From Candidatus Nomurabacteria bacterium (GTDB lineage: Bacteria > Patescibacteriota > Minisyncoccia > Phycocordibacterales > UBA9973): a DNA stretch of 64,000 bases. The notes below the pieces were generated by a model. It made no database searches. It had not been told where the DNA came from and was given only the letters and a program-made list of their open reading frames with translations. The translations under genes and the position numbers were made by a program. Below, one piece after another: positions 1-64,000 of the stretch; the first letter of the stretch is position 1; the number at the start of each line of letters is the position of its first letter. Location of the stretch: the NCBI GenBank assembly GCA_026396065.1, contig JAPLXO010000003.1, forward strand, positions 1,304 through 65,303, written 5' to 3'.

Positions 1-567
1 CATGAATAATTCCACCGCGGATGCAAAGTCAGCGAGCTGTTTTTTTACGTGTTCTGTATTCTCGGTATCCTCAATGTTCGCAAAGTGCGAATAAATACCA
101 TCAACTTTAATATTGGGCATCTTCGTAAGACGCGCAATGAATTGTGGAATTGAGGAAATTAAAAGACCTTGTCGCCCTAGATTCGCGTCAATCTTAATAT
201 GTATAGGAATTTTTATTTTCTTTTTTTGTCCGATAGCCTGCAGAAGTGCCAGGCGCTCAGTATCACAAATTGTAGGAATTCCTTTTAAGCTAACCAACTC
301 TTCGATGTCGCTTTTTTGAACATAACCAAATACAAGTGTTGGCTTTTTTGAAGCTCTTCTTAATAATCGTAATTCCTCAATATCATCTACCTGGAAATAG
401 TCTGTGTGTGGACTAAGAATTTTTACAACCTCATTCTGCCCGTGTCCGTATGCATTCGCCTTAACAACGCAGGCAATCTTTTTCTTTGGCGCCAGACTTT
501 TAAGCACTTTAAAATTATTTAAAAGTGCCGTTTTTGAGAGCTCAATATATGAGAGAGCTTTTTTCAT
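1..567 (-). CDS. alr: alanine racemase, N-terminal ~189 aa (C-terminus lies beyond window start)
   Basis: Minus-strand translation from ATG (complement of 565-567): MKKALSYIELSKTALLNNFKVLKSLAPKKKIACVVKANAYGHGQ... with PLP-attachment motif VVKANAYGHG. Absent from the ORF track because it runs off the window edge. Confidence 0.75.
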   Translation of the reverse strand, partial: MKKALSYIELSKTALLNNFKVLKSLAPKKKIACVVKANAYGHGQNEVVKILSPHTDYFQVDDIEELRLLRRASKKPTLVFGYVQKSDIEELVSLKGIPTICDTERLALLQAIGQKKKIKIPIHIKIDANLGRQGLLISSIPQFIARLTKMPNIKVDGIYSHFANIEDTENTEHVKKQLADFASAVELFM

Positions 568-762
568 TTATTTAGTATACTCGTGTAATTCATTAATAAT
601 AAAGCCCCGCAAATGCGGAGCTTTATCTATACTAACGATTTCGGAGTTTTGTTTCCTTGCCTGCCTTCTTGGCATGCTTTTTCCTGGCTAGTTTGCGTTT
701 CTTATTCATACGATACGAATAGGATAACACGACTCACCATAATGCGCAAGAATTAGGCTGGA

Positions 763-1323
763 TTACGCTATTGTCGCTATAAGTCTAAGCGCTACATTGA
801 TCTCTTCAATAAACTTGTTCATTGGCTCATCACCCGCTAGCCCAAGTTGCATCCAATGTATGATATCCAAAAACGAGTCGGCTCGATTTTTAGAAAAAGC
901 AGTCATATCTTCATTCGTAAACTCGGAAACTACTTTTTCGCGCTCCGTTGAAAAGGAACAAGCAATATCAACCAGCTGATCACGACCCCACGTACTCTTA
1001 AAGTATTCAGAATTCTTCTCATACTCATCCAGAAGTAGCTCACACGCCCTCTCTACTGACTCATATGCGTCTGACAGGGCTTCTCCGTCAATAACCAAAA
1101 ATGAACCCTCTTTGCACTGTATAATCCGAAGCCAGGTTGATTCACTTTTTATCAATCTTTTAAAAAGCTTCCAGCGATCTTCGGAAATAGCGCTTTTCAC
1201 GCTTTTTACAGCGATTATTTCTGAAATACGAATGCGTGTTTCCACTATCGCATCAATGGGATTCTTACGCTCCTTAAACTCTTCCACGAGTATGCGAATT
1301 ACGTCTGAAGATTTCATCGACAA
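763..1323 (-). CDS. hypothetical protein (186 aa)
   Basis: Long ORF with no recognisable motif. Lies in the module upstream of the R-M cassette. Confidence 0.5.
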   Translation of the reverse strand: MSMKSSDVIRILVEEFKERKNPIDAIVETRIRISEIIAVKSVKSAISEDRWKLFKRLIKSESTWLRIIQCKEGSFLVIDGEALSDAYESVERACELLLDEYEKNSEYFKSTWGRDQLVDIACSFSTEREKVVSEFTNEDMTAFSKNRADSFLDIIHWMQLGLAGDEPMNKFIEEINVALRLIATIA

Positions 1324-1400
1324 TCCTCCTTTTTATATGTTATGTGCTTTTTTTGTTATCGCATGAAGTTGAAAATAAAACAAGCATAAATCTAAATTTA

Positions 1401-1435
1401 TTTTTTATAAAAAGACCCCGAAATATCCGGGGTCT
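1401..1435 (-). terminator. rho-independent terminator for the 1444..2073 gene
   Basis: Hairpin AGACCCCG-aaatatc-CGGGGTCT followed on the minus strand by a T-run. Confidence 0.5.
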
Positions 1436-1443
1436 GAGTTGTA

Positions 1444-2073
1444 TTACCTATCCCTATTTGTAACTGAAAATGCGAGTTCCTCAGCGTCTATCACCTTTTC
1501 AACTGCGAGTGCCGCATTCAGATTCTGTCTTCTTCGCTCAACTATATCTCGAACCGCCTTCCCAAGCTCAAACCAGATTCCTTTCGGTTCGCACTTGGTC
1601 ATACTCATGATTGTTGCGAGATCAGTCTCTTCTATTAAAACAATTTCTGCCTTCTCATACTTACGGTGCCCAGAAACCTTTTGCCCAGAAAAATTAACTG
1701 AGATAAGAACCCACTGCCCCGAACGCGTAAGTCCCCATGAACGAACAACACCATCCAGACAGCAGAATCCTCGCGAAGGTTCGCGGAGGCCACTTCCAGG
1801 GAAGTACTCAATTGCAATACTCGGTTGTGGTTGGAAGATTCCCTGCGTCTTCAGCGAAAAATTTCCATCACTTACTATCTTCGGATTATCTGCATCAATT
1901 TCGTGAAAAAAATCAGCGTTGTGCAGACACTTCAGATGTCCGAGTTCTGGAAGTGTGGATGAATCCAAAAAAGACTTAAGTAGTCCAGCACGAGCTTCTA
2001 AAAGCTCAAACCACTCTTCAAACTCTATCTTATCCTTCCGGACAAATGTCCTTAATCCTTGTAGAGAGGGCAT
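1444..2073 (-). CDS. hypothetical protein (209 aa), GC-richer than genome background
   Basis: ORF with visibly higher GC (~45% by eye) than the ~30% housekeeping genes. No recognisable motif. Confidence 0.5.
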   Translation of the reverse strand: MPSLQGLRTFVRKDKIEFEEWFELLEARAGLLKSFLDSSTLPELGHLKCLHNADFFHEIDADNPKIVSDGNFSLKTQGIFQPQPSIAIEYFPGSGLREPSRGFCCLDGVVRSWGLTRSGQWVLISVNFSGQKVSGHRKYEKAEIVLIEETDLATIMSMTKCEPKGIWFELGKAVRDIVERRRQNLNAALAVEKVIDAEELAFSVTNRDR

Positions 2074-2186
2074 ACCCTCCTCCTTTCGTTGTTAGAGGCT
2101 CACCTCTTAACGCTATTATTCTTATTCAAAGTATTTGGCATGTCAACAAAAAACAACACCAATAAGGTGCTGTTTTTACTAATGCG

Positions 2187-2393
2187 GTGTTTGTTGGACA
2201 AAGTTCGAATGTTTTTCGAGCAAAATCCAAATGATTAAAAATACTAATGCGGACGAGGCAAGGCGAAACTATTTGTCTGGGGGAATGGATTCGCCTTGCC
2301 TCGGCTGTTTTCCCGCCCGCAGGAGGGGTCTGGGGAGGCATGCGGGCGGGATTTCGGCGGGATTCCTTTTTTCGGAAAAATTCGCACGGGCTT
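2187..2393. repeat. 207-bp inverted repeat copy A (left arm bracketing the C-R-M cassette)
   Basis: Reverse complement matches 4622-4828 at ~96%. Contains an 11-bp GC stem (TCCCGCCCGCA...TGCGGGCGGGA). Abuts the MTase stop codon. Confidence 0.85.
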
Positions 2394-3525
2394 AAATCTG
2401 ATTATCAATTTTGAAGTTCTCTAAAATTGCTTTTGCTACTGCATTTGATAAAAATGTTGGAACAGCATTTCCAATTTGTAAATTTCTATCACCCCTAGAA
2501 CCAAAAAATTGATAATCATCGGGGAAGCACTGAATTCTTGCACCCTCTCTTGTCGTTAGTGGTCTTGGTGCTTTTGGATGAATACAACGAGATGATGACG
2601 GGGTGCTAAGATTTCTCGTTATTGTTGTCGCTGGTCGTTTCCACCAAAGACGACAATATGTATTTTTAAAACCTGAGGTTGGGCGTAATTCCTCTGGCAA
2701 ATCTTCTGGCGTTCCACCATCTGGCAATAACTCCATTATTTTTACCAAATTTTCATTATTGTTTGGCGAATTATGATCCATTAGTTTTGTCGGTGCGTTT
2801 TTACGCATAAACTTTTGAAAATCATTTTGTGGTTTAGAAGAATACTCAAAACTTTCTTCGTTTGATTTGATAAAAGGCAAATCGCTTATTGCTTCCTCAA
2901 GTGTTAAATATGGTTTGAGTTTTTTGTTGAACAAATCTGGTTTTTCCTCTGGATTATAATGGGTTGGTTCTGGGTATTCAAAATCAGTTTTAAGTTTTGA
3001 GCCAATAATCACAACCCTCTCCCTTATTTGCGGTGCGCCATAATCGGCGGCATTCAAAAGTCTATATTGAACTTTATATCCTAAAGATTCAAAAAGTGAA
3101 ATAATCGTTTTTAATAATTCGCCACCTTGCATTGATAAAAGACCTTTAACATTTTCAAAAAGAAAAAGTTTTGGATTGAATTCTTTTAGAACACGATAGT
3201 ATTCTTGAAAAAGTTTGCCTCGTGGGTCATCAATCAATCTTTTTCCAACTGTTGAATACGCCTGACATGGTGGTCCTCCAACAATAATATCAATCTCATT
3301 AGGTTTTATATTTAAATCTTTTTCAATTTTTTCAGCGTTAAAATCCTTAATGTCCTCGGCATATACTTTTGCTGTTGGGTGGTTTAATGAATATGCTTTC
3401 GCCATATTTGGCAAAATTTCATTTGCTGCCACTATTTCAAAATTATCATCGTGGGCGAAACCATAGCTTAAACCACCCACGCCTGAAAATAAATCTATTA
3501 CTTTTAGTTTCTTATTTTTACTCAT
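2392..3525 (-). CDS. DNA (cytosine-5)-methyltransferase
   Basis: Motifs FSGVGGLSYGF (motif I), GGPPCQAYS (motif IV), ENV (motif VI) and QIGNAVP (motif X). Confidence 0.9.
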   Translation of the reverse strand: MSKNKKLKVIDLFSGVGGLSYGFAHDDNFEIVAANEILPNMAKAYSLNHPTAKVYAEDIKDFNAEKIEKDLNIKPNEIDIIVGGPPCQAYSTVGKRLIDDPRGKLFQEYYRVLKEFNPKLFLFENVKGLLSMQGGELLKTIISLFESLGYKVQYRLLNAADYGAPQIRERVVIIGSKLKTDFEYPEPTHYNPEEKPDLFNKKLKPYLTLEEAISDLPFIKSNEESFEYSSKPQNDFQKFMRKNAPTKLMDHNSPNNNENLVKIMELLPDGGTPEDLPEELRPTSGFKNTYCRLWWKRPATTITRNLSTPSSSRCIHPKAPRPLTTREGARIQCFPDDYQFFGSRGDRNLQIGNAVPTFLSNAVAKAILENFKIDNQI

Positions 3526-3533
3526 AAAATAAT

Positions 3534-4325
3534 CTAATCAAAATTAATTTCCTTATATTTCATCGGACTTTCTGTAATTTTCCAAATAAAATAATTTTGA
3601 TCAATGTTAAAAACTGTTTGACCTTCCATTTGTTGTCTTGTAATCCAATTTACGCTATCGTCTTCTATTTCATCTAATTTAATAAAGGCAACTTGACCAT
3701 TATATAAATCAAAATGAAGTGCCAAGGTATGATAACCCAAATCACGAAAAACTCTTTTCGCTTCTAAAACTTTGTGTTGTTTAATGTCATTGATTCCCGT
3801 AAAACCTGATTGCATTTCAATTCTAACTTTTTCTTTATCATTGAGTTTAATTTCTAAATCAGCTTTTGGTGTTCTCTTAAAAGTTTCAATATTTTTTAAG
3901 TCGTCGTCGCCAATCAAATCTATACTTGAAGTATCAACTTCAAAAACCAAGCCAAGTGCTTTCAAAAAATAATTTGATAAAACATAACCTCTCATCCAAG
4001 AGTAATAAACTTGCTCTGGTCGTCTGCCTTGATTATTTAAAACTGGCAAAATATTGTTCGCTTTCATAATTTCAAAAGTTCTTTCAATATGTTCTTTTTT
4101 GAAAGCAACAATATCGTCAAGTTTTATTTCTTTGGCGACGACATCATTTATTTTATCAATTATGTTATAAAGTCTTTTGTTTAATAACTCAATGTAATTC
4201 AAATCAACCGTCGGGGTAATGTCTTTTGCCCCAAAAAAGTTTTTGACATCTGCTTGGTTTGAAAAACCAAGTTTTTGTCTGTATTGACGAAAATATTCAG
4301 CTGTAATTGTAATTTGTCTAGGCAT
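3534..4325 (-). CDS. putative type II restriction endonuclease (partner of the adjacent m5C MTase)
   Basis: 263-aa ORF lying between the C gene and the MTase in the same orientation with 4-8 bp spacers. The call rests on operon context only. Confidence 0.5.
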   Translation of the reverse strand: MPRQITITAEYFRQYRQKLGFSNQADVKNFFGAKDITPTVDLNYIELLNKRLYNIIDKINDVVAKEIKLDDIVAFKKEHIERTFEIMKANNILPVLNNQGRRPEQVYYSWMRGYVLSNYFLKALGLVFEVDTSSIDLIGDDDLKNIETFKRTPKADLEIKLNDKEKVRIEMQSGFTGINDIKQHKVLEAKRVFRDLGYHTLALHFDLYNGQVAFIKLDEIEDDSVNWITRQQMEGQTVFNIDQNYFIWKITESPMKYKEINFD

Positions 4326-4329
4326 AATT

Positions 4330-4524
4330 TTATTTTATTAAATCCTCTATTGATACATTTAATGCTTTCGCAATTTTTTTAATTGTATCAATTGTTGGGT
4401 TTTGTTGCTTGCCAGCTTCAATGTTTATTATCGTATTATTGGAAACATCAGCAAGACGAGCCAGCTTTTCTTGCGATAAACCTAATTTTTCCCTTATTCG
4501 TTTAATTTTGCTTGACTCTAACAT
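4330..4524 (-). CDS. XRE-family HTH protein, probable R-M controller (C) protein
   Basis: 64 aa with a helix-turn-helix (LGLSQEKLARLADVSNNTIINIE). It is the first gene of the C-R-M operon. Confidence 0.6.
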   Translation of the reverse strand: MLESSKIKRIREKLGLSQEKLARLADVSNNTIINIEAGKQQNPTIDTIKKIAKALNVSIEDLIK

Positions 4525-4594
4525 ATTGAAATAGTAATATTATATTGTGGTATAATTATTATATGCTCCAACTAAACAACCACAATATAATATT
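4512..4594. promoter_or_regulatory. operator/promoter region upstream of the C gene
   Basis: 15-bp perfect inverted-repeat arms AATATTATATTGTGG (4536-4550) and CCACAATATAATATT (4580-4594). On the + strand: TTGACT-17-TAATAT (4512-4540) and an extended -10 TGGTATAAT (4549-4557). Confidence 0.3.
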
Positions 4595-4621
4595 ACCAAA
4601 ATATTTGTCTTTCGTAAAGGA

Positions 4622-4828
4622 AAGCCCGTGCGAATTTTTCCGAAAAAAGGAATCCCGCCGAAATCCCGCCCGCATTCCTCCCCAGACCCCTCCTGCGGGC
4701 GGGAAAACAGCCGAGGCAGGGCGAATCCAAAACCCCAGACAAATAGTTTCGCCTTGCCTCGTCCGCATTAGTATTTTTAATCATTTGGATTTTGCTCGAA
4801 AAACATTCGAACTTTGTCCAACAAACAC
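4622..4828. repeat. 207-bp inverted repeat copy B (right arm of the C-R-M cassette)
   Basis: Matches the reverse complement of 2187-2393. One nucleotide separates it from the 91-bp repeat. Confidence 0.85.
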
Positions 4829-4829
4829 G

Positions 4830-4920
4830 GCCAAAATTGAAAATCGGAATCGGAAGCCGAAATGGGGTCGGCACGAAGTGCCGACACAAATGTATTCCCC
4901 CCAAAAAATCCTGAATCTGA
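4830..4920. repeat. 91-bp inverted repeat, left arm flanking the serine recombinase gene
   Basis: Exact reverse complement of 6320-6410, verified base by base. The similarity continues imperfectly to ~4935. Confidence 0.9.
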
Positions 4921-4966
4921 AAGGGTTCGCCACGCTCCGCGTGGCTCCTCGTTTGCCAATACAATT

Positions 4967-6421
4967 ATGAATAATCAAACCAAAAAGTTTTTCATTTATA
5001 CTCGCAAGTCTACGGACGACAAAGACAGACAAGTTCGCAGTATTTCTGACCAATTATCGGAATTGAAAAGTTTAGCGTTGAAAGAACAAATTGATGTTGT
5101 TGATGTCTTTGTCGAAAAGCAGACCGCCAAAATACCAGGTCGCCCTGTGTTTAACGAAATGATGTTGAGAATGGAAGCGGGCGAAGCGTCTGGTATTTTG
5201 GCGTGGCATCCCGATAGACTTGCGAGAAATAGTGTTGATGGTGGGAAAATTATTTACCTCGTTGATACTGGCGTAATCGTGGAAATGAAATTCCCAACTT
5301 TTTGGTTTGATCCGACGCCGCAAGGCAAATTCATGCTCTCAATCGCTTTTTCGCAATCCAAGTATTATGTGGACAATTTGAGCGAGAATATCAAGCGAGG
5401 TCATCGCAACAAAGTGAAAGACGGGATATGGCCTCAAATGGCTCCGCTTGGATATGTAAACAAAAACAGAATGATTGTTCCCGATGAAAATATCGCACCA
5501 CTTATCAAGAAAACATTTGAGGCATATTCAACTGGGTCTTTCACTTTGCGACAACTCCGCGACAAATTTAATGAACTTGGATTGAAACGAAAAAGCGGAA
5601 AGGAACTTGCGGTGTCGAATTATCAAAAACTTTTGAAAAATCCGATATACACGGGCTTGATGTTGTATAACGGCGAAATCCACGAAGGTAAGCACGAGCC
5701 GATTATCATAAAGAAACTTTTTGATTCCGTTCAGGAAGTGATGATGAGAAAATCTAAACCTCACTCGAAAGGTCTAAAACCATTTTTGTATAGAGGATTT
5801 TTCCGTTGTGGAGAATGCGGTTGCTTCATTACTACCGAAACACAAAAGGGTCATAACTATTTGCGATGTACCAAACGGAAAAATCCTTGTTCACAAAAAT
5901 ATACGCGTGAGGAAATCATCACTTCCGAAATTCAAAAAGAAATCAAAAAAGTTTCTTTGCCAGACGATTGGGCTAAATGGATGTTGGCGGAAAACGAAAA
6001 AGACAAATTAGTGGAAGCCCAATCGTCTACGCTTTTTGCCGACAAAACAAAAGCCGATATTTCTCTTTTGGATTCTAAAATTGAGAAGCTGATGAACGCA
6101 TATTTAGAAAACGCACTTTCACTAGACGAGTATCGAGATATGAAAAACAAACTTGTGAATGAAAAACAGCTTCTCAAAGAGAAATTATCGGCTTTTGAGC
6201 AAAAAGCGAATAATCGGTTCGAACTTACCGAAAAGTTTTTGAAATACAATATAGAATTGGCAAACGAGGGAATAAATGAAGAGAAACTTCATTTATTCAA
6301 AAAAGTCGGTTCGAACTTTTCAGATTCAGGATTTTTTGGGGGGAATACATTTGTGTCGGCACTTCGTGCCGACCCCATTTCGGCTTCCGATTCCGATTTT
6401 CAATTTTGGCGGAGGCGGTGA
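4967..6421 (+). CDS. large serine recombinase (resolvase/invertase catalytic domain, recombinase domain, zinc ribbon and coiled coil)
   Basis: FFIYTRKSTDDKDRQVRSISDQ (catalytic Ser region). Cys cluster CGECGCF...C..RKNPC. Coiled-coil C-terminal region. The ORF track opens at 4862 inside the repeat; ATG at 4967 (MNNQTKK) is the more plausible start. The stop overlaps the tRNA 3' end. Confidence 0.85.
   Translation: MNNQTKKFFIYTRKSTDDKDRQVRSISDQLSELKSLALKEQIDVVDVFVEKQTAKIPGRPVFNEMMLRMEAGEASGILAWHPDRLARNSVDGGKIIYLVDTGVIVEMKFPTFWFDPTPQGKFMLSIAFSQSKYYVDNLSENIKRGHRNKVKDGIWPQMAPLGYVNKNRMIVPDENIAPLIKKTFEAYSTGSFTLRQLRDKFNELGLKRKSGKELAVSNYQKLLKNPIYTGLMLYNGEIHEGKHEPIIIKKLFDSVQEVMMRKSKPHSKGLKPFLYRGFFRCGECGCFITTETQKGHNYLRCTKRKNPCSQKYTREEIITSEIQKEIKKVSLPDDWAKWMLAENEKDKLVEAQSSTLFADKTKADISLLDSKIEKLMNAYLENALSLDEYRDMKNKLVNEKQLLKEKLSAFEQKANNRFELTEKFLKYNIELANEGINEEKLHLFKKVGSNFSDSGFFGGNTFVSALRADPISASDSDFQFWRRR
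6320..6410. repeat. 91-bp inverted repeat, right arm
   Basis: Reverse complement of 4830-4920. It encodes the last ~30 aa of the recombinase ORF and ends in TGGC, which is the complement of the tRNA discriminator and CCA. Confidence 0.9.
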
Positions 6422-6496
6422 GATTCGAACTCACGGACCCCGTAAAGAGTCTCTTGTTTTCAAGACAAGTGCCTTCAACCACTCAGCCACGCCTCC
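6407..6496 (-). tRNA. tRNA-Ser(TGA)
   Basis: Sequence GGAGGCGTGGCTGAGTGGTTGAAGGCACTTGTCTTGAAAACAAG...GTGAGTTCGAATCTCACCGCCTCCGCCA. Long variable arm, anticodon loop cTTGAAa, G73, encoded CCA. Confidence 0.85.
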
Positions 6497-6690
6497 TCCG
6501 CATTTCATGCGTCGTCGGCGTGGCTTCGTGTCCTCCGGACACTCCCTATATCTTCGTGATAAATCACATCAGATATTTCTGCTAAAGCAGAAACGGATTA
6601 AACATGAAGCAGTTCATGTTTAATAGCACACGCCTCCATACACTCAATTACATTACCAAAAAATGCATTTTTATGCTAGTCTTTTGGTGT

Positions 6691-7137
6691 ATGAGACTTC
6701 TTGGTATAGATTATGGAATGAAAAGAATAGGAGTGGCTATTTCTGACGAAGGAGGCACTTTGGCATTTCCAAAAGAAATTATTGCCAATGGACAAAAACT
6801 TAACCCACTAAAAAGAATAGGAGAAATAATAAAACAAGAGAAAATTTCTGAAATTGTCGTCGGTGAATCGGTGGATTTTTCTGGTAGTTTAAATATGCTA
6901 ATGGCGCATATTGAGCTTTTTATTGGAGAGCTTGAAAACGAATTTCATTTGCCAGTACACAAACAAAAAGAATTCTTGACATCCGTCGAAGCAAGGCGTT
7001 CCAAAGACGGCAAAAAAGATGCCAGCCCTTCTCAAGCTCGAAGTCGACTCAAAAGTACAAAAGCTGGCAGGGTAGATGCTTCAGCTGCAGCACTTATTTT
7101 ACAAAGATATTTAGACAAGATTAATCAAGCAAAATAA
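6691..7137 (+). CDS. ruvX: Holliday junction resolvase-like protein RuvX/YqgF
   Basis: MRLLGIDYGMKRIGVAISDE... RNase H-like N-terminus. The C-terminus has a DASAAALILQRYL signature. The ORF track opens at 6604; ATG at 6691 is the preferred start. Confidence 0.8.
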   Translation: MRLLGIDYGMKRIGVAISDEGGTLAFPKEIIANGQKLNPLKRIGEIIKQEKISEIVVGESVDFSGSLNMLMAHIELFIGELENEFHLPVHKQKEFLTSVEARRSKDGKKDASPSQARSRLKSTKAGRVDASAAALILQRYLDKINQAK

Positions 7138-7163
7138 TTTTTTAAAACAGGTATAATTTATTT

Positions 7164-8822
7164 ATGGAATCTGAAACAAGAAATTGTAAATATTGTAAAA
7201 CTCAATTTGAAATAACAGAGAGGGAAATGAGTATGTACGAGAAAATCAATCTAATGATTCCTGATATCTGCGTACCATGTCGCTGGAAACAACACATGGC
7301 TTTTTGGCCATTCGGAAAATTCCGAACTGGTGTGAGTGATTTGTCTGGAGAAAGATTGATTACTGTTTTGCCGGCCAATGCACGCTACCCAATTTATACT
7401 TCCAAAGAATGGTGGAGTGACGCTTGGGATGCGATGACCCACGGACAAGATTATGATTCAAGCCGTTCATTTTTTGATCAATTAAAAGAATTACAAGAAA
7501 AAGTTCCTCGTCCACATCAACAAGGTGCACAAAGTTTAAATTGCGATTGGTGTGATGATGCTTGGGAATCTAAAAATTGTTACTTGAGTCGTTCTACATT
7601 AAGAGCTGAAAATCTTTTCTATGGATATCGTTCTATAGATTGTAAAGACTCGATAGATGTTTCTCATGTTTTTACACTTGACCAGTGTTACGACTGCACT
7701 TATTGCTTCACTTCATATAATTTATTTTTTTCAAAAAATTGTCGAGACTGTCTTGATAGCGCTTTTTTATTTGATTGTCGAAATTCAAACCACTGTTTTA
7801 TGTGTTGGAATCTTCGAGGAAAATCATACTGCATAGAAAATGTTCAATATACAAAAGAAGCTTATGAAGAAAAAATGAAAGAAATAAATTTTGGTTCTAA
7901 TATTGAACTTCAAAAATACAAAGATAGATATGAAGAAATTTTAAGAAAAAATGTAGTGCATCGAGAAAATTTTAATATAAAAACTTATGATTCTCTGGGA
8001 ACATATATGACGAATTGCAAAAATTGTGTAAATGTATTTTCTTGGGAAGATTCTGAAAATTGTACCAATTGTTTGCGTGGTTTGAAGTCAAAAGATTCTA
8101 TTGATATGGTTGGTTGTTGGAATATGGAATTATCCGGTAATGATAGTTGTTGTACAAACGCTTATGATTTAAAATATTCTATTTGGTGTGATGGTGCTAG
8201 ATATTCTGAATATTGTGATCAATGCGTTGAAATAGAAAATTGTTTTGGTTGTGTCAGTCTTCGTAAGAAAAAATATTGTATTTTAAATAAACAATATAGT
8301 AAAGAAGAATACGAAGTTTTGAAAGAAAAAATTATTTCAGATATGAAAGAGCGAGGTGAATACGGACAATTTCCTCCGTATTCAATGGGTCTTTGCCCAT
8401 ATAATTTTTCTACTTCAGCAATTTATTCTCCAGACGTTACAAAAGAATACGTAGAGGCGTTGAGAGGATATTGGGAAGATAATAAAGATGAAAAAATAGA
8501 AGGATTAACTACAGAACAAATTCCAGATTCAATTACAGAAGTGGATGAATCATTTTCAAAGCAAGCACTCATTTGTCCTATTACTGGTTGGAGGTACAAC
8601 ATTGCCGAAGGGGAGCTCGCATTCTTGAAAAGAAAAAATATTTCAATCCCTCGTGTACATTTTGATGTGCGAACTAAAAATCGTTTATCTATTCTCAGTC
8701 AAACAAAAAGTGAAGCATATACTTGCACTTATTGTTCAAAAAATATTATTGCTTATTATCCAAAAGATTGGGGTTATGAATATATTGCTTGTGAGCACTG
8801 TTATTTAAAAGAGATTGCTTAG
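7164..8822 (+). CDS. cysteine-rich repeat protein of unknown function (552 aa)
   Basis: Dozens of Cys arranged in recurring NCxxC / CxxC...YC..N.QYSKEEYE units. No family recognised. Confidence 0.6.
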   Translation: MESETRNCKYCKTQFEITEREMSMYEKINLMIPDICVPCRWKQHMAFWPFGKFRTGVSDLSGERLITVLPANARYPIYTSKEWWSDAWDAMTHGQDYDSSRSFFDQLKELQEKVPRPHQQGAQSLNCDWCDDAWESKNCYLSRSTLRAENLFYGYRSIDCKDSIDVSHVFTLDQCYDCTYCFTSYNLFFSKNCRDCLDSAFLFDCRNSNHCFMCWNLRGKSYCIENVQYTKEAYEEKMKEINFGSNIELQKYKDRYEEILRKNVVHRENFNIKTYDSLGTYMTNCKNCVNVFSWEDSENCTNCLRGLKSKDSIDMVGCWNMELSGNDSCCTNAYDLKYSIWCDGARYSEYCDQCVEIENCFGCVSLRKKKYCILNKQYSKEEYEVLKEKIISDMKERGEYGQFPPYSMGLCPYNFSTSAIYSPDVTKEYVEALRGYWEDNKDEKIEGLTTEQIPDSITEVDESFSKQALICPITGWRYNIAEGELAFLKRKNISIPRVHFDVRTKNRLSILSQTKSEAYTCTYCSKNIIAYYPKDWGYEYIACEHCYLKEIA

Positions 8823-8834
8823 TTATGATATAAT

Positions 8835-9209
8835 GTGCAAATGATATCTTTTGAAGATTTTAAAAAAGTTGATATGGCAGTAGGGCAGATTTTGTCTGCT
8901 GAAAAAGTGCCCGAGACGGACAAGCTTTTAAAGTTGTCTGTAGATTTTGGTTCTGTTTTTACAGAAAATGCAGAAGGATTGAAAGAAGAAAAAAAAGATA
9001 TTCGTCAAATTGTTTCCGGCATCTCACTTTATTTTCCTGACCATTCTGTATTAGTCGGCAAGAAATGTATGTTTGTCACAAATCTCGAACCACGCATGAT
9101 AAAAGGCCTCGAAAGTCAGGGGATGATACTCGCCGTTTCTACAGAAGATGGAAAGTTTTCTCTACTTGAACCTAATAATGATATTCCTATTGGAACAAGA
9201 GCTAAATAA
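8835..9209 (+). CDS. tRNA-binding domain protein (CsaA/Trbp111/MetG C-terminal-domain-like)
   Basis: ISFEDFKKVDMAVGQILSAEKVPETDKLLKLSVDFG... typical EMAP/Myf fold signature. Confidence 0.7.
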   Translation: MQMISFEDFKKVDMAVGQILSAEKVPETDKLLKLSVDFGSVFTENAEGLKEEKKDIRQIVSGISLYFPDHSVLVGKKCMFVTNLEPRMIKGLESQGMILAVSTEDGKFSLLEPNNDIPIGTRAK

Positions 9210-9215
9210 ATAGAG

Positions 9216-9809
9216 ATGGAATTTCTTCAAATTACACCACTTATAACCACCTTCGGATTGATCGGAATTTTTACGATAGTATTCGCGGAGTCCGGCTTAT
9301 TTTTCGGTTTTCTTTTGCCGGGGGATTCATTACTAGTCACTGCTGGAATTTTTGCCTCGGCAGGACATTTCAATATAGTAGTATTATTACTTGGTACGTT
9401 TATTTTTGCAGTCCTCGGAGATAGTGTAGGCTATTGGACAGGAAAGAAATTTGGACAGAAAATATTTTCACGACCAAATTCATTTTTCTTTAATAAAAAG
9501 AATCTGGATAAAACAAAAGAGTTTTATGAAAAATACGGAAAGAAAACGGTCACATTGGCTCGTTTTGTACCGATGATACGTACGTTTGCACCGATTATGG
9601 CAGGTACAGCGAATATGCCGTATAAAGATTTTTTATTTTATAATATTTTAGGTGGATTTTTATGGACTGGCAGTATGATCATGATAGGTTACTTTTTAGG
9701 TAATAGTATTGAAAATATCGATGGGTATATTTTTCCAATTACAATATTCATAATAGGTCTTTCTGTTGTTCCGGTAGTTATTGGACTAATTCGAAAGAAA
9801 AAACAATAA
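9216..9809 (+). CDS. DedA family membrane protein
   Basis: GDSLLVTAGIFA...LARFVPMIRTFAPIMAGTANMPYKDF motif. Confidence 0.8.
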   Translation: MEFLQITPLITTFGLIGIFTIVFAESGLFFGFLLPGDSLLVTAGIFASAGHFNIVVLLLGTFIFAVLGDSVGYWTGKKFGQKIFSRPNSFFFNKKNLDKTKEFYEKYGKKTVTLARFVPMIRTFAPIMAGTANMPYKDFLFYNILGGFLWTGSMIMIGYFLGNSIENIDGYIFPITIFIIGLSVVPVVIGLIRKKKQ

Positions 9810-9861
9810 TTTGTTGATATTGCATTTTTAAAAAATATCATTTCGGGGTACAATATATATA

Positions 9862-10944
9862 ATGCTTCGCGCTAAATATAATAAATTTTTCCCAATACCA
9901 CATTTTTTATCTCAACCATCTTTTGGTTTAGATATTTCTGATCAATCTATTAAGTTTGTAGAATTTTTAGAAACTCATAAAGGTCTTCGTATTGGTCGCT
10001 TTGGTGAGCGTCCTATTCCAGTAGGTGTGATTGAGTCAGGAAAAATTATAGAATCAAAGCATTTAAAAGAAATTTTATTATTACTTAAAAAAGAATATGG
10101 AATAAAATCTGTGCGCGTGTCTTTACCAGAAGAACAAGTTTATCTTTTTAAATTAAAAATTATTAAAGAATCCACTGTTGATATTCGTCAAACAATCGAA
10201 TTCTCTTTAGAGGAGCACGTTCCTATACCTCCTACTGATTTAGTATTTGATTACGAAATTTTTAAAGAAGATGAAAAAAACATTGAAGTAGAGGTTACTA
10301 CTGCACCAAAACAAATTATTGAAAGCTACCTTTCTATTTTTAGAGATTGCGGACTAAATGTTTCTTCTTTTGAGCTTGAAGCGCAAGCTCTAGCCAGAGC
10401 AGTCATTTTAGATAAAGATTTAGATACTTACATGATAGTTGATTTAGGAAAACAGCGTACTGGTATATCTGTCGTTAGTAATAATATTGTTATTTTTACT
10501 TCCACTGTTGATGCGGGTGGGGTAATGCTTACAAATCTTATTGAAAAAAATTTTAAGATTAGTTTTTTAGATGCAGAAAATATGAAAGTAAAATATGGCC
10601 TTAGTCGAAGTTCAGGGAACCAAGAAGTTTTCTCTGTTCTTTTGAACGGTGTATCTATTATTCGTGATGAAATTAGTAAACATTTTTTATATTGGCATAC
10701 TCATAAAGATGAAGATGGAGAAGTAAGGCCAAAAATAAAAAAAATAATTCTGTGCGGTGGTGATTCAAATTTGATTGGTTTTGCGGAGTATCTCTCTATT
10801 AGTATGAAACAAAATGTAGAGATTGCTAATGTCTGGCGAAATGTTATTTCGCCAGATGAGTATATTCCAGAGATGTCTTTTCAGGATTCCTTGAGTTATG
10901 CTACAGCAATAGGATTAGCATTAAGAGATTTATATTATGATTAA
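9862..10944 (+). CDS. pilM: type IV pilus assembly ATPase-like protein PilM
   Basis: N-terminal FGLDISDQSIKFVEF (actin-like fold), ~360 aa, followed by pilN/pilO-like genes. Confidence 0.75.
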   Translation: MLRAKYNKFFPIPHFLSQPSFGLDISDQSIKFVEFLETHKGLRIGRFGERPIPVGVIESGKIIESKHLKEILLLLKKEYGIKSVRVSLPEEQVYLFKLKIIKESTVDIRQTIEFSLEEHVPIPPTDLVFDYEIFKEDEKNIEVEVTTAPKQIIESYLSIFRDCGLNVSSFELEAQALARAVILDKDLDTYMIVDLGKQRTGISVVSNNIVIFTSTVDAGGVMLTNLIEKNFKISFLDAENMKVKYGLSRSSGNQEVFSVLLNGVSIIRDEISKHFLYWHTHKDEDGEVRPKIKKIILCGGDSNLIGFAEYLSISMKQNVEIANVWRNVISPDEYIPEMSFQDSLSYATAIGLALRDLYYD

Positions 10945-11479
10945 TTTATTACCATTAGAAGAAAAAGATAAAATTTCTACAGAGTATATTTTTCGCATTG
11001 TCTCTTTTTATTTTTATGTATTTGGAACGTGTTTTTTTGTTGCTAGTATTACTTTACTTCCAGCTTACTTTTTTTCGTCTGTTAGAGAGAATTTAGCAAT
11101 TGAAAAATTACAAAATTTAAAAGATTTGCCAGTTACAGAATTAGATCATGAGACAAATAATGCTATACAAGATGTTAATTCAAAAGTCTCCATAATTGAA
11201 AATGCTGAAAAAAATAAATTTCTAGTTTTAGAAAATATGATAAATGAAATCATTTTTAAAAAAATGACAGATATAAAAATAATGCAATTTGATTACAAAA
11301 AAGATAAAGATGGTTTAAAAACATTAAATTTACATGGTTTGGCCCCAAATCGCGAACGTTTGCTTTTGTTTAGACAAACACTTGAATCAGATAAAATGTT
11401 TTCACATATAGATCTTCCAATTTCAAACTTTGTTAAAGGTGCGAATATAGATTTTAGTTTAAATTTAACATTTTTGTAA
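10937..11479 (+). CDS. pilN: PilN-like pilus assembly protein
   Basis: Starts MINLLP, then a single TM helix. Overlaps the pilM stop by 8 nt. Confidence 0.55.
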   Translation: MINLLPLEEKDKISTEYIFRIVSFYFYVFGTCFFVASITLLPAYFFSSVRENLAIEKLQNLKDLPVTELDHETNNAIQDVNSKVSIIENAEKNKFLVLENMINEIIFKKMTDIKIMQFDYKKDKDGLKTLNLHGLAPNRERLLLFRQTLESDKMFSHIDLPISNFVKGANIDFSLNLTFL

Positions 11480-11480
11480 T

Positions 11481-12026
11481 ATGAAAAAATTAAACAAATT
11501 TTTAATAAAAATATTTATAGCACTTTTGTTTATTATACTTTCAATAGTTGGTTTTTTTTATATTTTTAATAGCATTAAATCCAAGAATGATAATACTACT
11601 AATTTATTAACACAGGCACAAGATGAATCTGATCGTCGTAATAATATTGAAAAATTAAACGTTCAAATAAAAGCAATAGCCCCACAAAGAAAAATGCTTG
11701 AAACGCATTTTGCTAAGAGTTCAGATGTTGTTACTTTTTTAGATAATTTACAAAATTTAGGCAAGCTTGCTAAGGCCCCAGTTGAAATTTTTTCCGTAGA
11801 TTTAGATAAAGATAACTCTCTTTTGAAAGTACAAATGAGTGCAAAAGGAAGCTTTATAGCCATTCACAACCTTTTTTATCTTTTACAAAATTCTCAATAT
11901 GAACTTGATTTTTCAGCTGTAAATCTACAAACAACTACAGGGTCATCTGATTCAACAAAAAATGTCAGTAATATTCAACAATGGCAAGCCAATTTTTCTT
12001 TAACATTACTTAGTTTTAATTTTTAA
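11481..12026 (+). CDS. PilO-like pilus assembly protein
   Basis: N-terminal TM helix followed by a coiled coil. Position after pilM and pilN. Confidence 0.4.
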   Translation: MKKLNKFLIKIFIALLFIILSIVGFFYIFNSIKSKNDNTTNLLTQAQDESDRRNNIEKLNVQIKAIAPQRKMLETHFAKSSDVVTFLDNLQNLGKLAKAPVEIFSVDLDKDNSLLKVQMSAKGSFIAIHNLFYLLQNSQYELDFSAVNLQTTTGSSDSTKNVSNIQQWQANFSLTLLSFNF

Positions 12027-12030
12027 AAAT

Positions 12031-12348
12031 ATGGATTTAAAATTTTTTACAATAAAAAAGAAAATTAATTTGATTAAAAAGAAAAAAATATTTAATCCAC
12101 TAATACATTGGAATATTTCTCTTTACGTATTTTTCATTTCTATTGCAATTTCTTCTGTTTTTGGTTTTTATCTTTTTTTACAAGTGAATAAAGCATTAGA
12201 TTTGGTTTCTGTAAATAAAGAAAATCCCACAATTCATAAAGTTAACGTAAAAGGTATTCAAAAAGTATTAGATCTTTTTTCTAATAATGAAAAAAGATCA
12301 ACAGATATTTTAGCTAATCCATCTAACATAACTGACCCATCTATATAG
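12031..12348 (+). CDS. small membrane protein, hypothetical
   Basis: 105 aa with one TM helix. Last gene of the pil cluster. Confidence 0.4.
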   Translation: MDLKFFTIKKKINLIKKKKIFNPLIHWNISLYVFFISIAISSVFGFYLFLQVNKALDLVSVNKENPTIHKVNVKGIQKVLDLFSNNEKRSTDILANPSNITDPSI

Positions 12349-12397
12349 ATTAAAGAAAGAATTAGCCATTATTTTAATGGCCACGAGTATTTTTTTG

Positions 12398-12469
12398 TGC
12401 CTTTGGTAGGAATCGAACCTACATCAAAGCCTTAGAAGAGCTCTGTTCTATCCATTGAACTACAAAGGC
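12398..12469 (-). tRNA. tRNA-Arg(TCT)
   Basis: GCCTTTGTAGTTCAATGGATAGAACAGAGCTCTTCTAAGGCTTTGATGTAGGTTCGATTCCTACCAAAGGCA. Anticodon loop cTTCTAa. Cloverleaf folds. Confidence 0.75.
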
Positions 12470-12473
12470 AGTG

Positions 12474-12546
12474 TGCGAGGTACAGGACTCGAACCTGTGA
12501 CCTTCCCGGTGTAAACGGGTTGCTCTACCAACTGAGCTAACCTCGC
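12474..12546 (-). tRNA. tRNA-Val(TAC)
   Basis: GCGAGGTTAGCTCAGTTGGTAGAGCAACCCGTTTACACCGGGAAGGTCACAGGTTCGAGTCCTGTACCTCGCA. Anticodon loop tTTACAc. Confidence 0.8.
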
Positions 12547-12734
12547 AATGTGTATTAAGTTTTAATATAACCTTTATTTTGCTAATTGGTTCCATACCTA
12601 CCAAAACAGCTAACCTCGCAAAATTCAAAAAAACAATTTTTTTTGAAGGTTTCTAAAGTATACGCTAAAATGTGAATTTTTCAAGTCCTGATATAAGTTT
12701 TTACTTTTTAATGTTTTTGTGGTAGAGTATTTTT

Positions 12735-14285
12735 ATGGAACCAAACTTAAGTGCGATAAAAACAAAAGTTTTTTCTTCAAAGGAAGAGCGTGCCGCTGAT
12801 CAGTTTAAACAGAAATACATAGCTACAGGAAAGTTTAATTTGGAATCATTTGACGATGAAGTAGCTTTGAATAAGATCTTAAAAGATGCTAAAACCCGAA
12901 TTGGTTATACTGGCGATTCTTTTGATGTCGTAATTTCTGAATTAAAAAAAATATATAATGAAGACCTTTTAAAACTTGCAGAAGAGAAAAAAAATAAATC
13001 ATTGTTAGACGAAGAAAATTTAAAACAACAAGAAAAAGCGCTTGAAGAGGAAACAGCAAGAATTCGTGCTGAAGATAAAAGAAAAATAGAAGAAGAAAAA
13101 GCAGAACTAAGAGCACAACTTGCTGAAATTTATAAAGTTAACACGGCTCGTGATTTAGAAATTAAACAAAAAAATTCCACACCAGTTGTGCCAGTTGATC
13201 CAGTTAAGCCACTTTTGGCGTGGCAGATTCTTTTACAGAAAAAAATAAAAAAACCTAAAGTGGAAAAAGCACCAGAACCTGAACCAGTTAGAGAGCACTT
13301 TAAAACTTCAATTCCTCTTTATCACGAAGTTCTTGATGAAAATATTACTAATATTGCAAAATTCAATGTTGATCATGAAGAAAAAGAAGACCAAATAAAA
13401 TTTATTTTAAAAAATAAAGAAGCTATTAAGGTGCTTTTTGAAAAGTCAGAAAAAATATTAAAAGCTGATATAAATCCAGAGGAGTATATAAAAGGTGGTA
13501 TTTTTTCTGAAAATGAGGTGAGAATTCACAATGCAGATGTAAAAGAAATGGAGGAGTTGTACAGTAAAAAGAATTCTCAAGAAGAAAAGGAGATGAAAAA
13601 AATTGCAACAATTTTTGAAGCAATGATAATTAATGTTGTAAATCTTTCCAAGTGTTTAGGAGAAAATGTTATAGCTAGATCAGCTTTTCCTGTAGATGAT
13701 ATATTCGCGCCAAAGATAGATGCCTATGTAGCATTACAAAAACTCTTTTTAGGATTTGACATGACTATGAGTAATATAGAGGGAGCTCACTTTATTGAAA
13801 AGATTGAAAAAAATTTACGCGCGATAAAAAATGGAAATCCAAATAGAATGAAGTATGCTAAAGATGCTGATGGTAATTTAAGTACAAATGAATTTATTCC
13901 AAAAGTAATTATTTCTGGAGAAATTTCCTTAGTAAAAGAGGTAATGTATGATTTTAATACTTTAAGCGAGGATGAATTTAGTGAAAAAATAAAAGATCAT
14001 AAAATGTCTCGTGAGATTGTCTTGCAAGTAATAGCACAATGTAGAATTTTTGGGAATTTTGCACGAGAGAATGATCAAAATGAAACAGCTCAACATTATG
14101 AAAATTTTGTAGATGCTATTTATAAAATTGCTGAAAAATCTCCAGTTTTGAAAAAAATTATTGGCAATGCTGGTTTTGATCATGTTTCTGAAAGAATACA
14201 GCAGATAGTTGATGAATTTAAACTTAAGGAAATAAAAAAACAACAAGCACTTGAAGAATTTCGTGCTTCACAAAAAGTAGCATAA
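12735..14285 (+). CDS. hypothetical protein with Lys/Glu-rich coiled-coil N-terminus (516 aa)
   Basis: Long ORF with no recognisable catalytic motif. Confidence 0.6.
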   Translation: MEPNLSAIKTKVFSSKEERAADQFKQKYIATGKFNLESFDDEVALNKILKDAKTRIGYTGDSFDVVISELKKIYNEDLLKLAEEKKNKSLLDEENLKQQEKALEEETARIRAEDKRKIEEEKAELRAQLAEIYKVNTARDLEIKQKNSTPVVPVDPVKPLLAWQILLQKKIKKPKVEKAPEPEPVREHFKTSIPLYHEVLDENITNIAKFNVDHEEKEDQIKFILKNKEAIKVLFEKSEKILKADINPEEYIKGGIFSENEVRIHNADVKEMEELYSKKNSQEEKEMKKIATIFEAMIINVVNLSKCLGENVIARSAFPVDDIFAPKIDAYVALQKLFLGFDMTMSNIEGAHFIEKIEKNLRAIKNGNPNRMKYAKDADGNLSTNEFIPKVIISGEISLVKEVMYDFNTLSEDEFSEKIKDHKMSREIVLQVIAQCRIFGNFARENDQNETAQHYENFVDAIYKIAEKSPVLKKIIGNAGFDHVSERIQQIVDEFKLKEIKKQQALEEFRASQKVA

Positions 14286-15016
14286 TGAAAATTTTATATA
14301 AAGACAAAGACATTTTAGTCATAAATAAACCAGCGGGGATTTCAGTGCACGGTGACGGTAGAAACGAAGTGGAAACTTTGGCAGATTTAATATTGGCAGA
14401 ATATCCAGAGATGAAAGACGTCGGTGAACCGATGGAAATAGATATCGGTGGTGGTGAAAAGAAAATAATTTATCGCCCTGGAATAGTACACAGACTCGAC
14501 AAAGATACGAGTGGAGTTTTAATCTTGGCTCGTAATCAAAAAGCATATGAATATTTAAAAGAGCAATTTCAAAATAGGGAAGTGAAGAAAACTTACAATA
14601 CTCTCGTATATGGGAATATGAAAAATGATTTTGGAATCATTGATGCTGGTATCGGTCGCAGCCCCAGTGATCCTAGAAAGAGGATTGCTTCACGAGGCAA
14701 GACTGGCAAGATTCGTGATGCAGTGACTGAATATAAAGTTCTAAAAAGAATCACCGTAGATTTGGTACAATATTCTTGGCTCGAAGTTCATCCAAAGACA
14801 GGACGGACACATCAAATTCGTGTGCATATGAAATTCCTAAATCATCCTGTCGTAGCGGACCAATTATATGCTCCCAAAAATGCTACTACACCTTTCGGTA
14901 TTTCCCGCCTCGCACTCCACGCTTCGTCTGTAGAGTTCAAAAATCTAGCAGGAGAGAGTATTACCGTTTCGGCTCCATTACCTCCAGATTTAGCTAAAAT
15001 ACTAGAAGTTAAATAA
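14285..15016 (+). CDS. RluA-family pseudouridine synthase
   Basis: HRLDKDTSGVLILARN catalytic Asp motif; THQIRVHM. Confidence 0.85.
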   Translation: MKILYKDKDILVINKPAGISVHGDGRNEVETLADLILAEYPEMKDVGEPMEIDIGGGEKKIIYRPGIVHRLDKDTSGVLILARNQKAYEYLKEQFQNREVKKTYNTLVYGNMKNDFGIIDAGIGRSPSDPRKRIASRGKTGKIRDAVTEYKVLKRITVDLVQYSWLEVHPKTGRTHQIRVHMKFLNHPVVADQLYAPKNATTPFGISRLALHASSVEFKNLAGESITVSAPLPPDLAKILEVK

Positions 15017-15057
15017 AAATTGCAAAATCTAATGCTTTGTGTTAGATTATATGAACT

Positions 15058-15483
15058 ATGGCAGTAATAAAAATAAAACTTAGTCCAGTGGACATGGAAG
15101 CACGAAAGAAGCTTGATTTTAAAGCTGGGGATACTGTTCGTGTGTGGTCAAAGATTCCAGATGAAAAAGCTACAAAAAAAGGTGATGCACAAAAATTCCG
15201 CTCTCAGGCTTTTGAAGGAATTGTATTAGCTCGTAAACATGGCACAGAAATAGGAGGTACTTTTACAGTTCGTAAGGTGGCTTCAGGTGTAGGAGTAGAA
15301 AGAATTTTCCCAATATTTTCTCCAATGATTGATAAAGTAGAAATCATAAAGAAAGCAAAAGCAGGACGCAGTAAACTCTACTATGTACGTACAAAAGCTG
15401 TGAAAGATGTTCGCAAGAAACTTCGTTCAGTCGCTATGGTTGCCCCCGAGGAAATGGAACCAGAAGTAGAAGAAGTTAAATAA
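15058..15483 (+). CDS. rplS: 50S ribosomal protein L19
   Basis: GDTVRVWSKIPDEK...FEGIVLARKHGTEIGGTFTVRKVASGVGVERIFPIFSP, classic bL19. Confidence 0.9.
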   Translation: MAVIKIKLSPVDMEARKKLDFKAGDTVRVWSKIPDEKATKKGDAQKFRSQAFEGIVLARKHGTEIGGTFTVRKVASGVGVERIFPIFSPMIDKVEIIKKAKAGRSKLYYVRTKAVKDVRKKLRSVAMVAPEEMEPEVEEVK

Positions 15484-15496
15484 TTTTAATTTAAAA

Positions 15497-15527
15497 AAGA
15501 AGCCCCAGTAATGGGGTTTTCTTTTTA
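15497..15527 (+). terminator. rho-independent terminator after rplS
   Basis: AAGAAGCCCCAGTAATGGGGTTTTCTTTTT. Confidence 0.6.
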
Positions 15528-15555
15528 TCTAAATATGCTATTATCGGCTATGTAA

Positions 15556-15637
15556 GCGCGAGTGGCGGAACTGGTATACGCGTACGATTGAGGTTCGTAT
15601 GGAGCAATCCTTGGAGGTTCAAGTCCTCTCTCGCGCA
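15556..15637 (+). tRNA. tRNA-Leu(GAG)
   Basis: GCGCGAG...TACGATTGAGGTTCGTA (anticodon loop tTGAGgt). Long variable arm. T-arm GGAGGTTCAAGTCCTCT. Acceptor CTCGCGC-A. Confidence 0.75.
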
Positions 15638-15644
15638 CAATGAT

Positions 15645-16190
15645 ATGATTTTTTCCTATATATTAATTTTTTTACTTTTACTTTTTATTATTTTTTTACT
15701 TACTTCTTTTTTGACACCACTTTTTTCAAAAGTGCCTTTTGTACCAGTGAGGGGAAAAATTGTAAATGAAATAATTTCAATTTTAGATTTAAAAGAAGAT
15801 AGCGTTCTTTATGATCTTGGTTGTGGAGATGGGCGTGTGCTTTTTGCTGGTACAAAATATATTAAAAGTGTAAAAGCAGTCGGAATAGAACATGCGCCTT
15901 TTCCATATATTTGCGCAAAACTTAGAAAGTTTTTTTCAAAATCTAAAAATGTTTCTATTATTTATGGTGATTTTTTTAAGCTAAATATCACTCCAGCAAG
16001 TCACATTTTTTTGTATCTTTTTCCCAGTATTTTAGATGATCTTTTGCCAAAATTTGAAAAAGAGTTAAAACACGGTACAAAAGTTTTTTCTTGTGATTTT
16101 GAATTTTCAAAAAGAAAACCAAATAAGGTTATAGATATTAAATCAAAAAATTGGCAAACTAATCGTAAAATATACGTTTATTATTTTTAA
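15645..16190 (+). CDS. class I SAM-dependent methyltransferase with N-terminal TM helix
   Basis: VLYDLGCGDGRVLFAG (motif I), IIYGDFFKL. The ORF track starts at 15588 inside tRNA-Leu; ATG at 15645 is preferred. Confidence 0.7.
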   Translation: MIFSYILIFLLLLFIIFLLTSFLTPLFSKVPFVPVRGKIVNEIISILDLKEDSVLYDLGCGDGRVLFAGTKYIKSVKAVGIEHAPFPYICAKLRKFFSKSKNVSIIYGDFFKLNITPASHIFLYLFPSILDDLLPKFEKELKHGTKVFSCDFEFSKRKPNKVIDIKSKNWQTNRKIYVYYF

Positions 16191-16258
16191 CGTCTTTTAC
16201 TTTAAAATAAAAATCTGTTATAACTATATAGCTAGACCTAAATAAGGAATAGTAATAT

Positions 16259-16333
16259 GGTGCCTATAGTGTAATGGTTAGCACTAGAGCTTGTGGAGCT
16301 CTCAGTCAGGGTTCGAATCCCTGTAGGCACCCA
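16259..16333 (+). tRNA. tRNA-His(GTG)
   Basis: Extra 5' G(-1). Anticodon loop tTGTGga. Encoded CCA. Confidence 0.85.
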
Positions 16334-16346
16334 ATAATATAATTAA

Positions 16347-17393
16347 ATGAAAAACATAATAATTAGCATCTTGTTCATATTTTGTTTTTTAATAAGTGGT
16401 ACGGCCTTCTCAGCCGAGAGTGTAAAAGATACGAGTGTCCTATATACTGGAAAAATTTATCATATTTTTTTTCATAGTTTAGTAATTTATCCAAATCTTG
16501 CTTTTTTTTCAAAAAAAGATGATAACCAAACTTATAAAGATTATATGATTACACGTGATGAATTTGAAAAAATATTACCAGAATTATATAAAAATAATTT
16601 TGTATTAATAGAGATAAATTCACTTTATAAAGTAAATTCAGATAATTCTATTGAAAAACAAAATTTATATTTACCTGTTGGGAAAAAACCATTAATTATT
16701 TCTCTGGATGACTTAAATTACTATAGAACTAAAAAAGATCGAGGAATGGCTAATAAATTGGTTTTAGATCAAAATGGAAATGTCGCGACAGAAATAGTAA
16801 CACCTGATGGAAAAATTGAAATTACTCGTGATGGAGATATTGTTCCATTATTAGATGATTTTGTGATAGCACACCCTGATTTTTCTATAGATGGAGCGAA
16901 GGGTATAATAGCTCTTACGGGATTTGATGGTGTTCTTGGATATAGAACAAGTAAAATTTATGCAAAAAATTATAGTACAGAAATTTTGGGTGCACAAAAA
17001 GTAATTGAAAAATTAAAATCAACAGGATGGAGTTTTGCTAGCCATAGTTATTCTCATCGTGCTTCTTTTGTTGCTGGCACTATTTCACTTGAAGAATTAA
17101 AAAAAGATACTGAGCTTTGGAGAGACAGAGTAGCTTCATTGGTCGGGAATACAAATATTTTTATTGGTCCATTTGGTCAAGTTTTTCGTAATAAAAATGA
17201 TCCTCGAAGGATATATTTAATGTCGCAAGGTTTTAAGGTCTTTTGCGGTGTTGGTATGGACTTATATATTAATTACTCTTCAAATTATCTAGATATGAAT
17301 AGGGCAGATATAGACGGATACAGGCTGACGCACGCATCATTTTATTTAAAAGATTATTTTGATCCAAAACTCATTGTTGATTATTTAAGGTAG
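16347..17393 (+). CDS. secreted polysaccharide deacetylase (NodB-homology)-like protein
   Basis: Signal peptide. Motifs SLDD, HSYSHR (HSxxH[PR]) and IGPFG resemble NodB motifs 1-3. Confidence 0.5.
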   Translation: MKNIIISILFIFCFLISGTAFSAESVKDTSVLYTGKIYHIFFHSLVIYPNLAFFSKKDDNQTYKDYMITRDEFEKILPELYKNNFVLIEINSLYKVNSDNSIEKQNLYLPVGKKPLIISLDDLNYYRTKKDRGMANKLVLDQNGNVATEIVTPDGKIEITRDGDIVPLLDDFVIAHPDFSIDGAKGIIALTGFDGVLGYRTSKIYAKNYSTEILGAQKVIEKLKSTGWSFASHSYSHRASFVAGTISLEELKKDTELWRDRVASLVGNTNIFIGPFGQVFRNKNDPRRIYLMSQGFKVFCGVGMDLYINYSSNYLDMNRADIDGYRLTHASFYLKDYFDPKLIVDYLR

Positions 17394-17432
17394 ATAAAAC
17401 CAAACTAGTTTTTTATTTTTAAATAAAGAAAA

Positions 17433-18725
17433 ATGTGTCATAATTATAATGTGATGATAAAAGTAAAAGACAAATTTCTTCATTTTTGGAAAACACTTGG
17501 TCCAGGTCTCACTACTGGTGCTGCTGATGATGATCCATCTGGTATTGCTACATATTCTCAGACAGGAGCAAAATACGGTTTTATGTTTGCTTGGTTGGCT
17601 CCTTTTACTATTCCACTAATGTCTGTAGTTCAGGAAATGTGTGCACGTATTGGTATTGTGACAAAGCAAGGCCTCGCTGCAAATATAAAGAAACATTATT
17701 CAAAAAAGGTTTTGTTTTTCTGTACAGCACTTTTGCTTTTTGCTAATACCTTTAACATCGGGGCAGACCTCGGCGCAATGTCTCAAGGTATGCAATTGAT
17801 TTTTCCTAATTGGAATTTTGCTGTACTTGTAATTGTCTTTGCAGTTTTATCTTTGGTTTTTCAGGTTTTTATTCCTTACAAAACTTATTCAAAATATTTA
17901 AAATATTTGTCGTTTGTTCTTTTGGCATATATATTTTCTGCATTGATGGTAGATATGGATTGGAAAGCGGTTTGGTATCATACATTTATCCCATCTATGT
18001 CTTTCACAAAAGATAGCTTCATTATTCTTTCTGCTATTTTAGGAACTACTATTTCTCCATATTTGTTTTTCTGGCAAACTTCTCAAGAAGTAGAAGAAGA
18101 GATAATGACGGGGAAGATAGATAAAGTAGAAAAAGAAGAGGAAATTAGAGAAGATATAAAAGAAATGCGCACTGATGTTTGGAGTGGAATGTTTTTTTCA
18201 AACATTGTGATGTTTTTTATAATCATCGCTTGTGCTTCGACTTTATATAAAAGTGGAATTACAAATATCAGCACAGCTGCTGATGCCGCGAAAGCCCTAG
18301 AGCCTTTTGCTGGGCATTTTTCTTCTCTTCTTTTTGCTATTGGAATTATCGGTATTGGATTTTTAGCTATCCCTGTTCTCGCTGGTGCGAATTCATATGC
18401 AGTATCTGAATGTTTTGATTGGAAAGAAGGGCTTTACCGAAAATGGAACGAAGCTTATGCCTTTTACGGAGTGATAGTACTCGGTGTCATCGTTGGTATC
18501 GTACTGAACTTTATCGGCCTCGATCCTATCAAAGCACTTATCTATTCTGCAGTCTTGAACAGTCTCGTCGCTCCTGTGATTTTGTATTTTATTGTGAAGC
18601 TTAGTTCAAATGAAAGTGTGATGGGCAATTTCAAAAGTCGCCCTGTCGCCAAAATCATCGGCTGGACAGCTACTATCATCATGACTCTCGCCGGCATCGC
18701 AACAATCATTTCTCTTTGGATGTAA
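17433..18725 (+). CDS. mntH: NRAMP-family divalent metal (Mn2+/Fe2+) transporter
   Basis: LGPGLTTGAADDDPSGIATYSQTGAKYGF consensus and multiple TM helices. Confidence 0.85.
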   Translation: MCHNYNVMIKVKDKFLHFWKTLGPGLTTGAADDDPSGIATYSQTGAKYGFMFAWLAPFTIPLMSVVQEMCARIGIVTKQGLAANIKKHYSKKVLFFCTALLLFANTFNIGADLGAMSQGMQLIFPNWNFAVLVIVFAVLSLVFQVFIPYKTYSKYLKYLSFVLLAYIFSALMVDMDWKAVWYHTFIPSMSFTKDSFIILSAILGTTISPYLFFWQTSQEVEEEIMTGKIDKVEKEEEIREDIKEMRTDVWSGMFFSNIVMFFIIIACASTLYKSGITNISTAADAAKALEPFAGHFSSLLFAIGIIGIGFLAIPVLAGANSYAVSECFDWKEGLYRKWNEAYAFYGVIVLGVIVGIVLNFIGLDPIKALIYSAVLNSLVAPVILYFIVKLSSNESVMGNFKSRPVAKIIGWTATIIMTLAGIATIISLWM

Positions 18726-19772
18726 TTGGTGTATATTGTTCATATGCAGATTTCTAAAGACTATGAGTTAAAAGAATTGAATACTTTTGGAATATCCGCG
18801 AAAGCGAAGTTTTTTACTGTGCTAGAAAATGAGGCTGATATTATAGAGCTTCTTTCAAATTCTGAATTTAAGAATAACCAAAAACTATTTTTGGGTGGGG
18901 GAAGCAATATACTTTTTACGAAAGATTTTGACGGTATTGTAATTTTAAATAAATTAAAAGGAATAGAAATCTTAGAAGAAGATGAAGATATTGTTTTTCT
19001 GAAATCTATGGGAGGGGTTATCTGGCATGACTTGGTAACATTCACAGTCGATAGAAATTATTGGGGAATAGAGAATCTGTCTTTAGTTCCGGGCACAGTT
19101 GGTGCTACACCGATACAAAATATTGGCGCATATGGCGTGGAAATAAAAGATACACTCGACAGTGTCGAAGCATATGAGATTGAAACTGGTAAAAAGAAAA
19201 TCTTTTCAAGAGATGAATGCAGGCTCGGCTATCGCGATAGTGTTTTTAAAAATGAATTGAAAGGAAAATATTTTGTTTCGGCTATTTTTTTAAAATTACA
19301 CAAAGATGCACAACCTAACATTTCTTATAGAGTTTTGAAAGATTATATAGAAGAAAATAAAATTGAAATAAAAAATTCTAAAGATGTGGCAGATGCTGTG
19401 GCAAATATTCGCCGAAGTAAATTGCCCGATCCAAAAGAACTAGGGAATGCAGGAAGCTTTTTTAAAAATACTTTTGTTAATGTTGAACAAAAAGAAAAAC
19501 TTTTAGCTATATACCCTGAGATGCCGAATTTTTCAGAACAAAATGAAAAAGGCGAAAATGTTATAAAAATCCCTAGTGCATGGCTGATAGAACAGTGTGG
19601 TTTCAAGGGTTTACGAGAGGGTAATGTCGGCAGTCATACAAATCAGGCACTAGTAATAGTGAATTATGGTGGAGCTACAGGTGCGGAAGTGAAAGACTTT
19701 GTTTATAAAATAATCCAAGCTGTTAAAGACAAGTTCGGGATTGCTTTAGAGTCAGAGGTAAATATGATATAA
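18726..19772 (+). CDS. murB: UDP-N-acetylenolpyruvoylglucosamine reductase MurB
   Basis: FGISAKA...LFLGGGSNILF FAD-binding region and a MurB C-terminal domain. Confidence 0.85.
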   Translation: MVYIVHMQISKDYELKELNTFGISAKAKFFTVLENEADIIELLSNSEFKNNQKLFLGGGSNILFTKDFDGIVILNKLKGIEILEEDEDIVFLKSMGGVIWHDLVTFTVDRNYWGIENLSLVPGTVGATPIQNIGAYGVEIKDTLDSVEAYEIETGKKKIFSRDECRLGYRDSVFKNELKGKYFVSAIFLKLHKDAQPNISYRVLKDYIEENKIEIKNSKDVADAVANIRRSKLPDPKELGNAGSFFKNTFVNVEQKEKLLAIYPEMPNFSEQNEKGENVIKIPSAWLIEQCGFKGLREGNVGSHTNQALVIVNYGGATGAEVKDFVYKIIQAVKDKFGIALESEVNMI

Positions 19773-19808
19773 TAGGTTTATTAAAAGTTAATTAAATTAT
19801 TTAAGTTT

Positions 19809-20234
19809 ATGAAAAATAATACAAGTTTAGTAGCATCAGTAGTTATCGTTTTAGTCGTTATTGGTTTGTTTGTTTATTTATCTATGAATAAAAAATCAGA
19901 CGATATTCAAGGAGTAAATACAAATCAAACAGATAATGCGATTTCAAAAATTGGAGACAGTATCACTGTCGCTTATGTAGGAGCACTTGCAGACGGAACA
20001 GTTTTTGATTCAAATATAGATCCAAAATTTAAACACGTACAACCATTTACTTTTACATTAGGAGCTGGCCAAGTTATCCCTGGTTGGGATAAGGGTCTTG
20101 TCGGTATGAAAGTAGGAGAAAGAAAACATTTAGTAATTTCTCCTGAAGATGCTTATGGTGCAAATGGTTACCCTCCTGTTATCCCACCAAATTCTACTTT
20201 GACTTTTGATGTACAAATAACAGCGATAAATTAA
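19809..20234 (+). CDS. FKBP-type peptidyl-prolyl cis-trans isomerase with N-terminal TM anchor
   Basis: VAYVGALADGTVFDSN...GAGQVIPGWDKGLVGMKVGERKHLVISPEDAYG. Confidence 0.85.
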   Translation: MKNNTSLVASVVIVLVVIGLFVYLSMNKKSDDIQGVNTNQTDNAISKIGDSITVAYVGALADGTVFDSNIDPKFKHVQPFTFTLGAGQVIPGWDKGLVGMKVGERKHLVISPEDAYGANGYPPVIPPNSTLTFDVQITAIN

Positions 20235-21044
20235 ATGGATACACTTTTCACAAACAAAAATTTTATAAAAGTAAGCACAATATTTATTTGTTTACTTTGT
20301 TTGTTGGCTATTGTTTCTATTTTTGGGAGTATTAGTGGACGTAATCGTAATAATTTAGAAAGTAAAAATACAATTACATTTGAAGGTAAAGGGGAAGTCT
20401 CAGCTGTACCTGATATTGCTACTATTAATTTTACAATCCGTGAAAACCAACCAATCTTAAAAGATGCGCAAGACAAGGTTACTAAAAAAGAAGGTGTTCT
20501 TTTGGCTTTTCTTGATCTAAAAAAAGTTGCAAAAGTAGATATTAAGACAGAGAATTATAGTTCTTATCCAAAATATGACTACAATACTCCTTGCTATCAG
20601 GGATCTGGTGTTTCTACTAAAATGGGAATGCCTTGTAGAAGTGAACCAAAGTTAATTGGTTATGAGGTATCAGAATATGTTTCAGTAAAGATTCATGATA
20701 TTTCTCAGTCTGGGGATATAGTAAAAGGAATTGGAGCTTTGGGAGTTTCAGAAATGAATGGTCCAAATTTTTCAATTAACAACGAAGATCAATTAAAAGA
20801 AACTGCACGTAAAATCGCTATTGATGATGCAAAAGCAAAGGCACAAAAGCTTGCTGGTGATTTAGGGGTACACCTAGTTGGGATTGTAAGTTTTTCTGAA
20901 AATGGCAATTATCCTATGCCAATGATGTATGCAAAAGGATTGGCGACTGATGCATCTTTGTCTGTATCATCTCCATCCCCAGAGCTTCCAGCTGGTCAAA
21001 ACAAAATAACCTCAAATGTCTCAATAACTTACGAAATAAGATAG
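20235..21044 (+). CDS. SIMPL/DUF541 (BP26-like) periplasmic protein
   Basis: YEVSEYVSVKIHDI...KLAGDLGVHLVGIVSFSE pattern and an N-terminal signal anchor. Confidence 0.65.
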   Translation: MDTLFTNKNFIKVSTIFICLLCLLAIVSIFGSISGRNRNNLESKNTITFEGKGEVSAVPDIATINFTIRENQPILKDAQDKVTKKEGVLLAFLDLKKVAKVDIKTENYSSYPKYDYNTPCYQGSGVSTKMGMPCRSEPKLIGYEVSEYVSVKIHDISQSGDIVKGIGALGVSEMNGPNFSINNEDQLKETARKIAIDDAKAKAQKLAGDLGVHLVGIVSFSENGNYPMPMMYAKGLATDASLSVSSPSPELPAGQNKITSNVSITYEIR

Positions 21045-21082
21045 AGATTGACTATTTTAGATAAAAAGAGTATATTTAAAAG

Positions 21083-21104
21083 AGCCCTTCGCGGGGCTTT
21101 TTTA
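21083..21104 (+). terminator. rho-independent terminator
   Basis: AGCCCttcgcgGGGCTTTTTT. Confidence 0.5.
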
Positions 21105-21139
21105 AGAGGATTTTTAAAAAAATAATCATATAAATCAAT

Positions 21140-21325
21140 ATGTCAAAAGTTACTGAATATTTAAAAGAAACAAAAGTAGAATTAAAACACGTTAATTGGC
21201 CTACAAGAATGCAGACTATTTATTATACTGTTATAGTAGCAGTTCTTTCTGTTGGACTCGCATACTTTTTAGGTATTTTTGATTCTATTTTCTCTAAAGG
21301 TTTAGAAAAATTAATTTCATTTTAA
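21140..21325 (+). CDS. secE: preprotein translocase subunit SecE
   Basis: 61 aa with a single TM helix, located immediately upstream of nusG and rplK. Confidence 0.8.
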   Translation: MSKVTEYLKETKVELKHVNWPTRMQTIYYTVIVAVLSVGLAYFLGIFDSIFSKGLEKLISF

Positions 21326-21329
21326 TATT

Positions 21330-21875
21330 ATGGCTAAACAAGAAACACAAGGAGAAAGAAATTGGTATGCAATTCACACTTATGCTGGATATGAAAATGC
21401 AGTTTTGCGTAATCTAAAACAGCGTATTGAATCTCTTGGAATGCAAGAAAAAATTTTTAATGTTATCGTTCCAATTGAGAAAAAGGTAAAAATCAAAGGT
21501 GGAAAGCGTGTCGAAGTAGAAGAAAAGATTTACCCAGGATATGTACTTGTAGACATGGTTGTTACCGACGATTCTTGGTATGTAGTTCGTAATACACCAC
21601 GTGTTACAGGATTCGTAGGAGCAGGAGTAAATCCAGTTCCTTTAAGAAAAGACGAAGTGGATTATTTATTTAAGAAAATGGATGCAGATACTATCAAGCA
21701 TAACATTGATCTTGCAATAGATGAGACAGTTATGATTGTAGATGGACCATTTAAAGAACTAGAAGGTAAAGTAAATGCAATTGATCAAGAAAGAGGAAAG
21801 GTAAAAGTCTTAGTTTCAATGTTCGGTCGTGAAACTCCAGTCGAATTAGACTTCTTGCAAGTTAAGAAAATATAA
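21330..21875 (+). CDS. nusG: transcription termination/antitermination factor NusG
   Basis: NWYAIHTYAGYENAV (NGN domain) and a C-terminal KOW motif (KVKVLVSMFGRETPVELDF). Confidence 0.9.
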   Translation: MAKQETQGERNWYAIHTYAGYENAVLRNLKQRIESLGMQEKIFNVIVPIEKKVKIKGGKRVEVEEKIYPGYVLVDMVVTDDSWYVVRNTPRVTGFVGAGVNPVPLRKDEVDYLFKKMDADTIKHNIDLAIDETVMIVDGPFKELEGKVNAIDQERGKVKVLVSMFGRETPVELDFLQVKKI

Positions 21876-21891
21876 GTTAATCTACAAATAT

Positions 21892-22317
21892 ATGGCAAAG
21901 AAAATAACAAAGAAAATTAAATTACAAATTATGGGTGGAAGAGCTACTCCAGCTCCTCCTCTTGGTCCTGCTCTTGGACAGGCTGGTATAAACATTGGTG
22001 ACTTCGTTACGAAATTCAACGCTGCAACAGCAAAAATGATGGGGGAGAAAGTAGGTTGTATTGTCACTGTTTACGAAGATCGTACTTATGATTTCGTTAT
22101 CAAGACTCCTCCAGCTACTGACCTTATCCTTAAGGCTGCAGGCGTAGAAAAAGGTTCAGGAAAGCCAAATTCATCAAAAGTAGGAAAGATCACTCGCGCT
22201 CAAGCTCTTGAAATCGGAAAGAAAAAAGCAGTTGACCTTAATGCTAAAGATGATGAAGGACTTATAGCTATTATATCTGGATCTGCACGCAGTGCCGGTA
22301 TTGAAGTTAAAGGTTAA
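21892..22317 (+). CDS. rplK: 50S ribosomal protein L11
   Basis: KLQIMGGRATPAPPLGPALGQAGINIGDFV. Confidence 0.95.
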   Translation: MAKKITKKIKLQIMGGRATPAPPLGPALGQAGINIGDFVTKFNAATAKMMGEKVGCIVTVYEDRTYDFVIKTPPATDLILKAAGVEKGSGKPNSSKVGKITRAQALEIGKKKAVDLNAKDDEGLIAIISGSARSAGIEVKG

Positions 22318-22337
22318 TAAAAAATTTAAAACTTTTA

Positions 22338-22372
22338 AAAGCACCCCGACAATGTCGGGGTGCTTTACTTTT
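22338..22372 (+). terminator. rho-independent terminator after rplK
   Basis: AAAGCACCCCGACaatGTCGGGGTGCTTT followed by a T-run. Confidence 0.65.
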
Positions 22373-22458
22373 ATACCGTTAAATGATAATTTGAAAGCTA
22401 ACAGTAAATTTAGTTCTGTTGAAAATAATAAATAGTATCCACCTAAATTTCTAGAACA

Positions 22459-23046
22459 ATGAAAAAACCTATTTTCGCCATAGATTTTGGCACAGTATTT
22501 GGAGTTGACCAAAGATTAATCAACAGAGTTAAAACAGTAGTTTCAGGTCTCGACCCAGATTACAAAAAACTCAAACGAGAACAACATTACCATTATGATT
22601 TTGCATTAAACTATCCGCAAAATTTTCGTGAGCAGATTAACATCATAAAAGAAAGTCCAGATTTTTTTTGGAATTTAGAACCAATTTTGGGTGTTAAAGA
22701 AGCAATTGATTTACTAATTAAATTAAACTTTAATGTATTAATTGTTTCATTACCTATTCTCGGGCAAAATAGTGAAGGAGTAGAACATGAGAAAGCATCT
22801 CTAATGTTTAAGCACTTTATGTGTGAGAAAATGCAGATTTCTTTTGTTTCAGTGCTTGATAAAACTGCGTTAGAATGTGACTATCTAATTGATAGCAATC
22901 CTGACATTGAGGGAAGTTGTAAACCAAAATTTAATTATTTGGTTTACGATGAAGGTTATAATTATAACCTTCATATTCCGAGTGAACGAAAAATTAACTG
23001 GCAGGTTTTCGAACCTAGGTTAAAAGCGATATTAAAACATCGCTAA
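22459..23046 (+). CDS. hypothetical protein (195 aa)
   Basis: ORF with no HAD motif despite an IDFGTV segment. Sits next to nucleotide-metabolism genes. Confidence 0.5.
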   Translation: MKKPIFAIDFGTVFGVDQRLINRVKTVVSGLDPDYKKLKREQHYHYDFALNYPQNFREQINIIKESPDFFWNLEPILGVKEAIDLLIKLNFNVLIVSLPILGQNSEGVEHEKASLMFKHFMCEKMQISFVSVLDKTALECDYLIDSNPDIEGSCKPKFNYLVYDEGYNYNLHIPSERKINWQVFEPRLKAILKHR

Positions 23047-23127
23047 TCAAGACAAAAAAAATATTACATAAAATCGGCCGCTGTTTATCAGCTGTCGATT
23101 TTTTGATTTTTAGGATATACTAATGTT

Positions 23128-23619
23128 ATGAAACAGGTAAAACATGAAAGGCCTAGTTGGGATCAGTATTTTATTACACAAGCCAATTTATTGGGTTCTA
23201 GGGGTACTTGTGATAGAAGTCGTTCCGGTTGCGTCATTACTAAAGATAAAAGAATAATTTCTACTGGTTATATTGGTTCTCCACCTTCACTTCCTCATTG
23301 TGATGATGTAGGCCATGAGATGAATACAGTAATAAATGAAGATGGTACAAAATCAATGCACTGTGTACGTACTACTCATGCTGAACAAAATGCGATAGTG
23401 CAAGCGGCACGTTTTGGTCTAGCTACTGATGGGGCCACTTTGTATTGCAAAATGACTCCTTGTTATACTTGTGCAAAATTAGTAATTACTGCTGGAATAA
23501 AACGTGTAGTTTCAGAAAAAGATTATCATGCTTCAAAACGTTCTAAAGAAATTTTTAAGAAAGCTAAAATAAAGTTGGAAATTTTAAATAAAGAAGTCGA
23601 AAAATATAAGCATCAATAA
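23128..23619 (+). CDS. dCMP/cytidine deaminase-family zinc enzyme (ComEB/dCMP deaminase-like)
   Basis: HAEQNAI ... PCYTCAKLV zinc-binding signature. Confidence 0.85.
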   Translation: MKQVKHERPSWDQYFITQANLLGSRGTCDRSRSGCVITKDKRIISTGYIGSPPSLPHCDDVGHEMNTVINEDGTKSMHCVRTTHAEQNAIVQAARFGLATDGATLYCKMTPCYTCAKLVITAGIKRVVSEKDYHASKRSKEIFKKAKIKLEILNKEVEKYKHQ

Positions 23620-23626
23620 AACATTT

Positions 23627-23956
23627 ATGGTTGATCTAAAAGAATTACAAAAAGAAGTAATGCAAAATAAAATTGAAAAAGGTTTCAATACTACTGATGT
23701 AGCTTTGGAATTTTGTCGAGCCCATGAGGAACTCTCAGAAGCTTTTTCAAAATTTAATAAAAACCAAGATGGAGTAGCAGAAGAGTTTGCAGATGTGGCT
23801 GTATTTTTACTCGGTATGTGTGAAATACTCGGTTATGATTTAGAAAAAGAATTGGTCAGAAAAATTGAAATAAATAAAAATCGTAAGTATATAAAAGGTA
23901 AATCTCCTGATGGTAAAGACATCTTTATTCGTGTCAAAAGTGATATAGATCCGTAA
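23627..23956 (+). CDS. MazG-like nucleotide pyrophosphohydrolase domain protein
   Basis: EELSEAFSKF...EEFADVAVFLLGMCEILGYDL, an EExxE/A...E.ADV pattern. Confidence 0.55.
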   Translation: MVDLKELQKEVMQNKIEKGFNTTDVALEFCRAHEELSEAFSKFNKNQDGVAEEFADVAVFLLGMCEILGYDLEKELVRKIEINKNRKYIKGKSPDGKDIFIRVKSDIDP

Positions 23957-23995
23957 GCAATTTAAAACTTTATTTTAAATTGCTTTGATAATTCA

Positions 23996-24532
23996 TTAGT
24001 TTTTTTGTCGGTTTTTGTAGACGAGCAGGTCATAACCGTCACTGGTGTAATCTTCTTTTTTTATATCCCAAGATTCAAGTAGGGCATACAAATCATTTTG
24101 AATTTTTATGGCATCTTTTTCATCTCCAAATTTTTCTAGCTCAATATATGAACCAATTTCAGCAACTTCATCAATACATATTTCTATATCACCCATACTC
24201 GCTGTAATTCGTGTTTTTTCTATGGTAATGAATTGGTAATAACCGAGAGTTTCTATTAGTAGAGTCATTTCTGATATATCTTTTTCTTGAATTTCCACTT
24301 CGTGTTCAATGCAATCAGTCTGGTTTGTTCTTGGTTGTTTGAGTGTGAAAATAACTCTTGTTATTCCATTTTTTTTCTCTTCACGAATACGCATATAATT
24401 TCTACCGAGTAAATGCTGAGTGAGTTCTTTTATATCATTTGGAAAAAACACCAAATCTTTTTGATATTTTTCTCCATGTATTTCAAGTCCATTAGCTTTT
24501 AGTTTTTCTAATACTCCAGCCTTGTCCCTCAA
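23996..24532 (-). CDS. CYTH-domain protein (CyaB/thiamine-triphosphatase-like)
   Basis: Alternating acidic beta strands (HEVEIQEKD; YIELEKFGD), ~178 aa. Confidence 0.4.
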   Translation of the reverse strand: MRDKAGVLEKLKANGLEIHGEKYQKDLVFFPNDIKELTQHLLGRNYMRIREEKKNGITRVIFTLKQPRTNQTDCIEHEVEIQEKDISEMTLLIETLGYYQFITIEKTRITASMGDIEICIDEVAEIGSYIELEKFGDEKDAIKIQNDLYALLESWDIKKEDYTSDGYDLLVYKNRQKN

Positions 24533-24576
24533 TCTTGCTTTTACTTCAATTTAATTCATATTTTTAAAACTAATTA

Positions 24577-25146
24577 TTAAAATCTTTCGTATTCTACGAA
24601 TGAATAATCGTATGGATTTTTTTCATCTGCTTTGTGCGTCTCGCGTGTAGTTTCTCCGAAAACTATTGGGATAATTTCTGGGAAAAATACATCAGCATCT
24701 TTGTCTTCTGCTTCTATATGAGTGATATAAAGCTTGTCAGCAAAAGCCATTCCTTGTTTATATATTTCTGCTCCACCGATTATAAAGATTTCTGATTCTG
24801 CAGAATCATGTCGCGCAGTGTCCGTTGAAGCGCGACTCGAATTTTTAAATAAACTAAAAGCTTCTTCAAAAGAATATGCTATTTCTACGCCTTCAGCTTT
24901 GAAACTTTTGTCACGAGTGAGAACTACATTTCTTCTATTTGGTAGAGGTTTACCAATTGATTCAAAAGTTTTTTGACCCATGATAACTGCATGTCCAGAA
25001 GTTTTTTCTTTGAAATGAGCCATATCTGCAGGCATATTCCAAAGAAGTTTATTCTTCTTTCCAAGTTCATTATTTTTACCAATTCCCGCAATCATTGAAA
25101 TTTTCATTATATATTTATACTGCAATCGGGGCTTTGATTCCTTCAT
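24577..25146 (-). CDS. folA: dihydrofolate reductase
   Basis: [50 protein letters not shown]. The true start may be the internal Met at ~25107, which would avoid overlap with the thyA stop. Confidence 0.85.
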
Positions 25147-26110
25147 GTGGATTATAATCTATTAATTCAAAATCTTCGATTGTGAAATCCTCGATATTTT
25201 TCTTAGCAGGATTTATTTTCATTTTTGGTAATGCACGGATGTCGCCACGGCGGGAAAGTTGAAGATTTGCTTGTTCCATATGATTTGAATACAAATGAAC
25301 ATCGCCACCAGTCCAGACGAATTCACCGGCTTGTAGTCCGCAGATTTGCGCGAGCATCATCGTGAAGACAGAGTATGATGCGATGTTGAAAGGCAGGCCG
25401 AGGAATGTGTCACAGCTTCTTTGATAAAGTTGGCAAGAAAGTTTACCATCGGCTACATAAAATTGGAAAAAACAATGACATGGAGGAAGCCCAGCTTTTG
25501 CCATCTCGTCGATGTCGGCGACGTTCCACGCTGAAACAATTATTCGGCGAGAGTCTGGAGTATCTTTTATCATCTCAATCGCTTTTTGTAGTTGATCGAT
25601 ATGCATGCCATTTGGTGCAGGCCAACTGCGCCATTGATATCCGTAAATTGGGCCGAGATTGCCATAATCTTTTGCAAAATTTTCGTCCGTTTTTATTTTT
25701 TCAATAAATTCTTTTATCCCCGAATTCCATTCTTCGCTTCCTGTCGCAGGTACTGCTATATTATTACGAACTAAATACGCTTTGTATGGCCATTCGTCCC
25801 AGATGTGCACGTTGTTGTCTGCTAAATATTTCAAATTTGTATCTCCGCGCATGAACCAAAGTAATTCGTGAATGATTGATTTGATTGGAACTTTTTTTGT
25901 CGTAAGGAGAGGGAAGCCATCAGCTAAATTGAAACGCATTTGATAGCCGAAGATACTTTTTGTACCAGTTCCTGTGCGGTCAGTCTTTGCAACACCTTCT
26001 TTAATGATGTATTCGAGGAGATCGAGGTATTGTTCATCGACGTGTTTACTTTGCATATTCTTAGTATAACTTCTTTTGTGAATTTTAACAATTTTCCACA
26101 TATACGCCAT
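25115..26110 (-). CDS. thyA: thymidylate synthase
   Basis: [16 protein letters not shown]...[11 protein letters not shown]...[21 protein letters not shown]. Confidence 0.9.
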
Positions 26111-26116
26111 GGCGTA
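26101..26116. promoter_or_regulatory. 16-bp perfect palindrome ATACGCCATGGCGTAT overlapping the thyA start codon
   Basis: Perfect dyad, verified by reverse complement. Lies in the divergent region between thyA and the ORF at 26144. Confidence 0.5.
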
Positions 26117-26143
26117 TATAAAAAATAGTATTATAATATAAAT

Positions 26144-26524
26144 ATGCTAGATAAAAAGAAATTTTACTATAAAGGGATAAAAACAAATGCTCTAGGTTTA
26201 CCTTCTTTTAGTGATTCAAAGAAAATAGAAGAACTGCCTAAAAAGCAAACTAGAAAAAGAGATTTTTATGCTATGTCTTTTCAATCTTCATTTCAAAAAA
26301 GTGCACCAAAGAATTTAATTGTTATGTATGACATTCCACATCTTCAGAAAAAGGAACGTGATTGGTTTCGTCGGCATTTAATAAGATTCGGATATATAAT
26401 GATTCAAAAAAGTGTCTGGGTCGGACCTTCGCCACTGCCGAAAGATTTCTTGAAATATCTTAAAGAAATAAAAATAGGGGACAAGTTCAAAACCTTTAAA
26501 CTCGCTAAATCATACGTAAAATAA
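26144..26524 (+). CDS. small protein with a Cas2/VapD-like signature
   Basis: LIVMYDIP....[19 protein letters not shown] resembles Cas2 (LVLITYDV...RR..V...L..YG.RVQNSVFEC) and VapD (YAIAFDL...GFEWTQGSVYV). Alternative start at Met ~26273 would give ~83 aa. No cas1 or CRISPR array nearby. Confidence 0.3.
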
Positions 26525-26526
26525 AT

Positions 26527-26542
26527 ATACGCCATAGCGTAT
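26527..26542. promoter_or_regulatory. second copy of the palindrome (ATACGCCATAGCGTAT, one central mismatch)
   Basis: Lies immediately after the stop codon of the 26144 ORF and 426 bp from the first copy. Confidence 0.5.
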
Positions 26543-26585
26543 ATTTATTAATTGTTAGATTTATTTTTTATGGTATAATTAATTT

Positions 26586-27131
26586 ATGGAAAATTTTAAT
26601 CCAGCAAAAAAGAATGACCCCAAAAAGGAACCTATGTCAAGAAAAGTATCTAATTTTGTTAAAGCCACACTATTATCTAAATTACTAAATAATAGTAAAA
26701 TAGATGAAACTTTAGCAAATAATCTATACGCCAATCGTATATTAGAAGAAGAACGAATTGCACCCAATAAATCTTTTTCAGGACTTACTCCTTCTTTACC
26801 CGAAGGAACCAATATAATTGACGTTTGGGGTTCTCATTTTGCAAATATTGGGGATAAAATGTATTACATTAGAGAATTTAAAAAGGGTTTTGATCTTATA
26901 GACAATACTAAAGATTTTATACCGGAGAAGTGGCTTTCTCGTCGTGAGAACAAAAGAAGAGCTGATCTTCAAAAAAAATATGGTCTTTCTGCTACCACCG
27001 AAGCAATTCCTCAAAATGAATTTTATCGTTACGATGAATCTATCGGTGATTTAGATGATTGGATTATTCATAATGATAAGGGGCAAATAAAAAAAATACC
27101 AGATCAGGTGAAGATGAAACATGGTGGCTAA
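26586..27131 (+). CDS. hypothetical protein (181 aa)
   Basis: ORF. Possibly the N-terminal part of a frameshifted gene together with 27152..27457. Confidence 0.4.
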   Translation: MENFNPAKKNDPKKEPMSRKVSNFVKATLLSKLLNNSKIDETLANNLYANRILEEERIAPNKSFSGLTPSLPEGTNIIDVWGSHFANIGDKMYYIREFKKGFDLIDNTKDFIPEKWLSRRENKRRADLQKKYGLSATTEAIPQNEFYRYDESIGDLDDWIIHNDKGQIKKIPDQVKMKHGG

Positions 27132-27151
27132 AAGGAGAACCTTACAAGGGG

Positions 27152-27457
27152 ATGGTAAAGCGTTCCTTGCTTGATCAACCAGAAGGTAGGCATTTATTTG
27201 CAAAACAATCCGCGTTAGAAGCTTCAATAGGCAGACCACTAGACCAACACAGGGAATTAATAGGAGACATAATAAAAAAAGGAGACATAAAAGATGGTGG
27301 GATAACCTTAACTCCTACATCAGAAGCAGATTTACCAAAGATAGAAGGGTTAAAATCATTTACCTATAATCCTATAACAAAATCTATGGAAAGAGGGATT
27401 TTTCATAATCCTAATAAAATAAAAGATGAAAAAGATAGAAATGCAAATCTGGGGTAA
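27152..27457 (+). CDS. hypothetical protein (101 aa)
   Basis: ORF in a different frame from 26586..27131. Both frames are open across an A8 tract at 27089-27096. Confidence 0.35.
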   Translation: MVKRSLLDQPEGRHLFAKQSALEASIGRPLDQHRELIGDIIKKGDIKDGGITLTPTSEADLPKIEGLKSFTYNPITKSMERGIFHNPNKIKDEKDRNANLG

Positions 27458-27593
27458 AAAATTTGACAATCAATTAGCTATATGCTATTCTGTATTTATC
27501 AATCTCACCTAATTATTTTAACGAGACTGACCTTTGTGGAAATCAATTATGACTTTTGTGTCGTGGAATTGGTTACCATGACAAAAAAGAAAT

Positions 27594-28985
27594 ATGATGA
27601 ACAAACGCAGTTTCGCGCGTCCGGCTTCGGCCCGACCGCATAGTTCTTCTTCTCGTCCGGCTCACGCTCCTAGTAGTAGACCACATAGTGCTCCTCACCA
27701 CGCAAGTGGTAGTGTAGCTCACCGCCCATCAGCTAAACCAGCTTTTGGTTCTCGACCTCATGTTGGTGCGTCAGGTGGTAGAACATTTAGTCGACCAAGC
27801 TTTAAAGGCCGAAGTAATTTCGGTGCGAAAAGAAGCGGTGGATTTGGAGGAGGTGGAGGAGGCAAGAAAAGATTTGGCGGTGAACGTATCGACGTTTCTC
27901 GCTTTATCAAAAAAGCAGTCAAAGTAGAAGAGAAGCCATATGTTTCAAAACACACTTTTGCTGATTTTCCTTTTGATCCAATAATTCAAAAAAATATCGC
28001 TAAGAAAGAATATATTCACCCTCGTCCAATTCAAGACCAAGCTATTCCTTCTGTCCTTGCAGGTAAAGACGTCTTTGGTATGGCAAATACAGGACAAGGA
28101 AAGACTGCAGCATTCTTACTTCCACTTATAAATAAAGTAATGAAAAATAGAGAAGAGAAAGTACTCGTACTTGCTCCTACTCGTGAGCTCGCAATGCAAA
28201 TCGAAGAAGACCTGCGCTCTATGGCGACAGGATCAAAACTTTTCGGTGTGTGTGTAGTCGGTGGTATGCCGATTGATAAACAAATTCGCGAAATAAAACA
28301 CGGAGTGTCATTCGTAATCGGTACGCCGGGACGCGTGATGGACCTCATTAAAAGAAAAGTCCTCGACCTCGCTCCATACAAATCCGTCGTCCTCGACGAA
28401 GCTGACCGTATGCTCGACATGGGATTTCGTGATGACATGGTTTCCATTTTAGGAAAAATGGATAAAAATCGTCAGACACTTTTCTTCTCTGCGACACTTT
28501 CTCCAGAAATTAAAAAATTAACTTCAGACTTTTTGAAAGATCCAGTCTTCATCTCTGTCACGACAGGGGAGACTTCAAAAAATATTGATCAAGATGTAGT
28601 GCGCTATAATTCCAAAGAAAATCGTTTTGATAAACTTGTAGAAGTTTTAAAGAATGATGGTTCTGATAAAGTGCTCATCTTCCGCGAAATGAAACATGCG
28701 TGTGATACTATCACAAAAGAGCTTTCCGACGCTGGTTTCAAAGTCGGCTGTATTCACGGCGACAAACGTAGTCGCGATCGCATCCGCACGCTCGACCTTT
28801 TCAAGCAAGATAAAATAAATATCCTCGTTGCGACCGATGTCGCAGCCCGTGGACTTGATATTCCAGATGTGACTCACGTTATCAACTATGATATTCCACA
28901 AACCTACGACACCTACGTCCACCGTATCGGTCGAACCGGCCGTGCTGATAAAAAAGGAAATGCACTTACTTTTGTGCCACAATAA
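27594..28985 (+). CDS. DEAD-box ATP-dependent RNA helicase with N-terminal Arg/Ser/Gly-rich low-complexity extension
   Basis: Q-motif FADFPF...IQ, GKTAAF (motif I), PTRELAMQ, DEAD (VLDEADRMLDMGF), SAT and HRIGRTGRA. Confidence 0.9.
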   Translation: MMNKRSFARPASARPHSSSSRPAHAPSSRPHSAPHHASGSVAHRPSAKPAFGSRPHVGASGGRTFSRPSFKGRSNFGAKRSGGFGGGGGGKKRFGGERIDVSRFIKKAVKVEEKPYVSKHTFADFPFDPIIQKNIAKKEYIHPRPIQDQAIPSVLAGKDVFGMANTGQGKTAAFLLPLINKVMKNREEKVLVLAPTRELAMQIEEDLRSMATGSKLFGVCVVGGMPIDKQIREIKHGVSFVIGTPGRVMDLIKRKVLDLAPYKSVVLDEADRMLDMGFRDDMVSILGKMDKNRQTLFFSATLSPEIKKLTSDFLKDPVFISVTTGETSKNIDQDVVRYNSKENRFDKLVEVLKNDGSDKVLIFREMKHACDTITKELSDAGFKVGCIHGDKRSRDRIRTLDLFKQDKINILVATDVAARGLDIPDVTHVINYDIPQTYDTYVHRIGRTGRADKKGNALTFVPQ

Positions 28986-28997
28986 AAATTTAAAAAT

Positions 28998-29032
28998 AAG
29001 CAAAAAGCGGACTATAGTCCGCTTTTTGCTTA
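28998..29032 (+). terminator. rho-independent terminator
   Basis: AAGCAAAAAGCGGACtataGTCCGCTTTTTGCTT. Confidence 0.65.
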
Positions 29033-29115
29033 TTTAGTTTTTGTGTTAAAATGGGGCTATGATTTAGTGAACTCCAAAACCTTATTATTACTTACTTAAT
29101 TTAACTATTTTTACT

Positions 29116-30288
29116 ATGAAAGATACACAAATAAAAAAACTAATACAATTAGAGGGGAAGAGACAAAAGAGCGTCATAAACCTAATTGCTTCGGAGAATT
29201 ATGTTTCCAAAGATGTTTTGGAAGCTCTCGGTTCAGTACTTACAAATAAATACGCAGAAGGGTACCCAGGCCGTCGATATTACGGCGGAAATGAAATTAT
29301 CGATAAAGTTGAAAGTTTGGCAATTGCTCGAGCTTTAAAACTTTTCAAATTAAAAACTGACGCATGGCATGTGAATGTTCAGCTCCTTTCAGGAAGTCCA
29401 GCGAATTTTGCATTATATTCTGCTTTAATTCCACTTGGTGGAAAAATAATGGGAATGAAATTATCTTCTGGGGGGCACCTTACTCATGGTTATCCACTTT
29501 CGATGACAGGAAAACTTTGGAAATCTGTTCAATACGAAGTCGATCCGAAAATGGAAGTGATAGATTATTCTGCTGTTGAAAAATTGGCACTGCAAGAAAA
29601 ACCAGATATTATTGTTTGTGGTTATACTGCTTATCCACGAACTGTGGACTTCAAAAAATTCCGAGTGATTGCTGATAAATGCGGAGCACTGCTTCACGTA
29701 GACATGTCGCATTTCGCAGGGCTCGTCGCAGGGGGAGTATACCCATCTCCATTTCTATATGCCGACAGTGTGATGACGACAACTCACAAATCTCTACGTG
29801 GTCCGAGACAAGCGATTCTCTTTGTAAAAAAAGACGAGAGAGGATTCGACAAGAAACTCGACAAGATGGTTATTCCTGGACTCTTTGGTGGACCGCATGA
29901 AAATAATATTGCTGGAGTTGCGATTGCACTCAAAGAAGCCGACACTCCAGCCTTTAAAAAATATGCAAAACAAGTTGTAAAAAACGCACAAACACTTTCA
30001 AAAGAATTACAAAAACTTGGTTGGAAAATTATTTCTGGCGGTACCGATTCACATTTGATATTAATGGAAACTTTTCTATCAGGGGGAATTTCTGGCGCTG
30101 AAGCTAGTAAAAAACTCGAGAAAGCTGGGATTATTGTAAACATGAATACTGTCCCAGGGGACACACGAGGTGTGATGGATCCATCTGGTATTCGACTAGG
30201 CACTTGCGCAGAGACAACAATAGGGAAAAAAGAAAAAGATATGATTAAGATTGCACAAAAGATGAACAAGGTCTTAAGAAGGAAATAA
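29116..30288 (+). CDS. glyA: serine hydroxymethyltransferase
   Basis: LIASENYVSKDVLEALGS...YPGRRYYGG; PLP-Lys region TTTHKSLRGPR. Confidence 0.9.
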   Translation: MKDTQIKKLIQLEGKRQKSVINLIASENYVSKDVLEALGSVLTNKYAEGYPGRRYYGGNEIIDKVESLAIARALKLFKLKTDAWHVNVQLLSGSPANFALYSALIPLGGKIMGMKLSSGGHLTHGYPLSMTGKLWKSVQYEVDPKMEVIDYSAVEKLALQEKPDIIVCGYTAYPRTVDFKKFRVIADKCGALLHVDMSHFAGLVAGGVYPSPFLYADSVMTTTHKSLRGPRQAILFVKKDERGFDKKLDKMVIPGLFGGPHENNIAGVAIALKEADTPAFKKYAKQVVKNAQTLSKELQKLGWKIISGGTDSHLILMETFLSGGISGAEASKKLEKAGIIVNMNTVPGDTRGVMDPSGIRLGTCAETTIGKKEKDMIKIAQKMNKVLRRK

Positions 30289-30292
30289 AAAA

Positions 30293-30946
30293 ATGTCAGA
30301 AATAATAAATACATATAGTTTAGATAATCCTTACAATATGATTCCGATGGATCGTGGTGAGTTTTATCGTGAGCAAGTCGAAATATTTAAAAAAGAAGGT
30401 AAGGCTACTAAAGCAGTTGAAATAGTAAATATTTTGATTTTTAATTCTCATGGAGAATTGATAATTCAAAAACGTTCTTTTAACAAAGCTCATAATGCTG
30501 GGCTTTTAGATAAATCTGTCGGTGGTCATATTAAAAATGGAGATACACCAGATTATACTGTTATGGTTGAGACAATACAGGAACTTCAAACCCCTTCAAT
30601 TGTTTTGAAAGATCAAGAAGATTTTAATAAAACCTATTTATTATTAAAGGATTATCTAGAAACTATTGCTATTATTTCTCATTTGCATACAGGTCTTATT
30701 AGTCCGATTAAAATAGTGAATAACGAAAAGATTCCAATTGCAAATAAGGTTCATATTTATATGGGTGTTTATGATGGTCGCATAAGACCGGTTGATAGAG
30801 AAGCAAAAGGTATACTCTTTTATTCTCTAGCTGAGCTTGAGTCGGAAATGCAAAAAACACCAGAAGTTTTCACTGATGATTTGCATTTAATTATGAAACA
30901 ATTTAAAGATGAAATTAAAAATTTCGTAGAATATATTACTAAATAA
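30293..30946 (+). CDS. Nudix-like hydrolase with a degenerate Nudix box
   Basis: GGHIKNGDTPDYTVMVETIQELQ approximates Gx5Ex7REUxEExGU. Resembles the IPP-isomerase/Nudix fold. Confidence 0.3.
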   Translation: MSEIINTYSLDNPYNMIPMDRGEFYREQVEIFKKEGKATKAVEIVNILIFNSHGELIIQKRSFNKAHNAGLLDKSVGGHIKNGDTPDYTVMVETIQELQTPSIVLKDQEDFNKTYLLLKDYLETIAIISHLHTGLISPIKIVNNEKIPIANKVHIYMGVYDGRIRPVDREAKGILFYSLAELESEMQKTPEVFTDDLHLIMKQFKDEIKNFVEYITK

Positions 30947-30947
30947 A

Positions 30948-31427
30948 ATGTCTGAAATAAAATTTACTCCAAAAGGAATTAAAGAAAGAGGTGGAAAAGA
31001 AATTAAAAAAGAAGATTGTTCTTTCGTTATTTCTGAAACTAAAAGTTTATTGGGTGATAAAGACAAAGCAACCTCTATCGAACTCTTTGATAAAAAATTA
31101 CAGGTTGGAAGTGTCTTAATTGAAGAGTTGAATGATAAGGAGTTGGGAAAACAATATGTACAATTAAGGTTTGTTGGCATTGGTCCTGACTATCAAGGTG
31201 GTAATGCTTCATTGATACTTTATGAAAAGTCTATAGAGTATGCTGAATCTTTAAATAAAAAATTACTTTTTGATAGTAGTCTCACTGTTCCTGCCTATAA
31301 AAGTTTTAAAAAACTAGAAGAGCTTGGATATAAAGTAATTGAAAATCCAGAAGCACAATTTAATGGAAATTTTTATAGAGCTCCAAAAAGCTGGGTATTA
31401 AGAGTCGAAAGGGTTAATAAAAAATAA
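30948..31427 (+). CDS. hypothetical protein, possible GNAT-like acetyltransferase
   Basis: VGIGPDYQGGNASLILYEKSIEYAE resembles GNAT motif A. Weak. Confidence 0.3.
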   Translation: MSEIKFTPKGIKERGGKEIKKEDCSFVISETKSLLGDKDKATSIELFDKKLQVGSVLIEELNDKELGKQYVQLRFVGIGPDYQGGNASLILYEKSIEYAESLNKKLLFDSSLTVPAYKSFKKLEELGYKVIENPEAQFNGNFYRAPKSWVLRVERVNKK

Positions 31428-31431
31428 TTTT

Positions 31432-32022
31432 ATGGAAAATGAAAAAATTGCGATTGATATAGTTTTGCTTTTGCCACCTGAAATTGTGGAGAAGTGTATT
31501 TTTGTAAATTCACAATTAGATAATTCTGGTTACGTTTCTTTTACTAATGGATACAATCCACATATTACTTTGGGAATGGGTTGTATTTTTAAAAAAGATT
31601 TGGATATTGTGAAAAACAAAATACAAAAACTTTCAGAAAAAATTAAACCATTAAATTTAACGACTTCAGGTTATTCTGGCGAAAGGACTTTTGGTTTTGC
31701 GATAGAAAAAAATTCTGAATTGATGACGATGCACGACGAAGCAATTTCTTTGTTAAAAGAAATTGCTTCGTATGGAGATGCCACTTATGAAATGTTTAAT
31801 GAAAGTGAAAAAGTGAAAGATGATCCAGGGCTTGTGAAATGGGTTAGTAATTTCGTCATAGAACATTCAGGTGAACTTTATGATCCACATATTAGTTTAG
31901 GTAAAGGAGATAAGCCAAAGACAGATTTTCCTATTAGTTTTACAGTAAATAAAATCGGATTATTTCATATAGGCCAGCGGGGAAGTTGTAAAGAAAAATT
32001 AGCAGAGTTTATGTTAGAATAA
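31432..32022 (+). CDS. 2H phosphoesterase family protein (LigT/ThpR-like)
   Basis: Two H-x-[TS]-x motifs: PHITLGM and PHISLGK. Confidence 0.5.
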   Translation: MENEKIAIDIVLLLPPEIVEKCIFVNSQLDNSGYVSFTNGYNPHITLGMGCIFKKDLDIVKNKIQKLSEKIKPLNLTTSGYSGERTFGFAIEKNSELMTMHDEAISLLKEIASYGDATYEMFNESEKVKDDPGLVKWVSNFVIEHSGELYDPHISLGKGDKPKTDFPISFTVNKIGLFHIGQRGSCKEKLAEFMLE

Positions 32023-32026
32023 AATT

Positions 32027-32725
32027 ATGGAACTAAAAGATAAAATAGTAGTAATAACAGGGGGAAGTGAAGGGTTGGGCAAGACTCTTGCACAGTATTT
32101 TCATAACGAAGGATCAAAAGTAATAATTTCTTCTAAGAATAAAGAAGAACTTGAAAAATCTGCAAATGAAATAGGGATAGATTATTTTGTTGCAGATGTG
32201 ACAAAAGAAGATGAAATGGAAAAGCTTGTTGAGTTTGCTTTGCAGAAATATAACACTTTAGATGTTTGGGTAAATAATGCTGGAGTTTTGTATTCATTCT
32301 TATCTGAAGATAAATATATAGATGTAGCGAAAGCAAAAGAAATGTTTGATGTAAATTTTTTCGGGACAATATTTGGCTCAAGACAAGCTTTAAAAAAAAT
32401 GAAATCTGTAAATAGTGGCGCAATAATAAACATTATTTCCACCGCTGCTCTGGATGCTACAAAAGCTAAGAATTTAAAGATATATTTTGCTAGTAAATGG
32501 GCTGTGCGTGCTTATACGGAAGCATTAAATGAAGAATATAAAAATTCTGGAATTTCCATTTTTGCTGTTTATCCTGGTGGTATAAAAACTAAACTATGGA
32601 GAAATTACAAGCATGAGAAATTTGATGAGTTTATGGCACTAGAGTATGTGGCTGATATCATAATAAATAATTTAAAATCTGATAACCCAGAACATAGTTT
32701 AATTATTAAAAGACCAACAGCATAA
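32027..32725 (+). CDS. short-chain dehydrogenase/reductase (SDR)
   Basis: VVITGGSEGLGKT (TGxxxGxG), NNAG, YFASKWA (YxxxK). Confidence 0.85.
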   Translation: MELKDKIVVITGGSEGLGKTLAQYFHNEGSKVIISSKNKEELEKSANEIGIDYFVADVTKEDEMEKLVEFALQKYNTLDVWVNNAGVLYSFLSEDKYIDVAKAKEMFDVNFFGTIFGSRQALKKMKSVNSGAIINIISTAALDATKAKNLKIYFASKWAVRAYTEALNEEYKNSGISIFAVYPGGIKTKLWRNYKHEKFDEFMALEYVADIIINNLKSDNPEHSLIIKRPTA

Positions 32726-32764
32726 TACTAGCCACTTTAGTTAACTAAAGTAGAAAATGAAAAA

Positions 32765-33634
32765 ATGAAAATTCCAACTAAAAAATTAAAAAATGGATTT
32801 GAAATACCTGTATATGGGCTAGGTACTTGGCAAATGGGTGGACGAGAAAATCACAATCTTGAAAATGATGACAACAAAGATATTCAAGGGATTAAAGATG
32901 CTATTAATAATGGTATAACTCACATAGATACAGCAGAAAAATACGCAGAAGGGTATACCGAAATTTTAGTTGGTAAAGCAATTAAAGAATTTGATCGCTC
33001 TAAATTATTTTTAGTGTCAAAAGTTAGAAAAGAAAATTTAAAATATGATGATGTTATTAATGCTTGCAAGAAAAGTTTAGAAAGACTGCAAACTGATTAT
33101 TTAGATCTTTATCTAATTCATTTTTATAATCCTGAAGTCCCTTTTGAAGATACAATGAGAGCCATGGATTTCTTAAAAGAAAGTGGATTGATAAAAAATA
33201 TTGGGGTTTGTAATTTTACTAAAGAGCGTTTAGCTGAGGCACAAAGTTATACAAAGAATAAAATTGTTTGCAACCAAGTGCATTACAACTTAATTTTTCG
33301 AGAACCAGAAAGAAAATGTTTATTAGAATATTGTCAGAATAATGACGTATTTTTGAATGCTTGGCGTCCAATTCAGTATGGTGATTTGTTGGAAAATATT
33401 CCTCCAATTCTTTCTGAAATGTGTGATAAATATAAAAAAACTCCAGCACAAATTGCCTTTAACTGGCTTATTTCTCAACCTTATGTGATTCTGATATCAA
33501 AGACAAATAATCATGAACATCTTGAAGAAAATCTAGGAGCATTGGGTTGGGAAATGGAAAAAGAAGATATAGAACGTTTGAGAAATGAGTTTCCAAATCA
33601 AAAAGATATTTCTAATGCAGTTCCGTTAGGATAA
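32765..33634 (+). CDS. aldo/keto reductase
   Basis: GLGTWQMGG...ITHIDTAEKYAEG...YLDLYLIHF. Confidence 0.85.
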   Translation: MKIPTKKLKNGFEIPVYGLGTWQMGGRENHNLENDDNKDIQGIKDAINNGITHIDTAEKYAEGYTEILVGKAIKEFDRSKLFLVSKVRKENLKYDDVINACKKSLERLQTDYLDLYLIHFYNPEVPFEDTMRAMDFLKESGLIKNIGVCNFTKERLAEAQSYTKNKIVCNQVHYNLIFREPERKCLLEYCQNNDVFLNAWRPIQYGDLLENIPPILSEMCDKYKKTPAQIAFNWLISQPYVILISKTNNHEHLEENLGALGWEMEKEDIERLRNEFPNQKDISNAVPLG

Positions 33635-33679
33635 ATTTATGGGAAATAAGTTTATTTTTCTCGTGCTATAATACTCCTT

Positions 33680-34690
33680 ATGATTACAGGTACAATTATT
33701 TTAGTGGCTATATTCCTTGCTTTTTCAGGGATATTTTCAGGTTTGGCCATTGCTTATATGAGTCTCGATTTGGGGTTTCTCAATCGTTTAGTAAAACAGG
33801 GTAATGCAGATGCAAAGACAGTATTAGAACTGAGATCTTCCGGAATGAGACTTTTAACCACTCTTATTTTAGGTACTACACTTGCAAATGCTTTCGCTAC
33901 AATTTTAATTGGGGATCATTTTTCTGGATTTGTAGCTAGTATTATTTCTGCAATTTTAATTTTTCTTTTGGCAGATGTTTTACCACAGGCTTTTGCTTCG
34001 AGGCGTGCACTTCGTTTTGGAGCAATATGTGCTCCTTTAATAAGAGCAACACTTTTTATTTTTTATCCTATTACTCAACCAGTCTCTTTTATTTTAAGAA
34101 AAGTTTTAGGTGAAGAACAAATAGCAAAACTTTCAAAAATGGATTTGCTTTCAATGATTGATGATAGCCAAACTACTACCAATGTAGCAGGTGTAGATAA
34201 TGATGAACGTAGAATTATGCGTGGTTCACTTTTGTTTTCTGATAAAAAAGTAGATAGTGTTTTGACACCAAATACAGTAGTGAAAACTATTCCACACACT
34301 GATACTTTGACTCAAGAGAAAATTTTAGAATTAAAGGAATCTGGATACTCTCGTATTCCGGTATCAGCCGATGACCCAAATCATTTTGTAGGTATTCTTT
34401 ATTTAAAAGATTTGATTGGGCTCGTCGCACCTATCTCAGTTAGAGAGGTGATGGATAATACAGTTCATTTTGTTCACACAAATGATCCTCTCGACCGTGT
34501 GCTTACAGAATTCATTGATACAAAGATGCATTTATTTGTCGTGCTAGATGACTTTGGTGGTTTCGAAGGTATTATTACAATTGAAGATATTGTCGAAGAA
34601 ATTATTGGTCAGGAAATTATGGATGAAGATGATGATATTTCAGATTTACGCCAATTTGCAAAATCCCGCCAAAAAAGAAAAATTGGTTAA
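33680..34690 (+). CDS. CNNM/CorC-family protein (DUF21 membrane domain plus CBS pair)
   Basis: N-terminal TM DUF21, CBS domains, and a C-terminal acidic tail. Confidence 0.8.
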   Translation: MITGTIILVAIFLAFSGIFSGLAIAYMSLDLGFLNRLVKQGNADAKTVLELRSSGMRLLTTLILGTTLANAFATILIGDHFSGFVASIISAILIFLLADVLPQAFASRRALRFGAICAPLIRATLFIFYPITQPVSFILRKVLGEEQIAKLSKMDLLSMIDDSQTTTNVAGVDNDERRIMRGSLLFSDKKVDSVLTPNTVVKTIPHTDTLTQEKILELKESGYSRIPVSADDPNHFVGILYLKDLIGLVAPISVREVMDNTVHFVHTNDPLDRVLTEFIDTKMHLFVVLDDFGGFEGIITIEDIVEEIIGQEIMDEDDDISDLRQFAKSRQKRKIG

Positions 34691-34701
34691 AAAATATAAT
34701 T

Positions 34702-35391
34702 ATGAAAAAAGGAAAATTCATAGTAATAGATGGTACAGATGGTAGTGGAAAAGCTACACAGGTAGACTTACTCAAAAAACAATTAACGAAAGATGGTTTT
34801 AAGGTTAAAACCGTTGATTTTCCTGTATATTATAAAAACTTTTTTGGTGCTTTTGTGGGGCATTGTCTTAAAGAGCAATATTACAATTTTATAAAAATTC
34901 ATCCTAAAATCGCATCTGTTTTATATGCAGCTGATAGATGGGAATCATCGGAAGAAATGCGTAAATGGTTGAAATCTGGCTATATAGTAATAGCAAATAG
35001 ATATGTATCTGCAAATCAGATCCATCAAGGTGGAAAAATAACAAATGCAAAAAAGAGGAAAGAGTTTTTAATTTGGCTTGATGAAATGGAATATAAAGTT
35101 TTTGGAATTCCGCGACCAGACCTAGTCATTTATTTGGAAGTCCCAATTAAAATTACTCAAAAATTAATGTCTGGTCGTGGTGGAGATAATACACGTCAAT
35201 ATTTAAATAGAAAAACAGATGTTCATGAGAATGATCCAATTTTTCTAGAAAACTCTAGAAAGAGCGCGTTGAAATTAGTTAAAGAGTTAAATAATTTTGT
35301 AAAAATATCTTGCTCAAAAGAAAATAAAATGTTTACACGTGAAGATATACATAAAAATGTTTACATAGAAGTTAAAAAGATTTTAAAATAA
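34702..35391 (+). CDS. thymidylate kinase-like (deoxy)nucleoside/nucleotide kinase
   Basis: P-loop FIVIDGTDGSGKATQ resembles Tmk FITFEGIDGAGKTTQ. Confidence 0.6.
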   Translation: MKKGKFIVIDGTDGSGKATQVDLLKKQLTKDGFKVKTVDFPVYYKNFFGAFVGHCLKEQYYNFIKIHPKIASVLYAADRWESSEEMRKWLKSGYIVIANRYVSANQIHQGGKITNAKKRKEFLIWLDEMEYKVFGIPRPDLVIYLEVPIKITQKLMSGRGGDNTRQYLNRKTDVHENDPIFLENSRKSALKLVKELNNFVKISCSKENKMFTREDIHKNVYIEVKKILK

Positions 35392-35392
35392 T

Positions 35393-35803
35393 ATGAAAAT
35401 ATATTTTGCTGGATCAATACGCGGGGGAAGAGATGATAAAGATATTTATGCTGAAATTATTTCTTTACTTAAAAAATACGGGGAAGTATTAAGTGAACAT
35501 ATTGGTGACAAAGAACTTTCTAGTTTTGGTCAGACACATATGACTGACTCTGAAATTTATCAGAAAGATATTGGTTGGATTAATGAATCAGATATCATTA
35601 TTGCTGAAGTTACAAACCCATCTACTGGTGTTGGTTACGAATTAGGATATGCTGAATTCTTTTGCAAGAAAATAATCGCATTATATAGACCGATTGAAGG
35701 TAAAAGAATTTCTGCTATGATAAAAGGTAATAGCTATATGACTTGTGTCGAATATAAAGAAGTTCCAGAATTAGTAGAAGTTTTTGATAAATATTTAAAA
35801 TAA
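35393..35803 (+). CDS. 2'-deoxynucleoside 5'-phosphate N-hydrolase (DNPH1/Rcl)-like nucleoside 2-deoxyribosyltransferase family protein
   Basis: MKIYFAGSIRGGRDDKDIYAEIISLLKKYGEVLSEHI closely parallels Rcl YFCGSIRGGREDRTLYERIVSRLRRFGTVLTEHV. Also TNPSTGVGYELGYA. Confidence 0.75.
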   Translation: MKIYFAGSIRGGRDDKDIYAEIISLLKKYGEVLSEHIGDKELSSFGQTHMTDSEIYQKDIGWINESDIIIAEVTNPSTGVGYELGYAEFFCKKIIALYRPIEGKRISAMIKGNSYMTCVEYKEVPELVEVFDKYLK

Positions 35804-36225
35804 TGCAACTAAAAATTAAAAAATTAAAAGAAGATGCAAAATTGCCGAGTTATGCTCATCCGGGGGATGTGGGGCTGGATTTGTATTCAATGGAAAATAT
35901 TGTAATAAAACCAGGCGAAGATATTTTTATCTGGCATGGTTTTGCTCTCGAATTCCCAGAGGGATATTGCGCCTTAGTTATGGATAAAGGAAGTATTTCA
36001 AAAGCCGGTCTTAAAACTATGGGTGGGGTTTTTGATGCAGGGTATAGAGGTGAATATAATACACACCTAGTCAATTTATCAGATAAAGAGTATATTATTG
36101 ATGTTGGTGATAAGGTTGCACAGCTTGTTATTGTTCCCGCTATTATCGCTGATATTGAAGAGGTGAGTGAGCTTTCAGACTCTTCACGTGGGGAAGGAAG
36201 ATTTGGTTCGACTGGAAAGAAATAA
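35803..36225 (+). CDS. dut: dUTP diphosphatase
   Basis: PGDVGLDLYS, GYRGEY and a C-terminal SSRGEGRFGSTG motif. Confidence 0.9.
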   Translation: MQLKIKKLKEDAKLPSYAHPGDVGLDLYSMENIVIKPGEDIFIWHGFALEFPEGYCALVMDKGSISKAGLKTMGGVFDAGYRGEYNTHLVNLSDKEYIIDVGDKVAQLVIVPAIIADIEEVSELSDSSRGEGRFGSTGKK

Positions 36226-36264
36226 ACACCTCACCCCAACCCTCTCCTTATTAAGGAGAGTGGG
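36226..36264. repeat. GC-rich palindromic mini-element, intergenic copy
   Basis: ACACCTCACCCCAACCCTCTCCTTAttAAGGAGAGtGGG. Its first 25 nt are identical to the copy at 42444. Confidence 0.8.
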
Positions 36265-36276
36265 AATTAAATTCAA

Positions 36277-37980
36277 ATGAAACAAATAATAGAAAACTTA
36301 ATACGACAAGCTTTAAAAAATCTGGACATAGGCGAGGTGAATTTTATTGTGGAACATCCAGAAGATTTTAAGAATGGAGATTATTCCACAAATGTGGCTA
36401 TGGTGTGCGCAAAGCAATTAAAAATGAATCCGAAAGCACTAGCAGAAAAAATTTCTGCAGAAATTTTTTCTGCTAAAGAGTCACAAATTTCAAAAATAGA
36501 AGTCGCAGGGGCAGGGTTTATAAATTTCTATTTATCACGAGAGTTTTTCAGTAATTCAGTAAAAGAAGTTTTAGAAAAAGGAGCAGATTATGGAAAAAAT
36601 AATTCTCTAACTGGTAAAAAGGTAATGGTGGAATATACTCAGCCAAACCCTTTCAAGCCATTTCATATTGGGCATCTTATGAGTAATTCTATCGGTGAAT
36701 CAATTTCTAGAATTGTTGAATTTTCTGGTGCGAAAACAGTGCGAGCGAATTATCAAGGTGACGTTGGTCCACACGTAGCAAAAGCTATATATGGTATGTA
36801 TAAAGCCGGCCCTCCAGCGAATGAATCTACAGCATCTGTGTCTGTCTTGGCTCAATATATTGGACAATGTTATTCACAGGGTAGTAATTTTTATGATACT
36901 GATGAACAGGCCAAAAAAGAAATAGATGAAATAAATAAAAAAGTTTACAACAGAAGTGATGAAAAAATAAATCAAATATATGATTGGGGTAGGAAAGTAA
37001 CATTGGAAGCTTTTGAAGAACTTTACAAAATTCTCGGTACAAAATTCGATTACTACTTTTTTGAAAGTGAAATGGCTCCAATAGGAGAAAAGATTGTCCG
37101 TGCAAATATTCCGAAAGTTTTTGAAGAGTCTGACGGCGCAATAGTTTTTCATGCAGAAAAATATAATCCAAAGCTCCACACTAGAGTATTCCTCACTTCT
37201 CATGGTATTCCACTTTATGAGACAAAAGAAATAGGCCTCACTACTACAAAATTTGAAAAGGAAAATCCTGATATCTCTATCGTCACCACAGCCATAGAAC
37301 AAGGCGAATATATGAAAGTAGTCCAGCAAGCTATTGCATTAATGCATCCAGAACTAGAATCTAGAATGAAACATATTACTCATGGTATGATGCGCCTAGC
37401 ATCAGGTAAGATGTCTTCTCGAAAAGGAAATGTCGTCACAGGGGAGTCACTGCTTCGTGATTCTATGGATGTAGTTTTAGAGAAAATAAAAGATCGAGAA
37501 TTTACAGATGAAGAAAAGAAAAAAGTTTCCGAAAGTGTCGGTGTGGCTGCACTGAAATATTCAATCCTTCGTTCATCTCTCGGCTCTGATATTATTTATG
37601 ATTTTGAAAAGTCTATTTCATTCGAAGGGGATTCTGGTCCTTATTTGCAATACTCTGCAATGCGTGCAAAATCTATTCTTGCGAAAGCATTGAATCATAC
37701 TTCGTTTAACGAAATTCCAGAACAAGTTTCAGATTTAGAAAAAATACTTTATCGTTTTCCTGAAGTCGTAGCTCATTCATATGCAGAGCTCGAGCCACAT
37801 CATATAGCTACATATCTCACATCTTTGGCTTCTAGTTTTAATTCTTTTTATACGAATACTCAGATATTAAATACAGAAGATAAATATTCTCATTATTATG
37901 TCGCCCTCACGAAAGCCTTTCTCTCCACAATGCAAAACGGCCTTTGGCTTTTAGGAATTACTTTGCCAGAGAGAATGTGA
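36277..37980 (+). CDS. argS: arginyl-tRNA synthetase
   Basis: Arg-tRNA synthetase N-domain (HPEDFKNGDYSTNVAM), HIGH-class motif PFHIGHLMS, KMSSRKG, and a DALR-like C-terminus. Confidence 0.9.
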   Translation: MKQIIENLIRQALKNLDIGEVNFIVEHPEDFKNGDYSTNVAMVCAKQLKMNPKALAEKISAEIFSAKESQISKIEVAGAGFINFYLSREFFSNSVKEVLEKGADYGKNNSLTGKKVMVEYTQPNPFKPFHIGHLMSNSIGESISRIVEFSGAKTVRANYQGDVGPHVAKAIYGMYKAGPPANESTASVSVLAQYIGQCYSQGSNFYDTDEQAKKEIDEINKKVYNRSDEKINQIYDWGRKVTLEAFEELYKILGTKFDYYFFESEMAPIGEKIVRANIPKVFEESDGAIVFHAEKYNPKLHTRVFLTSHGIPLYETKEIGLTTTKFEKENPDISIVTTAIEQGEYMKVVQQAIALMHPELESRMKHITHGMMRLASGKMSSRKGNVVTGESLLRDSMDVVLEKIKDREFTDEEKKKVSESVGVAALKYSILRSSLGSDIIYDFEKSISFEGDSGPYLQYSAMRAKSILAKALNHTSFNEIPEQVSDLEKILYRFPEVVAHSYAELEPHHIATYLTSLASSFNSFYTNTQILNTEDKYSHYYVALTKAFLSTMQNGLWLLGITLPERM

Positions 37981-38030
37981 TTCAGCAGAATCACTCTTGG
38001 AGTAAATTTTATAAAATTTGCAAAAAAATA

Positions 38031-38057
38031 ACCCGCTTCACAATTAAGGAAGCGGGT
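38031..38057. terminator. bidirectional terminator hairpin between argS and the 38061 gene
   Basis: ACCCGCTTCacaattaaGGAAGCGGGT followed by a T-run. Confidence 0.5.
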
Positions 38058-38060
38058 ATT

Positions 38061-38627
38061 TTAATCAGGTTCTAGTCCTGATTCATTGATTTCTTTTGTT
38101 AGTTTCGTTACTTCATTATTAGTAACTTTTTTTCTTTTCTTTAAAATTTTTATCCAACCGAATCCTTCTTTTTTTGAATGAATCTCGGTGGTGCGTCCTC
38201 CACCTCTAAAATAAATTTTACCATGTCGTCCACAACCTTCGCATATTAAAAAATATGCTTGTTTTACGGTCTCGCTAGACTCGAGATATTCAGAGTCTGT
38301 TACCATTTCAGTAAGAAAATCATTCAAATCAGTAAAAAGTTCACTTTTCATTTGAATAATTTTTTTTCTTCTAATTTTAAATGGCATTTTACCTAATATT
38401 ATTTTTTCCGCTTCTTGAATTTCAAGTCCTAAAGCAGATGCATTCATTGTAGAAATTTGGTTGAAACTACGAAGCTTGCTAATTAGGTTTAAAACTTCAA
38501 TTTTTGTTTTGTATGTTTTACTTTTGCTTCCGTTATCGAAAACAAGTTGTGCTTTAGCTCCACCATTGAGCCAAAGTAGCTTGATATGTGTGTCTAAAAT
38601 CATTGTGTGATTATTTGTTAATTTCAA
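38061..38627 (-). CDS. hypothetical protein (188 aa)
   Basis: ORF with no recognisable motif. Confidence 0.5.
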   Translation of the reverse strand: MKLTNNHTMILDTHIKLLWLNGGAKAQLVFDNGSKSKTYKTKIEVLNLISKLRSFNQISTMNASALGLEIQEAEKIILGKMPFKIRRKKIIQMKSELFTDLNDFLTEMVTDSEYLESSETVKQAYFLICEGCGRHGKIYFRGGGRTTEIHSKKEGFGWIKILKKRKKVTNNEVTKLTKEINESGLEPD

Positions 38628-38873
38628 GGTACAGATCGATCGTTCGCTTTCCCTTGGTGGATATACTAGCTTACATAGATTTTATGTCAAATATCTTCTT
38701 TACAATCTAATATTAAAGTGATAGTCTTCGAATAAGATTTCTTTGTAAAATATAAGGTAAGTGAGGGGAGTATTTTGCAAATCTATATAGGTTTTCAAGA
38801 CACTCTTCTCATTAAATTTATTAATGAAAAGAGCGACAATTAACTAGTAATTAATAATTAATACCTTTAAAAG

Positions 38874-39458
38874 ATGAATTTAACACAATTTTTAAATGCA
38901 ATTAAGAGACAAAAACCTCTTATTTGCATCCAGGGTGATATTTTTCTTACCCCTGCGGACCACATTGTATTTGCTGTGAATTACCCATCGAAAGATGGAA
39001 AATGGAATAACACCGGTGGCTTTGCCGGAGATGTTGTAGCCAGAGGATGGACAAATCTTCCTGAAATTAAGTTTGAAAAAGGTCAAACAATTTCAAAAAA
39101 GATTTTTGGAAAAACTTATCATGCAATTGCCGTGCACTCAAACGAAGAATATGGTTGGGACGAAGCTCCAGATCTTATTCAACTTTGTTTAGACAAATTA
39201 CCGGTAAATAGTACTAGCGTAATGGCTATTGTACTAATCGGTGGAGGAAAAGCTGGTGAAAAGTATGTAGCCAGTATTAAAAATGTGGAAGGCATCAGCC
39301 GGACGTATAAAACAGTGGTACTTTATGTTAAAGAAGTGGAGCATTACAAATATTTACTTGCAGCTGGATACGTTTCTGCCGTTGTAGATGTTCCCAGAAC
39401 TTTTAAGTTAAGAGACGACTACTTTCTTACGGAAGAAAGGACGGCTACTTCTGCTTAA
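38874..39458 (+). CDS. macro-domain (ADP-ribose binding/processing) protein
   Basis: ICIQGDIFLTPADHIVFAVN....NNTGGFAGDV matches the macro-domain GDIT...DAIVNAAN...GGGGV pattern. Confidence 0.5.
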   Translation: MNLTQFLNAIKRQKPLICIQGDIFLTPADHIVFAVNYPSKDGKWNNTGGFAGDVVARGWTNLPEIKFEKGQTISKKIFGKTYHAIAVHSNEEYGWDEAPDLIQLCLDKLPVNSTSVMAIVLIGGGKAGEKYVASIKNVEGISRTYKTVVLYVKEVEHYKYLLAAGYVSAVVDVPRTFKLRDDYFLTEERTATSA

Positions 39459-39482
39459 AAATGATTTTATTTTTTATATTGT

Positions 39483-39515
39483 AAAAATCCTTTTGGTGTA
39501 TATCAAAAGGATTTT
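39483..39515 (+). terminator. terminator hairpin after the macro-domain gene
   Basis: AAAATCCTTTTggtgtatatcAAAAGGATTTT. Confidence 0.5.
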
Positions 39516-39554
39516 TAATTTGTAATTTTTTGTGATTTTGTGTATAGTATAAAT

Positions 39555-39708
39555 ACAAGCGTTGAAGGGAAATCACCCCTGAGCTTTGGGAAGAAACCTG
39601 TAAAAAGGCGTAGAACCCATTAAATGAGAAGTAAGCAAGGTGGTACCACGAGAAACTCGTCCTTGTATAGCAATTTAATTATTGTTGTACGCGGACGAGT
39701 TTTTTTAA
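39555..39708 (+). ncRNA. T-box riboswitch leader of ileS (Ile AUC specifier candidate)
   Basis: Conserved T-box sequence AAGGTGGTACCACGAG. Terminator ACTCGTCC...GGACGAGTTTTTTT directly precedes the ileS ATG. An AUC-A is present in the stem I region (gaaATCAccc). Confidence 0.6.
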
Positions 39709-39726
39709 TTTTAATTTAATAAATAT

Positions 39727-42700
39727 ATGGAAGAAAAAAAAGATACAACTAAATCAGAAATAGCACTTCGCGAAGAAGCGGTTTTGGCTTTTTGGCGAGA
39801 AAATAAAACATTTGAAAAATCTTTAGAAAAAGAATCTCCAAAAGGAAATTATGTTTTTTATGATGGTCCACCATTTGCGACAGGGCAGATGCACTACGGG
39901 CATATTTTAGGTTCGACTGCGAAAGATGTCATCGGTCGCTATCAAACTATGCGCGGATACCATGTTCCACGAAAATGGGGCTGGGATTGTCATGGTTTGC
40001 CTATTGAAAACATTGTAGAAAAAGAACTCGGAATAGCAGGACATAAAGAAATTGAAAAATATGGAATAGAAAAGTTTATTGAGTATGCACGAAGTAAAGT
40101 TTTGCAATATGAAGATGATTGGGAATCTGGTGTAGAGCGTATCGGTCGCTGGGTGGATTTTCGTGGTGGCTACAAGACGATGGATAATAATTTTATCGAA
40201 TCAGTGTGGTGGGCGCTTTCAGAATTTTATAAAAAAGGTTTAGTTTATGAAGGTGTGCGCGTACTGGCGTATTGCGCCCGCTGTGAGACACCAATAGCGA
40301 ATTCCGAAATCGCGATGGATAACAGTTATAAAGATATTTCTGATCTTTCAGTATATGTGAAATTTGAATTAGTAGACGAACCAAATACATATTTACTCGC
40401 GTGGACTACTACACCTTGGACTTTGCCAGGGAATACTGCTATCGCGATAAATAAAGATATTGATTATGTAAAAGTAAGACTTACAGAGGATGCTCAAATC
40501 CAAAAAGCTGGAACAGGTACTTATAATGTTTATACTCCTGAATTTTTAATTTTAGCTAAAGTTCTTGTTGAGAAAGTTTTAAAGGATAAAATATTTGAAG
40601 TTGTTGAAGAATATAAAGGTGAAAAATTAGTCGGAAAATCATACAAACCAATTTTTAAATATTATGAAAATGTTGAAATGCCAAATAAAGAAAATATTTG
40701 GAAAGTTTGGCATGCAGATTTCGTAACGACAGAAAAGGGAACAGGTATCGCACACCAAGCCCCAGCTTTCGGAGAAGAAGACTTCGTCTTGGCAAAAGAA
40801 AATAACGTACCATTTATTATTCACGTGAATAATACTGGCAAATTCGTAGATCAAGTTTCTGATATGGCAGGGCTAGCAGTAAAACCAAAAGACACAGCTG
40901 AAGACAAAGACGCGCACATGCGCACAGACATAGAAGTCATCAGAAAACTCCAAGAAAACGGAGCATTTTTTGCGAAAGAAAAAATACTGCACTCATACCC
41001 GCACTGTATGCGTTGTGATACTCCTATTATTTATTATGCTTTGCCATCTTGGTTTATCAATATCACGAAAGTAAAATCAGATATTGCAAAAAGTGCCGAA
41101 GAAATGAATTGGATTCCAGCGCACCTAAAAGATGGAAGATTTAAAAATATTTTAGAATCTGCCCCTGATTGGAATATCTCTCGCAATCGTTATTGGGCTT
41201 CGCCTCTTCCTGTTTGGAAATGCACGAAGTGTAAAGAAATGAAATTTATTTCTTCACTTGAAGATTTGAAAAAGCATACAAAAAAATCTGGAAATAAATA
41301 TTTTGTAATGCGTCATGGTGAGACAGAGGCAAATAAAAAAGGAATAATCTGTTCTATGCCTTCTGGTAAGTGGCATTTGGATGAAGATGGAATAAGGCAA
41401 GTCGAAAATGCAGGTGAGAATATGAAAGATAAGAAAATCGACTTGATATTTGTATCTGATTTTACTCGTACACAAGAAACAGCTGAAATAATGAGGTTAA
41501 AACTCGGCTTGGAAAAAGAGAGTGTAATAGTAGAGAAAAGGCTTCGTGAAATAGGCGCGTATTCTTTTGATGGAAAAGTTTGGGATGAATATCACGCATT
41601 TCATACAAAGACAGTAGAGAATTTCAACAAGCGCGTGAATGATGATGAATCGTACGAAGATGTGAAAGTTCGTATGACAGCATTCCTATATGAAATAGAA
41701 GAAAAATATAAAGGTAAAAATATTTTATTTGTCACTCACGGTGGGCCAGCTTGGCTTTTGACGGCAGGATCTATGGGTAATGATGTAAAAGAAACCTTGG
41801 CAATGATTTTAGATGTTAAGGATTATCATTATTTCCAAAATGCGGAAATAAAAGAATTGGATTTTACTCCTATCTCACACAATGCAAAATTTGAACTTGA
41901 TTTTCATCGACCATATATCGACAATATAAATCTCATTTGTGAGTGTGGTGAAGAAATGAAAAGAATCCCAGAAGTGCTGGATTGCTGGTTTGAATCTGGT
42001 TCTATGCCTTTCGCTCAAGATCATTTTCCTTTTGACCCCGAAGGAAAGATTACTTCCTACGGGGCAGGAAATTCAGACTGGGAAAAGAACAACTTTCCTG
42101 CAGGATTCGTGGCTGAATATATCGCTCAGACTAGAACATGGTTCAACTACACTCTCACAGTTTCTTCTGTTTTATTTGGTCATGCACCTTTTAAAAATGT
42201 CGTGACGACTGGAACTGTGCGCGCAGAAGATGGAGAAAAAATGTCTAAATCGAAAAATAATTTCCCTAATCCAAAGACTTTATTTGATAAGTATGGTGTG
42301 GATGCACTTCGTATGTATTTGATGTCTGGTCCACTAATGAAAGGGGAAGATGCGAATTTCGTAGAAAAACTCGTACAAGAAATATCTAGTAAAATAGTCG
42401 GCCGACTTGAAAACGTTGTTGCCTTTTATGAATTGTATAAAGACACCTCACCCCAACCCTCTCCTTATAAAGGAGAGGGAGCTAAAAACGTGCTTGATGT
42501 ATGGATTCTTTCTCGACTTGCACAAGTGATGGAAGAAGTGACTCTTGGTATGGAAGCTTATGATATGGCTTCGGCTACAAAACCTTTTGATTTATTTATC
42601 GATGACCTTTCTACTTGGTATCTCCGTCGTTCCCGTGACAGAATGAAAGAAGAGGCAAGCAACCCCGAAGGAAAGAGTACTTCCTACGGGGCAAGAACGA

Positions 42701-43347
42701 CTTTGTATTTTGTACTCAAAAATTTGGCAAAAGTCATAGCTCCGTTTGCGCCATTCGTGTCAGAAAACATTTGGATGAAATTGCGACTTGAGAATGAAGT
42801 TGAAAGTGTACATTTAGTAAACTGGCCCGACCTCACCCTGCCCTCTCCTGGAGAGGAGAGGGTTCTAGAAGAGATGCAGAAAACGAGAAACATTGTTTCT
42901 GTGGGATTAAAAGAGAGGCAAAAATTAGGAATTCCTGTGCGTCAGGTTTTGGGTGGTGTGAAAGTTAGTATTGAAAAATTAGATAATGAATATTTAGATT
43001 TAATAAAAGAAGAGTTGAACGTCAAAGAAGTGACACTAGAAACTAGCAACTCGAACCTAGAAACTAGTGTCGTACTCGACACGGTCATTACTCCCGAACT
43101 AAAAGAAGAAGGGAACTACCGTGAACTCGTTCGCGCGATTCAAGACATGCGTAAAAAAGCAGGGCTCACTCCTTCAGATATAATTTCTCTTTCTATAGAA
43201 ACTGACGAGATAGGAAAATCTTTAATTCAAAAATTCGAAGCTGATTTCAAGAAAACTATTTTGGTGAAAGAAATAAAGTTTGAGAGTAATACTGGGGAAG
43301 AAGTAAAAGTGGATACTTTAATCTTTAAAGTTAGTATTGAAAAATAA
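39727..43347 (+). CDS. ileS: isoleucyl-tRNA synthetase carrying an embedded histidine-phosphatase domain and several in-frame palindromic mini-insertions
   Basis: HIGH (PFATGQMHYGHIL), editing domain, KMSKS (GEKMSKSKNN), zinc-knuckle halves CTKC ... CECG. 1206 aa, versus roughly 920-1050 aa for typical IleS. Confidence 0.95.
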   Translation: MEEKKDTTKSEIALREEAVLAFWRENKTFEKSLEKESPKGNYVFYDGPPFATGQMHYGHILGSTAKDVIGRYQTMRGYHVPRKWGWDCHGLPIENIVEKELGIAGHKEIEKYGIEKFIEYARSKVLQYEDDWESGVERIGRWVDFRGGYKTMDNNFIESVWWALSEFYKKGLVYEGVRVLAYCARCETPIANSEIAMDNSYKDISDLSVYVKFELVDEPNTYLLAWTTTPWTLPGNTAIAINKDIDYVKVRLTEDAQIQKAGTGTYNVYTPEFLILAKVLVEKVLKDKIFEVVEEYKGEKLVGKSYKPIFKYYENVEMPNKENIWKVWHADFVTTEKGTGIAHQAPAFGEEDFVLAKENNVPFIIHVNNTGKFVDQVSDMAGLAVKPKDTAEDKDAHMRTDIEVIRKLQENGAFFAKEKILHSYPHCMRCDTPIIYYALPSWFINITKVKSDIAKSAEEMNWIPAHLKDGRFKNILESAPDWNISRNRYWASPLPVWKCTKCKEMKFISSLEDLKKHTKKSGNKYFVMRHGETEANKKGIICSMPSGKWHLDEDGIRQVENAGENMKDKKIDLIFVSDFTRTQETAEIMRLKLGLEKESVIVEKRLREIGAYSFDGKVWDEYHAFHTKTVENFNKRVNDDESYEDVKVRMTAFLYEIEEKYKGKNILFVTHGGPAWLLTAGSMGNDVKETLAMILDVKDYHYFQNAEIKELDFTPISHNAKFELDFHRPYIDNINLICECGEEMKRIPEVLDCWFESGSMPFAQDHFPFDPEGKITSYGAGNSDWEKNNFPAGFVAEYIAQTRTWFNYTLTVSSVLFGHAPFKNVVTTGTVRAEDGEKMSKSKNNFPNPKTLFDKYGVDALRMYLMSGPLMKGEDANFVEKLVQEISSKIVGRLENVVAFYELYKDTSPQPSPYKGEGAKNVLDVWILSRLAQVMEEVTLGMEAYDMASATKPFDLFIDDLSTWYLRRSRDRMKEEASNPEGKSTSYGARTTLYFVLKNLAKVIAPFAPFVSENIWMKLRLENEVESVHLVNWPDLTLPSPGEERVLEEMQKTRNIVSVGLKERQKLGIPVRQVLGGVKVSIEKLDNEYLDLIKEELNVKEVTLETSNSNLETSVVLDTVITPELKEEGNYRELVRAIQDMRKKAGLTPSDIISLSIETDEIGKSLIQKFEADFKKTILVKEIKFESNTGEEVKVDTLIFKVSIEK
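41240..41900 (+). other. in-frame histidine phosphatase (PGAM-like) domain inserted between the two zinc-knuckle halves of IleS
   Basis: YFVMRHGETEANKKG (RHG catalytic His motif) ... ILFVTHGGPAWLL (second conserved His motif). ~220 aa between PVWKCTKCKE and ICECGEEM. Confidence 0.7.
42036..42064. repeat. 29-bp palindromic insert CCCCGAAGGAAAGATTACTTCCTACGGGG, in-frame in ileS
   Basis: Encodes PEGKITSYG. A second copy at 42663-42691 differs by one nt. Confidence 0.8.
42444..42479. repeat. GC-rich palindromic mini-element, in-frame in ileS
   Basis: CACCTCACCCCAACCCTCTCCTTataAAGGAGAGGG with a 10-bp perfect stem. Encodes TSPQPSPYKGEG. Confidence 0.85.
42663..42691. repeat. second copy of the 29-bp palindromic insert, in-frame in ileS
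   Basis: CCCCGAAGGAAAGAGTACTTCCTACGGGG. Encodes PEGKSTSYG. Confidence 0.8.
42831..42862. repeat. variant GC-rich palindromic mini-element, in-frame in ileS
   Basis: CCTCACCCTGCCCTCTCCTggagAGGAGAGGG. Encodes LTLPSPGEER. Confidence 0.7.
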
Positions 43348-43366
43348 GGGTATTTACTCATTTTGC

Positions 43367-43395
43367 TTGACTTTTTCGTGCATTGGTGCTATACT
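43367..43395 (+). promoter_or_regulatory. near-consensus sigma70-type promoter upstream of the DGR target gene
   Basis: TTGACT - 17 bp - TATACT. Confidence 0.5.
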
Positions 43396-43530
43396 TTCAG
43401 TTGGTAAAGTTCGTTGAAAAATGCTTGTTTTTGGGCTTGTTGCTCGGTTTTAGGAATCTTTATTTTATTTGGATTCTTGAAACTGGGCAATAATGCTTGG
43501 GCTAAAAAAACAATCTAAAACAAAAACAAA

Positions 43531-44112
43531 ATGAAAAAATTTAAACTTGTATTGGTAATTGTTGCAATAGTTGCTTCAATTATCGCGAATGTTGTGTATG
43601 TACCTGAAGTTCGCATCCTTTGCTTTATTTTCGAATACTTCGCACTCGGTTTTTTACTTCTGCAAATTATCGCAGAGGAAAGTGGAATTGAAGTTATGAA
43701 ATTACCTGATTCTGAAACAGGCGAAACGATTTCAAAAGACTTCTTGAACTCGGGTTATTACTACGAGGGCATAGATGGCTTTTGGAAAAGTTTAGCAAAA
43801 CTTCTTCCCATTTTTCCTAAGGAAATTCTTCTTCAACAAATCAACGAAGGAGTAAAAACTGAAGAACAAATGATGGATGGCAGGAATTGGTTGTCGAGAA
43901 AGGAAGCTATGAGTTTCGGAGCACAAAATGTTAAAAGCGGTGAGTACAAAGACGGAAAGGTACGTATTTACTTCTTTAAAGACGAAGAAAACAAAGGTCA
44001 GCGCTCTGAGCTCTGCGTTTGTTTGGATGGTGACAGTCCGGACGTGGACGTGGGCAAGTTCAATCCAGAGAACCGGTGGCGCAATGGCCGCATCTCGTAT
44101 TCTCGCAAATAG
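43531..44112 (+). CDS. DGR target protein: small membrane-anchored protein with a C-terminal variable region
   Basis: N-terminal TM helices. The last ~37 codons (43996-44107) form the VR paired with the TR at 44458-44569. Confidence 0.7.
   Translation: MKKFKLVLVIVAIVASIIANVVYVPEVRILCFIFEYFALGFLLLQIIAEESGIEVMKLPDSETGETISKDFLNSGYYYEGIDGFWKSLAKLLPIFPKEILLQQINEGVKTEEQMMDGRNWLSRKEAMSFGAQNVKSGEYKDGKVRIYFFKDEENKGQRSELCVCLDGDSPDVDVGKFNPENRWRNGRISYSRK
43996..44107 (+). repeat. DGR variable repeat (VR)
   Basis: 112-bp alignment with the TR. About 20 mismatches, every one at a position where the TR has A (the VR has G or C). Confidence 0.85.
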
Positions 44113-44132
44113 ATATTTGCGAAACTTATCTT

Positions 44133-44175
44133 AAAGGGCTCTTTGATTCTTTTGAATCTGGGGCCCTTTAATTTT
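44133..44175 (+). terminator. GC hairpin plus T-run just downstream of the VR (terminator and/or homing-associated hairpin)
   Basis: AAAGGGC-23 nt-GCCCTTT followed by a T run. Confidence 0.45.
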
Positions 44176-44457
44176 TTTTTATTTTTTAAAATGTTAGAAT
44201 ATATACAGAACAGTGCGGTAATTTTCGGCAGTGTCCAATATTCTAATTAGAATACAAGCTTCTTGAAATACATTGTTTCGATTTTAATACGGTCAGAATT
44301 GTGTCGGCGAATTTTTATTTTCTTACACAAGAGCACGATATTATTTTCCATTAAAAAAATATTTATTGGTGATACTACTAGTGAGCTTCGATGCTCCAAA
44401 TAATATTCAAAAGTTTATGATTTAAACTTTGGTGGCACAGATGGTCGTATCACAGAA

Positions 44458-44569
44458 GGTCAGCGCTCTAAACTCTACGTTTATTTGAATGGTGACAATC
44501 CGAACGTGAACGTGAACAAGTTCAATCCAGAGAACAAGTGGAACAATGGCAACATCTCGTATTCTCGAA
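44458..44569 (+). repeat. DGR template repeat (TR), non-coding
   Basis: Rich in AAC/AAT codons when read in the VR frame (GQRSKLYVYLNGDNPNVNVNKFNPENKWNNGNISYSRN). No ORF covers it. Confidence 0.85.
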
Positions 44570-44640
44570 ACAAAAATTTTCTCCCCGTTTATCATTTTGG
44601 TAAATGAGGAGTTTTTAATTTACGTACATTTCTGCTATCG

Positions 44641-44985
44641 CTAGGATTTACGTAATTTTGTTTCGATTCCTTTTTTCCAACCTCCTAAAATTTTACCGAC
44701 TTCGTGAAGTTTACTTGAAAGTTCTAAATATTCTTTTTCTTTGATCAATTTGTTTTCAAAAGCAATTTGAAGTAGGTATTTTATAATGTCGTTCTTACTG
44801 ATAGCTTCGACTATCACAATGCTTTTGTTTTCCATCCCAGCATAGTATGCTTTGTAGATGAGTTCAAGTAAATCTAAAAAATGGTTTTCAATTCTGGCAC
44901 CAGTTGTATATCTGCCGATACGAGGCATATGAGGGACGATATTACTACACCAAATAGCGAAGCTCTCTTTTGTTCGCAAGATCAC
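44641..44985 (-). CDS. avd: DGR accessory variability determinant (Avd), four-helix-bundle protein
   Basis: 114 aa. C-terminal EVGKILGGW matches Bordetella phage Avd EVGRILGSW. Resembles the 23S-rRNA-IVS protein family. Confidence 0.75.
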   Translation of the reverse strand: MILRTKESFAIWCSNIVPHMPRIGRYTTGARIENHFLDLLELIYKAYYAGMENKSIVIVEAISKNDIIKYLLQIAFENKLIKEKEYLELSSKLHEVGKILGGWKKGIETKLRKS

Positions 44986-45010
44986 ACTGGCTTTCTCGAT
45001 GGAAAAAGTA

Positions 45011-45033
45011 GTGTGTGTGTGTGTGTGTGTGTG
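45011..45033. repeat. (GT)11.5 dinucleotide microsatellite at the start of the RT ORF
   Basis: GTGTGTGTGTGTGTGTGTGTGTG. Encodes VCVCVC at the RT N-terminus. Lies 26-48 nt upstream of the avd start on the other strand. Confidence 0.9.
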
Positions 45034-46046
45034 GATTCAGCCATGCCTTCAATAATATCATATTGGTAGAAAATTTGTTTGTATCGTGGCGAGAATTTTT
45101 GCGAGGTAAAAGCAAACGAAAAGATGTGATTTTGTTTGGAATGAATTTGATGGATAATATTTTTTCTCTCCACAACGACCTTAAAAATAAAAAATATAAA
45201 CACAGTAATTACGAAGCATTTAAAATAAACGACCCGAAACCGAGAGACATACACAAAGCCAGTGTGCGAGACAGACTTTTACACCATTCTATCTATCGTA
45301 CGCTGTATCCGTACTTTGATAAGAAATTCATTTACGATTCATATTCTTGCCGATTAGGAAAGGGAACACATAAAGCAATATATAGATTTGAAAGTTTTGT
45401 AAATAAAGTAAGCAAGAATAATACAAAAACCTGCTGGGTTTTGAAATGCGACATCAGAAAGTTTTTTGCAAATATTGACCATGAAATATTGAAAAACATT
45501 TTGGCGAAATACATACAAGACAAAGATACATTAAATTTGTTAAGGAATATAATAGATAGCTTTCAAAGTGACACAAACTCTGCCTATGCAGAAAGTGTGT
45601 CACTTTCTGCTATTGGTTTACCGTTAGGTAATTTAACTTCACAGCTTCTAGTAAATATTTATATGAATGAATTTGATCAGTACGTGAAGCATAAGCTCAA
45701 AGTGAAATATTATATTAGATATGCGGATGATTTTGTAGTATTGAGTGAAGATAAAAAGTATTTGGAAGAAATACTGGAAGAAGTCGCAAATTTTCTGAAA
45801 GAAAATTTGCGACTAAAGTTACATCCAAACAAAGTTTTTAGTAAAACAATATTTTCTGGTGTAGACTTTCTCGGCTGGGTGCATTTTCCAAGACATCGAG
45901 TGTTGCGAAATGCTACTAAAAAAAGAATGCTTAGAAATTTAAAGAAAAATAGTAGTGAAAATGTAAAAGCTTCATATTTAGGAATGTTGAGTCATGGGAA
46001 TGGTTTTAAATTAAAGAATCATATTTACGCCATGGCTGAGATATAA
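45015..46046 (+). CDS. DGR reverse transcriptase
   Basis: IGLPLGNLTSQ (DGR-specific IGxxxSQ motif 4), YADD (YIRYADDFVV). N-terminus ILVENLFVSWREFLRGKSKRKD aligns to Bordetella bRT. Apparent GTG start inside the GT tract. Confidence 0.9.
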   Translation: MCVCVCGFSHAFNNIILVENLFVSWREFLRGKSKRKDVILFGMNLMDNIFSLHNDLKNKKYKHSNYEAFKINDPKPRDIHKASVRDRLLHHSIYRTLYPYFDKKFIYDSYSCRLGKGTHKAIYRFESFVNKVSKNNTKTCWVLKCDIRKFFANIDHEILKNILAKYIQDKDTLNLLRNIIDSFQSDTNSAYAESVSLSAIGLPLGNLTSQLLVNIYMNEFDQYVKHKLKVKYYIRYADDFVVLSEDKKYLEEILEEVANFLKENLRLKLHPNKVFSKTIFSGVDFLGWVHFPRHRVLRNATKKRMLRNLKKNSSENVKASYLGMLSHGNGFKLKNHIYAMAEI

Positions 46047-46056
46047 AATAAATATT

Positions 46057-48321
46057 TTATTCAAAATGCAATTGTAAATGCTTCTTTGTGAGCATGTCTT
46101 TTAATTTTGGGAAATTACGGAGGTCTGGGTCAGTGGTTATTAGGTTTGTCGCTTCGAGGCGTGCGGCTTCTACCATTTTTATATTTTTAATCGCTTCCAT
46201 ACCGAGGTCGGTGATGCCCCATTGCTTTGAGCCTGCGAGTTCTCCTGCACCACGGAGCGATAGGTCGAGTTCAGAAAGCTCGAAACCATTTTTAGCCGTT
46301 TTTAATGCTTTCAATCGATGCATAGTTTTTTCTGATTTGGCTTCGGCAAAAACATAACAAAAGGCTTGATGATTACTACGTATCACGCGTCCGCGGAGCT
46401 GGTGAAGTTGTGCGAGTCCAAATCTCTCTGCACCTTCGATAATTATTATTGTAGCATTAGGCACATTCACACCGACTTCGATTACAGAAGTCGCGACGAG
46501 AATATCAATAGCCCCTAAAGTGAAACGTTCCATAACTTTCTCCTTTTTTTCTTTTGTCATCTTACTGTGGAGCACATCTATTTCACAGTCTTGGAAAACT
46601 TCTTTTTTAAGTCTTTTGGCTTCAGCGACTGCGGATTTCATGGTGAGGGCGAGTTCTTTTTCAGGATCTGGTTCGTCGATACGAGGGCAGATGACATAGA
46701 GCTGTCTACCTTTCGCCATTTCTTCTTTTATTTTTTTATAAGTATCTTCTCTTTTGTCTGGGGTAATTATTTCTGTAATAACTGGTTTTCTACCAGCTGG
46801 CATCTCATCGAGTAAACTCAAATCAAGGTCACCATAAATAGTGAGTGCGAGTGTGCGGGGGATCGGTGTCGCTGTCATTGAAAGTAGGTGTGGAGCGAAG
46901 CCATCCTTTCTAACTAAATTTCTTCTCTGTGCCGTACCGAAACGGTGTTGCTCGTCGATGATAGTAAGTGCGAGATTTTTAAATTTCACCGATTTTGAAA
47001 TGAGTGCGTGAGTGCCGATAAGTATTGGAATTTCACCATTAGCAGTCCATTTCAAAAGTTGAGCTCTGGAAATATTTGTCCATCCGTCAGGGCTGACTTT
47101 GGATGGAAATTTGCGACAGGTCTTGCCTGTAAGTAGTGCTACATTTATTGGTAAGTGTTTAAAATATTTTATAAATGATTCAAAATGCTGAGTCGCTAAA
47201 ATTTCTGTCGGTGCCATATAGGCGACTTGTAAATTACCGAATCCATCTTTCCCCTCCTGCCTGAGGAGGGGTGTTTTGGAATCAAAACGGGGTGGTGGGA
47301 GAGGAGGTCTTTGAGTAACTGTGGCATATGTTACCGTCGCAGCGACTGCTGTTTTACCAGAGCCGACGTCACCTTCGAGCAGGCGAGACATTGGGTGATC
47401 AGCTTTTATATCTGTCAGAATTGTGTTGATAGCATCGACTTGGCCTTGAGTGGCTTCAAAAGGAAAACGTTCCAAAAATTCTTGTACTTTTGTTTCATCT
47501 GGATTAACACGAAATGATTTATTATTTTTATATTCTCTTCGGTCTTGTTGTCTTTGTAATTGGATGAAAAAAACTTCTTCAAAAGCAAAACGCTTTCTAG
47601 CTGAAAGGGAATCATGTTCATTTTGCGGTGTGTGAATCCAAATGAGTGATGTTTTTAAACTAGGTAAATGATATTTATCTAAAATGTCTTTTGGTATGTA
47701 ATCAAAAAAACCATCTAGCACACTACTGTTAAATATTTTTTGTATTGTATGGTAAATCCATTTAGAAGTTATGCCTCTAGTTTCTCTGTATACAGGATAT
47801 GAAAGTCCTGTATTATTTTCTCCCCCTTTATAAGGGGGAGTGCCCAAAGGGCGAGGGGGTGAATTTTTAAATAAACTCTCATGTTTATCTATCGGTAGAT
47901 TTCCAATTTTTTCAAATTCTGGATTGGTAAGATATAAACCACTTTTACTTTCCGTCACTTTTCCTGTTAGCTTTATATTTTCACCTTCGTGAATCATTTT
48001 GGCTAGATATGCTTGGTGAAACCAAATGATTTTTATTCTCCCTGAAAGATCCTCAATATAAGCTTCACCCATTGGTATATGTGAACGAAAACCTTTTTTT
48101 GTTTTTAAATTTGTAACTTTTCCATAAACCGTCGCTGTCTCACCAGCTATCAATTCATCGATTTGTTTTATTTGAGAAATATCTGAGTAACGAACAGGAA
48201 AGTAGAATAGCAAATCGGCAACAGAAAAAAGCCCGAGCTTATGAAGGGCTTTTTTCTGGTTGATATCGAGGCGGGAAATATCCTCTAACTTATCACCTAT
48301 ATTCATAGTTTTAGTTACCAA
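46057..48321 (-). CDS. recG: ATP-dependent DNA helicase RecG, with two in-frame palindromic insertions
   Basis: Wedge/OB N-terminus. GDVGSGKT (motif I), DEQHRFG (motif II), C-terminal helicase motifs. 754 aa. Confidence 0.9.
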   Translation of the reverse strand: MVTKTMNIGDKLEDISRLDINQKKALHKLGLFSVADLLFYFPVRYSDISQIKQIDELIAGETATVYGKVTNLKTKKGFRSHIPMGEAYIEDLSGRIKIIWFHQAYLAKMIHEGENIKLTGKVTESKSGLYLTNPEFEKIGNLPIDKHESLFKNSPPRPLGTPPYKGGENNTGLSYPVYRETRGITSKWIYHTIQKIFNSSVLDGFFDYIPKDILDKYHLPSLKTSLIWIHTPQNEHDSLSARKRFAFEEVFFIQLQRQQDRREYKNNKSFRVNPDETKVQEFLERFPFEATQGQVDAINTILTDIKADHPMSRLLEGDVGSGKTAVAATVTYATVTQRPPLPPPRFDSKTPLLRQEGKDGFGNLQVAYMAPTEILATQHFESFIKYFKHLPINVALLTGKTCRKFPSKVSPDGWTNISRAQLLKWTANGEIPILIGTHALISKSVKFKNLALTIIDEQHRFGTAQRRNLVRKDGFAPHLLSMTATPIPRTLALTIYGDLDLSLLDEMPAGRKPVITEIITPDKREDTYKKIKEEMAKGRQLYVICPRIDEPDPEKELALTMKSAVAEAKRLKKEVFQDCEIDVLHSKMTKEKKEKVMERFTLGAIDILVATSVIEVGVNVPNATIIIIEGAERFGLAQLHQLRGRVIRSNHQAFCYVFAEAKSEKTMHRLKALKTAKNGFELSELDLSLRGAGELAGSKQWGITDLGMEAIKNIKMVEAARLEATNLITTDPDLRNFPKLKDMLTKKHLQLHFE
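47222..47308. repeat. GC-rich palindromic insert in recG, between helicase motifs I and Ia
   Basis: CCCCTCCtgcctgaGGAGGGG ... GGGTGGTGGGAGAGGAGG. Encodes RPPLPPPRFDSKTPLLRQEGKDGFGNL where other RecG run directly into QVA(Y)MAPTEILA. Confidence 0.75.
47810..47851. repeat. GC-rich palindromic mini-element in recG
   Basis: CTCCCCCTTtatAAGGGGGAG + GCCCaaaGGGC. Encodes GTPPYKGGENN. Confidence 0.8.
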
Positions 48322-48685
48322 TTAATTCTTTTATTTTCTTTGTCAGTTCATCAAGTGTGAAATTTGATTTTACCATGAATTCACTGATACCTAGCTTTTG
48401 TGCACGTGAAATATCTTTTTCTTCTGAAAGATTTGAGAATACTATTACTGGAATAGTAAGCATTGCTTTATTTTCACGGATTTTTTCTAAAATCATAAAA
48501 CCATCAACTTGAGGAAGAAGTAGATCTAATAATATTAAATCTATCTTTTCTCCGCTATCTGTAATCTTAAATACCTCATCGCTATTTATAGCCACAAGTA
48601 CCTCATACCCTTCTTTTTTAAGTTTGGTTGCTTCTAGACCTTGTAGGAATAGATCATCTTCAACAATCAGTATTTTTTTAGACAT
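48311..48685 (-). CDS. response regulator receiver-domain protein (CheY-like, stand-alone)
   Basis: KILIVEDD...DLILLDLLLP phospho-acceptor Asp region. Confidence 0.8.
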   Translation of the reverse strand: MSKKILIVEDDLFLQGLEATKLKKEGYEVLVAINSDEVFKITDSGEKIDLILLDLLLPQVDGFMILEKIRENKAMLTIPVIVFSNLSEEKDISRAQKLGISEFMVKSNFTLDELTKKIKELIGN

Positions 48686-48720
48686 ATGGATATTATACTA
48701 CAAGCAGAAAGCCTTGCAAG

Positions 48721-49476
48721 TTATTTTTTAGCTATAGGTACTGTAAAGAAAAAGGTCGTACCATGGCCTGCTTCACTTTCAAACCAGACTTTTCCACCCT
48801 GAGCCTCAGATATTTTCTTTGTTGTATATAATCCAATTCCAGACCCCATAGCTTCTTTTTTTTGTGCATCATCAGTGCGATAGAATTTTTCAAATATTTT
48901 TTTCTTACTATCTTCAGATATACCAATACCAGAGTCTTTTACAGATACTTCTACTAATCCATCGTCGTTTACTTTTATTGAAATAAATATTTTACCATGG
49001 TAATGACTATATTTAATTGCATTCTCTATCAAATTTTGTAATATTACTCGAGTTTTTTCCTTATCTATTTTTACATGAGGTATTGTATTATTCGGTTTTA
49101 AGAAAATTATTTCAATACCACGCCCCATTGATTCTCCAGAAAAATCAAAAATTGTACTTTCAATAATTTCTATCAAATTAGCATTTTCAAAAATATATTT
49201 TTTTTCTACTACATCTTCTGACTTGTTAATAAGTAAAATTTCACTTACAAGACTTATCGCTCTTTCATTTCCATCTGATGCTTTTCTAAGCAATGTTTCT
49301 TGTTCTAACGTAAGTCTTCCTAAGTCTCCATCTAGAAACATCCTTATTATCCATTTTAGTGCAGCCAACGATGTGCGTATTTGGTGCGCACCAATAGACA
49401 CAATTTCTGATTTTACAGAATTCAATTTTACTAGACGTTCATTTTCACTTTTTAATTTTTCTATTTCTTCAGGCAT
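48721..49476 (-). CDS. sensor histidine kinase, cytoplasmic (HisKA plus HATPase_c)
   Basis: H-box GAHQIRTSLAAL, N-box LIENAIKYS, G-boxes DSGIGI and GSGIGL. Confidence 0.8.
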   Translation of the reverse strand: MPEEIEKLKSENERLVKLNSVKSEIVSIGAHQIRTSLAALKWIIRMFLDGDLGRLTLEQETLLRKASDGNERAISLVSEILLINKSEDVVEKKYIFENANLIEIIESTIFDFSGESMGRGIEIIFLKPNNTIPHVKIDKEKTRVILQNLIENAIKYSHYHGKIFISIKVNDDGLVEVSVKDSGIGISEDSKKKIFEKFYRTDDAQKKEAMGSGIGLYTTKKISEAQGGKVWFESEAGHGTTFFFTVPIAKK

Positions 49477-49540
49477 AAGAGTATTTTAGCATAAGATTTT
49501 ATTATTAGATATTCTTTGATGGAAGTATTATAATGTAAAT

Positions 49541-50515
49541 ATGAATAAAAAAGTCTTTATAACAAGGAATATTCCAGACCTCGGGATTACTATGTTAAAA
49601 AATAAGGGTTATGAGGTAGATATTTATCCAAAGAATAAAATAATGTCTCAAAAAGAGCTTATTTCTATATTAAAAAAGAAAGATTATGATGCTGTTTTGT
49701 GTCTTTTGACTGATAAAATAGATGCAAAAGTCTATAATGCCTCACCATCGGTAAAAATATATTCAAACTATGCTACGGGTTTTGATAATTTAGATTTAGC
49801 TGAAGCTAAAAAAAGAGGAATTTTGATTGCGAATTCTCCAGCCGATTTGTCTTCAGAAGCTGTCGCCGAGCATGCACTCGTAATGATGTTAGCTCTTGCA
49901 GCGCGAATAGTAGAAGCTGATGATTTTGTTCGTCGTGGAAAGTATAAAGGTTGGGATCCGATGCATTTTATCGGTACAGATATTTTAGGAAAAACTCTCG
50001 GGCTCGTCGGTGCTGGTAGAATAGGGGAACGAGTAGCCTTTTATGCAAAAGGCTTAGGAATGAAAATAATTTATACAGATGTCACAAAAAATCCTAGAAT
50101 AGAAGAATCAGTCGGCGCAGAATATTTTGCTACTATGGAAGAACTTTTACCAAAAGCAGATATTGTGACTTTACATGTGCCACTTTTAGAATCGACAAAA
50201 CATTTAATGAATGAAAAACATTTTAAAATGATGAAGCAGACTGCTTTTTTAGTAAATACTTCTCGTGGCCCTGTCGTAGATGAAAAAGCACTCGTGAAAG
50301 CTTTGAAAGAAAAAGTGATTGCAGGTGCAGGACTGGATGTTTTTGAATTTGAACCAAAATTGGTTTCTGGTTTATCAAAACTTCAAAATGTAATTCTCAC
50401 ACCACATATCGGATCTGCAAGTATCGAAGCTCGAAATCAAATGGCCGAGGTTGCCGTAAATAATATAATAGATTTTTTTGAAGGAAAAGTTCCTGCAAAT
50501 ATCGTAAATAAATAA
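49541..50515 (+). CDS. D-isomer-specific 2-hydroxyacid dehydrogenase (glycerate/hydroxypyruvate/phosphoglycerate dehydrogenase family)
   Basis: [16 protein letters not shown]-binding motif and catalytic domain signatures. Confidence 0.85.
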
Positions 50516-50525
50516 AATAAAAAAT

Positions 50526-51953
50526 ATGATTGGAAAATTAATTATCGCAAGACATGAAGAATCGGAATGGAATAAGCTAGGTAAATGGACTGGTTCTATG
50601 AATATTGGTTTGACAGAAAAAGGTTTTGATAATTCTCGAAAAATGGGGGAACTTATTCGTGGTATTCCAATGGATCAAGCCTTTGCTTCGACACAAATTC
50701 GCTCTCTTGAAACACTGCTTTGTATGGAGGACGATATTTGTATTGATTTACCGATTACTCGTTCTTCAGCTTTAAATGAAAGGGATTATGGGGATTATAC
50801 TGGAAAAAATAAATGGGAAATGAAAGACCTGTTGGGCGAAGAAGAATTTGATAAACTTCGTCGCAATTGGGATTATCCTGTGCCAAACGGTGAGACATTA
50901 AAAGTTGTTTATGAAAGGGTGGTGCCATATTATTTAAATACTATTTTACCAATTTTAAAAGAAGGGAAGACTGTACTTCTCGTCGCTCATGGAAATTCAC
51001 TTCGAGCTTTGATGAAATATTTAGAAAATATTTCTGATGAAAATATTTCTCATTTAGAGATGCTTTTCGATACTGTTGTTATTTATGAAATAAATGAAGA
51101 GGGAAGAATGATTAATAAAGAAGAGAGACATATGCCAGTTGTAAAAGATGATACAAAAAAAGTCGCACAGATTGTGGCGACGATTGGGATTAATTCTGGA
51201 AACAGAGAAACACTTTTGGAATTGATAAATCACAATATGAATGTGGCACGACTAAATTTTTCTTGGTCCGATCTCGCCTGGCATGAAGAACATATTAAAA
51301 TGATTCGTGATATGGCGAAAGAGGCTGGAAAAAATATTTTAATTATTCAAGATTTACCAGGGCCGAGAATTCAAGAAGAACACGGGCATACATATGACAA
51401 GACAATGACTTTTGATATGACTGAGCAAGACAAAAACTTTGTGAAGTTTGGTGTAGAGCAGGGAGTAGACTATATAGCTCTTTCATTTGTCGGTAGTAAA
51501 AAAGAAATAGAAGAATGTAGAGAACTTGTAAAAAGTCTTAATGGCACACAAAAAATAATTGCGAAAGTAGAAAGAAAAGTCGCCCTCGATAACCTTGAAG
51601 AAATTATTTCTTCGGCTGATGCTGTAATGGTGGCGAGGGGAGACCTTGGCAATGAATTCCCATTAGAAGAAATTCCTTTCATTCAAGAAAAGATAATTAA
51701 AGCTTGTAATAAAGCTGGCAAACCTGTGATCACTGCGACACAAATGATGCTCTCGATGGTAAACAGTCCGACACCGACAAGAGCAGAAGTGACCGATGTG
51801 GATACTGCAATACTACAGGGAAGTGATGCAGTAATGCTCTCTGAAGAAACAGCCACAGGTAAATACCCAGTCGAAGCGGTGACTATGATGGAGAAAATAA
51901 TTCTCGAAGCTGAGAGTCATATGACCGGTGATAAAAAATTAAATCTTTTATAA
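50526..51953 (+). CDS. fusion protein: 2,3-BPG-dependent phosphoglycerate mutase (N) plus pyruvate kinase A-domain lacking B and C domains (C)
   Basis: N-terminal [17 protein letters not shown] ... [11 protein letters not shown] (dPGM). C-terminal [10 protein letters not shown]...[76 protein letters not shown] (PK). Confidence 0.8.
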
Positions 51954-51958
51954 AATTT

Positions 51959-53209
51959 ATGCAAAAAATAAAAAAAGTTACGGGGAGGGAAATAATAGAT
52001 TCACGAGGAAATCCGACTGTCGAAGTGGAGTGTGAACTTGAGAGTGGGACAGTGGCTGTGGCTGGTGTGCCGTCGGGGGCGAGTACTGGAATACACGAAG
52101 CCTTGGAATTGCGAGATAGAGATATGGCCAGATACAATGGCCTCGGAGTTTTGAATGCGGTAAATAATGTAAATACTATAATTAATGAAAATATTTCTGG
52201 GAAAGAATTTAATCAGAGATCTTTAGATGAAACTTTGATTACACTCGACGGCACAAAAAATAAATCCAAACTCGGAGCGAATGCAATACTCGGAGTGTCG
52301 CTCGCTTTTGCTCGCGCAGTCTCTCTCGAGAAAAAAATAAATTTATATGAATATTTAGGGTCTTTAGTCGGCAATACACAATACACTTTACCTGAGCCAA
52401 TGTTCAATGTGATCAATGGTGGTAAGCACGCAGATAGTGGACTCGATATTCAAGAATTTATGATTATCCCCGTCGGCATAAAAACTTTCAAAGAAAAAGT
52501 GCGAGTCGTTTCAGAAGTTATTTCAGCCTTGAAAAGAGTTTTAGTAGAAAAAGGTTTCGGCGTTGGTGTGGGGGATGAGGGTGGCTTTGCACCAAAACTC
52601 GCTTCCAATGAAGAAGCTTTTGATATTTTAATACAAGCAATACAAAATGCTGGCTATACTACAGAGCAAATAAAGATCGGTATCGATGCGGCAGCATCAA
52701 GCTTCTTTATAGATGGAATGTATAAATTAAAAATAGCAGGGGAGGAGAAAAGTTTGAATACCGAGGAAATGATAGCTTGGTATGAAAAGCTCGTATCTAC
52801 ATACCCGATAATTTCTATCGAAGACGGACTCAATGAAGAGGATTGGGCTGGATTCGTATCATTAAATAAAAAACTCGGAGACAATATAAAAATAATAGGG
52901 GATGACCTACTCGTGACGAATGTAGAAAAAATACAAAAAGCTATAACAGAGAATGCAGTGAATTCTGTTTTGATAAAATTGAATCAAATCGGAACTTTGT
53001 CTGAGACTATTGATGCGATACAAATGACTAAAAAACAAAATTGGAATGCAATCGTATCTCATCGCTCAGGGGAGACGAATGATACATTTATCGCTGATCT
53101 CGCTGTGGGCTTTTCATGTGGCTACATAAAATCCGGATCACTTACTCGCGAAGAAAGAGTTTGTAAATATAATCGTTTGATGGAGATAGAAGAAGATATT
53201 TCTAAATAA
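51959..53209 (+). CDS. eno: enolase
   Basis: ITGREIIDSRGNPTVEVE, SGASTGIHEALELRD, and a C-terminal IKLNQIGTLSET...SHRSGETND. Confidence 0.95.
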   Translation: MQKIKKVTGREIIDSRGNPTVEVECELESGTVAVAGVPSGASTGIHEALELRDRDMARYNGLGVLNAVNNVNTIINENISGKEFNQRSLDETLITLDGTKNKSKLGANAILGVSLAFARAVSLEKKINLYEYLGSLVGNTQYTLPEPMFNVINGGKHADSGLDIQEFMIIPVGIKTFKEKVRVVSEVISALKRVLVEKGFGVGVGDEGGFAPKLASNEEAFDILIQAIQNAGYTTEQIKIGIDAAASSFFIDGMYKLKIAGEEKSLNTEEMIAWYEKLVSTYPIISIEDGLNEEDWAGFVSLNKKLGDNIKIIGDDLLVTNVEKIQKAITENAVNSVLIKLNQIGTLSETIDAIQMTKKQNWNAIVSHRSGETNDTFIADLAVGFSCGYIKSGSLTREERVCKYNRLMEIEEDISK

Positions 53210-53257
53210 AAAAAGCTAGCAATGTGTTTAGTTGTTGGATTTGCGTATTGCAAATCC

Positions 53258-53286
53258 TTGACCTATCAATGAGTTTATGATATTAT
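53258..53286 (+). promoter_or_regulatory. sigma70-like promoter upstream of the 53365 gene
   Basis: TTGACC - 17 bp - TATTAT. Confidence 0.4.
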
Positions 53287-53364
53287 AAAGTTAGGTTAGT
53301 TGAGGTCTAAAGCCTCGTTAAACAAGCCAAAAAAGTAAAAGTTTAACCTTTAAAAACTAAAAAA

Positions 53365-53745
53365 ATGAATCTAGGAGAATTAGCCAACAGGCTTACAACA
53401 GACGCGAAAGTTTTTCGCAACAAAAAATTAATTACTGAAGTCCTTCCTAAGGTAAACGGACAGGAAATCACCGAAGAAAATGTTAAAAAATTTATTAATG
53501 AATTTTTAACACAAGTAAAATTACCAGCAGATGTGAGAGATGTCATTGACCTTAAACTGGGTGATTATTCGAAGCGTGCTTTAAACAGTATCAGAAGAAA
53601 TAATCACATGAATGACTACGAAAGTGGAAACACTTTTAATCAAATTAGTGCTGAAGCTATTCTCGTTGATTTTATCAACTATGCTTGTATGCCACTTGAC
53701 CTTGGATTCTACACAAAGGATTTGCTTGAGAAAGTTCCTGCTTAA
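53365..53745 (+). CDS. hypothetical protein (126 aa)
   Basis: ORF followed by the terminator at 53774-53805. Confidence 0.5.
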   Translation: MNLGELANRLTTDAKVFRNKKLITEVLPKVNGQEITEENVKKFINEFLTQVKLPADVRDVIDLKLGDYSKRALNSIRRNNHMNDYESGNTFNQISAEAILVDFINYACMPLDLGFYTKDLLEKVPA

Positions 53746-53773
53746 ATTTTGCCACAATGAAATCATTTTTAAA

Positions 53774-53805
53774 AGCCCCTCTGCTATGCACGGGCTTTTT
53801 ATTTT
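53774..53805 (+). terminator. rho-independent terminator
   Basis: AGCCCctctgctatgcacGGGCTTTTTATTTT. Confidence 0.5.
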
Positions 53806-53865
53806 TACTTTAAATTTAGAATGTGTTCACAAAAAAAAATGTTAAATACAGTTAAAAAAACTTTG

Positions 53866-53951
53866 CGGAAGCGGTGAGATTCGAACTCACGGTCCTTTAA
53901 AGGGACGGCGGTTTAGTAAACCGCTGCCTTAAACCACTCGGCCACGCTTCC
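53866..53951 (-). tRNA. type-II tRNA (Ser-like; long variable arm, G73) whose anticodon reads ACT
   Basis: GGAAGCGTGGCCGAGTGGTTTAAGGCAGCGGTTTACTAAACCGCCGTCCCTTTAAAGGACCGTGAGTTCGAATCTCACCGCTTCCG. Perfect 5-bp anticodon stem GCGGT/ACCGC with loop TTACTAA. Confidence 0.6.
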
Positions 53952-54013
53952 AGTATGAAGCTGTAATAAAACGACTTTAATGTTATACTAGCACAACATA
54001 ATAGATATATAAA

Positions 54014-54102
54014 GGAGCCGTGTCAGAGTGGTCTAACGTACCTCTTTGCTAAAGAGGCAGGGGCTTCAAAACCCCTCGACGGTTCGAATCCGTCCGGCTC
54101 CG
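54014..54102 (+). tRNA. tRNA-Ser(GCT)
   Basis: Anticodon stem-loop CCTCT-TTGCTAA-AGAGG, long variable arm, discriminator G. Confidence 0.8.
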
Positions 54103-54168
54103 CAAAGGTTGAAAATTTATTAATAAAAGTTTGTAATAATTAAAAGTCTAGAACGGCTTAGGTAATAT

Positions 54169-54534
54169 ATGAAAAAAATAACAAAAAAAACAGAAACAAA
54201 AGGAATGTCATTAGGTAAGAAAGTTGCAATAGGTGCTGGAGTAGCAGCTATTGGGGCGATAGGAGCCTATGCTTTTATGGGTCCAAATGGAAAAAAGAAT
54301 CAAAAGAAAGCGAAAGTTTTAGTAAATAAAATAGTAAAGACAGAAAAGAAAATCCAAAAAGATTGGAAAGACTTAAAAGCAAAAGCAGGACCATCTCTAA
54401 AAGAATTCAAAGCAACTATAAAAAAGATTACTGGTAAAGCAAAGACTATCGCAACTACAGAAGCCAAAAAGGATATTAAGTTAGTAAAAAAAATAGCAAA
54501 AAAAGTTTCAAAAGAAGTAAAGAGAAGAATTTAA
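54169..54534 (+). CDS. Lys-rich small membrane-anchored protein, hypothetical
   Basis: 121 aa with a Gly/Ala-rich TM segment and a highly basic remainder. Confidence 0.5.
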   Translation: MKKITKKTETKGMSLGKKVAIGAGVAAIGAIGAYAFMGPNGKKNQKKAKVLVNKIVKTEKKIQKDWKDLKAKAGPSLKEFKATIKKITGKAKTIATTEAKKDIKLVKKIAKKVSKEVKRRI

Positions 54535-54560
54535 GCGTGATTTTGTAGTATAATTTAAAA

Positions 54561-55577
54561 ATGCAAAAGAAAAAAATTTTAGTTACAGGCGGATGCGGAT
54601 ATATCGGAAGTCATACAATAGTAGATTTACTAGAAAATGATTTTGAAGTTATTTCTATTGATAATTTATCTAATGGCTCGTTAAAAATGCTTGATGGTAT
54701 AGAGAAAATAACGGGTATAAAAGTAAAAAATTACAAAATAGATTTATGTAATTTAGAGGATACAAGAAAAGTGTTTAAAGAAAATTCAGACATTGTCGGC
54801 ATTATGCATTTTGCTGCTTTTAAATCTGTACCAGAGTCTGTAAAATATCCACTCAAATATTATATTAATAATATTAATTCTTTGGCCAATGTTTTAATTT
54901 GCGCACAAGAGTTTAACGTTAATCATTTTATTTTTTCTTCATCTTGTTCAGTGTACGGAAATACTACAGAGCTACCAATAATAGAAGAGACAGCCTTTGG
55001 TGTGACAGAGTCACCCTACGCATATACAAAACAAGTAGGAGAAATTATGTGTCGTGATCTTTGTAAATCAAATGAAAATTTTAGTACCACAATTTTAAGA
55101 TATTTTAATCCTGTTGGAGCCCATGACTCAGTATTGATTGGAGAATTACAAGAAAATCCTGAAAATCTTGTGCCTGTAATTACTCGTAGTGGTATTGGAA
55201 AAATAAAAGAAATGAAAGTTTATGGGAATGATTATCCTACACGTGACGGGTCGTGTATTCGTGATTATATTCACGTGATGGATATTGCCAGTGCCCATAC
55301 AAAAGCATTACTACATTCTTTTTCTCGAGAAGATGCTAATCGTTATGAAGTTTTTAATCTTGGTAGTGGTGCTGGAACAACAGTACTCGAAATGATACAA
55401 GCATTTGAAAAAGTTTCTGGTAAAAAATTAAATTATACTATCGTGCCTCGTCGCACTGGGGACGTCGTAGCTGTGTATGCTGATAATGATAAGGCTCGTC
55501 GAGTTTTAGGTTGGGAAATAAAATATAATTTAGAAAAAATGATGGATACTGCTTGGCGTTGGGAGCAGACTATGTAA
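54561..55577 (+). CDS. galE: UDP-glucose 4-epimerase
   Basis: KILVTGGCGYIGSHT (Rossmann fold), YAYTK (YxxxK). Confidence 0.9.
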   Translation: MQKKKILVTGGCGYIGSHTIVDLLENDFEVISIDNLSNGSLKMLDGIEKITGIKVKNYKIDLCNLEDTRKVFKENSDIVGIMHFAAFKSVPESVKYPLKYYINNINSLANVLICAQEFNVNHFIFSSSCSVYGNTTELPIIEETAFGVTESPYAYTKQVGEIMCRDLCKSNENFSTTILRYFNPVGAHDSVLIGELQENPENLVPVITRSGIGKIKEMKVYGNDYPTRDGSCIRDYIHVMDIASAHTKALLHSFSREDANRYEVFNLGSGAGTTVLEMIQAFEKVSGKKLNYTIVPRRTGDVVAVYADNDKARRVLGWEIKYNLEKMMDTAWRWEQTM

Positions 55578-55604
55578 AAAATTATTTTCTGATATACTCT
55601 TGAT

Positions 55605-56117
55605 ATGAAAGGTATGACTTTTTTAGATAAAATAAAACAAAAATTTTGGCGTTGGATCTACAGCTTTTTTCCAAGCTTACAAAAGTGGCTTTTGAAGACT
55701 CATCTTATTTGGCATGAAAAGGGAAGGCAAAAATATCATATTGGTTGGTTGGCACACGGAAGAACTTTAGAAGAGTTAAAAAAACATTTACATCAGAAAT
55801 GGGGTTTTGGTAATCATTTCGTGGCATGGACAGATGATGGGCAGGTATTGAGTTGGAGAAAACTTTTAGATTTTCAAGATCAATATCATTTACGTGTTTT
55901 CTCTGATGGAGAAATTCGTGGACATTATGAGCTCACACCAGAAGCACACCCTATTGCACACTTTGAAGAAAAAGGAGAGACACATTGTCAAAAAGAATTT
56001 GTAAAATTTTTAGGTGATTTTGTAACAGATAAAAAACCAAAAAATATGCATTTAACCATGGATCCAAATGCTTGGAATCCAGATTCAGAAATTACTATTG
56101 ATCAAGTTAAAAACTAA
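55605..56117 (+). CDS. hypothetical protein (170 aa)
   Basis: ORF with no recognisable motif. Confidence 0.5.
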   Translation: MKGMTFLDKIKQKFWRWIYSFFPSLQKWLLKTHLIWHEKGRQKYHIGWLAHGRTLEELKKHLHQKWGFGNHFVAWTDDGQVLSWRKLLDFQDQYHLRVFSDGEIRGHYELTPEAHPIAHFEEKGETHCQKEFVKFLGDFVTDKKPKNMHLTMDPNAWNPDSEITIDQVKN

Positions 56118-57310
56118 ATTGGATCGGGGATATGAGAGTCCGGAATAAATAAATCCCAGACTTTTCCTGCCACATTGTTTGGTTTGCCAAAGAGAGGGTA
56201 GTGATGCAAATCAATAAAAGGTAAACTATTGCATTCAATAATTCCGCAGTGTTGTTCTTCTTTCCAAGATTTTGTAATGTCTTCAATAATAAAATCTACT
56301 CCTACGAGTGGATCTTTTAAATAAGTACCGATTTTTTCTAGCATTTCTTTATTATCTGGGTGAGTAATATCTGTAACTTCTGTCGTAGTTCCTCCGCAAC
56401 CACGGCTTGTCTTTTGAGAGAAAGTAACCACTCTTCCTTTTTCTGGTATGTCTGACATTTTTATGTTTTCTCTAGCTAGTTCTACTTCTGTCTCGTGGTC
56501 TATTGTAATTTTATGGAAAATCGGTCCATTACGTTCTGGTCTTTCATTTTCTTTATCCATTAGCTCTTTGAGTGTATGAATTCCATCTCCTATTACTTCT
56601 GGTTGATCACGTCTTACCACACCTACTAGTTTACCAGCTACAAGTGTTCCTCTAAAAAGGAAACCATTCAACTCTTCTTCAACTATAACTAATGGAGATA
56701 ATTTTTGAGCTTTTTTAAAACCAGCGATAAGTAATTCAGGAGTAGTGATATGTATCATTGTGTGGCGTGAACGTGAACCAAGGTTTGGTTTTGTAATAAC
56801 TGGTTTTGTGATTCTATTAAAAATCCTCATTGCTTGCCATCTATTCCAAGCAGTTCCACCATTTGCAACAGGAATACCTTCTGATTGAAATCTTATTTTC
56901 ATTATCCCTTTATTATCCATCCATGTAATAGCATCAGAATTTCCTATCGCTGGTCTTGGTAGTCCGTCGAATGTTAGAGTTTTACCTTTATATTCTACAA
57001 GAAAAATATCATGTATTGGTCCCAAATGAAATTCTCTCATTTTTATACCTCGTCTTATTCCTTCTTCCCAAAAACATTTTGTACGCCAAGTATCTATTTT
57101 GTCTGGTGCATCAGTAAAGTGCGCTAATTTTAATGCCACCATTGTTCTAATAAAAGGAAGTGAGATTCTTTTTGAAAGTGCTTCAGCAGTATTTTTAAAA
57201 ATTAATTCCATAAAATCAAAGAATGGTTTGTCGATCATTCCTAATATTACAGAAATATATGCCACGATATGGCTTTCTTGGGCTGGTTCACAATCTTTAC
57301 AATATTTCAT
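56114..57310 (-). CDS. ATP-grasp domain protein (cyanophycin-synthetase/RimK/Ddl-like ligase fold)
   Basis: TKPNLGSRSRHTMIHITT...VVEEELNGFLFRGTLVAGKLVGVV...VIGDG...GCGGTTTEVTD is an ATP-grasp-like pattern. Confidence 0.5.
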   Translation of the reverse strand: MKYCKDCEPAQESHIVAYISVILGMIDKPFFDFMELIFKNTAEALSKRISLPFIRTMVALKLAHFTDAPDKIDTWRTKCFWEEGIRRGIKMREFHLGPIHDIFLVEYKGKTLTFDGLPRPAIGNSDAITWMDNKGIMKIRFQSEGIPVANGGTAWNRWQAMRIFNRITKPVITKPNLGSRSRHTMIHITTPELLIAGFKKAQKLSPLVIVEEELNGFLFRGTLVAGKLVGVVRRDQPEVIGDGIHTLKELMDKENERPERNGPIFHKITIDHETEVELARENIKMSDIPEKGRVVTFSQKTSRGCGGTTTEVTDITHPDNKEMLEKIGTYLKDPLVGVDFIIEDITKSWKEEQHCGIIECNSLPFIDLHHYPLFGKPNNVAGKVWDLFIPDSHIPDPI

Positions 57311-57348
57311 AATTGCTATTATAACACAAAAAAAGAGCTGGTTGTATT

Positions 57349-58029
57349 TTAATGCGCTATTGCGAAAGCAATTATTTTTTTGGCGCCTTTTTGTTTTAAT
57401 ACTTTTTTAGCTTCATTAAATGTCGCGCCTGTAGTAGTTACATCGTCTATTAATATTATATTTCTATTTTTTATTTTCTCACTATTTTTTATTTCAAAAG
57501 AATTACAAAGATTTTTTAATCTAATATTTCTGTCACGAATTTTTGCCTGATGTTCTGTCTCTTTTGTTTTTATTAAAACATTTGTTACTAAAGTTAAATT
57601 TTTTTCTGTATCAAGGTCTACTAATTTTTTGCAAATTAATTCTGCTTGATTGAAACCGCGCTCGTGCATTCGCTTTTTTGAAAGGGGAATGGGAATTAGT
57701 ATTGGCTCGCGGAAATTTTCGAATATTGTTAGATCTGCAAGTTCTTCGGCTATCTTGCCATGTAAAGCTTCCGCGAAAATTTCCGCGAGCCTTCTTTTGC
57801 CTTTATACTTTAAAAGCCAAATAGCTTTTTTTGTTGGAATATGTCGATAGTCGTATAAAGGAAAAATCCAATTTGTAGTTTCTCTCTCAGCTGTAGGAGA
57901 TTTTATTATGCAATCCAAACACAAATCCACCCCCTTTTTACTACAGGAAATGCAATTCACAGGGAAAATGAAATTTAAGATGGTGTTTAAAAGTTTCATT
58001 TGTGATATAATACATAGGTATTTTATCAC
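57349..58029 (-). CDS. comFC: ComF family protein (ComFC; zinc finger plus phosphoribosyltransferase fold)
   Basis: N-terminal CxxC...CxxC. C-terminal IILIDDVTTTGATFNEA PRTase motif. Confidence 0.8.
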   Translation of the reverse strand: MIKYLCIISQMKLLNTILNFIFPVNCISCSKKGVDLCLDCIIKSPTAERETTNWIFPLYDYRHIPTKKAIWLLKYKGKRRLAEIFAEALHGKIAEELADLTIFENFREPILIPIPLSKKRMHERGFNQAELICKKLVDLDTEKNLTLVTNVLIKTKETEHQAKIRDRNIRLKNLCNSFEIKNSEKIKNRNIILIDDVTTTGATFNEAKKVLKQKGAKKIIAFAIAH

Positions 58030-58066
58030 AGGTTAAGATGTTTCAATATAAATTTATCAACAATTA

Positions 58067-59197
58067 ATGGCGAATCCTTTGCAAAAAATAATAGACATAG
58101 GCAAGAGTATTTTCTCAAATAGTTCTTCTGGAAGTGCTGTAGGCATAGATATAGGCACTTCGGCTATTAAAATAGTCGAAATAAAGAAGAAAGGAGGAAA
58201 AGCAGTTTTGGAAACTTACGGTTCAGTTTCGCTCGGTTCTTATGCTAGCGTAGAAAATGGACGAGTTACAAATTTGCCAGCTGAAAAGATTGCTCTTGCA
58301 TTAAAAGAAGTTTTAAAGGAGTCTGATGTATCTACTAAGTCTTCGGCTCTTTCTATTTCTTCACAATCAAGCCTAATTTTCACTATTGAAATTCCTCCAA
58401 ATATAAAAGAAAGTTCTTTGTCTACTATTATTCCAACAGAAGCTCGTAAATATATTCCTGTTCCTATTACTGAAGTTTCACTTGATTGGTTCATTCTTCC
58501 TAAAAAAGAACCTTCTTTTGAAGAAGAGAATAATCCCGATCTTCCAATAGCTGAAGCACAAAAAACTGAAGTTTTAGTAGTTGCCATTGAAAATGATGCA
58601 ATTGCAAAATATCAATCTGTCGTAACTACTTGTTCTCTCGATGCAGCATTTTTTGAACTGGAAGTTTTTTCTTCAATTAGGGCAAATTTTGATCACGAGC
58701 TTTCACCAGTACTTTTACTGGATTTTGGTGCAAGTAAAGTAAAACTTTCAATTGTAGAATTTGGTGCAGTAAAAAGTTTTCATATTATAAATCGTGGTGG
58801 TGCAGATATTACAGAATCAATTTCAAAATCTTTATCTATAGATTTTCCAAAAGCAGAAGAGATGAAGAGGGAATTTGGACTTTTAGGTAATTCAACTGAA
58901 AAAAATCTTACAGAAATAATAAAAACACACATTGACTATGTATTTTCAGAAACAAATAGTGTATTATTAGGATACGAGAAAAAATATAATAAAACTATTA
59001 GTAAAGTAATATTGACTGGTGGGGGATCTTTATTAAAAGGTTTCAAAGAAATGTCTGTTGGTAATTTTCCTGTTCAAGTAGAGGTTGGTACACCTTTTTC
59101 AAAAGTAAGTGCGCCTGTTTTTTTAGAAAAAGTATTATTGGCGACTGGTCCTGAGTTTGCTGTCGCTCTAGGTCTTGCTTTGAGGAAACTACAATGA
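58067..59197 (+). CDS. pilM: type IV pilus assembly protein PilM (second copy)
   Basis: AVGIDIGTSAIKIVEIKKKGG N-terminus. 376 aa. Confidence 0.75.
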   Translation: MANPLQKIIDIGKSIFSNSSSGSAVGIDIGTSAIKIVEIKKKGGKAVLETYGSVSLGSYASVENGRVTNLPAEKIALALKEVLKESDVSTKSSALSISSQSSLIFTIEIPPNIKESSLSTIIPTEARKYIPVPITEVSLDWFILPKKEPSFEEENNPDLPIAEAQKTEVLVVAIENDAIAKYQSVVTTCSLDAAFFELEVFSSIRANFDHELSPVLLLDFGASKVKLSIVEFGAVKSFHIINRGGADITESISKSLSIDFPKAEEMKREFGLLGNSTEKNLTEIIKTHIDYVFSETNSVLLGYEKKYNKTISKVILTGGGSLLKGFKEMSVGNFPVQVEVGTPFSKVSAPVFLEKVLLATGPEFAVALGLALRKLQ

Positions 59198-59237
59198 GAT
59201 AATATATAGGGTAGTCTCGTAAAAATTTTATATTAAT

Positions 59238-59843
59238 ATGGATCAAAATTTTCAAACATCATTCATACCAAAGAAGCCTTTAGCAGAGGATGTTGTTGTG
59301 CGTTCTGGTTCAGTTAATATTTTTTTAATATTATCTATTTTTGCCTTTTTTGCTGTAATTTTAGGATCTGGTGGACTTTATTTTTATAAAGGAGTTCTAG
59401 CTAAACAAGTTGATACAATGTCTACAAATCTTAATTTGGCCAAGGGTAGATTTGAGCCTACTGAGATTACTAGATTACAAACATTAGACAAAAGATTAAA
59501 CGCAGCAGAAGAGCTTCTTTCAAACCACGTCGCTATTTCTCAAATTTTTACTATTTTACAGCAATATACATTAAAGACTATTCGTTATACAAAATTTTCT
59601 TCATCAATTGCAGATCCTGCTGGTTTAAAAGTCAACGTAAAAATGAGTGGTCAGGCTATTGGTTATAGGTCAGTAGCTCTTCAAGCCGACATGTTTAGTA
59701 AAAATAAAAATATTATTGATCCATCTTTTACCAATCTTTCATTAGACAATAAAGGGAATGTTTTGTTTGATCTTGATTTTTCTGTTGATCCAACTTTTGT
59801 AAATTATAAACAAGTTATTATGAATAATTCAACCTCACAATAA
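59238..59843 (+). CDS. PilN-like protein (second cluster)
   Basis: Single TM helix followed by a coiled coil. Lies after pilM. Confidence 0.4.
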   Translation: MDQNFQTSFIPKKPLAEDVVVRSGSVNIFLILSIFAFFAVILGSGGLYFYKGVLAKQVDTMSTNLNLAKGRFEPTEITRLQTLDKRLNAAEELLSNHVAISQIFTILQQYTLKTIRYTKFSSSIADPAGLKVNVKMSGQAIGYRSVALQADMFSKNKNIIDPSFTNLSLDNKGNVLFDLDFSVDPTFVNYKQVIMNNSTSQ

Positions 59844-59846
59844 TAT

Positions 59847-60437
59847 ATGAGATTCTTTTTCCCTATAATTTTAATAGGAATTTCAATCGGTTGTTTTTTC
59901 ATGTTTTTAAATCCATTTTATACTGAGATAAAAAATTCAAAGACAACAATAGCATCTTATGATGAAGCATTAAATAATTCAAAAGCATTAGAAGCACAGC
60001 GCGATATTCTTGCTACTAAATATAATTCTATTGATACTGAAAATCTAAGAAAATTAGCAGTTCTTCTTCCTGATGGAGTAGATAACATTCGTCTTATTTT
60101 AGAAATTGAAAATATTGCTTCTCCATATGGAATGGTATTAAAAGATGTAAAATACAGTACAGTAGCTCCAGAGACAGCTGTTACAGGTCAAGGTAAGTCT
60201 TTAAAATCAGCAGCTTTAGTACGAAAAGATTACGGAAATTGGGATCTTGAGTTTTCAACTGAAGGAACTTATCAGAATTTTTTAAATCTTTTAAAAGATC
60301 TTGAACACAATCTTCGTATTGTAGATATATCATCTATAAACTTTTCCTCTGATACTGGCGGAGTATCTCTTTCTACTGCTTCTTCCAATACTTATAAATT
60401 TAGTTTTAAAATTAAAACTTATTGGTTAAAAAATTAA
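59847..60437 (+). CDS. PilO-like protein (second cluster)
   Basis: TM helix followed by a coiled coil (EAQRDILATKYNSIDTEN). Confidence 0.4.
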   Translation: MRFFFPIILIGISIGCFFMFLNPFYTEIKNSKTTIASYDEALNNSKALEAQRDILATKYNSIDTENLRKLAVLLPDGVDNIRLILEIENIASPYGMVLKDVKYSTVAPETAVTGQGKSLKSAALVRKDYGNWDLEFSTEGTYQNFLNLLKDLEHNLRIVDISSINFSSDTGGVSLSTASSNTYKFSFKIKTYWLKN

Positions 60438-60937
60438 TTATGTCACCAAAAATAAAAAATATAATAATATTCTTGGTTATCGGTATCGTAGTCGTCGGTG
60501 CTTATTTTGTTTTCTTTAATAAAAAAACACCAACTAATAAACCTGCTCTTACTACATCTACCGGAGCACAAGCTAAAATACCTACAACAACAGCTAAAGA
60601 TGCCACTAAACCAGTAGGTCAAGAATTTTTATCTATTTTATTAAATGTTAAAAATATCAAATTAAATGATGCTATTTTTTCTGAAAATGCTTTTACTGCA
60701 TTAAAAGATTCTAGTATTACTTTAGTTTCAGAAGGAAATGAAGGACGAGCTAATCCTTTTGCACCTATTGGTTCTGATGCTTTAGTCACTCCACCACCAG
60801 TAGTTCCACCGATAACATCAGGTGCAGTTGATACAACTCTTACACCTACAGGAACAAATAATAATCTTTCACCTAACTTAAATGCTTCTACTCCACCACC
60901 TGGTATTACAGCAGGTGGTGATGGAGTAACGCAATAA
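60422..60937 (+). CDS. PilP-like / Thr-Pro-rich membrane-anchored protein
   Basis: TM helix plus a low-complexity T/P-rich C-terminus. Lies between pilO and pilB. Confidence 0.3.
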   Translation: MVKKLIMSPKIKNIIIFLVIGIVVVGAYFVFFNKKTPTNKPALTTSTGAQAKIPTTTAKDATKPVGQEFLSILLNVKNIKLNDAIFSENAFTALKDSSITLVSEGNEGRANPFAPIGSDALVTPPPVVPPITSGAVDTTLTPTGTNNNLSPNLNASTPPPGITAGGDGVTQ

Positions 60938-60944
60938 TAAAATT

Positions 60945-62693
60945 ATGAGTTTTTTAGAAGAACTTGCTAAAAAAGGAGTTATAGAAGAAAGCCAAATAGG
61001 AGAGATTAAAAATCGAGCTGATGAAAAGTATGAAGGCAGTATCGATGACGCACTCTCTGAATTTGGAGTTTCAGATGAAATTGCTTTAAAAACAAAAGGA
61101 GAGTATTTTGCTATGCCAACAAAAAATGTCGTAGTTAAATCACTTTCTTTTGAGGCATTAAAATATATACCAGAAGATTCTGCTAGGCATTACAATTTTG
61201 CTCCTATTAGTTTGAAAGATGGGGTTTTGGAAGTCGGTGTTACAGATCCTGAAAATATTGCTGCAATGGATGCATTACAATTTATTTCTGATAAATTAAA
61301 CACACCCTTTAAGATTTTTTTAATTTCAAAAAATAATTATAAAGAAATTATGGAAAATTATAAAGGTATTACGGGTTCAATGTCAGATGAATTGGAAAAA
61401 TTTGATTCAGAAGAATTAAAAAATACAAAAGAAATCACAGAAGCAGCGCTCAGCAGTGATTTAAAAGATATAAAACCAGGTGAGGAAGCCAAGATTGTTG
61501 AGTCAGCTCCAGTTATAAAAATTGTTGCAGTTATTTTAAGAAATGCTATTGAGGGTGGAGCTTCCGATATACATATAGAATTTAATGGAGAAAAAGTGAA
61601 AGTTCGATATCGTGTCGATGGTATTTTACATACAACAATTGTATTACCTTCAAACATTTATAGTGGAGTCGTGGCTCGTATAAAAATTCTTGCTAAATTA
61701 CGATTAGATGAAAAAAGAAAACCACAAGATGGATCTTTCTCTGCAAATTTTGATGGTAGAAAAATAGATTTTCGTGTTTCTACAATGCCATCGTATTATG
61801 GAGAGAAGGTTGTGATGCGTATTTTAGATTCTGAACAGGGTGTAAAACCTCTTGATACTTTAGGCCTATCAAAAAGAAATATTGCATTAGTTCGCGAAGC
61901 AATTACTAAACCTTATGGTCTTATTTTAATAACAGGGCCAACAGGATCTGGAAAATCTACTACACTTTATTCTATGATAAATGAATTGGATAAAGAAAAA
62001 AGTAATATCGTTTCACTTGAAGATCCTATTGAATACCATATTTCAGGTATTAACCAATCTCAAATGATGCCAGAAATTGGTTATACTTTTGCCTCTGGAC
62101 TTCGTTCTATATTGCGTCAGGACCCTGATATTATTTTGGTTGGAGAAATTCGTGATAAAGAGACAGCACAGCTTGCTATTCAAGCAGCATTGACTGGTCA
62201 TTTAGTGCTTTCAACTTTACACACAAATAATGCAATAGGCGCAGTACCTAGACTTGTAGATATGGGTGTAGATCCTTATTTAATTGCTCCAACTTTAATT
62301 TTATCAGTTGCTCAACGTTTATCACGACTAACTTTTCCTTCTTCAAGAAAATTAGTACCTATGGATCCTAGCGTTAAAGCTCAATTTGAAAAGACTATTT
62401 CTGATTTACCAGAAGAATTTAAAAATGAAATTGTTCTTGGTAATGAAATGTATGAAACTATTCCTTCAGCAGAATGTCCTACAGGTACAAAAGGACGTAT
62501 AGCAGTATACGAAATGTTTAAAATAGATAAAGATATGCAAGATGTTATATTAAAAAATCCTGTTGGTTCAGAAATTTACAAAACAGCACGTAAAGGCGGG
62601 ATGCTTATGATGCAAGAAGATGCTATGCTTAAAGCGGTAGCTGGTACAATACCATTTTCCGAAGTGTATAACTTTAATAGTGATATTAATTAA
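60945..62693 (+). CDS. pilB: type IV pilus assembly ATPase PilB (GspE family)
   Basis: N-terminal T2SSE_N region. Walker A GPTGSGKSTTLYS. Asp and His boxes. Confidence 0.9.
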   Translation: MSFLEELAKKGVIEESQIGEIKNRADEKYEGSIDDALSEFGVSDEIALKTKGEYFAMPTKNVVVKSLSFEALKYIPEDSARHYNFAPISLKDGVLEVGVTDPENIAAMDALQFISDKLNTPFKIFLISKNNYKEIMENYKGITGSMSDELEKFDSEELKNTKEITEAALSSDLKDIKPGEEAKIVESAPVIKIVAVILRNAIEGGASDIHIEFNGEKVKVRYRVDGILHTTIVLPSNIYSGVVARIKILAKLRLDEKRKPQDGSFSANFDGRKIDFRVSTMPSYYGEKVVMRILDSEQGVKPLDTLGLSKRNIALVREAITKPYGLILITGPTGSGKSTTLYSMINELDKEKSNIVSLEDPIEYHISGINQSQMMPEIGYTFASGLRSILRQDPDIILVGEIRDKETAQLAIQAALTGHLVLSTLHTNNAIGAVPRLVDMGVDPYLIAPTLILSVAQRLSRLTFPSSRKLVPMDPSVKAQFEKTISDLPEEFKNEIVLGNEMYETIPSAECPTGTKGRIAVYEMFKIDKDMQDVILKNPVGSEIYKTARKGGMLMMQEDAMLKAVAGTIPFSEVYNFNSDIN

Positions 62694-62723
62694 AATATAT
62701 TATAATTAACTTAGTATAATCAT

Positions 62724-63110
62724 ATGAATCCAGATAAAAGAAAAATTTTAATAGTCGATGATGATACATTTCTTATAGATATGTATGCACTTAAATTTAG
62801 TCAGGGAGATTTCGAGGTTTACACAGCTCCTAGTGCGAAAGAAGCATTGGAAAAAATACAAGGTGGTCTTGTGCCAGATATGATACTTCTTGATATTATG
62901 ATGCCAGAGATGGATGGTTTTGAGATGTTAGAAAAAATGAATACAGATAAATTGGCGACTTCTTCTATTAAGGTGATTCTTTCAAATAAAGGACAACAAG
63001 CTGATATTGATCGAGGGCATGAATTGGGGGCTACAGACTATATAATCAAAGCCACTAGTACACCAGCTGAAGTAGTAGACAAAGTAGTAGCAATTTTAGC
63101 TAAGAAATAA
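62724..63110 (+). CDS. response regulator receiver-domain protein (PilH/CheY-like)
   Basis: KILIVDDD...DMILLDIMMPEMDGFEM. Confidence 0.8.
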   Translation: MNPDKRKILIVDDDTFLIDMYALKFSQGDFEVYTAPSAKEALEKIQGGLVPDMILLDIMMPEMDGFEMLEKMNTDKLATSSIKVILSNKGQQADIDRGHELGATDYIIKATSTPAEVVDKVVAILAKK

Positions 63111-63153
63111 TTGATTTAGTAAAATCATGCCTTGGGCATAAAATAATATATAT

Positions 63154-64000
63154 ATGGATTATCAAAAAACACTTGAAGATTTAATATCAGAAGTAATAAG
63201 AGAAGGTGGCTCTGATTTACACTTGGGTGCTGGTCATGTGCCAGCTATCCGTGTGGCTGGAGAGTTAATTTTTCTTGTAAAATATCCAGAACTTTCAAAA
63301 GAAGACATGACGGGAATCTTACCTTTGCTTTTAGATAAGGCTAAACTAGATAAATTTAATTTAAATCAAGAAATCGATTTCGCTTATGACTTTAAAGGAC
63401 AAGCACGTCTTCGTGGAAATGCTTTTTTCCAAAAAGGACTTATTGGTATTGCACTTAGATTAATTCCAAAAGTTAAACCACTTGTAGAATTAAACCTTCC
63501 ACCAATTATTGCTGAACTTGCCAGAAAGAAACAAGGATTTTTTCTTTGTGTTGGTCCTGTAGGTCAAGGAAAATCTTCTACTTTGGCAGCAATGATTGAT
63601 CTTATAAATAGTGAAGAGGCCAGCCATATTGTTACTATTGAAGATCCAATTGAGCACATGTACACTCCTAAAAAATCAATTATTAATCAACGTGAAGTAG
63701 GAATAGATACACAAGATTTTCATATTGCGCTCAAAGGTGTTTTTCGTGAAGATGTGAATGTAATCATGATAGGGGAAATGCGTAACCAAGAGACTATAAG
63801 CGCTGCAGTAACAGCCGCTGAGACAGGCCACTTGGTTCTCTCAACACTTCACACAAACAATGCTTCACAGACAATCGACCGTATTATTGATAGTTTTCCT
63901 GGTAATCAACAGGATCAAATTCGTACACAGCTCGCTTCTAGTTTAATTGGTATTTTTTCTCAACGTTTAGTACCTAAAATTACAGGGGGATTAGTGCCAG
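63154..64000 (+). CDS. pilT: twitching motility ATPase PilT (partial; continues beyond window end)
   Basis: GSDLHL, Walker A GPVGQGKSSTLAAMI, IVTIEDPIE, GEMRNQET, LVLSTLHTNNA. Confidence 0.9.
   Translation, partial: MDYQKTLEDLISEVIREGGSDLHLGAGHVPAIRVAGELIFLVKYPELSKEDMTGILPLLLDKAKLDKFNLNQEIDFAYDFKGQARLRGNAFFQKGLIGIALRLIPKVKPLVELNLPPIIAELARKKQGFFLCVGPVGQGKSSTLAAMIDLINSEEASHIVTIEDPIEHMYTPKKSIINQREVGIDTQDFHIALKGVFREDVNVIMIGEMRNQETISAAVTAAETGHLVLSTLHTNNASQTIDRIIDSFPGNQQDQIRTQLASSLIGIFSQRLVPKITGGLVP

Follow-up and report, generated by a model that had tools for sequence, protein, structure and literature searches.

The window, i.e., the whole stretch of 64 kb of DNA that was analysed, carries an ileS gene whose product is 100% identical to P0001, a protein of a Candidatus Nomurabacteria MAG, and contains the Pfam domains tRNA-synt_1 (2.7e-116), Anticodon_1 and DUF5915 together with an inserted His_Phos_1 (Table 1). 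The initial annotation had placed in this gene two in-frame 29-nt palindromes, at 42036-42064 and 42663-42691, differing by one base, and this was confirmed by pattern matching and translation. Exactly these two matches were obtained in the window, both on the + strand, and none of 100 dinucleotide-preserving shuffles of the window yielded any match. The single difference between the 29-mers is the loop base (T/G). Both copies are sense-oriented and share one reading frame, and the ORF translation reproduced the peptides PEGKITSYG and PEGKSTSYG previously given for them, the complete inserts being read as (D)PEGKITSYGAG (IleS aa 771-781) and (N)PEGKSTSYGAR (aa 980-990). A tryptic peptide, e.g., ITSYGAGNSDWEK, is expected across the insert. 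The covariance-model scores of the first and second copies were 57.4 and 57.6 bits, respectively. Two details had to be amended. The palindromic unit is real, but its size is 33 nt rather than 29 bp, the 29-mer being followed by CAGG, and the second site, described as pre-anticodon-binding, actually falls within Anticodon_1 (aa 924-1073). Over the 33-nt unit, 2 nt distinguish the copies, and the repeat between them reaches 36 nt (ACCCC…GGGGCARGAA, 94% identity). Two further copies of an unrelated hairpin family are also present in ileS, within the same 830 bp.

Table 1. Features of the ileS region and of the downstream DGR, with their positions in the window.
Feature	Position	Strand	Evidence
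Host gene ileS, 1206 aa	39727..43347	+	ORF/translation and Pfam
Copy 1, 33-nt hairpin element: CCCCGAAGGAAAGATTACTTCCTACGGGG + CAGG	42036..42068	+	Exact pattern match
Copy 2, 33-nt hairpin element: CCCCGAAGGAAAGAGTACTTCCTACGGGG + CAAG	42663..42695	+	Exact pattern match
DGR VR	43994-44108		
DGR TR	44456-44570		17/17 mismatches at TR adenines
DGR RVT_1 ORF	45015-46046		

Structure and distribution of the hairpin family

The unit is laid out as CCCCG-A-AGGAA-A-G[4-nt loop]C-TTCCT-A-CGGGG-CAGG, and its parts are the CCCCG/CGGGG outer clamp, an A·A mismatch that is conserved, a bulged A, an apical part that varies, and CAGG as a single-stranded tail at the 3' end. The imperfect 10-bp stem first proposed was recovered by folding as 5 + 5 base pairs flanking the A·A mismatch, with an extra apical G-C pair being possible. 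The fold had an energy of -15.4 kcal/mol for RNA and -9.2 kcal/mol for DNA (z-scores, -3.4 to -4.6).

Other copies were gathered by scanning species-representative genomes (596 Gb) with one exact-match pattern, so that their uniformity is partly built in. The scan gave at least 120 matches, and by our estimate about 1-2 would be expected by chance in 596 Gb. Among the matches listed, 103 were asymmetric copies, almost all of them from Patescibacteria of Parcubacteria lineages, and all 103 presented the A·A mismatch, the bulged A and the 3' CAGG tail; about 15 matches outside Patescibacteria were ordinary perfect palindromes, and several genomes had at least two to four copies each. In the flanks of the listed copies, position -1 was A in 81%, and positions +1 to +4 were C, A, G and G in 92, 96, 70 and 92%, respectively. 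In diverged copies the outer clamp ACCCCG…ACGGGGCAGG is retained and the inner stem AGGAA/TTCCT is replaced by ACGAA/TTCGT, ACCAA/TTGGT or AGGAG/CTCCT. Five pairs were altered on both sides, with 99% of cells paired, values that none of 500 shuffles reached. The hairpin itself is thus conserved, and its inner stem varies through compensatory substitutions.

The coding copies occupy at least 35 distinct host sites in unrelated proteins, including IleS, UvrA, UvrC, PNPase, TGT, P-type ATPases and others, although the host names except IleS and UvrC come from reading of conserved motifs and not from tool annotation. Orthologous sites can differ in the loop variant, GCAAGC or GAGTAC, an ambiguous observation that is compatible with repeated insertion or gene conversion as well as with maintenance of the hairpin at those sites. 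As for the question of whether copies elsewhere are coding or intergenic, both kinds were found in other Patescibacteria genomes, at about 100 places. An assembly artefact was rejected, since about 80 independent assemblies contain copies in frame. DNA uptake sequences were also discarded, as these arise via substitution and not via 33-nt insertion. No element match was detected among 2.9 million viral contigs searched for phage carriage, and a concatenated-motif peptide query of the protein database gave no match at E <= 10. In the window and 18 loci, the only Rfam families found at the gathering threshold were tRNAs and one 16S rRNA.

Among the matches listed, 71 of the 103 copies were inside long ORFs. 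The frame of these other copies had been suggested as a further check, and 53 of 64 coding copies (83%) shared the frame and orientation encoding PEGKxxSYGAG, with other frames also occurring (binomial P = 6e-27 against the expected 1/5). Length was likewise distributed unevenly among the matches listed, with 64 coding and 12 noncoding copies of the 29-nt hairpin and 7 and 20, respectively, of the 30-nt hairpin (Fisher P = 7e-8); the mostly noncoding 30-nt version would shift the frame. The unit is exactly 11 codons long and its sense frames are free of stop codons, and therefore its insertion leaves the host gene unbroken. A length of 3n and a single frame point to ordinary translation, with the constraint at coding sites acting on the protein, and for this reason ribosomal bypassing and RNA excision were rejected.

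Six noncoding copies had a tRNA gene within 400 nt (at 21-79 nt), all of them co-oriented with it and five located upstream, and some other noncoding copies sit just upstream of start codons. Location of copies inside tRNA genes, considered because of D-arm-like flanks, was rejected, as neither ARAGORN nor Rfam called any tRNA across them; these flanks are partial 5' tRNA fragments adjoining intact tRNA genes. The relation is therefore an association between tRNA genes and noncoding copies, not an insertion into a working tRNA. With respect to neighbouring genes, 18 noncoding copies were co-oriented and 8 opposed, and 0 of 40 host genes were in the local minority orientation, versus the 12-16% expected.

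Filled and empty sites

Both ileS inserts were missing from all 32 aligned IleS orthologues, including those 78 and 72% identical. This alignment had been named beforehand as the test able to refute an insertion, and it placed the motif at neither position in the 32 orthologues. The motif was present in 2 of the best 120 IleS matches, namely the window's own protein and P0083, where it occupies a third position. When the DNA of the 78 and 72% identical relatives (L121 and L123) was compared, site 1 proved to hold exactly 33 additional nt (29-mer plus CAGG), inserted into TTTGA|AAAT without target duplication. An empty allele of this site was not found in the metagenome scan. Site 2 represents a net gain of 27 nt (9 codons) relative to the same two loci, and at its junction either the target lacks 6 nt or its GCAAAG is overlapped by the GCAAG tail of the element. 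The UvrC site was empty in 117 of 120 orthologues, and once the 33 nt are taken out of GA[33 nt]T, as the filled copies read, the empty protein sequence GKD|LIE results, again with no duplication. By this comparison of filled and empty sites, the element was shown to be an insertion with precise borders and no target-site duplication.

The inserts are located in loops. Site 1 corresponds to an 11-residue gap with respect to the solved IleRS 8c9d, between HYPFE and NSELF, and site 2, in an AlphaFold model, to a coil of low confidence flanked by two confidently modelled helices of the anticodon-binding domain (fragment residues 280-289). The model, which covers IleS residues 700-1206, was uninformative for site 1, its truncated catalytic domain having a pLDDT <50. 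Other IleS orthologues also bear inserts in these loops.

The copies contain the codons CCC (3% of Pro), TCC (5% of Ser), and AAG and GGG (14% each). The use of such rare codons, the same ones in both copies, disfavours convergent coding. Taken with the empty orthologues, the clean 33-nt insertion and the copies found elsewhere, it supports the proposal of the initial annotation that a mobile palindrome, rather than convergent coding, is at the origin of the inserts. Third-codon-position identity with the closest orthologue was just 58%, whereas the two ileS copies keep the near identity described above, and the copy of P0083 has two substitutions, one of them a synonymous change in the clamp. 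Judged from these substitutions, the copies are young, at least one of them being in decay.

Origin of the copies and alternative explanations

We consider it probable (about 0.78) that the two ileS palindromes arrived recently and independently of each other, as insertions of a selfish 33-nt hairpin that occurs across Patescibacteria, chiefly in Parcubacteria/Paceibacteria lineages. The element would be mobile, would depend on its structure and would be tolerated only at places where translation turns it into a benign loop on the protein surface. Copies would survive solely where the added peptide is harmless, i.e., nearly always in the P-E-G-K-x-x-S-Y-G-A-G frame and in a surface loop. Mobilisation may act on the folded single strand, recognised through its shape and the foot and tail sequences, and would resemble by analogy the 'peel and paste' of IS200/IS605 or the REP/RAYT systems. 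Such a mechanism would explain the absent duplication, the strand asymmetry and the existence of sites either filled or cleanly empty. The enzyme involved was searched for by tblastn, the queries being TnpA of IS608 and the RAYT of E. coli, and no Y1 transposase match was obtained in the window or in the Patescibacteria loci, a weak negative given that about 8 kb per genome were sampled; the sole match of the queries was a Bilophila locus. The weak target preference and the mixed orientation of the noncoding copies relative to neighbouring genes also count against the favoured reading. It is also conceivable, although we regard it as doubtful, that this is the smallest known in-frame mobile element, a duplication-free, strand-specific hairpin transposon of 33 nt active over much of Patescibacteria, with an enzyme that would read the mismatch, the bulged A and the CAGG tail, and with continual gain and clean loss in essential genes. 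In that case, the 30-nt noncoding copies adjacent to tRNA genes could be source copies, or copies put to host use.

The hairpin could instead be a functional nucleic-acid signal under selection, such as an RNA hairpin that binds a protein or RNase and has a role in the processing of mRNA or tRNA precursors, in stability or in the control of translation, and the coding copies would then be present because the signal is useful there. The nearly constant sense orientation of coding copies agrees with this, as do the co-orientation of the six tRNA-near copies and the position of others before start codons, the preservation of the mismatch, bulge and 3' tail with compensation of the inner stem, and the identity of stems between genomes whose host proteins share about 60-75% identity. 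However, conservation of position is lacking: neither ileS copy occurs in the 78% identical orthologue, 118 of the best 120 IleS matches do not have them, and the UvrC site is empty in nearly all orthologues. In addition, the copy in P0083 shows decay at a clamp base, a length of 3n with one reading frame places the constraint at coding sites on the protein, and no Rfam family matched the element in the window and 18 loci at the gathering threshold. A functional signal is therefore rather unlikely.

We consider very improbable that one ileS copy derived from the other via intragenic duplication or gene conversion. This local origin would fit with the fact that the sole two copies in 64 kb lie 627 bp apart in one gene with 2 of 33 nt different, and with the atypical junction of site 2, with its net gain of 27 nt and possible GCAAG microhomology. 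Nevertheless, the flanks share nothing past the element, the repeat ending at 36 nt, and each copy equals common variants found in other genomes. The presence of the unrelated hairpin pair in the same 830 bp and of orthologue inserts in these ileS loops indicates tolerant loops rather than local copying. Moreover, a local event would explain the second copy only, and not the family.

The complete diversity-generating retroelement (DGR) located 0.2-2.7 kb downstream of ileS might have supplied a reverse transcriptase copying a small hairpin RNA into nearby DNA, and the DGR and the hairpins are both absent from the closest relative. This origin is hardly credible, since tblastn with the DGR reverse transcriptase gave no homologue in 123 element-bearing loci (about 0.9 Mb), the copies do not have an adenine-specific mutation pattern, and ileS is devoid of the VR homology that DGR retrohoming needs. 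Finally, convergent or conserved coding of a useful peptide PEGKxxSYGAG without any mobile DNA would account for a nearly invariant peptide located in loops, but the noncoding copies and the codon usage (identical rare codons in every copy) already contradict it, as do the existence of other reading frames and the absence of the motif from orthologues, and its probability is negligible.

Insertion of a selfish hairpin, the reading that we favour, has implications for a group with few cultured members. The tiny gene-dense genomes of Patescibacteria leave selfish DNA scarcely any room, and an 11-codon hairpin persisting in essential genes as a harmless loop would be a survival route for mobile DNA. 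The element would also be a steady source of short protein insertions in Patescibacteria. Such inserts make proteins look more diverged than they are, give rise to spurious 'lineage-specific loops', and can mislead alignments, phylogenies and structure predictions of these bacteria. Furthermore, its small and sharply defined recognition shape may provide a handle for a new hairpin-specific DNA- or RNA-processing enzyme. No published description of the element or its peptide was found in open-access papers and bioRxiv. The frame restriction (83% of the coding copies among the matches listed) and the coding/noncoding split between 29- and 30-nt hairpins are documented by this analysis.

Comparison with known repeat systems

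Several known types of repeat were discarded. The element is not a MITE, having 33 nt versus 50-500 bp and no target-site duplication at site 1 or UvrC, nor a CRISPR array, as there are merely two copies, 627 bp apart, in a conserved ORF. It is not the target-site hairpin of the DGR either, the VR being >1.3 kb away from the ileS copies and no reverse transcriptase having been detected near the other 103 copies. The GC-rich CCCCG/CGGGG stem is reminiscent of terminator-like mobile repeats (SPRITE, pneumococcus) and of intrinsic terminators, and a terminator of the same genome, at 22338-22366 of the window, has a similar stem; however, an intrinsic terminator was rejected, because CAGG(A/C/T) and not a T-run follows the hairpin and the copies are sense-oriented inside ORFs.

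Yeast mitochondrial GC clusters and byp elements are short GC-rich mobile hairpins, and byp elements, which are skipped by the ribosome, need be neither 3n nor stop-free. Repetitive hairpin elements are also contained in sponge mitochondria (PMC2800124). All of them share with the ileS element a size of about 30-55 nt, the GC richness and the invasion of AT-rich compact genomes, including coding regions, but they are organellar, and the 3n length and single frame of the element indicate ordinary translation.

The likeness to REP/RAYT and IS200/IS605 systems includes an imperfect palindrome of 20-40 nt with conserved irregularities and non-equivalent strands, the lack of target-site duplication, and a conserved short sequence beside the hairpin foot. 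The element is indeed a multi-copy hairpin of 29-30 nt with a conserved mismatch and bulge. In contrast to REPs, which are extragenic and often clustered, it is mostly intragenic and dispersed. As for the GTAG/CGTC tag of REPs, GTAG is present in the bottom strand of the element (CCTGCCCCGTAGG), within the stem and not before the palindrome. It also departs from IS200/IS605 in its target preference, which is weak, a single A at -1 standing out, unlike the 4-5-nt targets of that family, and TnpA was not found in the sampled DNA.

The closest resemblance in behaviour is to the Rickettsia palindromic elements (RPEs), which PMC10969869 describes, after Ogata et al. (2000, 2002), as elements of about 100-150 bp confined to Rickettsia and grouped in about ten families. 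As presented there, RPEs share with the ileS element the condition of a repeated palindrome in a small AT-rich genome, located in frame in unrelated housekeeping genes and also in noncoding DNA, translated as a conserved extra peptide tolerated by the protein fold, and with no known transposase (PMC10969869). Accordingly, the palindrome studied here is translated in frame, has at least 35 host sites, uses one frame in 53 of 64 coding copies and is missing from orthologues. It differs in being a single short hairpin of 33 nt hosted by Patescibacteria, with no possible sequence relationship to RPEs. The element behaves as RPEs do without belonging to them.

Insertion of the hairpin into ileS

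The element is a 33-nt hairpin (a 29-mer with a CAGG tail), translated as PEGKxxSYGAG in most coding copies. The degenerate 29-mer has two exact matches in the window, both within ileS, and none in 100 shuffles of it; a search with R1, a covariance model of the element, gave 57 bits to each copy and found no further one in the window. As the initial annotation described, the two 29-mers are nearly identical, their single difference being a loop base, and the repeat between them reaches 36 nt (ACCCC…GGGGCARGAA, 94% identity). The hairpin stem consists of 5 + 5 base pairs flanking an A·A mismatch, with a folding energy of −15.4 kcal/mol for RNA and −9.2 for DNA (z-scores −3.4 to −4.6). The same rare codons are present in both copies (CCC makes up 3% of Pro codons and TCC 5% of those for Ser; AAG and GGG stand at 14% each), which excludes convergent coding.

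Features of the window (positions of element copies are those of the 29-mer)
Feature	Position	Strand	Remarks
Element copy, site 1	42036-42064	+	Exact degenerate 29-mer match
Element copy, site 2	42663-42691	+	Exact degenerate 29-mer match
ileS, 1206 aa ORF	39727-43347		Pfam; both element copies inside
His_Phos_1 domain	41302-41811		IleS aa 526-695; 6.6e-33
Second hairpin family	36226-36262		Between dut and argS
Second hairpin family	42443-42483		In ileS
Second hairpin family	42826-42863		In ileS
Complete DGR	43531-46046		Just downstream of ileS; repeats and RVT_1
DGR target ORF	43531-44112		
DGR variable repeat (VR)	43994-44108		Within target ORF
DGR template repeat (TR)	44456-44570		
DGR reverse transcriptase ORF	45015-46046		RVT_1, 1.6e-27
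Inverted repeat	2184-2393 / 4622-4831		210 nt, 97%
Inverted repeat	4830-4922 / 6318-6410		93 nt, 100%
tRNA	6410-6496		

The proposal that these are insertions and not a conserved feature of IleS was borne out by an alignment of 33 orthologues, where the window protein (identical to that of a Candidatus Nomurabacteria MAG) alone was longer, by 11 residues at site 1 (PEGKITSYGAG) and by nine at site 2. The DNA was compared with that of the two orthologues nearest to the window protein, which are 78% and 72% identical at the protein level. Both read TTT GA|A AAT at site 1, and the window has the same sequence plus exactly 33 nt (29-mer and CAGG), with no target-site duplication relative to them. 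Site 2 shows a net gain of 27 nt, which may represent either a 33-nt unit and the loss of 6 target nt, or a 33-nt unit whose GCAAG tail overlaps the target's GCAAAG. Third-codon-position identity with the closest relative is only 58%, whereas between the window's two copies just 2 of the 33 nt are different. P0083 is the sole protein besides the window's own to contain the motif among the 120 best IleS matches; there it lies elsewhere (aa 217), likewise adds 11 residues and has two substitutions, one a synonymous C-to-T in the clamp. No decayed remnants were found in these matches at the window's two sites.

Comparison with solved IleRS structures (8c9d) placed site 1, a clean 11-residue gap from HYPFE to NSELF, in the catalytic domain, as initially annotated; site 2, previously assigned to a region preceding the anticodon-binding domain, is a loop inside it. 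In the AlphaFold model of residues 700-1206, informative for site 2 only as the truncated catalytic part around site 1 was modelled poorly, site 2 is a low-confidence coil with a confident helix on either side. The catalytic region also contains a His_Phos_1 histidine-phosphatase domain and, since this insert is present in all 120 best orthologues, it is a feature of the clade.

The element in other genomes

Scanning 185,579 species-representative genomes for CCCCGWAGGAA N5-9 TTCCTWCGGGG yielded at least 120 matches, the estimated chance expectation in 596 Gb being about 1-2. Those listed include at least 103 element copies from about 80 other assemblies, gathered by exact pattern match and labelled by depositors as Nomurabacteria, Paceibacterota/Paceibacteria/Minisyncoccia, Giovannoni-, Wolfe-, Nealson-, Taylor- and Kerfeldbacteria and 'uncultured Saccharibacteria', the last probably a loose name for Patescibacteria. 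All 103 have the asymmetric form CCCCGAAGGAA…TTCCTACGGGG; about 15 listed matches belong to other phyla, and all of these are ordinary perfect palindromes. Among the copies listed, the base 5' of the hairpin is A in 81%, the four bases 3' of it are C/A/G/G in 92/96/70/92%, the loops G-CAAG-C and G-AGTA-C prevail, and several genomes have at least 2-4 copies. Two contigs labelled Thermoplasmatota (L108, 1075 bp) and Gammaproteobacteria (L085) carry the element within genes orthologous to those of other element-carrying loci, L108 and the Nomurabacteria locus L023 having the same sequence throughout the ~150 nt shown; the two contigs are probably mis-binned.

Diverged copies, recovered from the fetched loci with R1, keep the outer ACCCCG…ACGGGGCAGG while the inner stem AGGAA/TTCCT is changed on both sides (ACGAA/TTCGT, ACCAA/TTGGT or AGGAG/CTCCT) or, in some, the inner hairpin is wholly different. 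In the R1 alignment, whose fitting to the model biases it towards structure, 99% of cells were paired and five pairs showed substitutions in both partners; the observed values were not reached in any of 500 shuffles, and slid registers were far worse. Therefore, what is conserved is the shape of the hairpin together with its clamp and tail.

Copies elsewhere, for which the initial annotation had left location and frame to be established, are both coding and noncoding. Judged by location in long ORFs, with crude ORF calling, the 29-nt hairpins listed (33-nt unit) are 64 coding versus 12 noncoding and the 30-nt ones (34-nt unit) 7 versus 20 (Fisher P = 7e-8). The sense frame P-E-G-K-x-x-S-Y-G-A-G is used by 53 of the 64 long-ORF copies listed (binomial P = 6e-27), the others being in the two remaining sense frames (6 and 2) or antisense (3); one antisense frame contains a TAG stop. 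At least 35 distinct host sites were found, including IleS, UvrA, UvrC, PNPase, tRNA-guanine transglycosylase and P-type ATPases, names other than IleS and UvrC being read from conserved motifs in the flanking protein and not from tool annotation. Removal of 33 nt from the filled UvrC site (GA[33 nt]T) gives the empty protein sequence GKD|LIE, and the 120 closest UvrC orthologues include 117 in which this site is empty. At this and other shared sites, loop types vary between species on identical stems, an identity exaggerated by exact-match collection; the pattern fits re-insertion or gene conversion.

Noncoding copies are located in 5' leaders. Six lie less than 400 nt (21-79 nt) from a tRNA gene, all co-oriented with it and five upstream, and several are preceded by an incomplete duplicate of a tRNA gene's 5' portion. 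In six loci (L019, L022, L038, L041, L053 and L098) the copy is directly 3' of such a fragment, with an intact tRNA gene 20-220 nt further downstream; in L019 the hairpin stands between an acceptor-like 5' strand and a T-arm plus 3' acceptor strand, and in L022 it is enclosed by flanks that pair as an acceptor-like stem. The local minority orientation, expected for 12-16% of genes, is seen in none of the 40 host genes (P ~0.001-0.006), and noncoding copies are co-oriented with their neighbours in 18 cases and opposed in 8, so that a link with the replication strand is suggested but not established.

Neighbouring retroelement, other hairpins and repeats

Each of the 17 mismatches between TR and VR of the diversity-generating retroelement (DGR) falls on a TR adenine (13 A>G, 4 A>C). 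The closest relative, L121, has no DGR.

A second family of GC-rich hairpins, (A)CCTCACCCC…CCCTCTCC-loop-GGAGAGGG, is also present in the window, and full copies elsewhere end in GGGGTGAGGT. Its ileS copies are read as TSPQPSPYKGEG and DLTLPSPGEER, and thus an 830-bp stretch of this gene includes four hairpin elements. Ten more copies, in several frames and both orientations, occur in seven fetched loci. Other short inserts, such as SSFAQGFGRTG, ESSKPASAQGYG, PISEQAQYGAGR, PSPLSLLRRGGGEG and SPRRGGAR, occupy the same loops in seven IleS orthologues (P0009, P0015, P0017, P0018, P0049, P0065 and P0079) and in the UvrC ORFs of L077 and L087; these suggest that many hairpin families are scattered through Patescibacteria proteins. 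Near the window start, the two inverted repeats flank genes and adjoin the tRNA.

Origin of the element and comparison with known systems

The copies are insertions with precise borders and no duplication, spread in multiple copies over lineages. They are young, with decay in at least one, and filtered by length, frame and orientation. The best reading is that of a selfish mobile hairpin which is retained only at sites where translation turns it into a harmless loop. By analogy with IS200/IS605 or REP/RAYT, the mobile form would be a folded single strand whose shape is recognised. No mobilising enzyme was found by tblastn with IS608 TnpA and E. coli RAYT in the window and the Patescibacteria loci (~8 kb per genome), a weak negative.

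The rivals are weaker. Element positions are not conserved among IleS and UvrC orthologues. The rivals comprise a maintained RNA signal, an origin of the second ileS copy by local copying within the gene, and retro-insertion by the neighbouring DGR, although tblastn with its reverse transcriptase found no homologue in the 123 fetched loci (about 0.9 Mb) with other element copies. A conserved peptide motif, in its pure form, is excluded by codon usage and the noncoding copies.

No published description of the element or its peptide was found in open-access papers and preprints. The element shares its size and imperfect pairing with REPs but is intragenic. Its closest analogues are the Rickettsia palindromic elements (RPEs), likewise palindromic, in-frame, translated and tolerated (PMC10969869); however, RPEs exceed its length 3-5 times and are restricted to Rickettsia, so that the element resembles them in behaviour without belonging to them.

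What the first reader, a model, noticed from the sequence alone, without database searches (positions are those of the whole stretch)
41240..41900. IleS carries a complete histidine-phosphatase (phosphoglycerate-mutase-like) domain inserted between the two halves of its zinc knuckle
The sequence between PVWKCTKCKE and ICECGEEM spans ~220 aa.
- It contains RHGETEANKKG, the RHG catalytic His motif.
- It contains ILFVTHGGPAWLL, the second conserved His motif.
- Its N/C spacing fits the histidine phosphatase superfamily.

Canonical IleS has only a short zinc-binding CP2 segment here. This explains much of the 1206-aa length.

A phosphatase domain embedded in an aminoacyl-tRNA synthetase is, to my knowledge, not a described architecture. 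It could be a moonlighting or regulatory module, for example acting on a phosphorylated nucleotide or protein, or a degenerate structural insert.
Basis: partly seen in the sequence, partly recalled or inferred. Interest (0 to 1): 0.65.

Follow-up and report, generated by a model that had tools for sequence, protein, structure and literature searches.

The report
Phosphatase domain built into isoleucyl-tRNA synthetase
The isoleucyl-tRNA synthetase of this Candidatus Nomurabacteria genome carries a complete histidine-phosphatase domain, with its catalytic residues intact, in a surface zinc-knuckle loop; the feature is real and old, is shared by many ultra-small (Patescibacteria) bacteria, derives from a gene that elsewhere sits just upstream of ileS, and I found it described in no paper.

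Summary
ORF 39727-43347 (1206 aa) is a complete type-2 IleRS. A 198-aa histidine-phosphatase (HP) domain (aa 519-716; Pfam His_Phos_1, E=6.6e-33) interrupts it with no loss of host residues. The site lies between the CxxC and CxC halves of the zinc knuckle, which is subdomain CP3, not CP2.

It is not an artefact or a one-off. All 120 best full-length homologue clusters (58-100% identity) share the architecture, as do at least 30 GTDB species genomes (Nomura-, Paceibacteria, Kaiser-, Moran-, Nealsonbacteria).

The catalytic residues R529/H530/R581/E608/H671 are all invariant across 120 clusters, although the insert diverges faster (46% identity) than the host (69%). This argues for an active enzyme rather than filler.

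In related lineages the orthologous HP is a free-standing gene in a tight argS-HP-ileS operon, and ileS there has no insert. The same HP subfamily is also fused to ArgRS, ValRS (up to four copies) and TsaC, and sits at two other IleRS sites.

Best reading: a phosphomonoesterase that works with tRNA-charging enzymes has been captured in cis. Its substrate is unknown; I favour a tRNA-end or nucleotide phosphomonoester. No paper found describes this architecture.

The parts
39727..43347 (+). ileS: type-2 isoleucyl-tRNA synthetase with inserted phosphatase domain, 1206 aa (identical to GenBank MCX6757374.1)
   Evidence: ORF. TIGR00392 808 bits. Best solved matches are IleRS2 8c8v/8c8u, E~1e-208. 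100% match to P0121.
39727..41280 (+). IleRS N-terminal part (aa 1-518): first Rossmann half, CP core, editing domain CP1, CP2, and the first half of CP3
   Evidence: Aligns to 8c8v residues 11-478. Sequence shows HYGH, the editing motifs AWTTTPWTLPGN and GTGIAHQAPAFGEED, and CARC/CMRC.
39892..39903 (+). HIGH signature (HYGH, aa 56-59)
   Evidence: HYGH in 120/120 homologue clusters.
41221..41232 (+). First half of the CP3 zinc knuckle (C499-T-K-C502)
   Evidence: The four Cys (499/502/738/740) are present together in 80/120 clusters and lost together in 40/120.
41281..41874 (+). Inserted histidine-phosphatase (branch 1) domain, aa 519-716
   Evidence: Pfam PF00300 E=6.6e-33. Insertion boundaries from the PDB alignment. 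AF2 pLDDT 93.4. Foldseek hits PspA, GpgP, PhoE, 6s2q with TM 0.63-0.77.
41311..41319 (+). RHG motif: R529, nucleophile H530, G531
   Evidence: R and H in 120/120 clusters, G in 99%. R and H present in every divergent sequence that covers the position.
41467..41469 (+). R581, second phosphate-binding arginine (SxxxRTxET motif)
   Evidence: 100% conserved.
41548..41550 (+). E608, predicted general acid/base
   Evidence: 100% in 120 clusters. E or D in nearly all divergent members.
41737..41739 (+). H671, second active-site histidine (THG motif)
   Evidence: 100% in 120 clusters. 111/114 divergent site-1 domains.
41938..41946 (+). Second half of the CP3 zinc knuckle (C738-E-C740)
41875..43347 (+). 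IleRS C-terminal part (aa 717-1206): rest of CP3, second Rossmann half, KMSKS, anticodon-binding domain, DUF5915 C-terminal domain
   Evidence: Aligns to 8c8v residues 479-861 and 899-1021. Pfam Anticodon_1 and DUF5915.
42238..42252 (+). KMSKS signature (aa 838-842)
   Evidence: KMSKS in 105 and KISKS in 14 of 120 clusters.
36277..37980 (+). argS (arginyl-tRNA synthetase), the conserved upstream partner of the argS-(HP)-ileS cluster
   Evidence: Pfam tRNA-synt_1d, DALR_1 and Arg_tRNA_synt_N. argS lies upstream of ileS::HP, same strand, in more than 20 species loci, and flanks the free-standing HP in others.

Best explanation
SHOWN. The gene encodes a full type-2 IleRS with HIGH, KMSKS, the editing motifs and the anticodon domain all intact. 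A complete branch-1 histidine-phosphatase (HP) domain is spliced in frame into the tip of its CP3 zinc-knuckle hairpin. The trait is clade-wide and vertically maintained in Paceibacteria-type Patescibacteria. The domain is orthologous to a free-standing about 190-aa HP gene that sits between argS and ileS in related lineages. In other lineages the same HP subfamily is fused to the ArgRS C-terminus, inserted in ValRS, fused to TsaC, or inserted at two other IleRS loops.

INFERRED, step 1 (about 0.85). The domain is an active phosphomonoesterase using standard chemistry. H530 attacks the phosphate to form a phospho-histidine. R529, R581 and H671 hold the phosphoryl group. E608 protonates the leaving group and then activates water.

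INFERRED, step 2 (about 0.6). It is an accessory enzyme of the tRNA-charging and tRNA-maintenance machinery that acted in trans and has been captured in cis. This parallels free-standing editing factors such as YbaK/ProX versus the ProRS INS domain. The IleRS body then supplies co-expression and, possibly, substrate recruitment.

INFERRED, step 3 (weak). Its substrate is a phosphomonoester encountered by these enzymes. My ranking within step 2:
- a 2'/3'-phosphorylated or pyrophosphorylated tRNA acceptor end that must be healed before charging, about 0.2-0.25
- a nucleotide monophosphate by-product, about 0.15
- a phosphorylated residue on the synthetase or a partner, about 0.1
- pyrophosphate, about 0.1
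For: Architecture and boundaries.

Not an artefact: all 120 best clusters (58-100% identity, 1145-1330 aa, from NCBI, JGI, ENA and Logan) have PF00133+PF00300. About 30 GTDB species genomes span the whole junction.

Activity:
- R529, H530, S577, R581, E608 and H671 are 100% conserved, G531 99% and N536 98%, in 120 clusters while flanking positions vary.
- The same set holds in divergent IleRS inserts with only 30-57% host identity, and in the ValRS, ArgRS and TsaC copies.
- The insert evolves faster than the host (46% against 69% median identity), so this conservation is selective.
- The AF2 domain model has pLDDT 93.4. In the full-length model it is the best-defined region (pLDDT 88-96), with ordered junctions.

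Origin:
- Free-standing orthologues P0073, P0056, P0085 and P0091 all lie argS-HP-ileS with 4-30 bp spacers, and ileS there is 957-981 aa without the insert.
- In genomes with the insert, argS is still upstream, sometimes directly abutting ileS, and no free-standing HP is present (L016, L017, L025, L035).

Coupling to tRNA enzymes:
- ArgRS::HP fusion, retained with argS where ileS has left the locus.
- ValRS with one or four HP copies.
- TsaC::HP in four clusters, next to cca, tgt, the Q-salvage gene and truD.
- IleRS with HP at two further sites or in tandem.
- Of the 150 nearest relatives of the insert among 1.84 billion representatives, every multi-domain protein (over 300 aa) is an IleRS, a ValRS, an ArgRS or a TsaC; the rest are short HP-only proteins or fragments.

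Open-site hint: the cap segment between E608 and E641 is the least conserved part and is deleted (6-9 aa instead of 32-35) in 7/120 clusters.
Against: - No tool here identifies the substrate.
- The domain matches no NCBIfam equivalog: CobC 72.5 against 162.9, dPGM_arch 67.7 against 225, PspA 45 against 350, SixA 26 against 74.5. Structural neighbours are generic, 20-24% identity.
- The insert is mildly acidic (median pI 6.0), which does not favour extensive RNA binding.
- Insertion sites are scattered: CP3, the loop after DxWFxSG, the start of the anticodon domain, after SxQWF in ValRS, and C-termini. No fixed geometry relative to the acceptor end is therefore required. That fits mere tethering or co-expression as well as it fits substrate channelling.
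- TsaC in these bacteria is also fused to Ogt, TruB, a 2H phosphoesterase, MPG, GNAT or NUDIX. Gene fusion is promiscuous here and is weaker evidence for functional coupling than it would be elsewhere.
- To my knowledge no histidine phosphatase is known to act on RNA ends.
- The neighbour-joining tree of HP domains is poorly resolved, so the number and direction of capture events is not established.
Confidence: 0.6

Rival explanations
1. Piggy-back housekeeping enzyme. The HP is an ordinary small-molecule phosphatase or mutase (sugar phosphate, phosphoserine, cofactor precursor) with no mechanistic link to aminoacylation. It happened to lie in a translation operon next to ileS and was absorbed into permissive surface loops. 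In tiny genomes this guarantees co-expression at no regulatory cost.
For: - Nearest solved folds are small-molecule phosphatases: PspA, GpgP, PhoE, CobC, a riboflavin-pathway HFP.
- Fusions are promiscuous in these bacteria; TsaC is fused to Ogt, MPG, GNAT and NUDIX.
- Insertion sites are varied and need no defined geometry.
- The ArgRS fusion and the IleRS capture are both with operon neighbours.
- The domain keeps a small cap like PhoE or CobC in 113/120 clusters.
Against: - Every multi-domain partner found among the nearest relatives of the insert is a tRNA enzyme: IleRS at three sites, ValRS at two sites, ArgRS and TsaC.
- ValRS and TsaC are not operon neighbours in the loci seen.
- Up to four tandem copies in one ValRS is odd for a metabolic enzyme.
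- The cap is dispensable in 7 clusters.
- No equivalog threshold is met.
- Non-Patescibacteria relatives show no conserved context.
Confidence: 0.25
2. Product removal. The HP hydrolyses a common product of adenylate-forming enzymes, either AMP or pyrophosphate, at the enzyme that makes it. This pulls activation forward or recycles phosphate.
For: IleRS, ValRS, ArgRS and TsaC all convert ATP to AMP plus PPi (established enzymology). That chemistry is the one thing all four fusion partners share.
Against: - Small products diffuse faster than tethering can help.
- Insertion far from the active site (the anticodon-domain site) gives no channelling.
- To my knowledge branch-1 histidine phosphatases are not known pyrophosphatases.
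- Destroying AMP would be costly in organisms that I understand rely on nucleotide salvage.
- No tool result supports either substrate.
Confidence: 0.1
3. Self-protecting protein phosphatase. The HP removes inhibitory phosphorylation (Ser/Thr/His/Tyr) from the synthetase itself or a translation partner. An example would be phosphorylation by HipA-like kinase toxins, which in E. coli (from memory) target class I synthetase active-site loops.
For: - The superfamily includes protein phosphatases such as SixA, PGAM5 and Sts-1 (general knowledge).
- The variable and sometimes deleted cap suggests an open site.
- Cis placement on several class I synthetases.
Against: - SixA model 26 bits against a cut-off of 74.5.
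- No PADLOC defence model matches the domain.
- A strictly conserved, ancient, clade-wide trait in a core operon looks like housekeeping rather than an arms race.
- TsaC is not a known kinase target.
- No kinase was seen in any locus examined.
Confidence: 0.08
4. Pseudo-enzyme or structural spacer. The fold is kept only as a rigid block or a ligand sensor that modulates IleRS.
For: - The insert diverges faster than the host.
- CP3 is structurally variable among IleRSs (PMC7191050).
- The zinc ligands are dispensable in 40/120 clusters.
Against: The nucleophile His, both Arg, the Glu and the second His are invariant over 120 clusters and nearly so over far more divergent members. A spacer would not maintain them. 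A pure sensor would not need the nucleophile or the general acid.
Confidence: 0.04
5. Artefact or mobile element. The insert is an assembly chimera, a frameshift-joined neighbouring gene, or an intein-like selfish insertion.
For: - The window comes from a metagenome-assembled genome.
- One related contig (L001) shows the same gene broken into several called pieces.
Against: - The ORF is uninterrupted.
- The same junctions recur in more than 120 independent clusters and about 30 species genomes from different projects.
- Insert GC is 0.347 against 0.366 and 0.388 for the host, so there is no compositional break.
- Pfam finds no intein, Hint or homing-endonuclease domain.
Confidence: 0.01

Closest known systems
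Type-2 ('eukaryote-like') bacterial IleRS, e.g. Priestia megaterium IleRS2 (PDB 8c8u/8c8v) and Thermus thermophilus IleRS (1ile)
   Same: - Collinear over the whole enzyme (E about 1e-208 and 1e-181).
- HIGH and KMSKS signatures, CP1 editing domain, anticodon domain, DUF5915-type C-terminus.
- A zinc-binding CP3 as in T. thermophilus (PMC7191050).
   Different: 198 extra residues forming an autonomous enzyme fold lie exactly between 8c8v residues 478 and 479. The CP3 zinc ligands are optional within the clade.
Small branch-1 histidine phosphatases: PhoE/YhfR (1h2e, 1ebb), phosphoserine phosphatase PspA (4ij5), glucosyl-3-phosphoglycerate phosphatase Rv2419c (4pz9, 4qih), CobC (6nru), 'mycobacterial hydrolase 1' (6s2q)
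   Same: - Same fold (Foldseek probability 1.0, TM 0.63-0.77).
- Same size, about 200 aa.
- Same catalytic set: RHG, Arg, Glu and His.
   Different: - Only 20-24% identity.
- No NCBIfam equivalog cut-off is reached.
- These are free-standing enzymes, not a domain inside another enzyme.
Synthetase accessory domains that exist both free-standing and inserted or fused: ProRS INS versus YbaK/ProX, AlaRS versus AlaX (general knowledge); NCBIfam NF040702 'isoleucine--tRNA ligase, N-acetyltransferase domain-containing'
   Same: The evolutionary logic matches. A small trans-acting enzyme encoded near or with a synthetase appears in other lineages as an internal or terminal domain of that synthetase.
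   Different: Those domains are aminoacyl-tRNA deacylases or acetyltransferases, whereas this one is a phosphatase fold. This protein scores 320 bits against a cut-off of 1999 for NF040702, so it is not that family.
Bifunctional RNase H / acid phosphatase (NF005567, Rv2228c-type)
   Same: A CobC/PhoE-like histidine-phosphatase domain is joined to a nucleic-acid enzyme. The HP region hits this model at 60 bits.
   Different: That case is a terminal fusion to RNase H, not a loop insertion in a synthetase. The score is far below the 326-bit cut-off.

Membership tests
Isoleucyl-tRNA synthetase (TIGR00392 ileS) | Whole-protein score above the curated equivalog cut-off | tested here: met
   808.3 bits against a cut-off of 621.4, in two stretches split by the insert.
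Isoleucyl-tRNA synthetase (class Ia) | HIGH and KMSKS signature motifs | tested here: met
   HYGH at aa 56-59 and KMSKS at aa 838-842. Conserved in 120/120 and 119/120 (KMSKS or KISKS) clusters.
Isoleucyl-tRNA synthetase (class Ia) | CP1 editing domain with a Thr-rich motif and a GTGxxHxAPxxGxxD motif | tested here: met
   AWTTTPWTLPGN and GTGIAHQAPAFGEED are present in the translation. T227-T229, P230, W231, G338, H343 and D352 are invariant in alignment A3. The identity of these motifs as the editing-site motifs rests on my general knowledge.
Type-2 IleRS | Closest to IleRS2 or eukaryote-like enzymes, with a DUF5915-type C-terminus rather than the bacterial type-1 C-terminal zinc-binding domain | tested here: met
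   Best PDB hits are 8c8v/8c8u (IleRS2), then yeast, Candida and Thermus enzymes. Type-1 S. aureus 1ffy reaches only 260 bits. Pfam DUF5915 at aa 1073-1206.
Mupirocin-resistance IleRS MupA/MupB | Score above the NCBIfam 'exception' cut-off | tested here: not met
   687 and 720 bits against a cut-off of 1900.
Histidine phosphatase superfamily, branch 1 (PF00300) | Pfam gathering score | tested here: met
   114.4 bits against 21.7, covering profile positions 2-171 of 194.
Histidine phosphatase superfamily, branch 1 | RHG motif with a nucleophilic His, plus a second Arg, a Glu proton donor and a second His | tested here: met
   R529/H530/G531, R581, E608 and H671 are present. R529, H530, R581, E608 and H671 are conserved in 120/120 clusters and G531 in 99%. 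They align to the CobC and PhoE motifs.
Histidine phosphatase superfamily, branch 1 | Alpha/beta phosphoglycerate-mutase-like fold | tested here: met
   AF2 pLDDT 93.4, pTM 0.91. 315 PDB matches with E<=0.001, and the 50 listed are all histidine phosphatases or mutases.
Histidine phosphatase superfamily, branch 1 | Actual phosphatase or mutase turnover through a phospho-histidine intermediate | not testable with these tools
   Needs enzyme assays with an H530A control.
Cofactor-dependent phosphoglycerate mutase (dPGM) | Equivalog score | tested here: not met
   NF038349 gives 67.7 against 225, NF002901 gives 42.7 against 261, NF002339 gives 23 against 316.
Alpha-ribazole phosphatase CobC | Equivalog score | tested here: not met
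   TIGR03162 gives 72.5 against 162.9, NF011580 gives 45.4 against 250.
Phosphohistidine phosphatase SixA / phosphoserine phosphatase PspA | Equivalog score | tested here: not met
   TIGR00249 gives 26.4 against 74.5, NF045917 gives 45.4 against 350.
Intein or homing element | Hint/intein splicing domain or homing endonuclease within the insert | tested here: not met
   Pfam finds only His_Phos_1 in aa 519-716. The whole insert is accounted for by one phosphatase fold.
Anti-phage defence proteins (PADLOC) | Match to any defence-system model | tested here: not met
   No PADLOC family at E<=0.01 for aa 519-716.

The most novel reading that the evidence does not exclude
The histidine phosphatase is a previously unrecognised tRNA or synthetase 'healing' activity of Patescibacteria. 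It would be a phosphomonoesterase that clears 2'/3'-phosphate or pyrophosphate from tRNA acceptor ends (or phosphate from the synthetase itself) so that charging can proceed. It is encoded either as a trans factor in the argS-HP-ileS operon or built directly into IleRS, ValRS, ArgRS and TsaC. That would be a new class of synthetase-embedded quality-control or repair domain, analogous in logic to editing domains but acting on phosphate.
Probability: 0.22. Interest if true: 0.85.

Novelty: new variant of a known kind. Interest (0 to 1): 0.62.

Why it matters
Aminoacyl-tRNA synthetases are among the most conserved enzymes known. In bacteria, their extra catalytic domains are almost always editing deacylases. 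Here a different chemistry, a phosphatase with its catalytic residues conserved, has been joined repeatedly to enzymes that charge or modify tRNA: IleRS at three sites, ValRS, ArgRS and TsaC. This occurs across a large radiation of ultra-small bacteria. Where the phosphatase is not fused, it is kept in a tight argS-HP-ileS operon.

That pattern points to an unrecognised phosphate-removing step linked to tRNA charging in these organisms, and it makes the step directly testable with one recombinant protein and an H530A control. It also gives a clean natural example of a neighbouring gene being captured into an internal loop of an essential enzyme. It identifies CP3 and two other loops as sites in class Ia synthetases that tolerate insertions, which is useful for engineering.

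If instead the domain proves to be an ordinary metabolic phosphatase, the case is still a striking example of gene fusion in streamlined genomes, but of less general interest.

Tried and rejected
1. Literature. Seven full-text searches combined IleRS or aaRS, histidine phosphatase or phosphoglycerate mutase, CPR or Patescibacteria, tRNA, and pyrophosphatase. None found a description of this architecture, and none informed substrate choice. Only the CP3 nomenclature was useful. A CCA-enzyme preprint was read and was irrelevant.

2. Phylogeny. I built a neighbour-joining tree of 190 HP domains to count capture events and find the ancestral state. Internal branches are very short and categories interleave. 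Some apparent 'standalone' leaves are probably fragments of IleRS. I draw from it no conclusion about the number or direction of capture events.

3. Non-Patescibacteria relatives. The contexts of the nearest ones (Clostridia L040, 'Tenericutes' L046) hold unrelated genes and give no clue.

4. The extra HD domain on P0211/P0232. I examined it as a hint to substrate class. It matches only the generic HDIG model, with no PDB match.

5. Net charge as a proxy for RNA binding. The inserted domains have median pI 6.0 and the free-standing ones 8.5. This is not decisive.

6. ORF 38874-39458 upstream of ileS. From memory its 'GDIF..AD.IV.A.N' motif recalled a macro domain. Pfam, NCBIfam, PDB and PADLOC give nothing, so I dropped it.

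7. The afdb50 fold library was unavailable.

8. The full-length AF2 model returns no coordinates or PAE. The position of the HP active site relative to the tRNA path could therefore not be measured.


Full report
**1. The observation**

The window holds one uninterrupted ORF, 39727..43347 on the + strand, of 1206 aa. Pfam finds tRNA-synt_1 split in two, with His_Phos_1 (PF00300) at aa 526-695 (E=6.6e-33). It also finds Anticodon_1 and the DUF5915 C-terminal domain. NCBIfam calls the protein ileS, 808 bits against a cut-off of 621.

Against solved structures the best match is IleRS2 of Priestia megaterium (8c8v). Query 13-518 aligns to chain 11-478 and query 717-1116 aligns to chain 479-861. 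Exactly 198 residues (aa 519-716, nt 41281-41874) are therefore added between two adjacent host residues, and nothing is removed.

The insert lies between C499-x-x-C502 and C738-x-C740. According to the Candida albicans IleRS paper, this hairpin is subdomain CP3, and it carries a zinc-binding motif in Thermus IleRS (PMC7191050). Insert GC (0.347) matches the host gene (0.366 and 0.388), so there is no compositional seam.

**2. Real and widespread**

The identical protein is GenBank MCX6757374.1, 'class I tRNA ligase family protein [Candidatus Nomurabacteria bacterium]'. All 120 best-scoring 90%-identity clusters (58-100% identity, 1145-1330 aa) carry both the synthetase and PF00300 domains. 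They come from NCBI, JGI, ENA and Logan assemblies. Members from the 2015 GW2011 and the RIFCSP genome sets are in UniRef as plain 'isoleucine--tRNA ligase'.

I searched the insert alone against 1.84 billion representative proteins. That gave 7483 hits at E<=0.001. Most of the 150 listed, and nearly all of those longer than 300 aa, are IleRSs with the domain at the same junction, although the host parts are only 30-57% identical to this one. A pattern scan of GTDB species genomes found about 30 loci spanning both junctions. They are labelled Nomurabacteria, Paceibacteria/Paceibacterota, Parcubacteria, Kaiserbacteria, Moranbacteria, Nealsonbacteria (a complete 647-kb genome) and Minisyncoccia. 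That scan needs shared exact 8-mers, so the count is a lower bound.

**3. An enzyme, not filler**

In a MAFFT alignment of the 120 clusters, R529, H530, S577, R581, E608 and H671 are 100% conserved, G531 99% and N536 98%. Neighbouring positions are often at 20-60%. The same residues hold in a more divergent set of 190 domains.

The insert as a whole evolves faster than the host, 46% against 69% median identity to the window protein. Conservation of the catalytic set is therefore selective.

An AlphaFold2 model of aa 505-736 has mean pLDDT 93.4 and pTM 0.91. All 50 listed Foldseek matches in the PDB are branch-1 histidine phosphatases or mutases (6s2q, PspA 4ij5/4ij6, GpgP 4pz9/4qih, PhoE 1h2e, CobC 6nru, BPGM, TIGAR). 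TM is 0.63-0.77 at 20-24% identity. In a full-length model (pLDDT 77, pTM 0.66) the HP domain is the best-defined region (88-96), and the two junctions are ordered rather than long floppy linkers.

No NCBIfam equivalog (dPGM, CobC, PspA, SixA, GpmB) reaches its cut-off. Superfamily membership is therefore established, but substrate class is not.

The host enzyme looks fully functional. HYGH is present in 120/120 clusters, and KMSKS or KISKS in 119/120. The CP-core zinc site is CCCC in 120/120, and the editing motifs are invariant. The CP3 zinc ligands are all present in 80/120 clusters and all lost together in 40/120. The insert does not depend on the zinc.

**4. Where it came from**

The closest free-standing relatives (36-42% identity) were traced to their contigs. 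In every case (P0073, P0056, P0085, P0091) the roughly 190-aa HP gene lies between argS and ileS on one strand, with spacers of a few to about 30 bases. The ileS there is 957-981 aa. tblastn confirms that those IleRSs run straight from N part to C part without the insert. In one of them, CP3 measures 70 aa against 271 aa here.

Conversely, in more than 20 species loci with the inserted domain, argS is still upstream on the same strand. In four of them (L016, L017, L025, L035) it directly abuts ileS, and no free-standing HP is present.

In this window argS is at 36277-37980, followed by two unannotatable ORFs and then ileS. In the loci examined the two states, free gene or internal domain, are mutually exclusive and occupy the same neighbourhood. 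A neighbour-joining tree of the domains was too poorly resolved to give direction or number of events.

**5. The same phosphatase on other tRNA enzymes**

Among the 150 nearest relatives of the insert, the multi-domain proteins that are not IleRS site-1 inserts are as follows.
- **ArgRS with a C-terminal HP (P0279).** Its locus keeps the usual synteny (smpB | argS::HP - recO - ... - proS), but ileS has left, so the HP stayed with argS.
- **ValRS.** One has HP after the DTWFSSG...LGWP loop (P0366). Another has four tandem HP copies after the SPQWF strand (P0289). All listed catalytic residues are present in the three near-complete copies (one has Ala at the position of N536); the fourth is cut off and could not be checked.
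- **TsaC/Sua5-family threonylcarbamoyl-AMP synthase with a C-terminal HP.** It occurs in four clusters and lies next to the CCA-adding enzyme, tgt, a queuosine-salvage gene and truD.
- **IleRSs with the HP elsewhere.** Some carry it after DCWFESG...HYPFE ('site 2'), at the start of the anticodon domain ('site 3'), or in tandem (P0314, P0319, P0348, P0023, P0045, P0027, L049).

A caveat applies. TsaC in these bacteria is also found fused to Ogt, TruB, a 2H phosphoesterase, MPG, GNAT or NUDIX. Fusion is common here and is weaker evidence of coupling than it would be in other phyla.

**6. How it most likely works**

The shown facts are a functional-looking IleRS, an intact phosphatase active site, the operon origin and the repeated association with tRNA enzymes. 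Three inferences follow.
- **Catalysis (about 0.85).** The domain turns over phosphomonoesters through phospho-H530, with R529, R581 and H671 binding the phosphate and E608 acting as the acid/base.
- **Role (about 0.6).** It is an accessory of the tRNA-charging and maintenance machinery that acted in trans and was captured in cis, as happened with editing factors.
- **Substrate (weak).** The candidate substrates and my weights are set out in the best-explanation section. I favour a phosphorylated tRNA acceptor end.

Points for a large or generic substrate: the cap between E608 and E641 is the least conserved segment and is deleted in 7/120 clusters.

Points against a precise channelling mechanism: the insertion sites are scattered over the synthetase surface, and the domain is mildly acidic.

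The main rival (about 0.25) is that this is an ordinary metabolic phosphatase carried along for co-expression. The pseudo-enzyme, artefact and intein readings are contradicted.

**7. Comparison with what is known**

The protein is a member of IleRS (type 2) and of the histidine phosphatase superfamily, branch 1. Both memberships were tested and met. It is not a member of dPGM, CobC, SixA, PspA, MupA/B or the GNAT-containing IleRS family; all were tested and not met.

The closest conceptual precedents are synthetase editing domains that exist both free and inserted, and the RNase H/acid-phosphatase fusion. Neither involves a phosphatase inside a synthetase. I found no paper describing this architecture in the library available. 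That library omits most subscription journals.

**8. Verdict**

Novelty: a new variant of a known kind, that is, a known enzyme carrying a known fold in an undescribed, conserved and recurrent combination. Interest is 0.62. The architecture is surprising for a bacterial synthetase and points to a testable unknown function, but the function itself remains inferred.

Noticed in passing
window 43531-46046: A diversity-generating retroelement lies immediately downstream of ileS. The variable repeat is 43994-44108, at the 3' end of ORF 43531-44112. The template repeat is 44456-44570 (85% identical). All 17 mismatches fall at template adenines (13 A>G, 4 A>C). A four-helix-bundle (Avd-like, judged by eye) ORF is at 44641-44985 (-), and a reverse transcriptase (PF00078) is at 45015-46046.
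   Followed up: yes
window 42458-42478 and 42842-42861 (inside ileS): Two GC-rich palindromic hairpins are embedded in frame in the coding sequence. CCTCTCCTTATAAAGGAGAGG encodes ..PSPYKGEG.. and CCTCTCCTGGAGAGGAGAGG encodes ..LPSPGEER... These are the only two matches in 64 kb, with 0 expected. Homologues carry different short Pro/Leu/Gly-rich inserts at exactly these two loops (after aa 910 and 1038). The first loop is also where other lineages hold a whole phosphatase domain.
   Followed up: partly
window 41221-41232 and 41938-41946; alignment of P0121-P0240: The four CP3 zinc-knuckle cysteines are all-or-none across the clade: CCCC in 80/120 clusters, all four replaced (mostly S-/D.) in 40/120. 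The CP-core zinc site is CCCC in 120/120.
   Followed up: partly
P0188, P0189, P0196, P0205, P0208, P0210, P0216 (homologues): Seven IleRS::HP clusters have lost about 25 residues of the phosphatase cap subdomain (6-9 aa instead of 32-35 between E608 and E641). They keep all catalytic residues.
   Followed up: partly
P0211, P0232 (homologues, 1319-1330 aa): These IleRS::HP proteins carry an additional C-terminal HDIG-type HD phosphohydrolase domain in the DUF5915 region. That makes two phosphohydrolase folds on one synthetase. The subfamily could not be resolved.
   Followed up: partly
P0330 (1066 aa): This IleRS carries an IS200-like Y1 transposase domain inside the editing-domain region, the HP domain at CP3, and a GNAT acetyltransferase after it. 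It may be a real mosaic or a mis-assembly.
   Followed up: no
L049 (Candidatus Gracilibacteria) 2374-7167: This IleRS has phosphatase domains at site 2 and site 3. About 1.2 kb between the end of the N part (3810) and the resumption of the C part (4996) is unaccounted for. The lineage is said to use an altered genetic code, which may affect ORF calls.
   Followed up: no
L001 (JGI contig Ga0558717_13791) 1-3563: An IleRS::HP gene is called as four or five separate ORFs, and its phosphatase piece is annotated 'broad specificity phosphatase PhoE'. It is either a decaying gene or frameshift errors. Some 'standalone' phosphatases in databases are therefore fragments of IleRS.
   Followed up: partly
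P0392-P0500 (TsaC homologues from Patescibacteria): The threonylcarbamoyl-AMP synthase TsaC is very often fused to other small enzymes in these bacteria. Partners include Ogt-type methyltransferase domain PF01035 (the majority of hits), TruB, 2H cyclic phosphodiesterase (PF07823/PF13563), methylpurine glycosylase, GNAT and NUDIX.
   Followed up: no
window 38061-38627 (-), 38874-39458 (+), 43531-44112 (+): The three ORFs flanking ileS have no Pfam, NCBIfam or PADLOC match. The two between argS and ileS occupy the slot where relatives carry the free-standing phosphatase gene. By eye, the 38874-39458 product recalled a macro domain, but nothing supports that.
   Followed up: partly
window 34702-36225: A nucleotide-salvage trio lies directly upstream of argS: thymidylate kinase, nucleoside 2-deoxyribosyltransferase and dUTPase.
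   Followed up: no
window 41980-42100 (aa 750-790): The loop after DCWFESGSMPFAQDHFPF (..DPEGKITSYGAGNSDWEKNN..) is the lowest-confidence stretch of the full-length model (pLDDT 36-46). It coincides with 'site 2', where other lineages carry a phosphatase domain.
   Followed up: no

Follow-up and report, generated by a model that had tools for sequence, protein, structure and literature searches.

Diversity-generating retroelements (DGRs) of CPR and DPANN organisms were reportedly described by Paul et al. in 2017. Wu et al. (2018, PMC5758913) found the B3 layout, TR-(avd)-RT, in 90% of their CPR DGRs; this closest described set is also what Roux et al. (2021, PMC8144416) call "DGR clade 2". With respect to RNA elements, Avd-binding stem-loops are found just 3' of the template repeat (TR) in 207 of 278 DGRs (10.1101/2023.10.23.563531), and the published survey of such elements reaches no further than 40 nt on the upstream side of the TR.

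The element analyzed here occupies positions 43367–46046 of the window (the whole 64-kb stretch of DNA under analysis) and is located between ileS and recG in a Candidatus Nomurabacteria chromosome. We consider it, with a probability of roughly 0.9, to be a complete chromosomal DGR of the CPR/Patescibacteria clade with architecture B3. The target gene with its variable repeat (VR), the TR, avd on the opposite strand and the reverse transcriptase (RT) gene follow each other in the B3 order. Gene order and strands are the same in essentially all of the ~60 related loci with enough flanking sequence; the ileS/recG synteny is not kept in the related loci. A search of the GTDB species representatives yielded 361 relatives of the RT. 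As the B3 layout is published for CPR DGRs and is common to the ~60 related loci, the element itself is ordinary for its host group, one more example from a lineage rich in such elements, and its value lies in three clade-wide features: the hypervariable repeat between avd and RT, the covarying RNA 5' of the TR with no more than a short stem-loop on the 3' side, and the target domain. The initial annotation read the locus as a complete DGR, made up of a TR/VR pair that differs at adenines only, Avd, an RT of the DGR type and a small target whose N-terminus forms transmembrane (TM) helices. This core is supported throughout; the (GT)n tract, the structured RNA 5' of the TR and the TR-proximal stem-loop had been overlooked. 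Points that speak against the DGR reading are the lack of A>T among the TR/VR differences, the NCBIfam score of Avd, the RT without an ATG start and the want of a GC-rich IMH.

Repeats and target gene

The VR (43994–44108, + strand) makes up the final 38 codons of the target gene, and the TR (44456–44570, + strand) is non-coding. The two align without gaps over 115 bp at an offset of 462 bp, which extends the 112-bp repeat initially placed at 43996–44107 and 44458–44569. At each of the 17 differences the TR has an adenine, and tabulation of the substitution types (13 A>G, 4 A>C, and 0 A>T) revealed none at any other base. That the VR carries G or C at TR adenines only had been observed before, with ~20 differences counted where the alignment gives 17. 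Given that 40 of the 115 TR positions are A, the probability that 17 random mismatches would all land on this base is ~1e-9. Fifteen of the differences affect codon positions 1–2, and one (at 44106) lies 2 nt from the end of the homology and may instead mark its boundary. Translation of the TR in the VR frame (EGQRSKLYVYLNGDNPNVNVNKFNPENKWNNGNISYSRN) confirms the reported richness in AAC/AAT codons. The TR is positioned 445 bp upstream of the RT gene and holds no credible ORF. In DGRs, IMH and IMH* mark the 3' ends of VR and TR, and a hairpin or cruciform follows the VR only. The invariant 15-nt end of the repeat, CATCTCGTATTCTCG, is not GC-rich, and no GC-rich IMH is evident. A scan of the 64-kb window with TR adenines as wildcards identified no second VR.

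The target gene (43531–44112, + strand) encodes a protein of 193 aa, for which NCBI has an identical entry from Candidatus Nomurabacteria (NTZ44_00615). It is preceded by a promoter-like site at 43367–43395 (+ strand; TTGACT-17-TATACT with TG before the -10), which is a consensus match with 10 of 12 positions, the best in the region and in line with the near-consensus promoter noted initially. Downstream, we identified the AAAGGGC/GCCCTTT hairpin with T-run reported 3' of the VR; it is the intrinsic terminator of the target (44131–44180, + strand; a 12+5-bp stem at 44131–44171, then T9) and not obviously a DGR recognition element. An equivalent terminator is visible in relatives. A second hairpin (44103–44122, + strand; TCGCAAAT-AGAT-ATTTGCGA, 8 bp with a 4-nt loop) spans the 3' boundary of the VR and the stop codon, and is missing at the TR end. 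The two structures together (44098–44182) fold with an MFE of -31.6 kcal/mol (z = -7.3). Comparable hairpins are found in 15 of 62 related VRs (24%), against a background of 11%; conservation of the VR-end hairpin in the clade is therefore not clear, the case for a role in recognition is weak, and its function is uncertain.

Two hydrophobic helices are present at the N-terminus of the target (residues ~6–24, 43546–43602; and ~29–47, 43615–43671), as had been annotated, and the variable domain of ~135 aa corresponds to nt 43705–44109. Searches with the single sequence and with a profile yielded no match in Pfam, NCBIfam, PHROG, PADLOC or PDB sequences. Among 5.8 billion proteins, one homologue of 63% identity and about 30 distant ones were found, and the target is a member of a tiny unannotated family. 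Further CPR DGR targets are hit by the family HMM as well, over ~55 residues at their C-termini. Scanning viral contigs with the family alignment gave no confirmed relative, and neither a TR nor an RT is present within 6–10 kb of the homologues P0002, P0022, P0024, and P0027. An AlphaFold model built with 17 sequences reached a pLDDT of 95.6 (a 2-sequence alignment gave 52 and was unusable), and Foldseek of the target model against PDB and BFVD returned no significant match. The confidently modeled domain has no assigned fold; one candidate is the C-type-lectin (CLec) fold of the DGR variable proteins Mtd, TvpA, and AvpA, which carries the VR on its ligand-binding face.

The small alpha/beta variable domain most likely faces the cytoplasm, a topology predicted solely from the positive-inside rule applied to both helix layouts of the family. 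In the window, a +3 N-terminus is followed by two hydrophobic helices, and an even number of TM segments would return the C-terminus to the cytoplasm. The TM-bearing homologues have one helix and then a K/R cluster; in L014, P0005, P0012, and P0020 this cluster carries +3/+4, the pattern of an N-out/C-in protein. CPR cells live attached to hosts. This lifestyle and the two hydrophobic helices would suit surface display of the variable domain, as the initial annotation proposed, in which case it would act as a receptor or adhesin. A homologue with a signal-peptide-like N-terminus (P0010) points in the same direction, as do surveys in which the majority of DGR targets are tied to contacts between cells, of cells with particles and of viruses with cells (PMC8144416). 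We nevertheless consider surface display unsupported and rather improbable. Next to the charge distribution, the greater part of the family lacks TM segments altogether: an N-terminal hydrophobic segment or signal peptide is absent from 8 of 16 members in one retrieval and from 8 of 8 in another. In addition, phage-like contigs carry the domain among early/replication genes, by a T7 Gp5.9-like gene, and not among tail genes. A probably cytoplasmic, membrane-tethered target with a domain common to phage-like contigs points to a role in intracellular conflict rather than surface recognition.

Structured RNA around the template repeat

Between the target terminator and the TR, an extended -10 box (TGtTAGAAT; 44192–44200, + strand) could provide the TR-RNA unit with its own promoter. 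Of 51 related loci, 50 have a TAnnnT box at the corresponding place in the alignment, 29 of them with TGn. The box is followed by a structured RNA domain of ~250 nt directly 5' of the TR (44207–44455, + strand), identified by covariation in 60 loci. In the window its helices are 44222–28/44262–68, 44289–93/44335–39, 44299–307/44322–30, 44369–75/44446–52, 44383–86/44393–96, and 44410–17/44423–30, and the window sequence folded on its own recovers them. The consensus of 40 pairs is 93.7% paired over the 60 loci, against 66.5% for shuffled and 43–52% for slid alignments, and 37 of the pairs show compensatory changes. The many G-U pairs establish that the + strand is the folded one. A search of 43300–46100 against Rfam 15 (E ≤ 1) gave no match, and no description of an RNA domain 5' of the TR was found in the accessible DGR literature. 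Pairing of 44273–81 with the 3' end of the TR (44565–73) was considered as a clade-wide primer/stop duplex and rejected, cognate combinations being no better than non-cognate ones (p = 0.23).

On the other side of the TR lies a stem-loop (44581–44616, + strand) with a CUCC...GGAG base (stem 44581–44611), then U5. It is present in 48 of 48 aligned loci, 6 of its 7 consensus pairs show compensatory changes, and the GTTTT after the stem is invariant. The element is terminator-like and also lies where the convergent avd gene ends. By analogy with the stem-loops described 3' of the TR in other DGRs, it probably corresponds to the stem-loop that binds Avd.

These elements can be combined into a putative mechanism. 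An RNA of ~410 nt (predicted extent ~44207 to ~44617), transcribed from its own -10 box, would begin with the folded domain, continue through the TR of 115 nt and close with the stem-loop and U-run. A complex of RT and Avd would bind this RNA, copy the TR to cDNA and misincorporate opposite template adenines. The cDNA would then replace the VR, whereby as many as ~20 of the 38 C-terminal codons of the 193-aa target could be recoded, and the diversified protein would be tethered to the membrane by its two N-terminal helices. The combination of a long structured RNA 5' and a short stem-loop 3' of the TR suggests that the scaffold enveloping the RT is arranged unlike that of Bordetella; the RNA that holds and possibly primes the RT would be located 5' of the TR and not 3'. 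Such a rearranged scaffold would concern what is, in nature, the largest reservoir of these elements.

The avd/RT junction and activity in the clade

The 114-aa ORF on the minus strand (44641–44985, starting at GTG; annotated by NCBI as 95 aa from an internal Met) had been interpreted as avd (accessory variability determinant), and this assignment holds. The protein scores 56.8 bits against Pfam bAvd PF22296 (cut-off 40), covering model positions 6–106 of 107, and 63.7 bits against NCBIfam DivGenRetAVD, under the cut-off of 80; all 109 homologues of the protein carry PF22296. The RT gene (45015–46046, + strand) encodes 343 aa from the first GTG. It has no ATG start, and its sole in-frame starts are GTG codons within a (GT)11.5 simple-sequence tract (45011–45033), which fills the divergent junction between avd and RT and is the only repeat of its class in the 64-kb window.

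A simple-sequence tract is invariably present at this junction in the clade, G7-12 in 66 relatives and (GA)n in 5. Over the 701 kb of related loci, tracts of this kind number 76, of which 70 are located there. Tract length is unstable in the relatives: within three related populations we observed G9/10/11, G7/10, and G7/8, and the closely related loci L060 and L064 have (GA)6 and (GA)7, respectively. For the junction of the window itself no second copy was found, the flanks of its (GT)n having 0 exact matches in metagenome contigs, and sequence look-ups showed that the window Avd and two RT start variants are not on record.

In the observed repeat allele, an upstream ATG for RT and one for avd are both out of frame, and GTG starts are available in the window at any repeat number. 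A frame simulation for the window and the related population P0084 separates three length classes, in which the RT ATG, the avd ATG or neither is in frame. As a general rule, a start of avd at an ATG beyond the tract was rejected, being in frame in 24 of 71 loci, as expected by chance. We tentatively put forward, as a speculation that may well prove wrong, that hypermutation in this DGR clade is stochastically switched by the tract, coupled with a DGR RNA that is permuted relative to that of Bordetella. The slippery tract (poly-G, (GA)n or (GT)11.5) would change length at high frequency, and each length would set which of avd and RT has a usable start or promoter spacing. Diversification of the target would then be confined, at any time, to a subpopulation of the cells. 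If the tract does gate expression, the element would be a phase-variable mutator, no case of which was found reported, and this would account for the way in which very small genomes keep down the cost of a mutagenic RT. In the accessible literature, we found no relevant report of a DGR with poly-G, a homopolymer tract or phase variation.

The DGR clade is active, as near-identical relatives differ almost only at the TR-adenine positions of their VRs. L060 and L064 share 99.5% identity over 4.66 kb, and the VR holds 17 of their 21 substitutions, 16 of them at TR adenines. Two populations represented in multiple samples each have identical TRs and two VR alleles, which depart from the TR mostly or only at its adenines. 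For the window copy, the only other assembly covering the VR, the independent contig L090, is identical and thus gives no sign of VR heterogeneity. This identity would also be expected if the target had been diversified in the past and the VR were now frozen beside an inactive cassette. The dependence of the RT on GTG codons in a slippery tract, the two out-of-frame upstream ATGs and the lack of a nearby DGR for most target homologues would fit such a fossil. We regard this as unlikely, because all three reading frames (RT, avd, and target) are intact and the catalytic YADD and IGxxxSQ motifs are kept, the TR retains its 40 adenines and AAC-rich design, all clade-conserved RNA elements are intact in the window, and close relatives are demonstrably active. 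The window copy may still be active.

Relationship to described systems

Within the RT we identified the motifs IGLPLGNLTSQ (45612–45644) and YADD (45720–45731) reported for the 343-aa ORF, which agree with motif 4 ([ILV]GxxxSQ) and YxDD of DGR-clade RTs. Like these RTs, which lack maturase and endonuclease domains, it has RVT_1 as its only Pfam domain. Its best PDB match is Bordetella bRT (8ub7_A, E = 4e-37 over residues 13–310), so that the N-terminus aligns to bRT from residue 13, as suggested initially; the group II intron RTs in PDB match with E = 4e-22. A group II intron, retron or defense RT adjoining a duplicate diverged by ordinary or deaminase-driven A>G changes would account for 13 of the 17 differences and for group II RT/maturase being the best-scoring NCBIfam model, but is already effectively refuted, as that model reaches 150.8 bits, half of its cut-off (300), the PDB match to bRT is stronger by 15 orders of magnitude, the Rfam search revealed no group II intron or retron RNA, Avd is present, four changes are A>C, and the TR/VR design is repeated in ~60 loci.

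The junction tract resembles the contingency loci of Neisseria, Haemophilus, and Campylobacter in that a G7-12 or dinucleotide tract occupies a fixed place between divergent starts and, in relatives of the window, is polymorphic in length among otherwise identical sequences. Contingency tracts (poly-G, poly-C or dinucleotide) are located in promoters or 5' coding regions, and that of the window between the avd and RT starts. The two differ in that a link to expression is only hypothetical for the DGR tract, with upstream ATGs in frame at chance level.

With the DGR of Bordetella phage BPP-1 (mtd, avd, TR, brt), the window element shares adenine-specific transfer from TR to VR, an RT with the IG(x)PxGxLTSQ and YxDD motifs, and a four-helix Avd. 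A stem-loop immediately 3' of the TR is likewise common to the window element and the Bordetella system (bRT-Avd-RNA structures 8ub7–8ube). The BPP-1 element, however, needs a 140-nt spacer with primer, thumb-ring, and bRT-binding elements, whereas only ~45 nt separate the TR from the U-run in the window, where the structured domain of ~250 nt is found on the 5' side. The window element further differs in the absence of a GC-rich IMH, in the placement of avd, which is antisense and between TR and RT, and in its target, which is not a phage tail fiber.

Most similar are the B3 DGRs of CPR/DPANN organisms (Wu et al., 2018, PMC5758913), with which the element has gene order, strands, host group, and a cellular, chromosomal location in common, as well as a short target whose very C-terminus is formed by the VR. 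The RT is 60–77% identical to those of 80 fetched relatives. From these relatives the window element is set apart by the nearly unique N-terminal scaffold of its target and by a junction tract of (GT)n where poly-G is found elsewhere.

The repeat pair and its retroelement

The window contains a complete diversity-generating retroelement (DGR), which belongs to the known B3 type of CPR DGRs. An ungapped alignment at a 462-bp offset places the variable repeat (VR) of the target gene at positions 43994–44108 and the template repeat (TR) at 44456–44570, both on the forward strand. At each of the 17 differences between the 115-bp repeats the TR carries an A and the VR a G (13) or a C (4); with 40 A among the 115 TR positions, the probability that all 17 mismatches fall on A by chance is approximately 1e-9. 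This bears out the initial annotation, which had confined the differences to TR adenines; its count (about 20) and its boundaries (112 bp) required slight correction. Of the 17 differences, 15 fall at the first or second codon position of the target's reading frame, in which the TR translates into an Asn-rich peptide (...LNGDNPNVNVNKFNPENKWNNGNISYSRN). No further VR for this TR was found within the 64-kb window.

The 343-aa ORF at 45015–46046 contains an RVT_1 domain, with the YADD motif at 45720–45731. Its best match among solved structures is 8ub7_A (328 aa, "Reverse transcriptase"; E = 4e-37, residues 13–310), in which IGIPIGSLTSQ aligns with IGLPLGNLTSQ of the window RT; we take the structure set 8ub7–8ube to be Bordetella bRT-Avd-RNA complexes. 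In contrast, the best group II intron RT among solved structures matches with E = 4e-22, and the NCBIfam group II RT/maturase model yields 150.8 bits where 300 are required, in agreement with the earlier assignment to the DGR type. The 114-aa ORF on the reverse strand (44641–44985), previously read as Avd, matches nearly the whole Pfam bAvd model (56.8 bits, threshold 40), but remains below the cut-off of the stricter NCBIfam Avd model (63.7 bits, cut-off 80). The NCBI annotation gives a 95-aa Avd starting at an internal Met (P0036); the Pfam alignment favours the longer form. In several relatives a conserved Avd N-terminus lacks any canonical start codon.

The element is flanked by RecG and a 1206-aa isoleucyl-tRNA synthetase, and is therefore chromosomal. 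The synthetase (39727–43347) carries a complete His_Phos_1 (histidine-phosphatase) insert within its catalytic domain (residues 526–695).

Scanning one genome per GTDB species identified 361 RT relatives; the best 80 of these 361 loci are 59–77% identical and almost all from Patescibacteria. Essentially every locus with enough flank shares the order target with C-terminal VR (+), TR (+), avd (-) and RT (+), with the TR lying 420–520 bp downstream. As this order recurs across the relatives and corresponds to architecture B3, "TR-(avd)-RT" (Wu et al.), the antisense avd is typical rather than odd. DGR clade 2 is cell-encoded and restricted to Patescibacteria (Roux et al., PMC8144416).

The only independent contig across the window VR (L090, Logan) is identical to it, and the activity of this DGR clade was observed in relatives. 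The loci L060 and L064 are 99.5% identical across 4.66 kb, and 17 of their 21 substitutions lie in the 134-bp VR, 16 of them at TR-A positions. Ten contigs from different samples that share one Avd (the P0084 population) also share their TR sequence and carry two VR alleles, each of which differs from the TR at adenines only (15/15 and 16/16). A further population (P0063) combines one TR with two VR alleles, with 12/12 and 16/18 differences at TR adenines. In locus L010, a single TR is matched by the VRs of two target genes (946–1527 and 3479–4123), with 24 and 11 differences, all at adenines.

The target protein and its family

The 193-aa target (43531–44112, forward strand) has the same sequence as NTZ44_00615, from a Candidatus Nomurabacteria MAG. 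It has no match in Pfam, NCBIfam, PHROG, PADLOC or PDB sequences, and its only close homologue among 5.8 billion proteins is P0002 (63% identical). An exhaustive HMM search recovered about 20 distant homologues of 120–215 aa, to which a profile search added a few, with the consensus YY.EF...LP..LPVP...TEKEMT.G..FF.KEEAFGLA.K...IWF.D...L..V.V....V.V..F....W..G.VSFFRN. The family HMM aligns with the window and L014 targets over their full length, but with only the last ~55 residues of other CPR DGR targets (L006, L023, L019, L050 and L007); the strands that bear the VR are therefore a module common to differing N-terminal scaffolds. An AlphaFold model (17-sequence alignment) reached a pLDDT of 95.6, yet Foldseek returned nothing from PDB or BFVD, so no fold is assigned; a "CLec-like" fold is only a lead.

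The window target starts with MKKFK, followed by two hydrophobic helices. In four other members (L014, P0005, P0012 and P0020) a single helix precedes RKK, KNKKTK, RKKK or RRQK, and P0010 alone has a signal-peptide-like N-terminus. By the positive-inside rule, five of the six anchored members would have their variable domain in the cytoplasm; the proposed surface display is therefore not supported. The target domain, which has no fold match and is probably intracellular, adds to the interest of the element.

Most family members do not adjoin any RT or TR. P0002 and P0022 are found on phage-like contigs, with early or replication genes as neighbours (primase, RNA ligase, SNF2 helicase, T7 Gp5.9-like), and P0027 is located in a CPR chromosome. 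P0024 (L085–L087), which has no DGR, is part of an island that also holds Bro-N, AbiEii, Fic and a duplicated TGT fragment, a context that suggests a role in phage defence or conflict. Relative to the peptide encoded by the window TR, the changes in P0002 (L001, 6727–7203) fall mainly on Asn codons (N>Y, G, R, R, Y, G, G, L), a pattern like that of DGR diversification; no TR, RT or avd was found in the 17 kb that the analysis covered of this contig, which has another 14 kb. The only further member linked to a DGR (L014, 3702–4238) shows an apparent frameshift near the VR end, extends 61 nt beyond the repeat and lacks the ...W..G..SFFRN ending, though this is encoded by the L014 TR.

A slippery tract between avd and RT

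The gap of ~30 bp between the starts of avd (44985) and RT consists almost entirely of (GT)11.5 (45011–45033), the sole repeat of its class in the window. Counting the window, 72 of 75 loci examined have a simple-sequence tract at this junction: poly-G of 7–12 in 66 loci, (GA)6-9 in five and (GT)n in the window. Conversely, 701 kb of related DNA contains 76 such tracts, of which 70 sit here, and it is the slipperiness rather than the sequence that is conserved. A near-palindromic hairpin precedes the tract (window 44983–45010; also L091–L100, L003 and L005), and its two strands encode nearly one peptide: the avd strand reads LAFSIEKAS and the RT strand LAFSIEKAR.

Tract length varies among sequences that are otherwise the same. 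The sole indel between L060 and L064 is (GA)6 versus (GA)7, and the ten P0084 contigs carry G9 (six), G10 (three) or G11 (one), with one VR allele on all three lengths. Two further populations have G7/G10 and G7/G8. Homopolymer miscalls cannot account for a difference of 3 nt or of a dinucleotide.

The RT has an in-frame ATG 10–30 nt past the tract in 50 of 72 loci, and the tract is often followed directly by a -10-like TAnnnT; this position suggests a promoter spacer or 5'-UTR. Within the window's subclade, the RT start must lie within or upstream of the tract. Simulated window alleles fall into three classes, with the upstream ATG of RT in frame, that of avd in frame, or neither, and the three P0084 alleles represent these same classes. 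The upstream avd ATG is in frame at 24 of 71 loci, which is chance level, and GTG starts are present in the window whatever the tract length. On this basis, a regulatory switch is plausible but less likely than not. We found no link between DGRs and such tracts in the literature covered.

RNA elements around the repeats

An 8-bp hairpin extends across the VR boundary (44103–44122), followed by a strong terminator (44131–44171 plus T9; z = -7.3), both on the forward strand; enrichment of VR-end hairpins across the clade is not clear. Every aligned locus has a stem-loop 10–14 nt 3' of the TR. Its base is CUCC...GGAG, an invariant GUUUU comes next, and six of seven consensus pairs have compensatory changes (window copy at 44581–44611 plus U5, forward strand). 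According to Handa et al. (10.1101/2023.10.23.563531), 207 of 278 Avd-containing DGRs, among them CPR ones, have a putative Avd-binding stem-loop closely following the TR, and the stem-loop seen here is probably this element. It also looks like a terminator common to the convergent avd.

The ~330 bp separating the target from the TR are not junk sequence; they hold a -10 box and a structured domain. The box lies 3' of the target terminator in 50 of 51 aligned loci, with an extended TGn in 29 (window copy TGtTAGAAT, 44192–44200, forward strand). The domain of ~250 nt comprises eight covarying helices, ends at the first TR base and is present in all related DGRs (60-locus alignment). Pairing is found in 93.7% of cells, versus 66.5% when shuffled and 43–52% with slid partners; double changes amount to 743 cells versus 208 in shuffles, and compensatory change occurs at 37 of 40 pairs. 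Since G-U pairs are frequent, the domain is assigned to the forward strand, and a single-sequence fold of the window recovers its helices. It has no match in Rfam 15, and no mention of it was found in the DGR surveys, as far as these were covered; that of Handa et al. (10.1101/2023.10.23.563531) extended no further than 40 nt upstream of the TR.

In the window, UUGUUUCGA of this domain (44273–44281) is a perfect complement of UCGAAACAA at the 3' end of the TR (44565–44573), and the adjacent AAUACGG pairs with CUCGUAUU. The pairing is also present in the close relatives L006 and L014; as a clade-wide feature it was rejected, finding no support across the clade.

The clade-wide 5' domain and the junction tract keep the element moderately interesting. 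In the Bordetella DGR, all essential RNA elements (Avd-binding stem-loop, primer, cPRT stop, thumb ring and bRT-binding stem-loop) reside in the 140-nt spacer that follows the TR on its 3' side, whereas in B3 DGRs the RT-binding scaffold may be located 5' of the TR.
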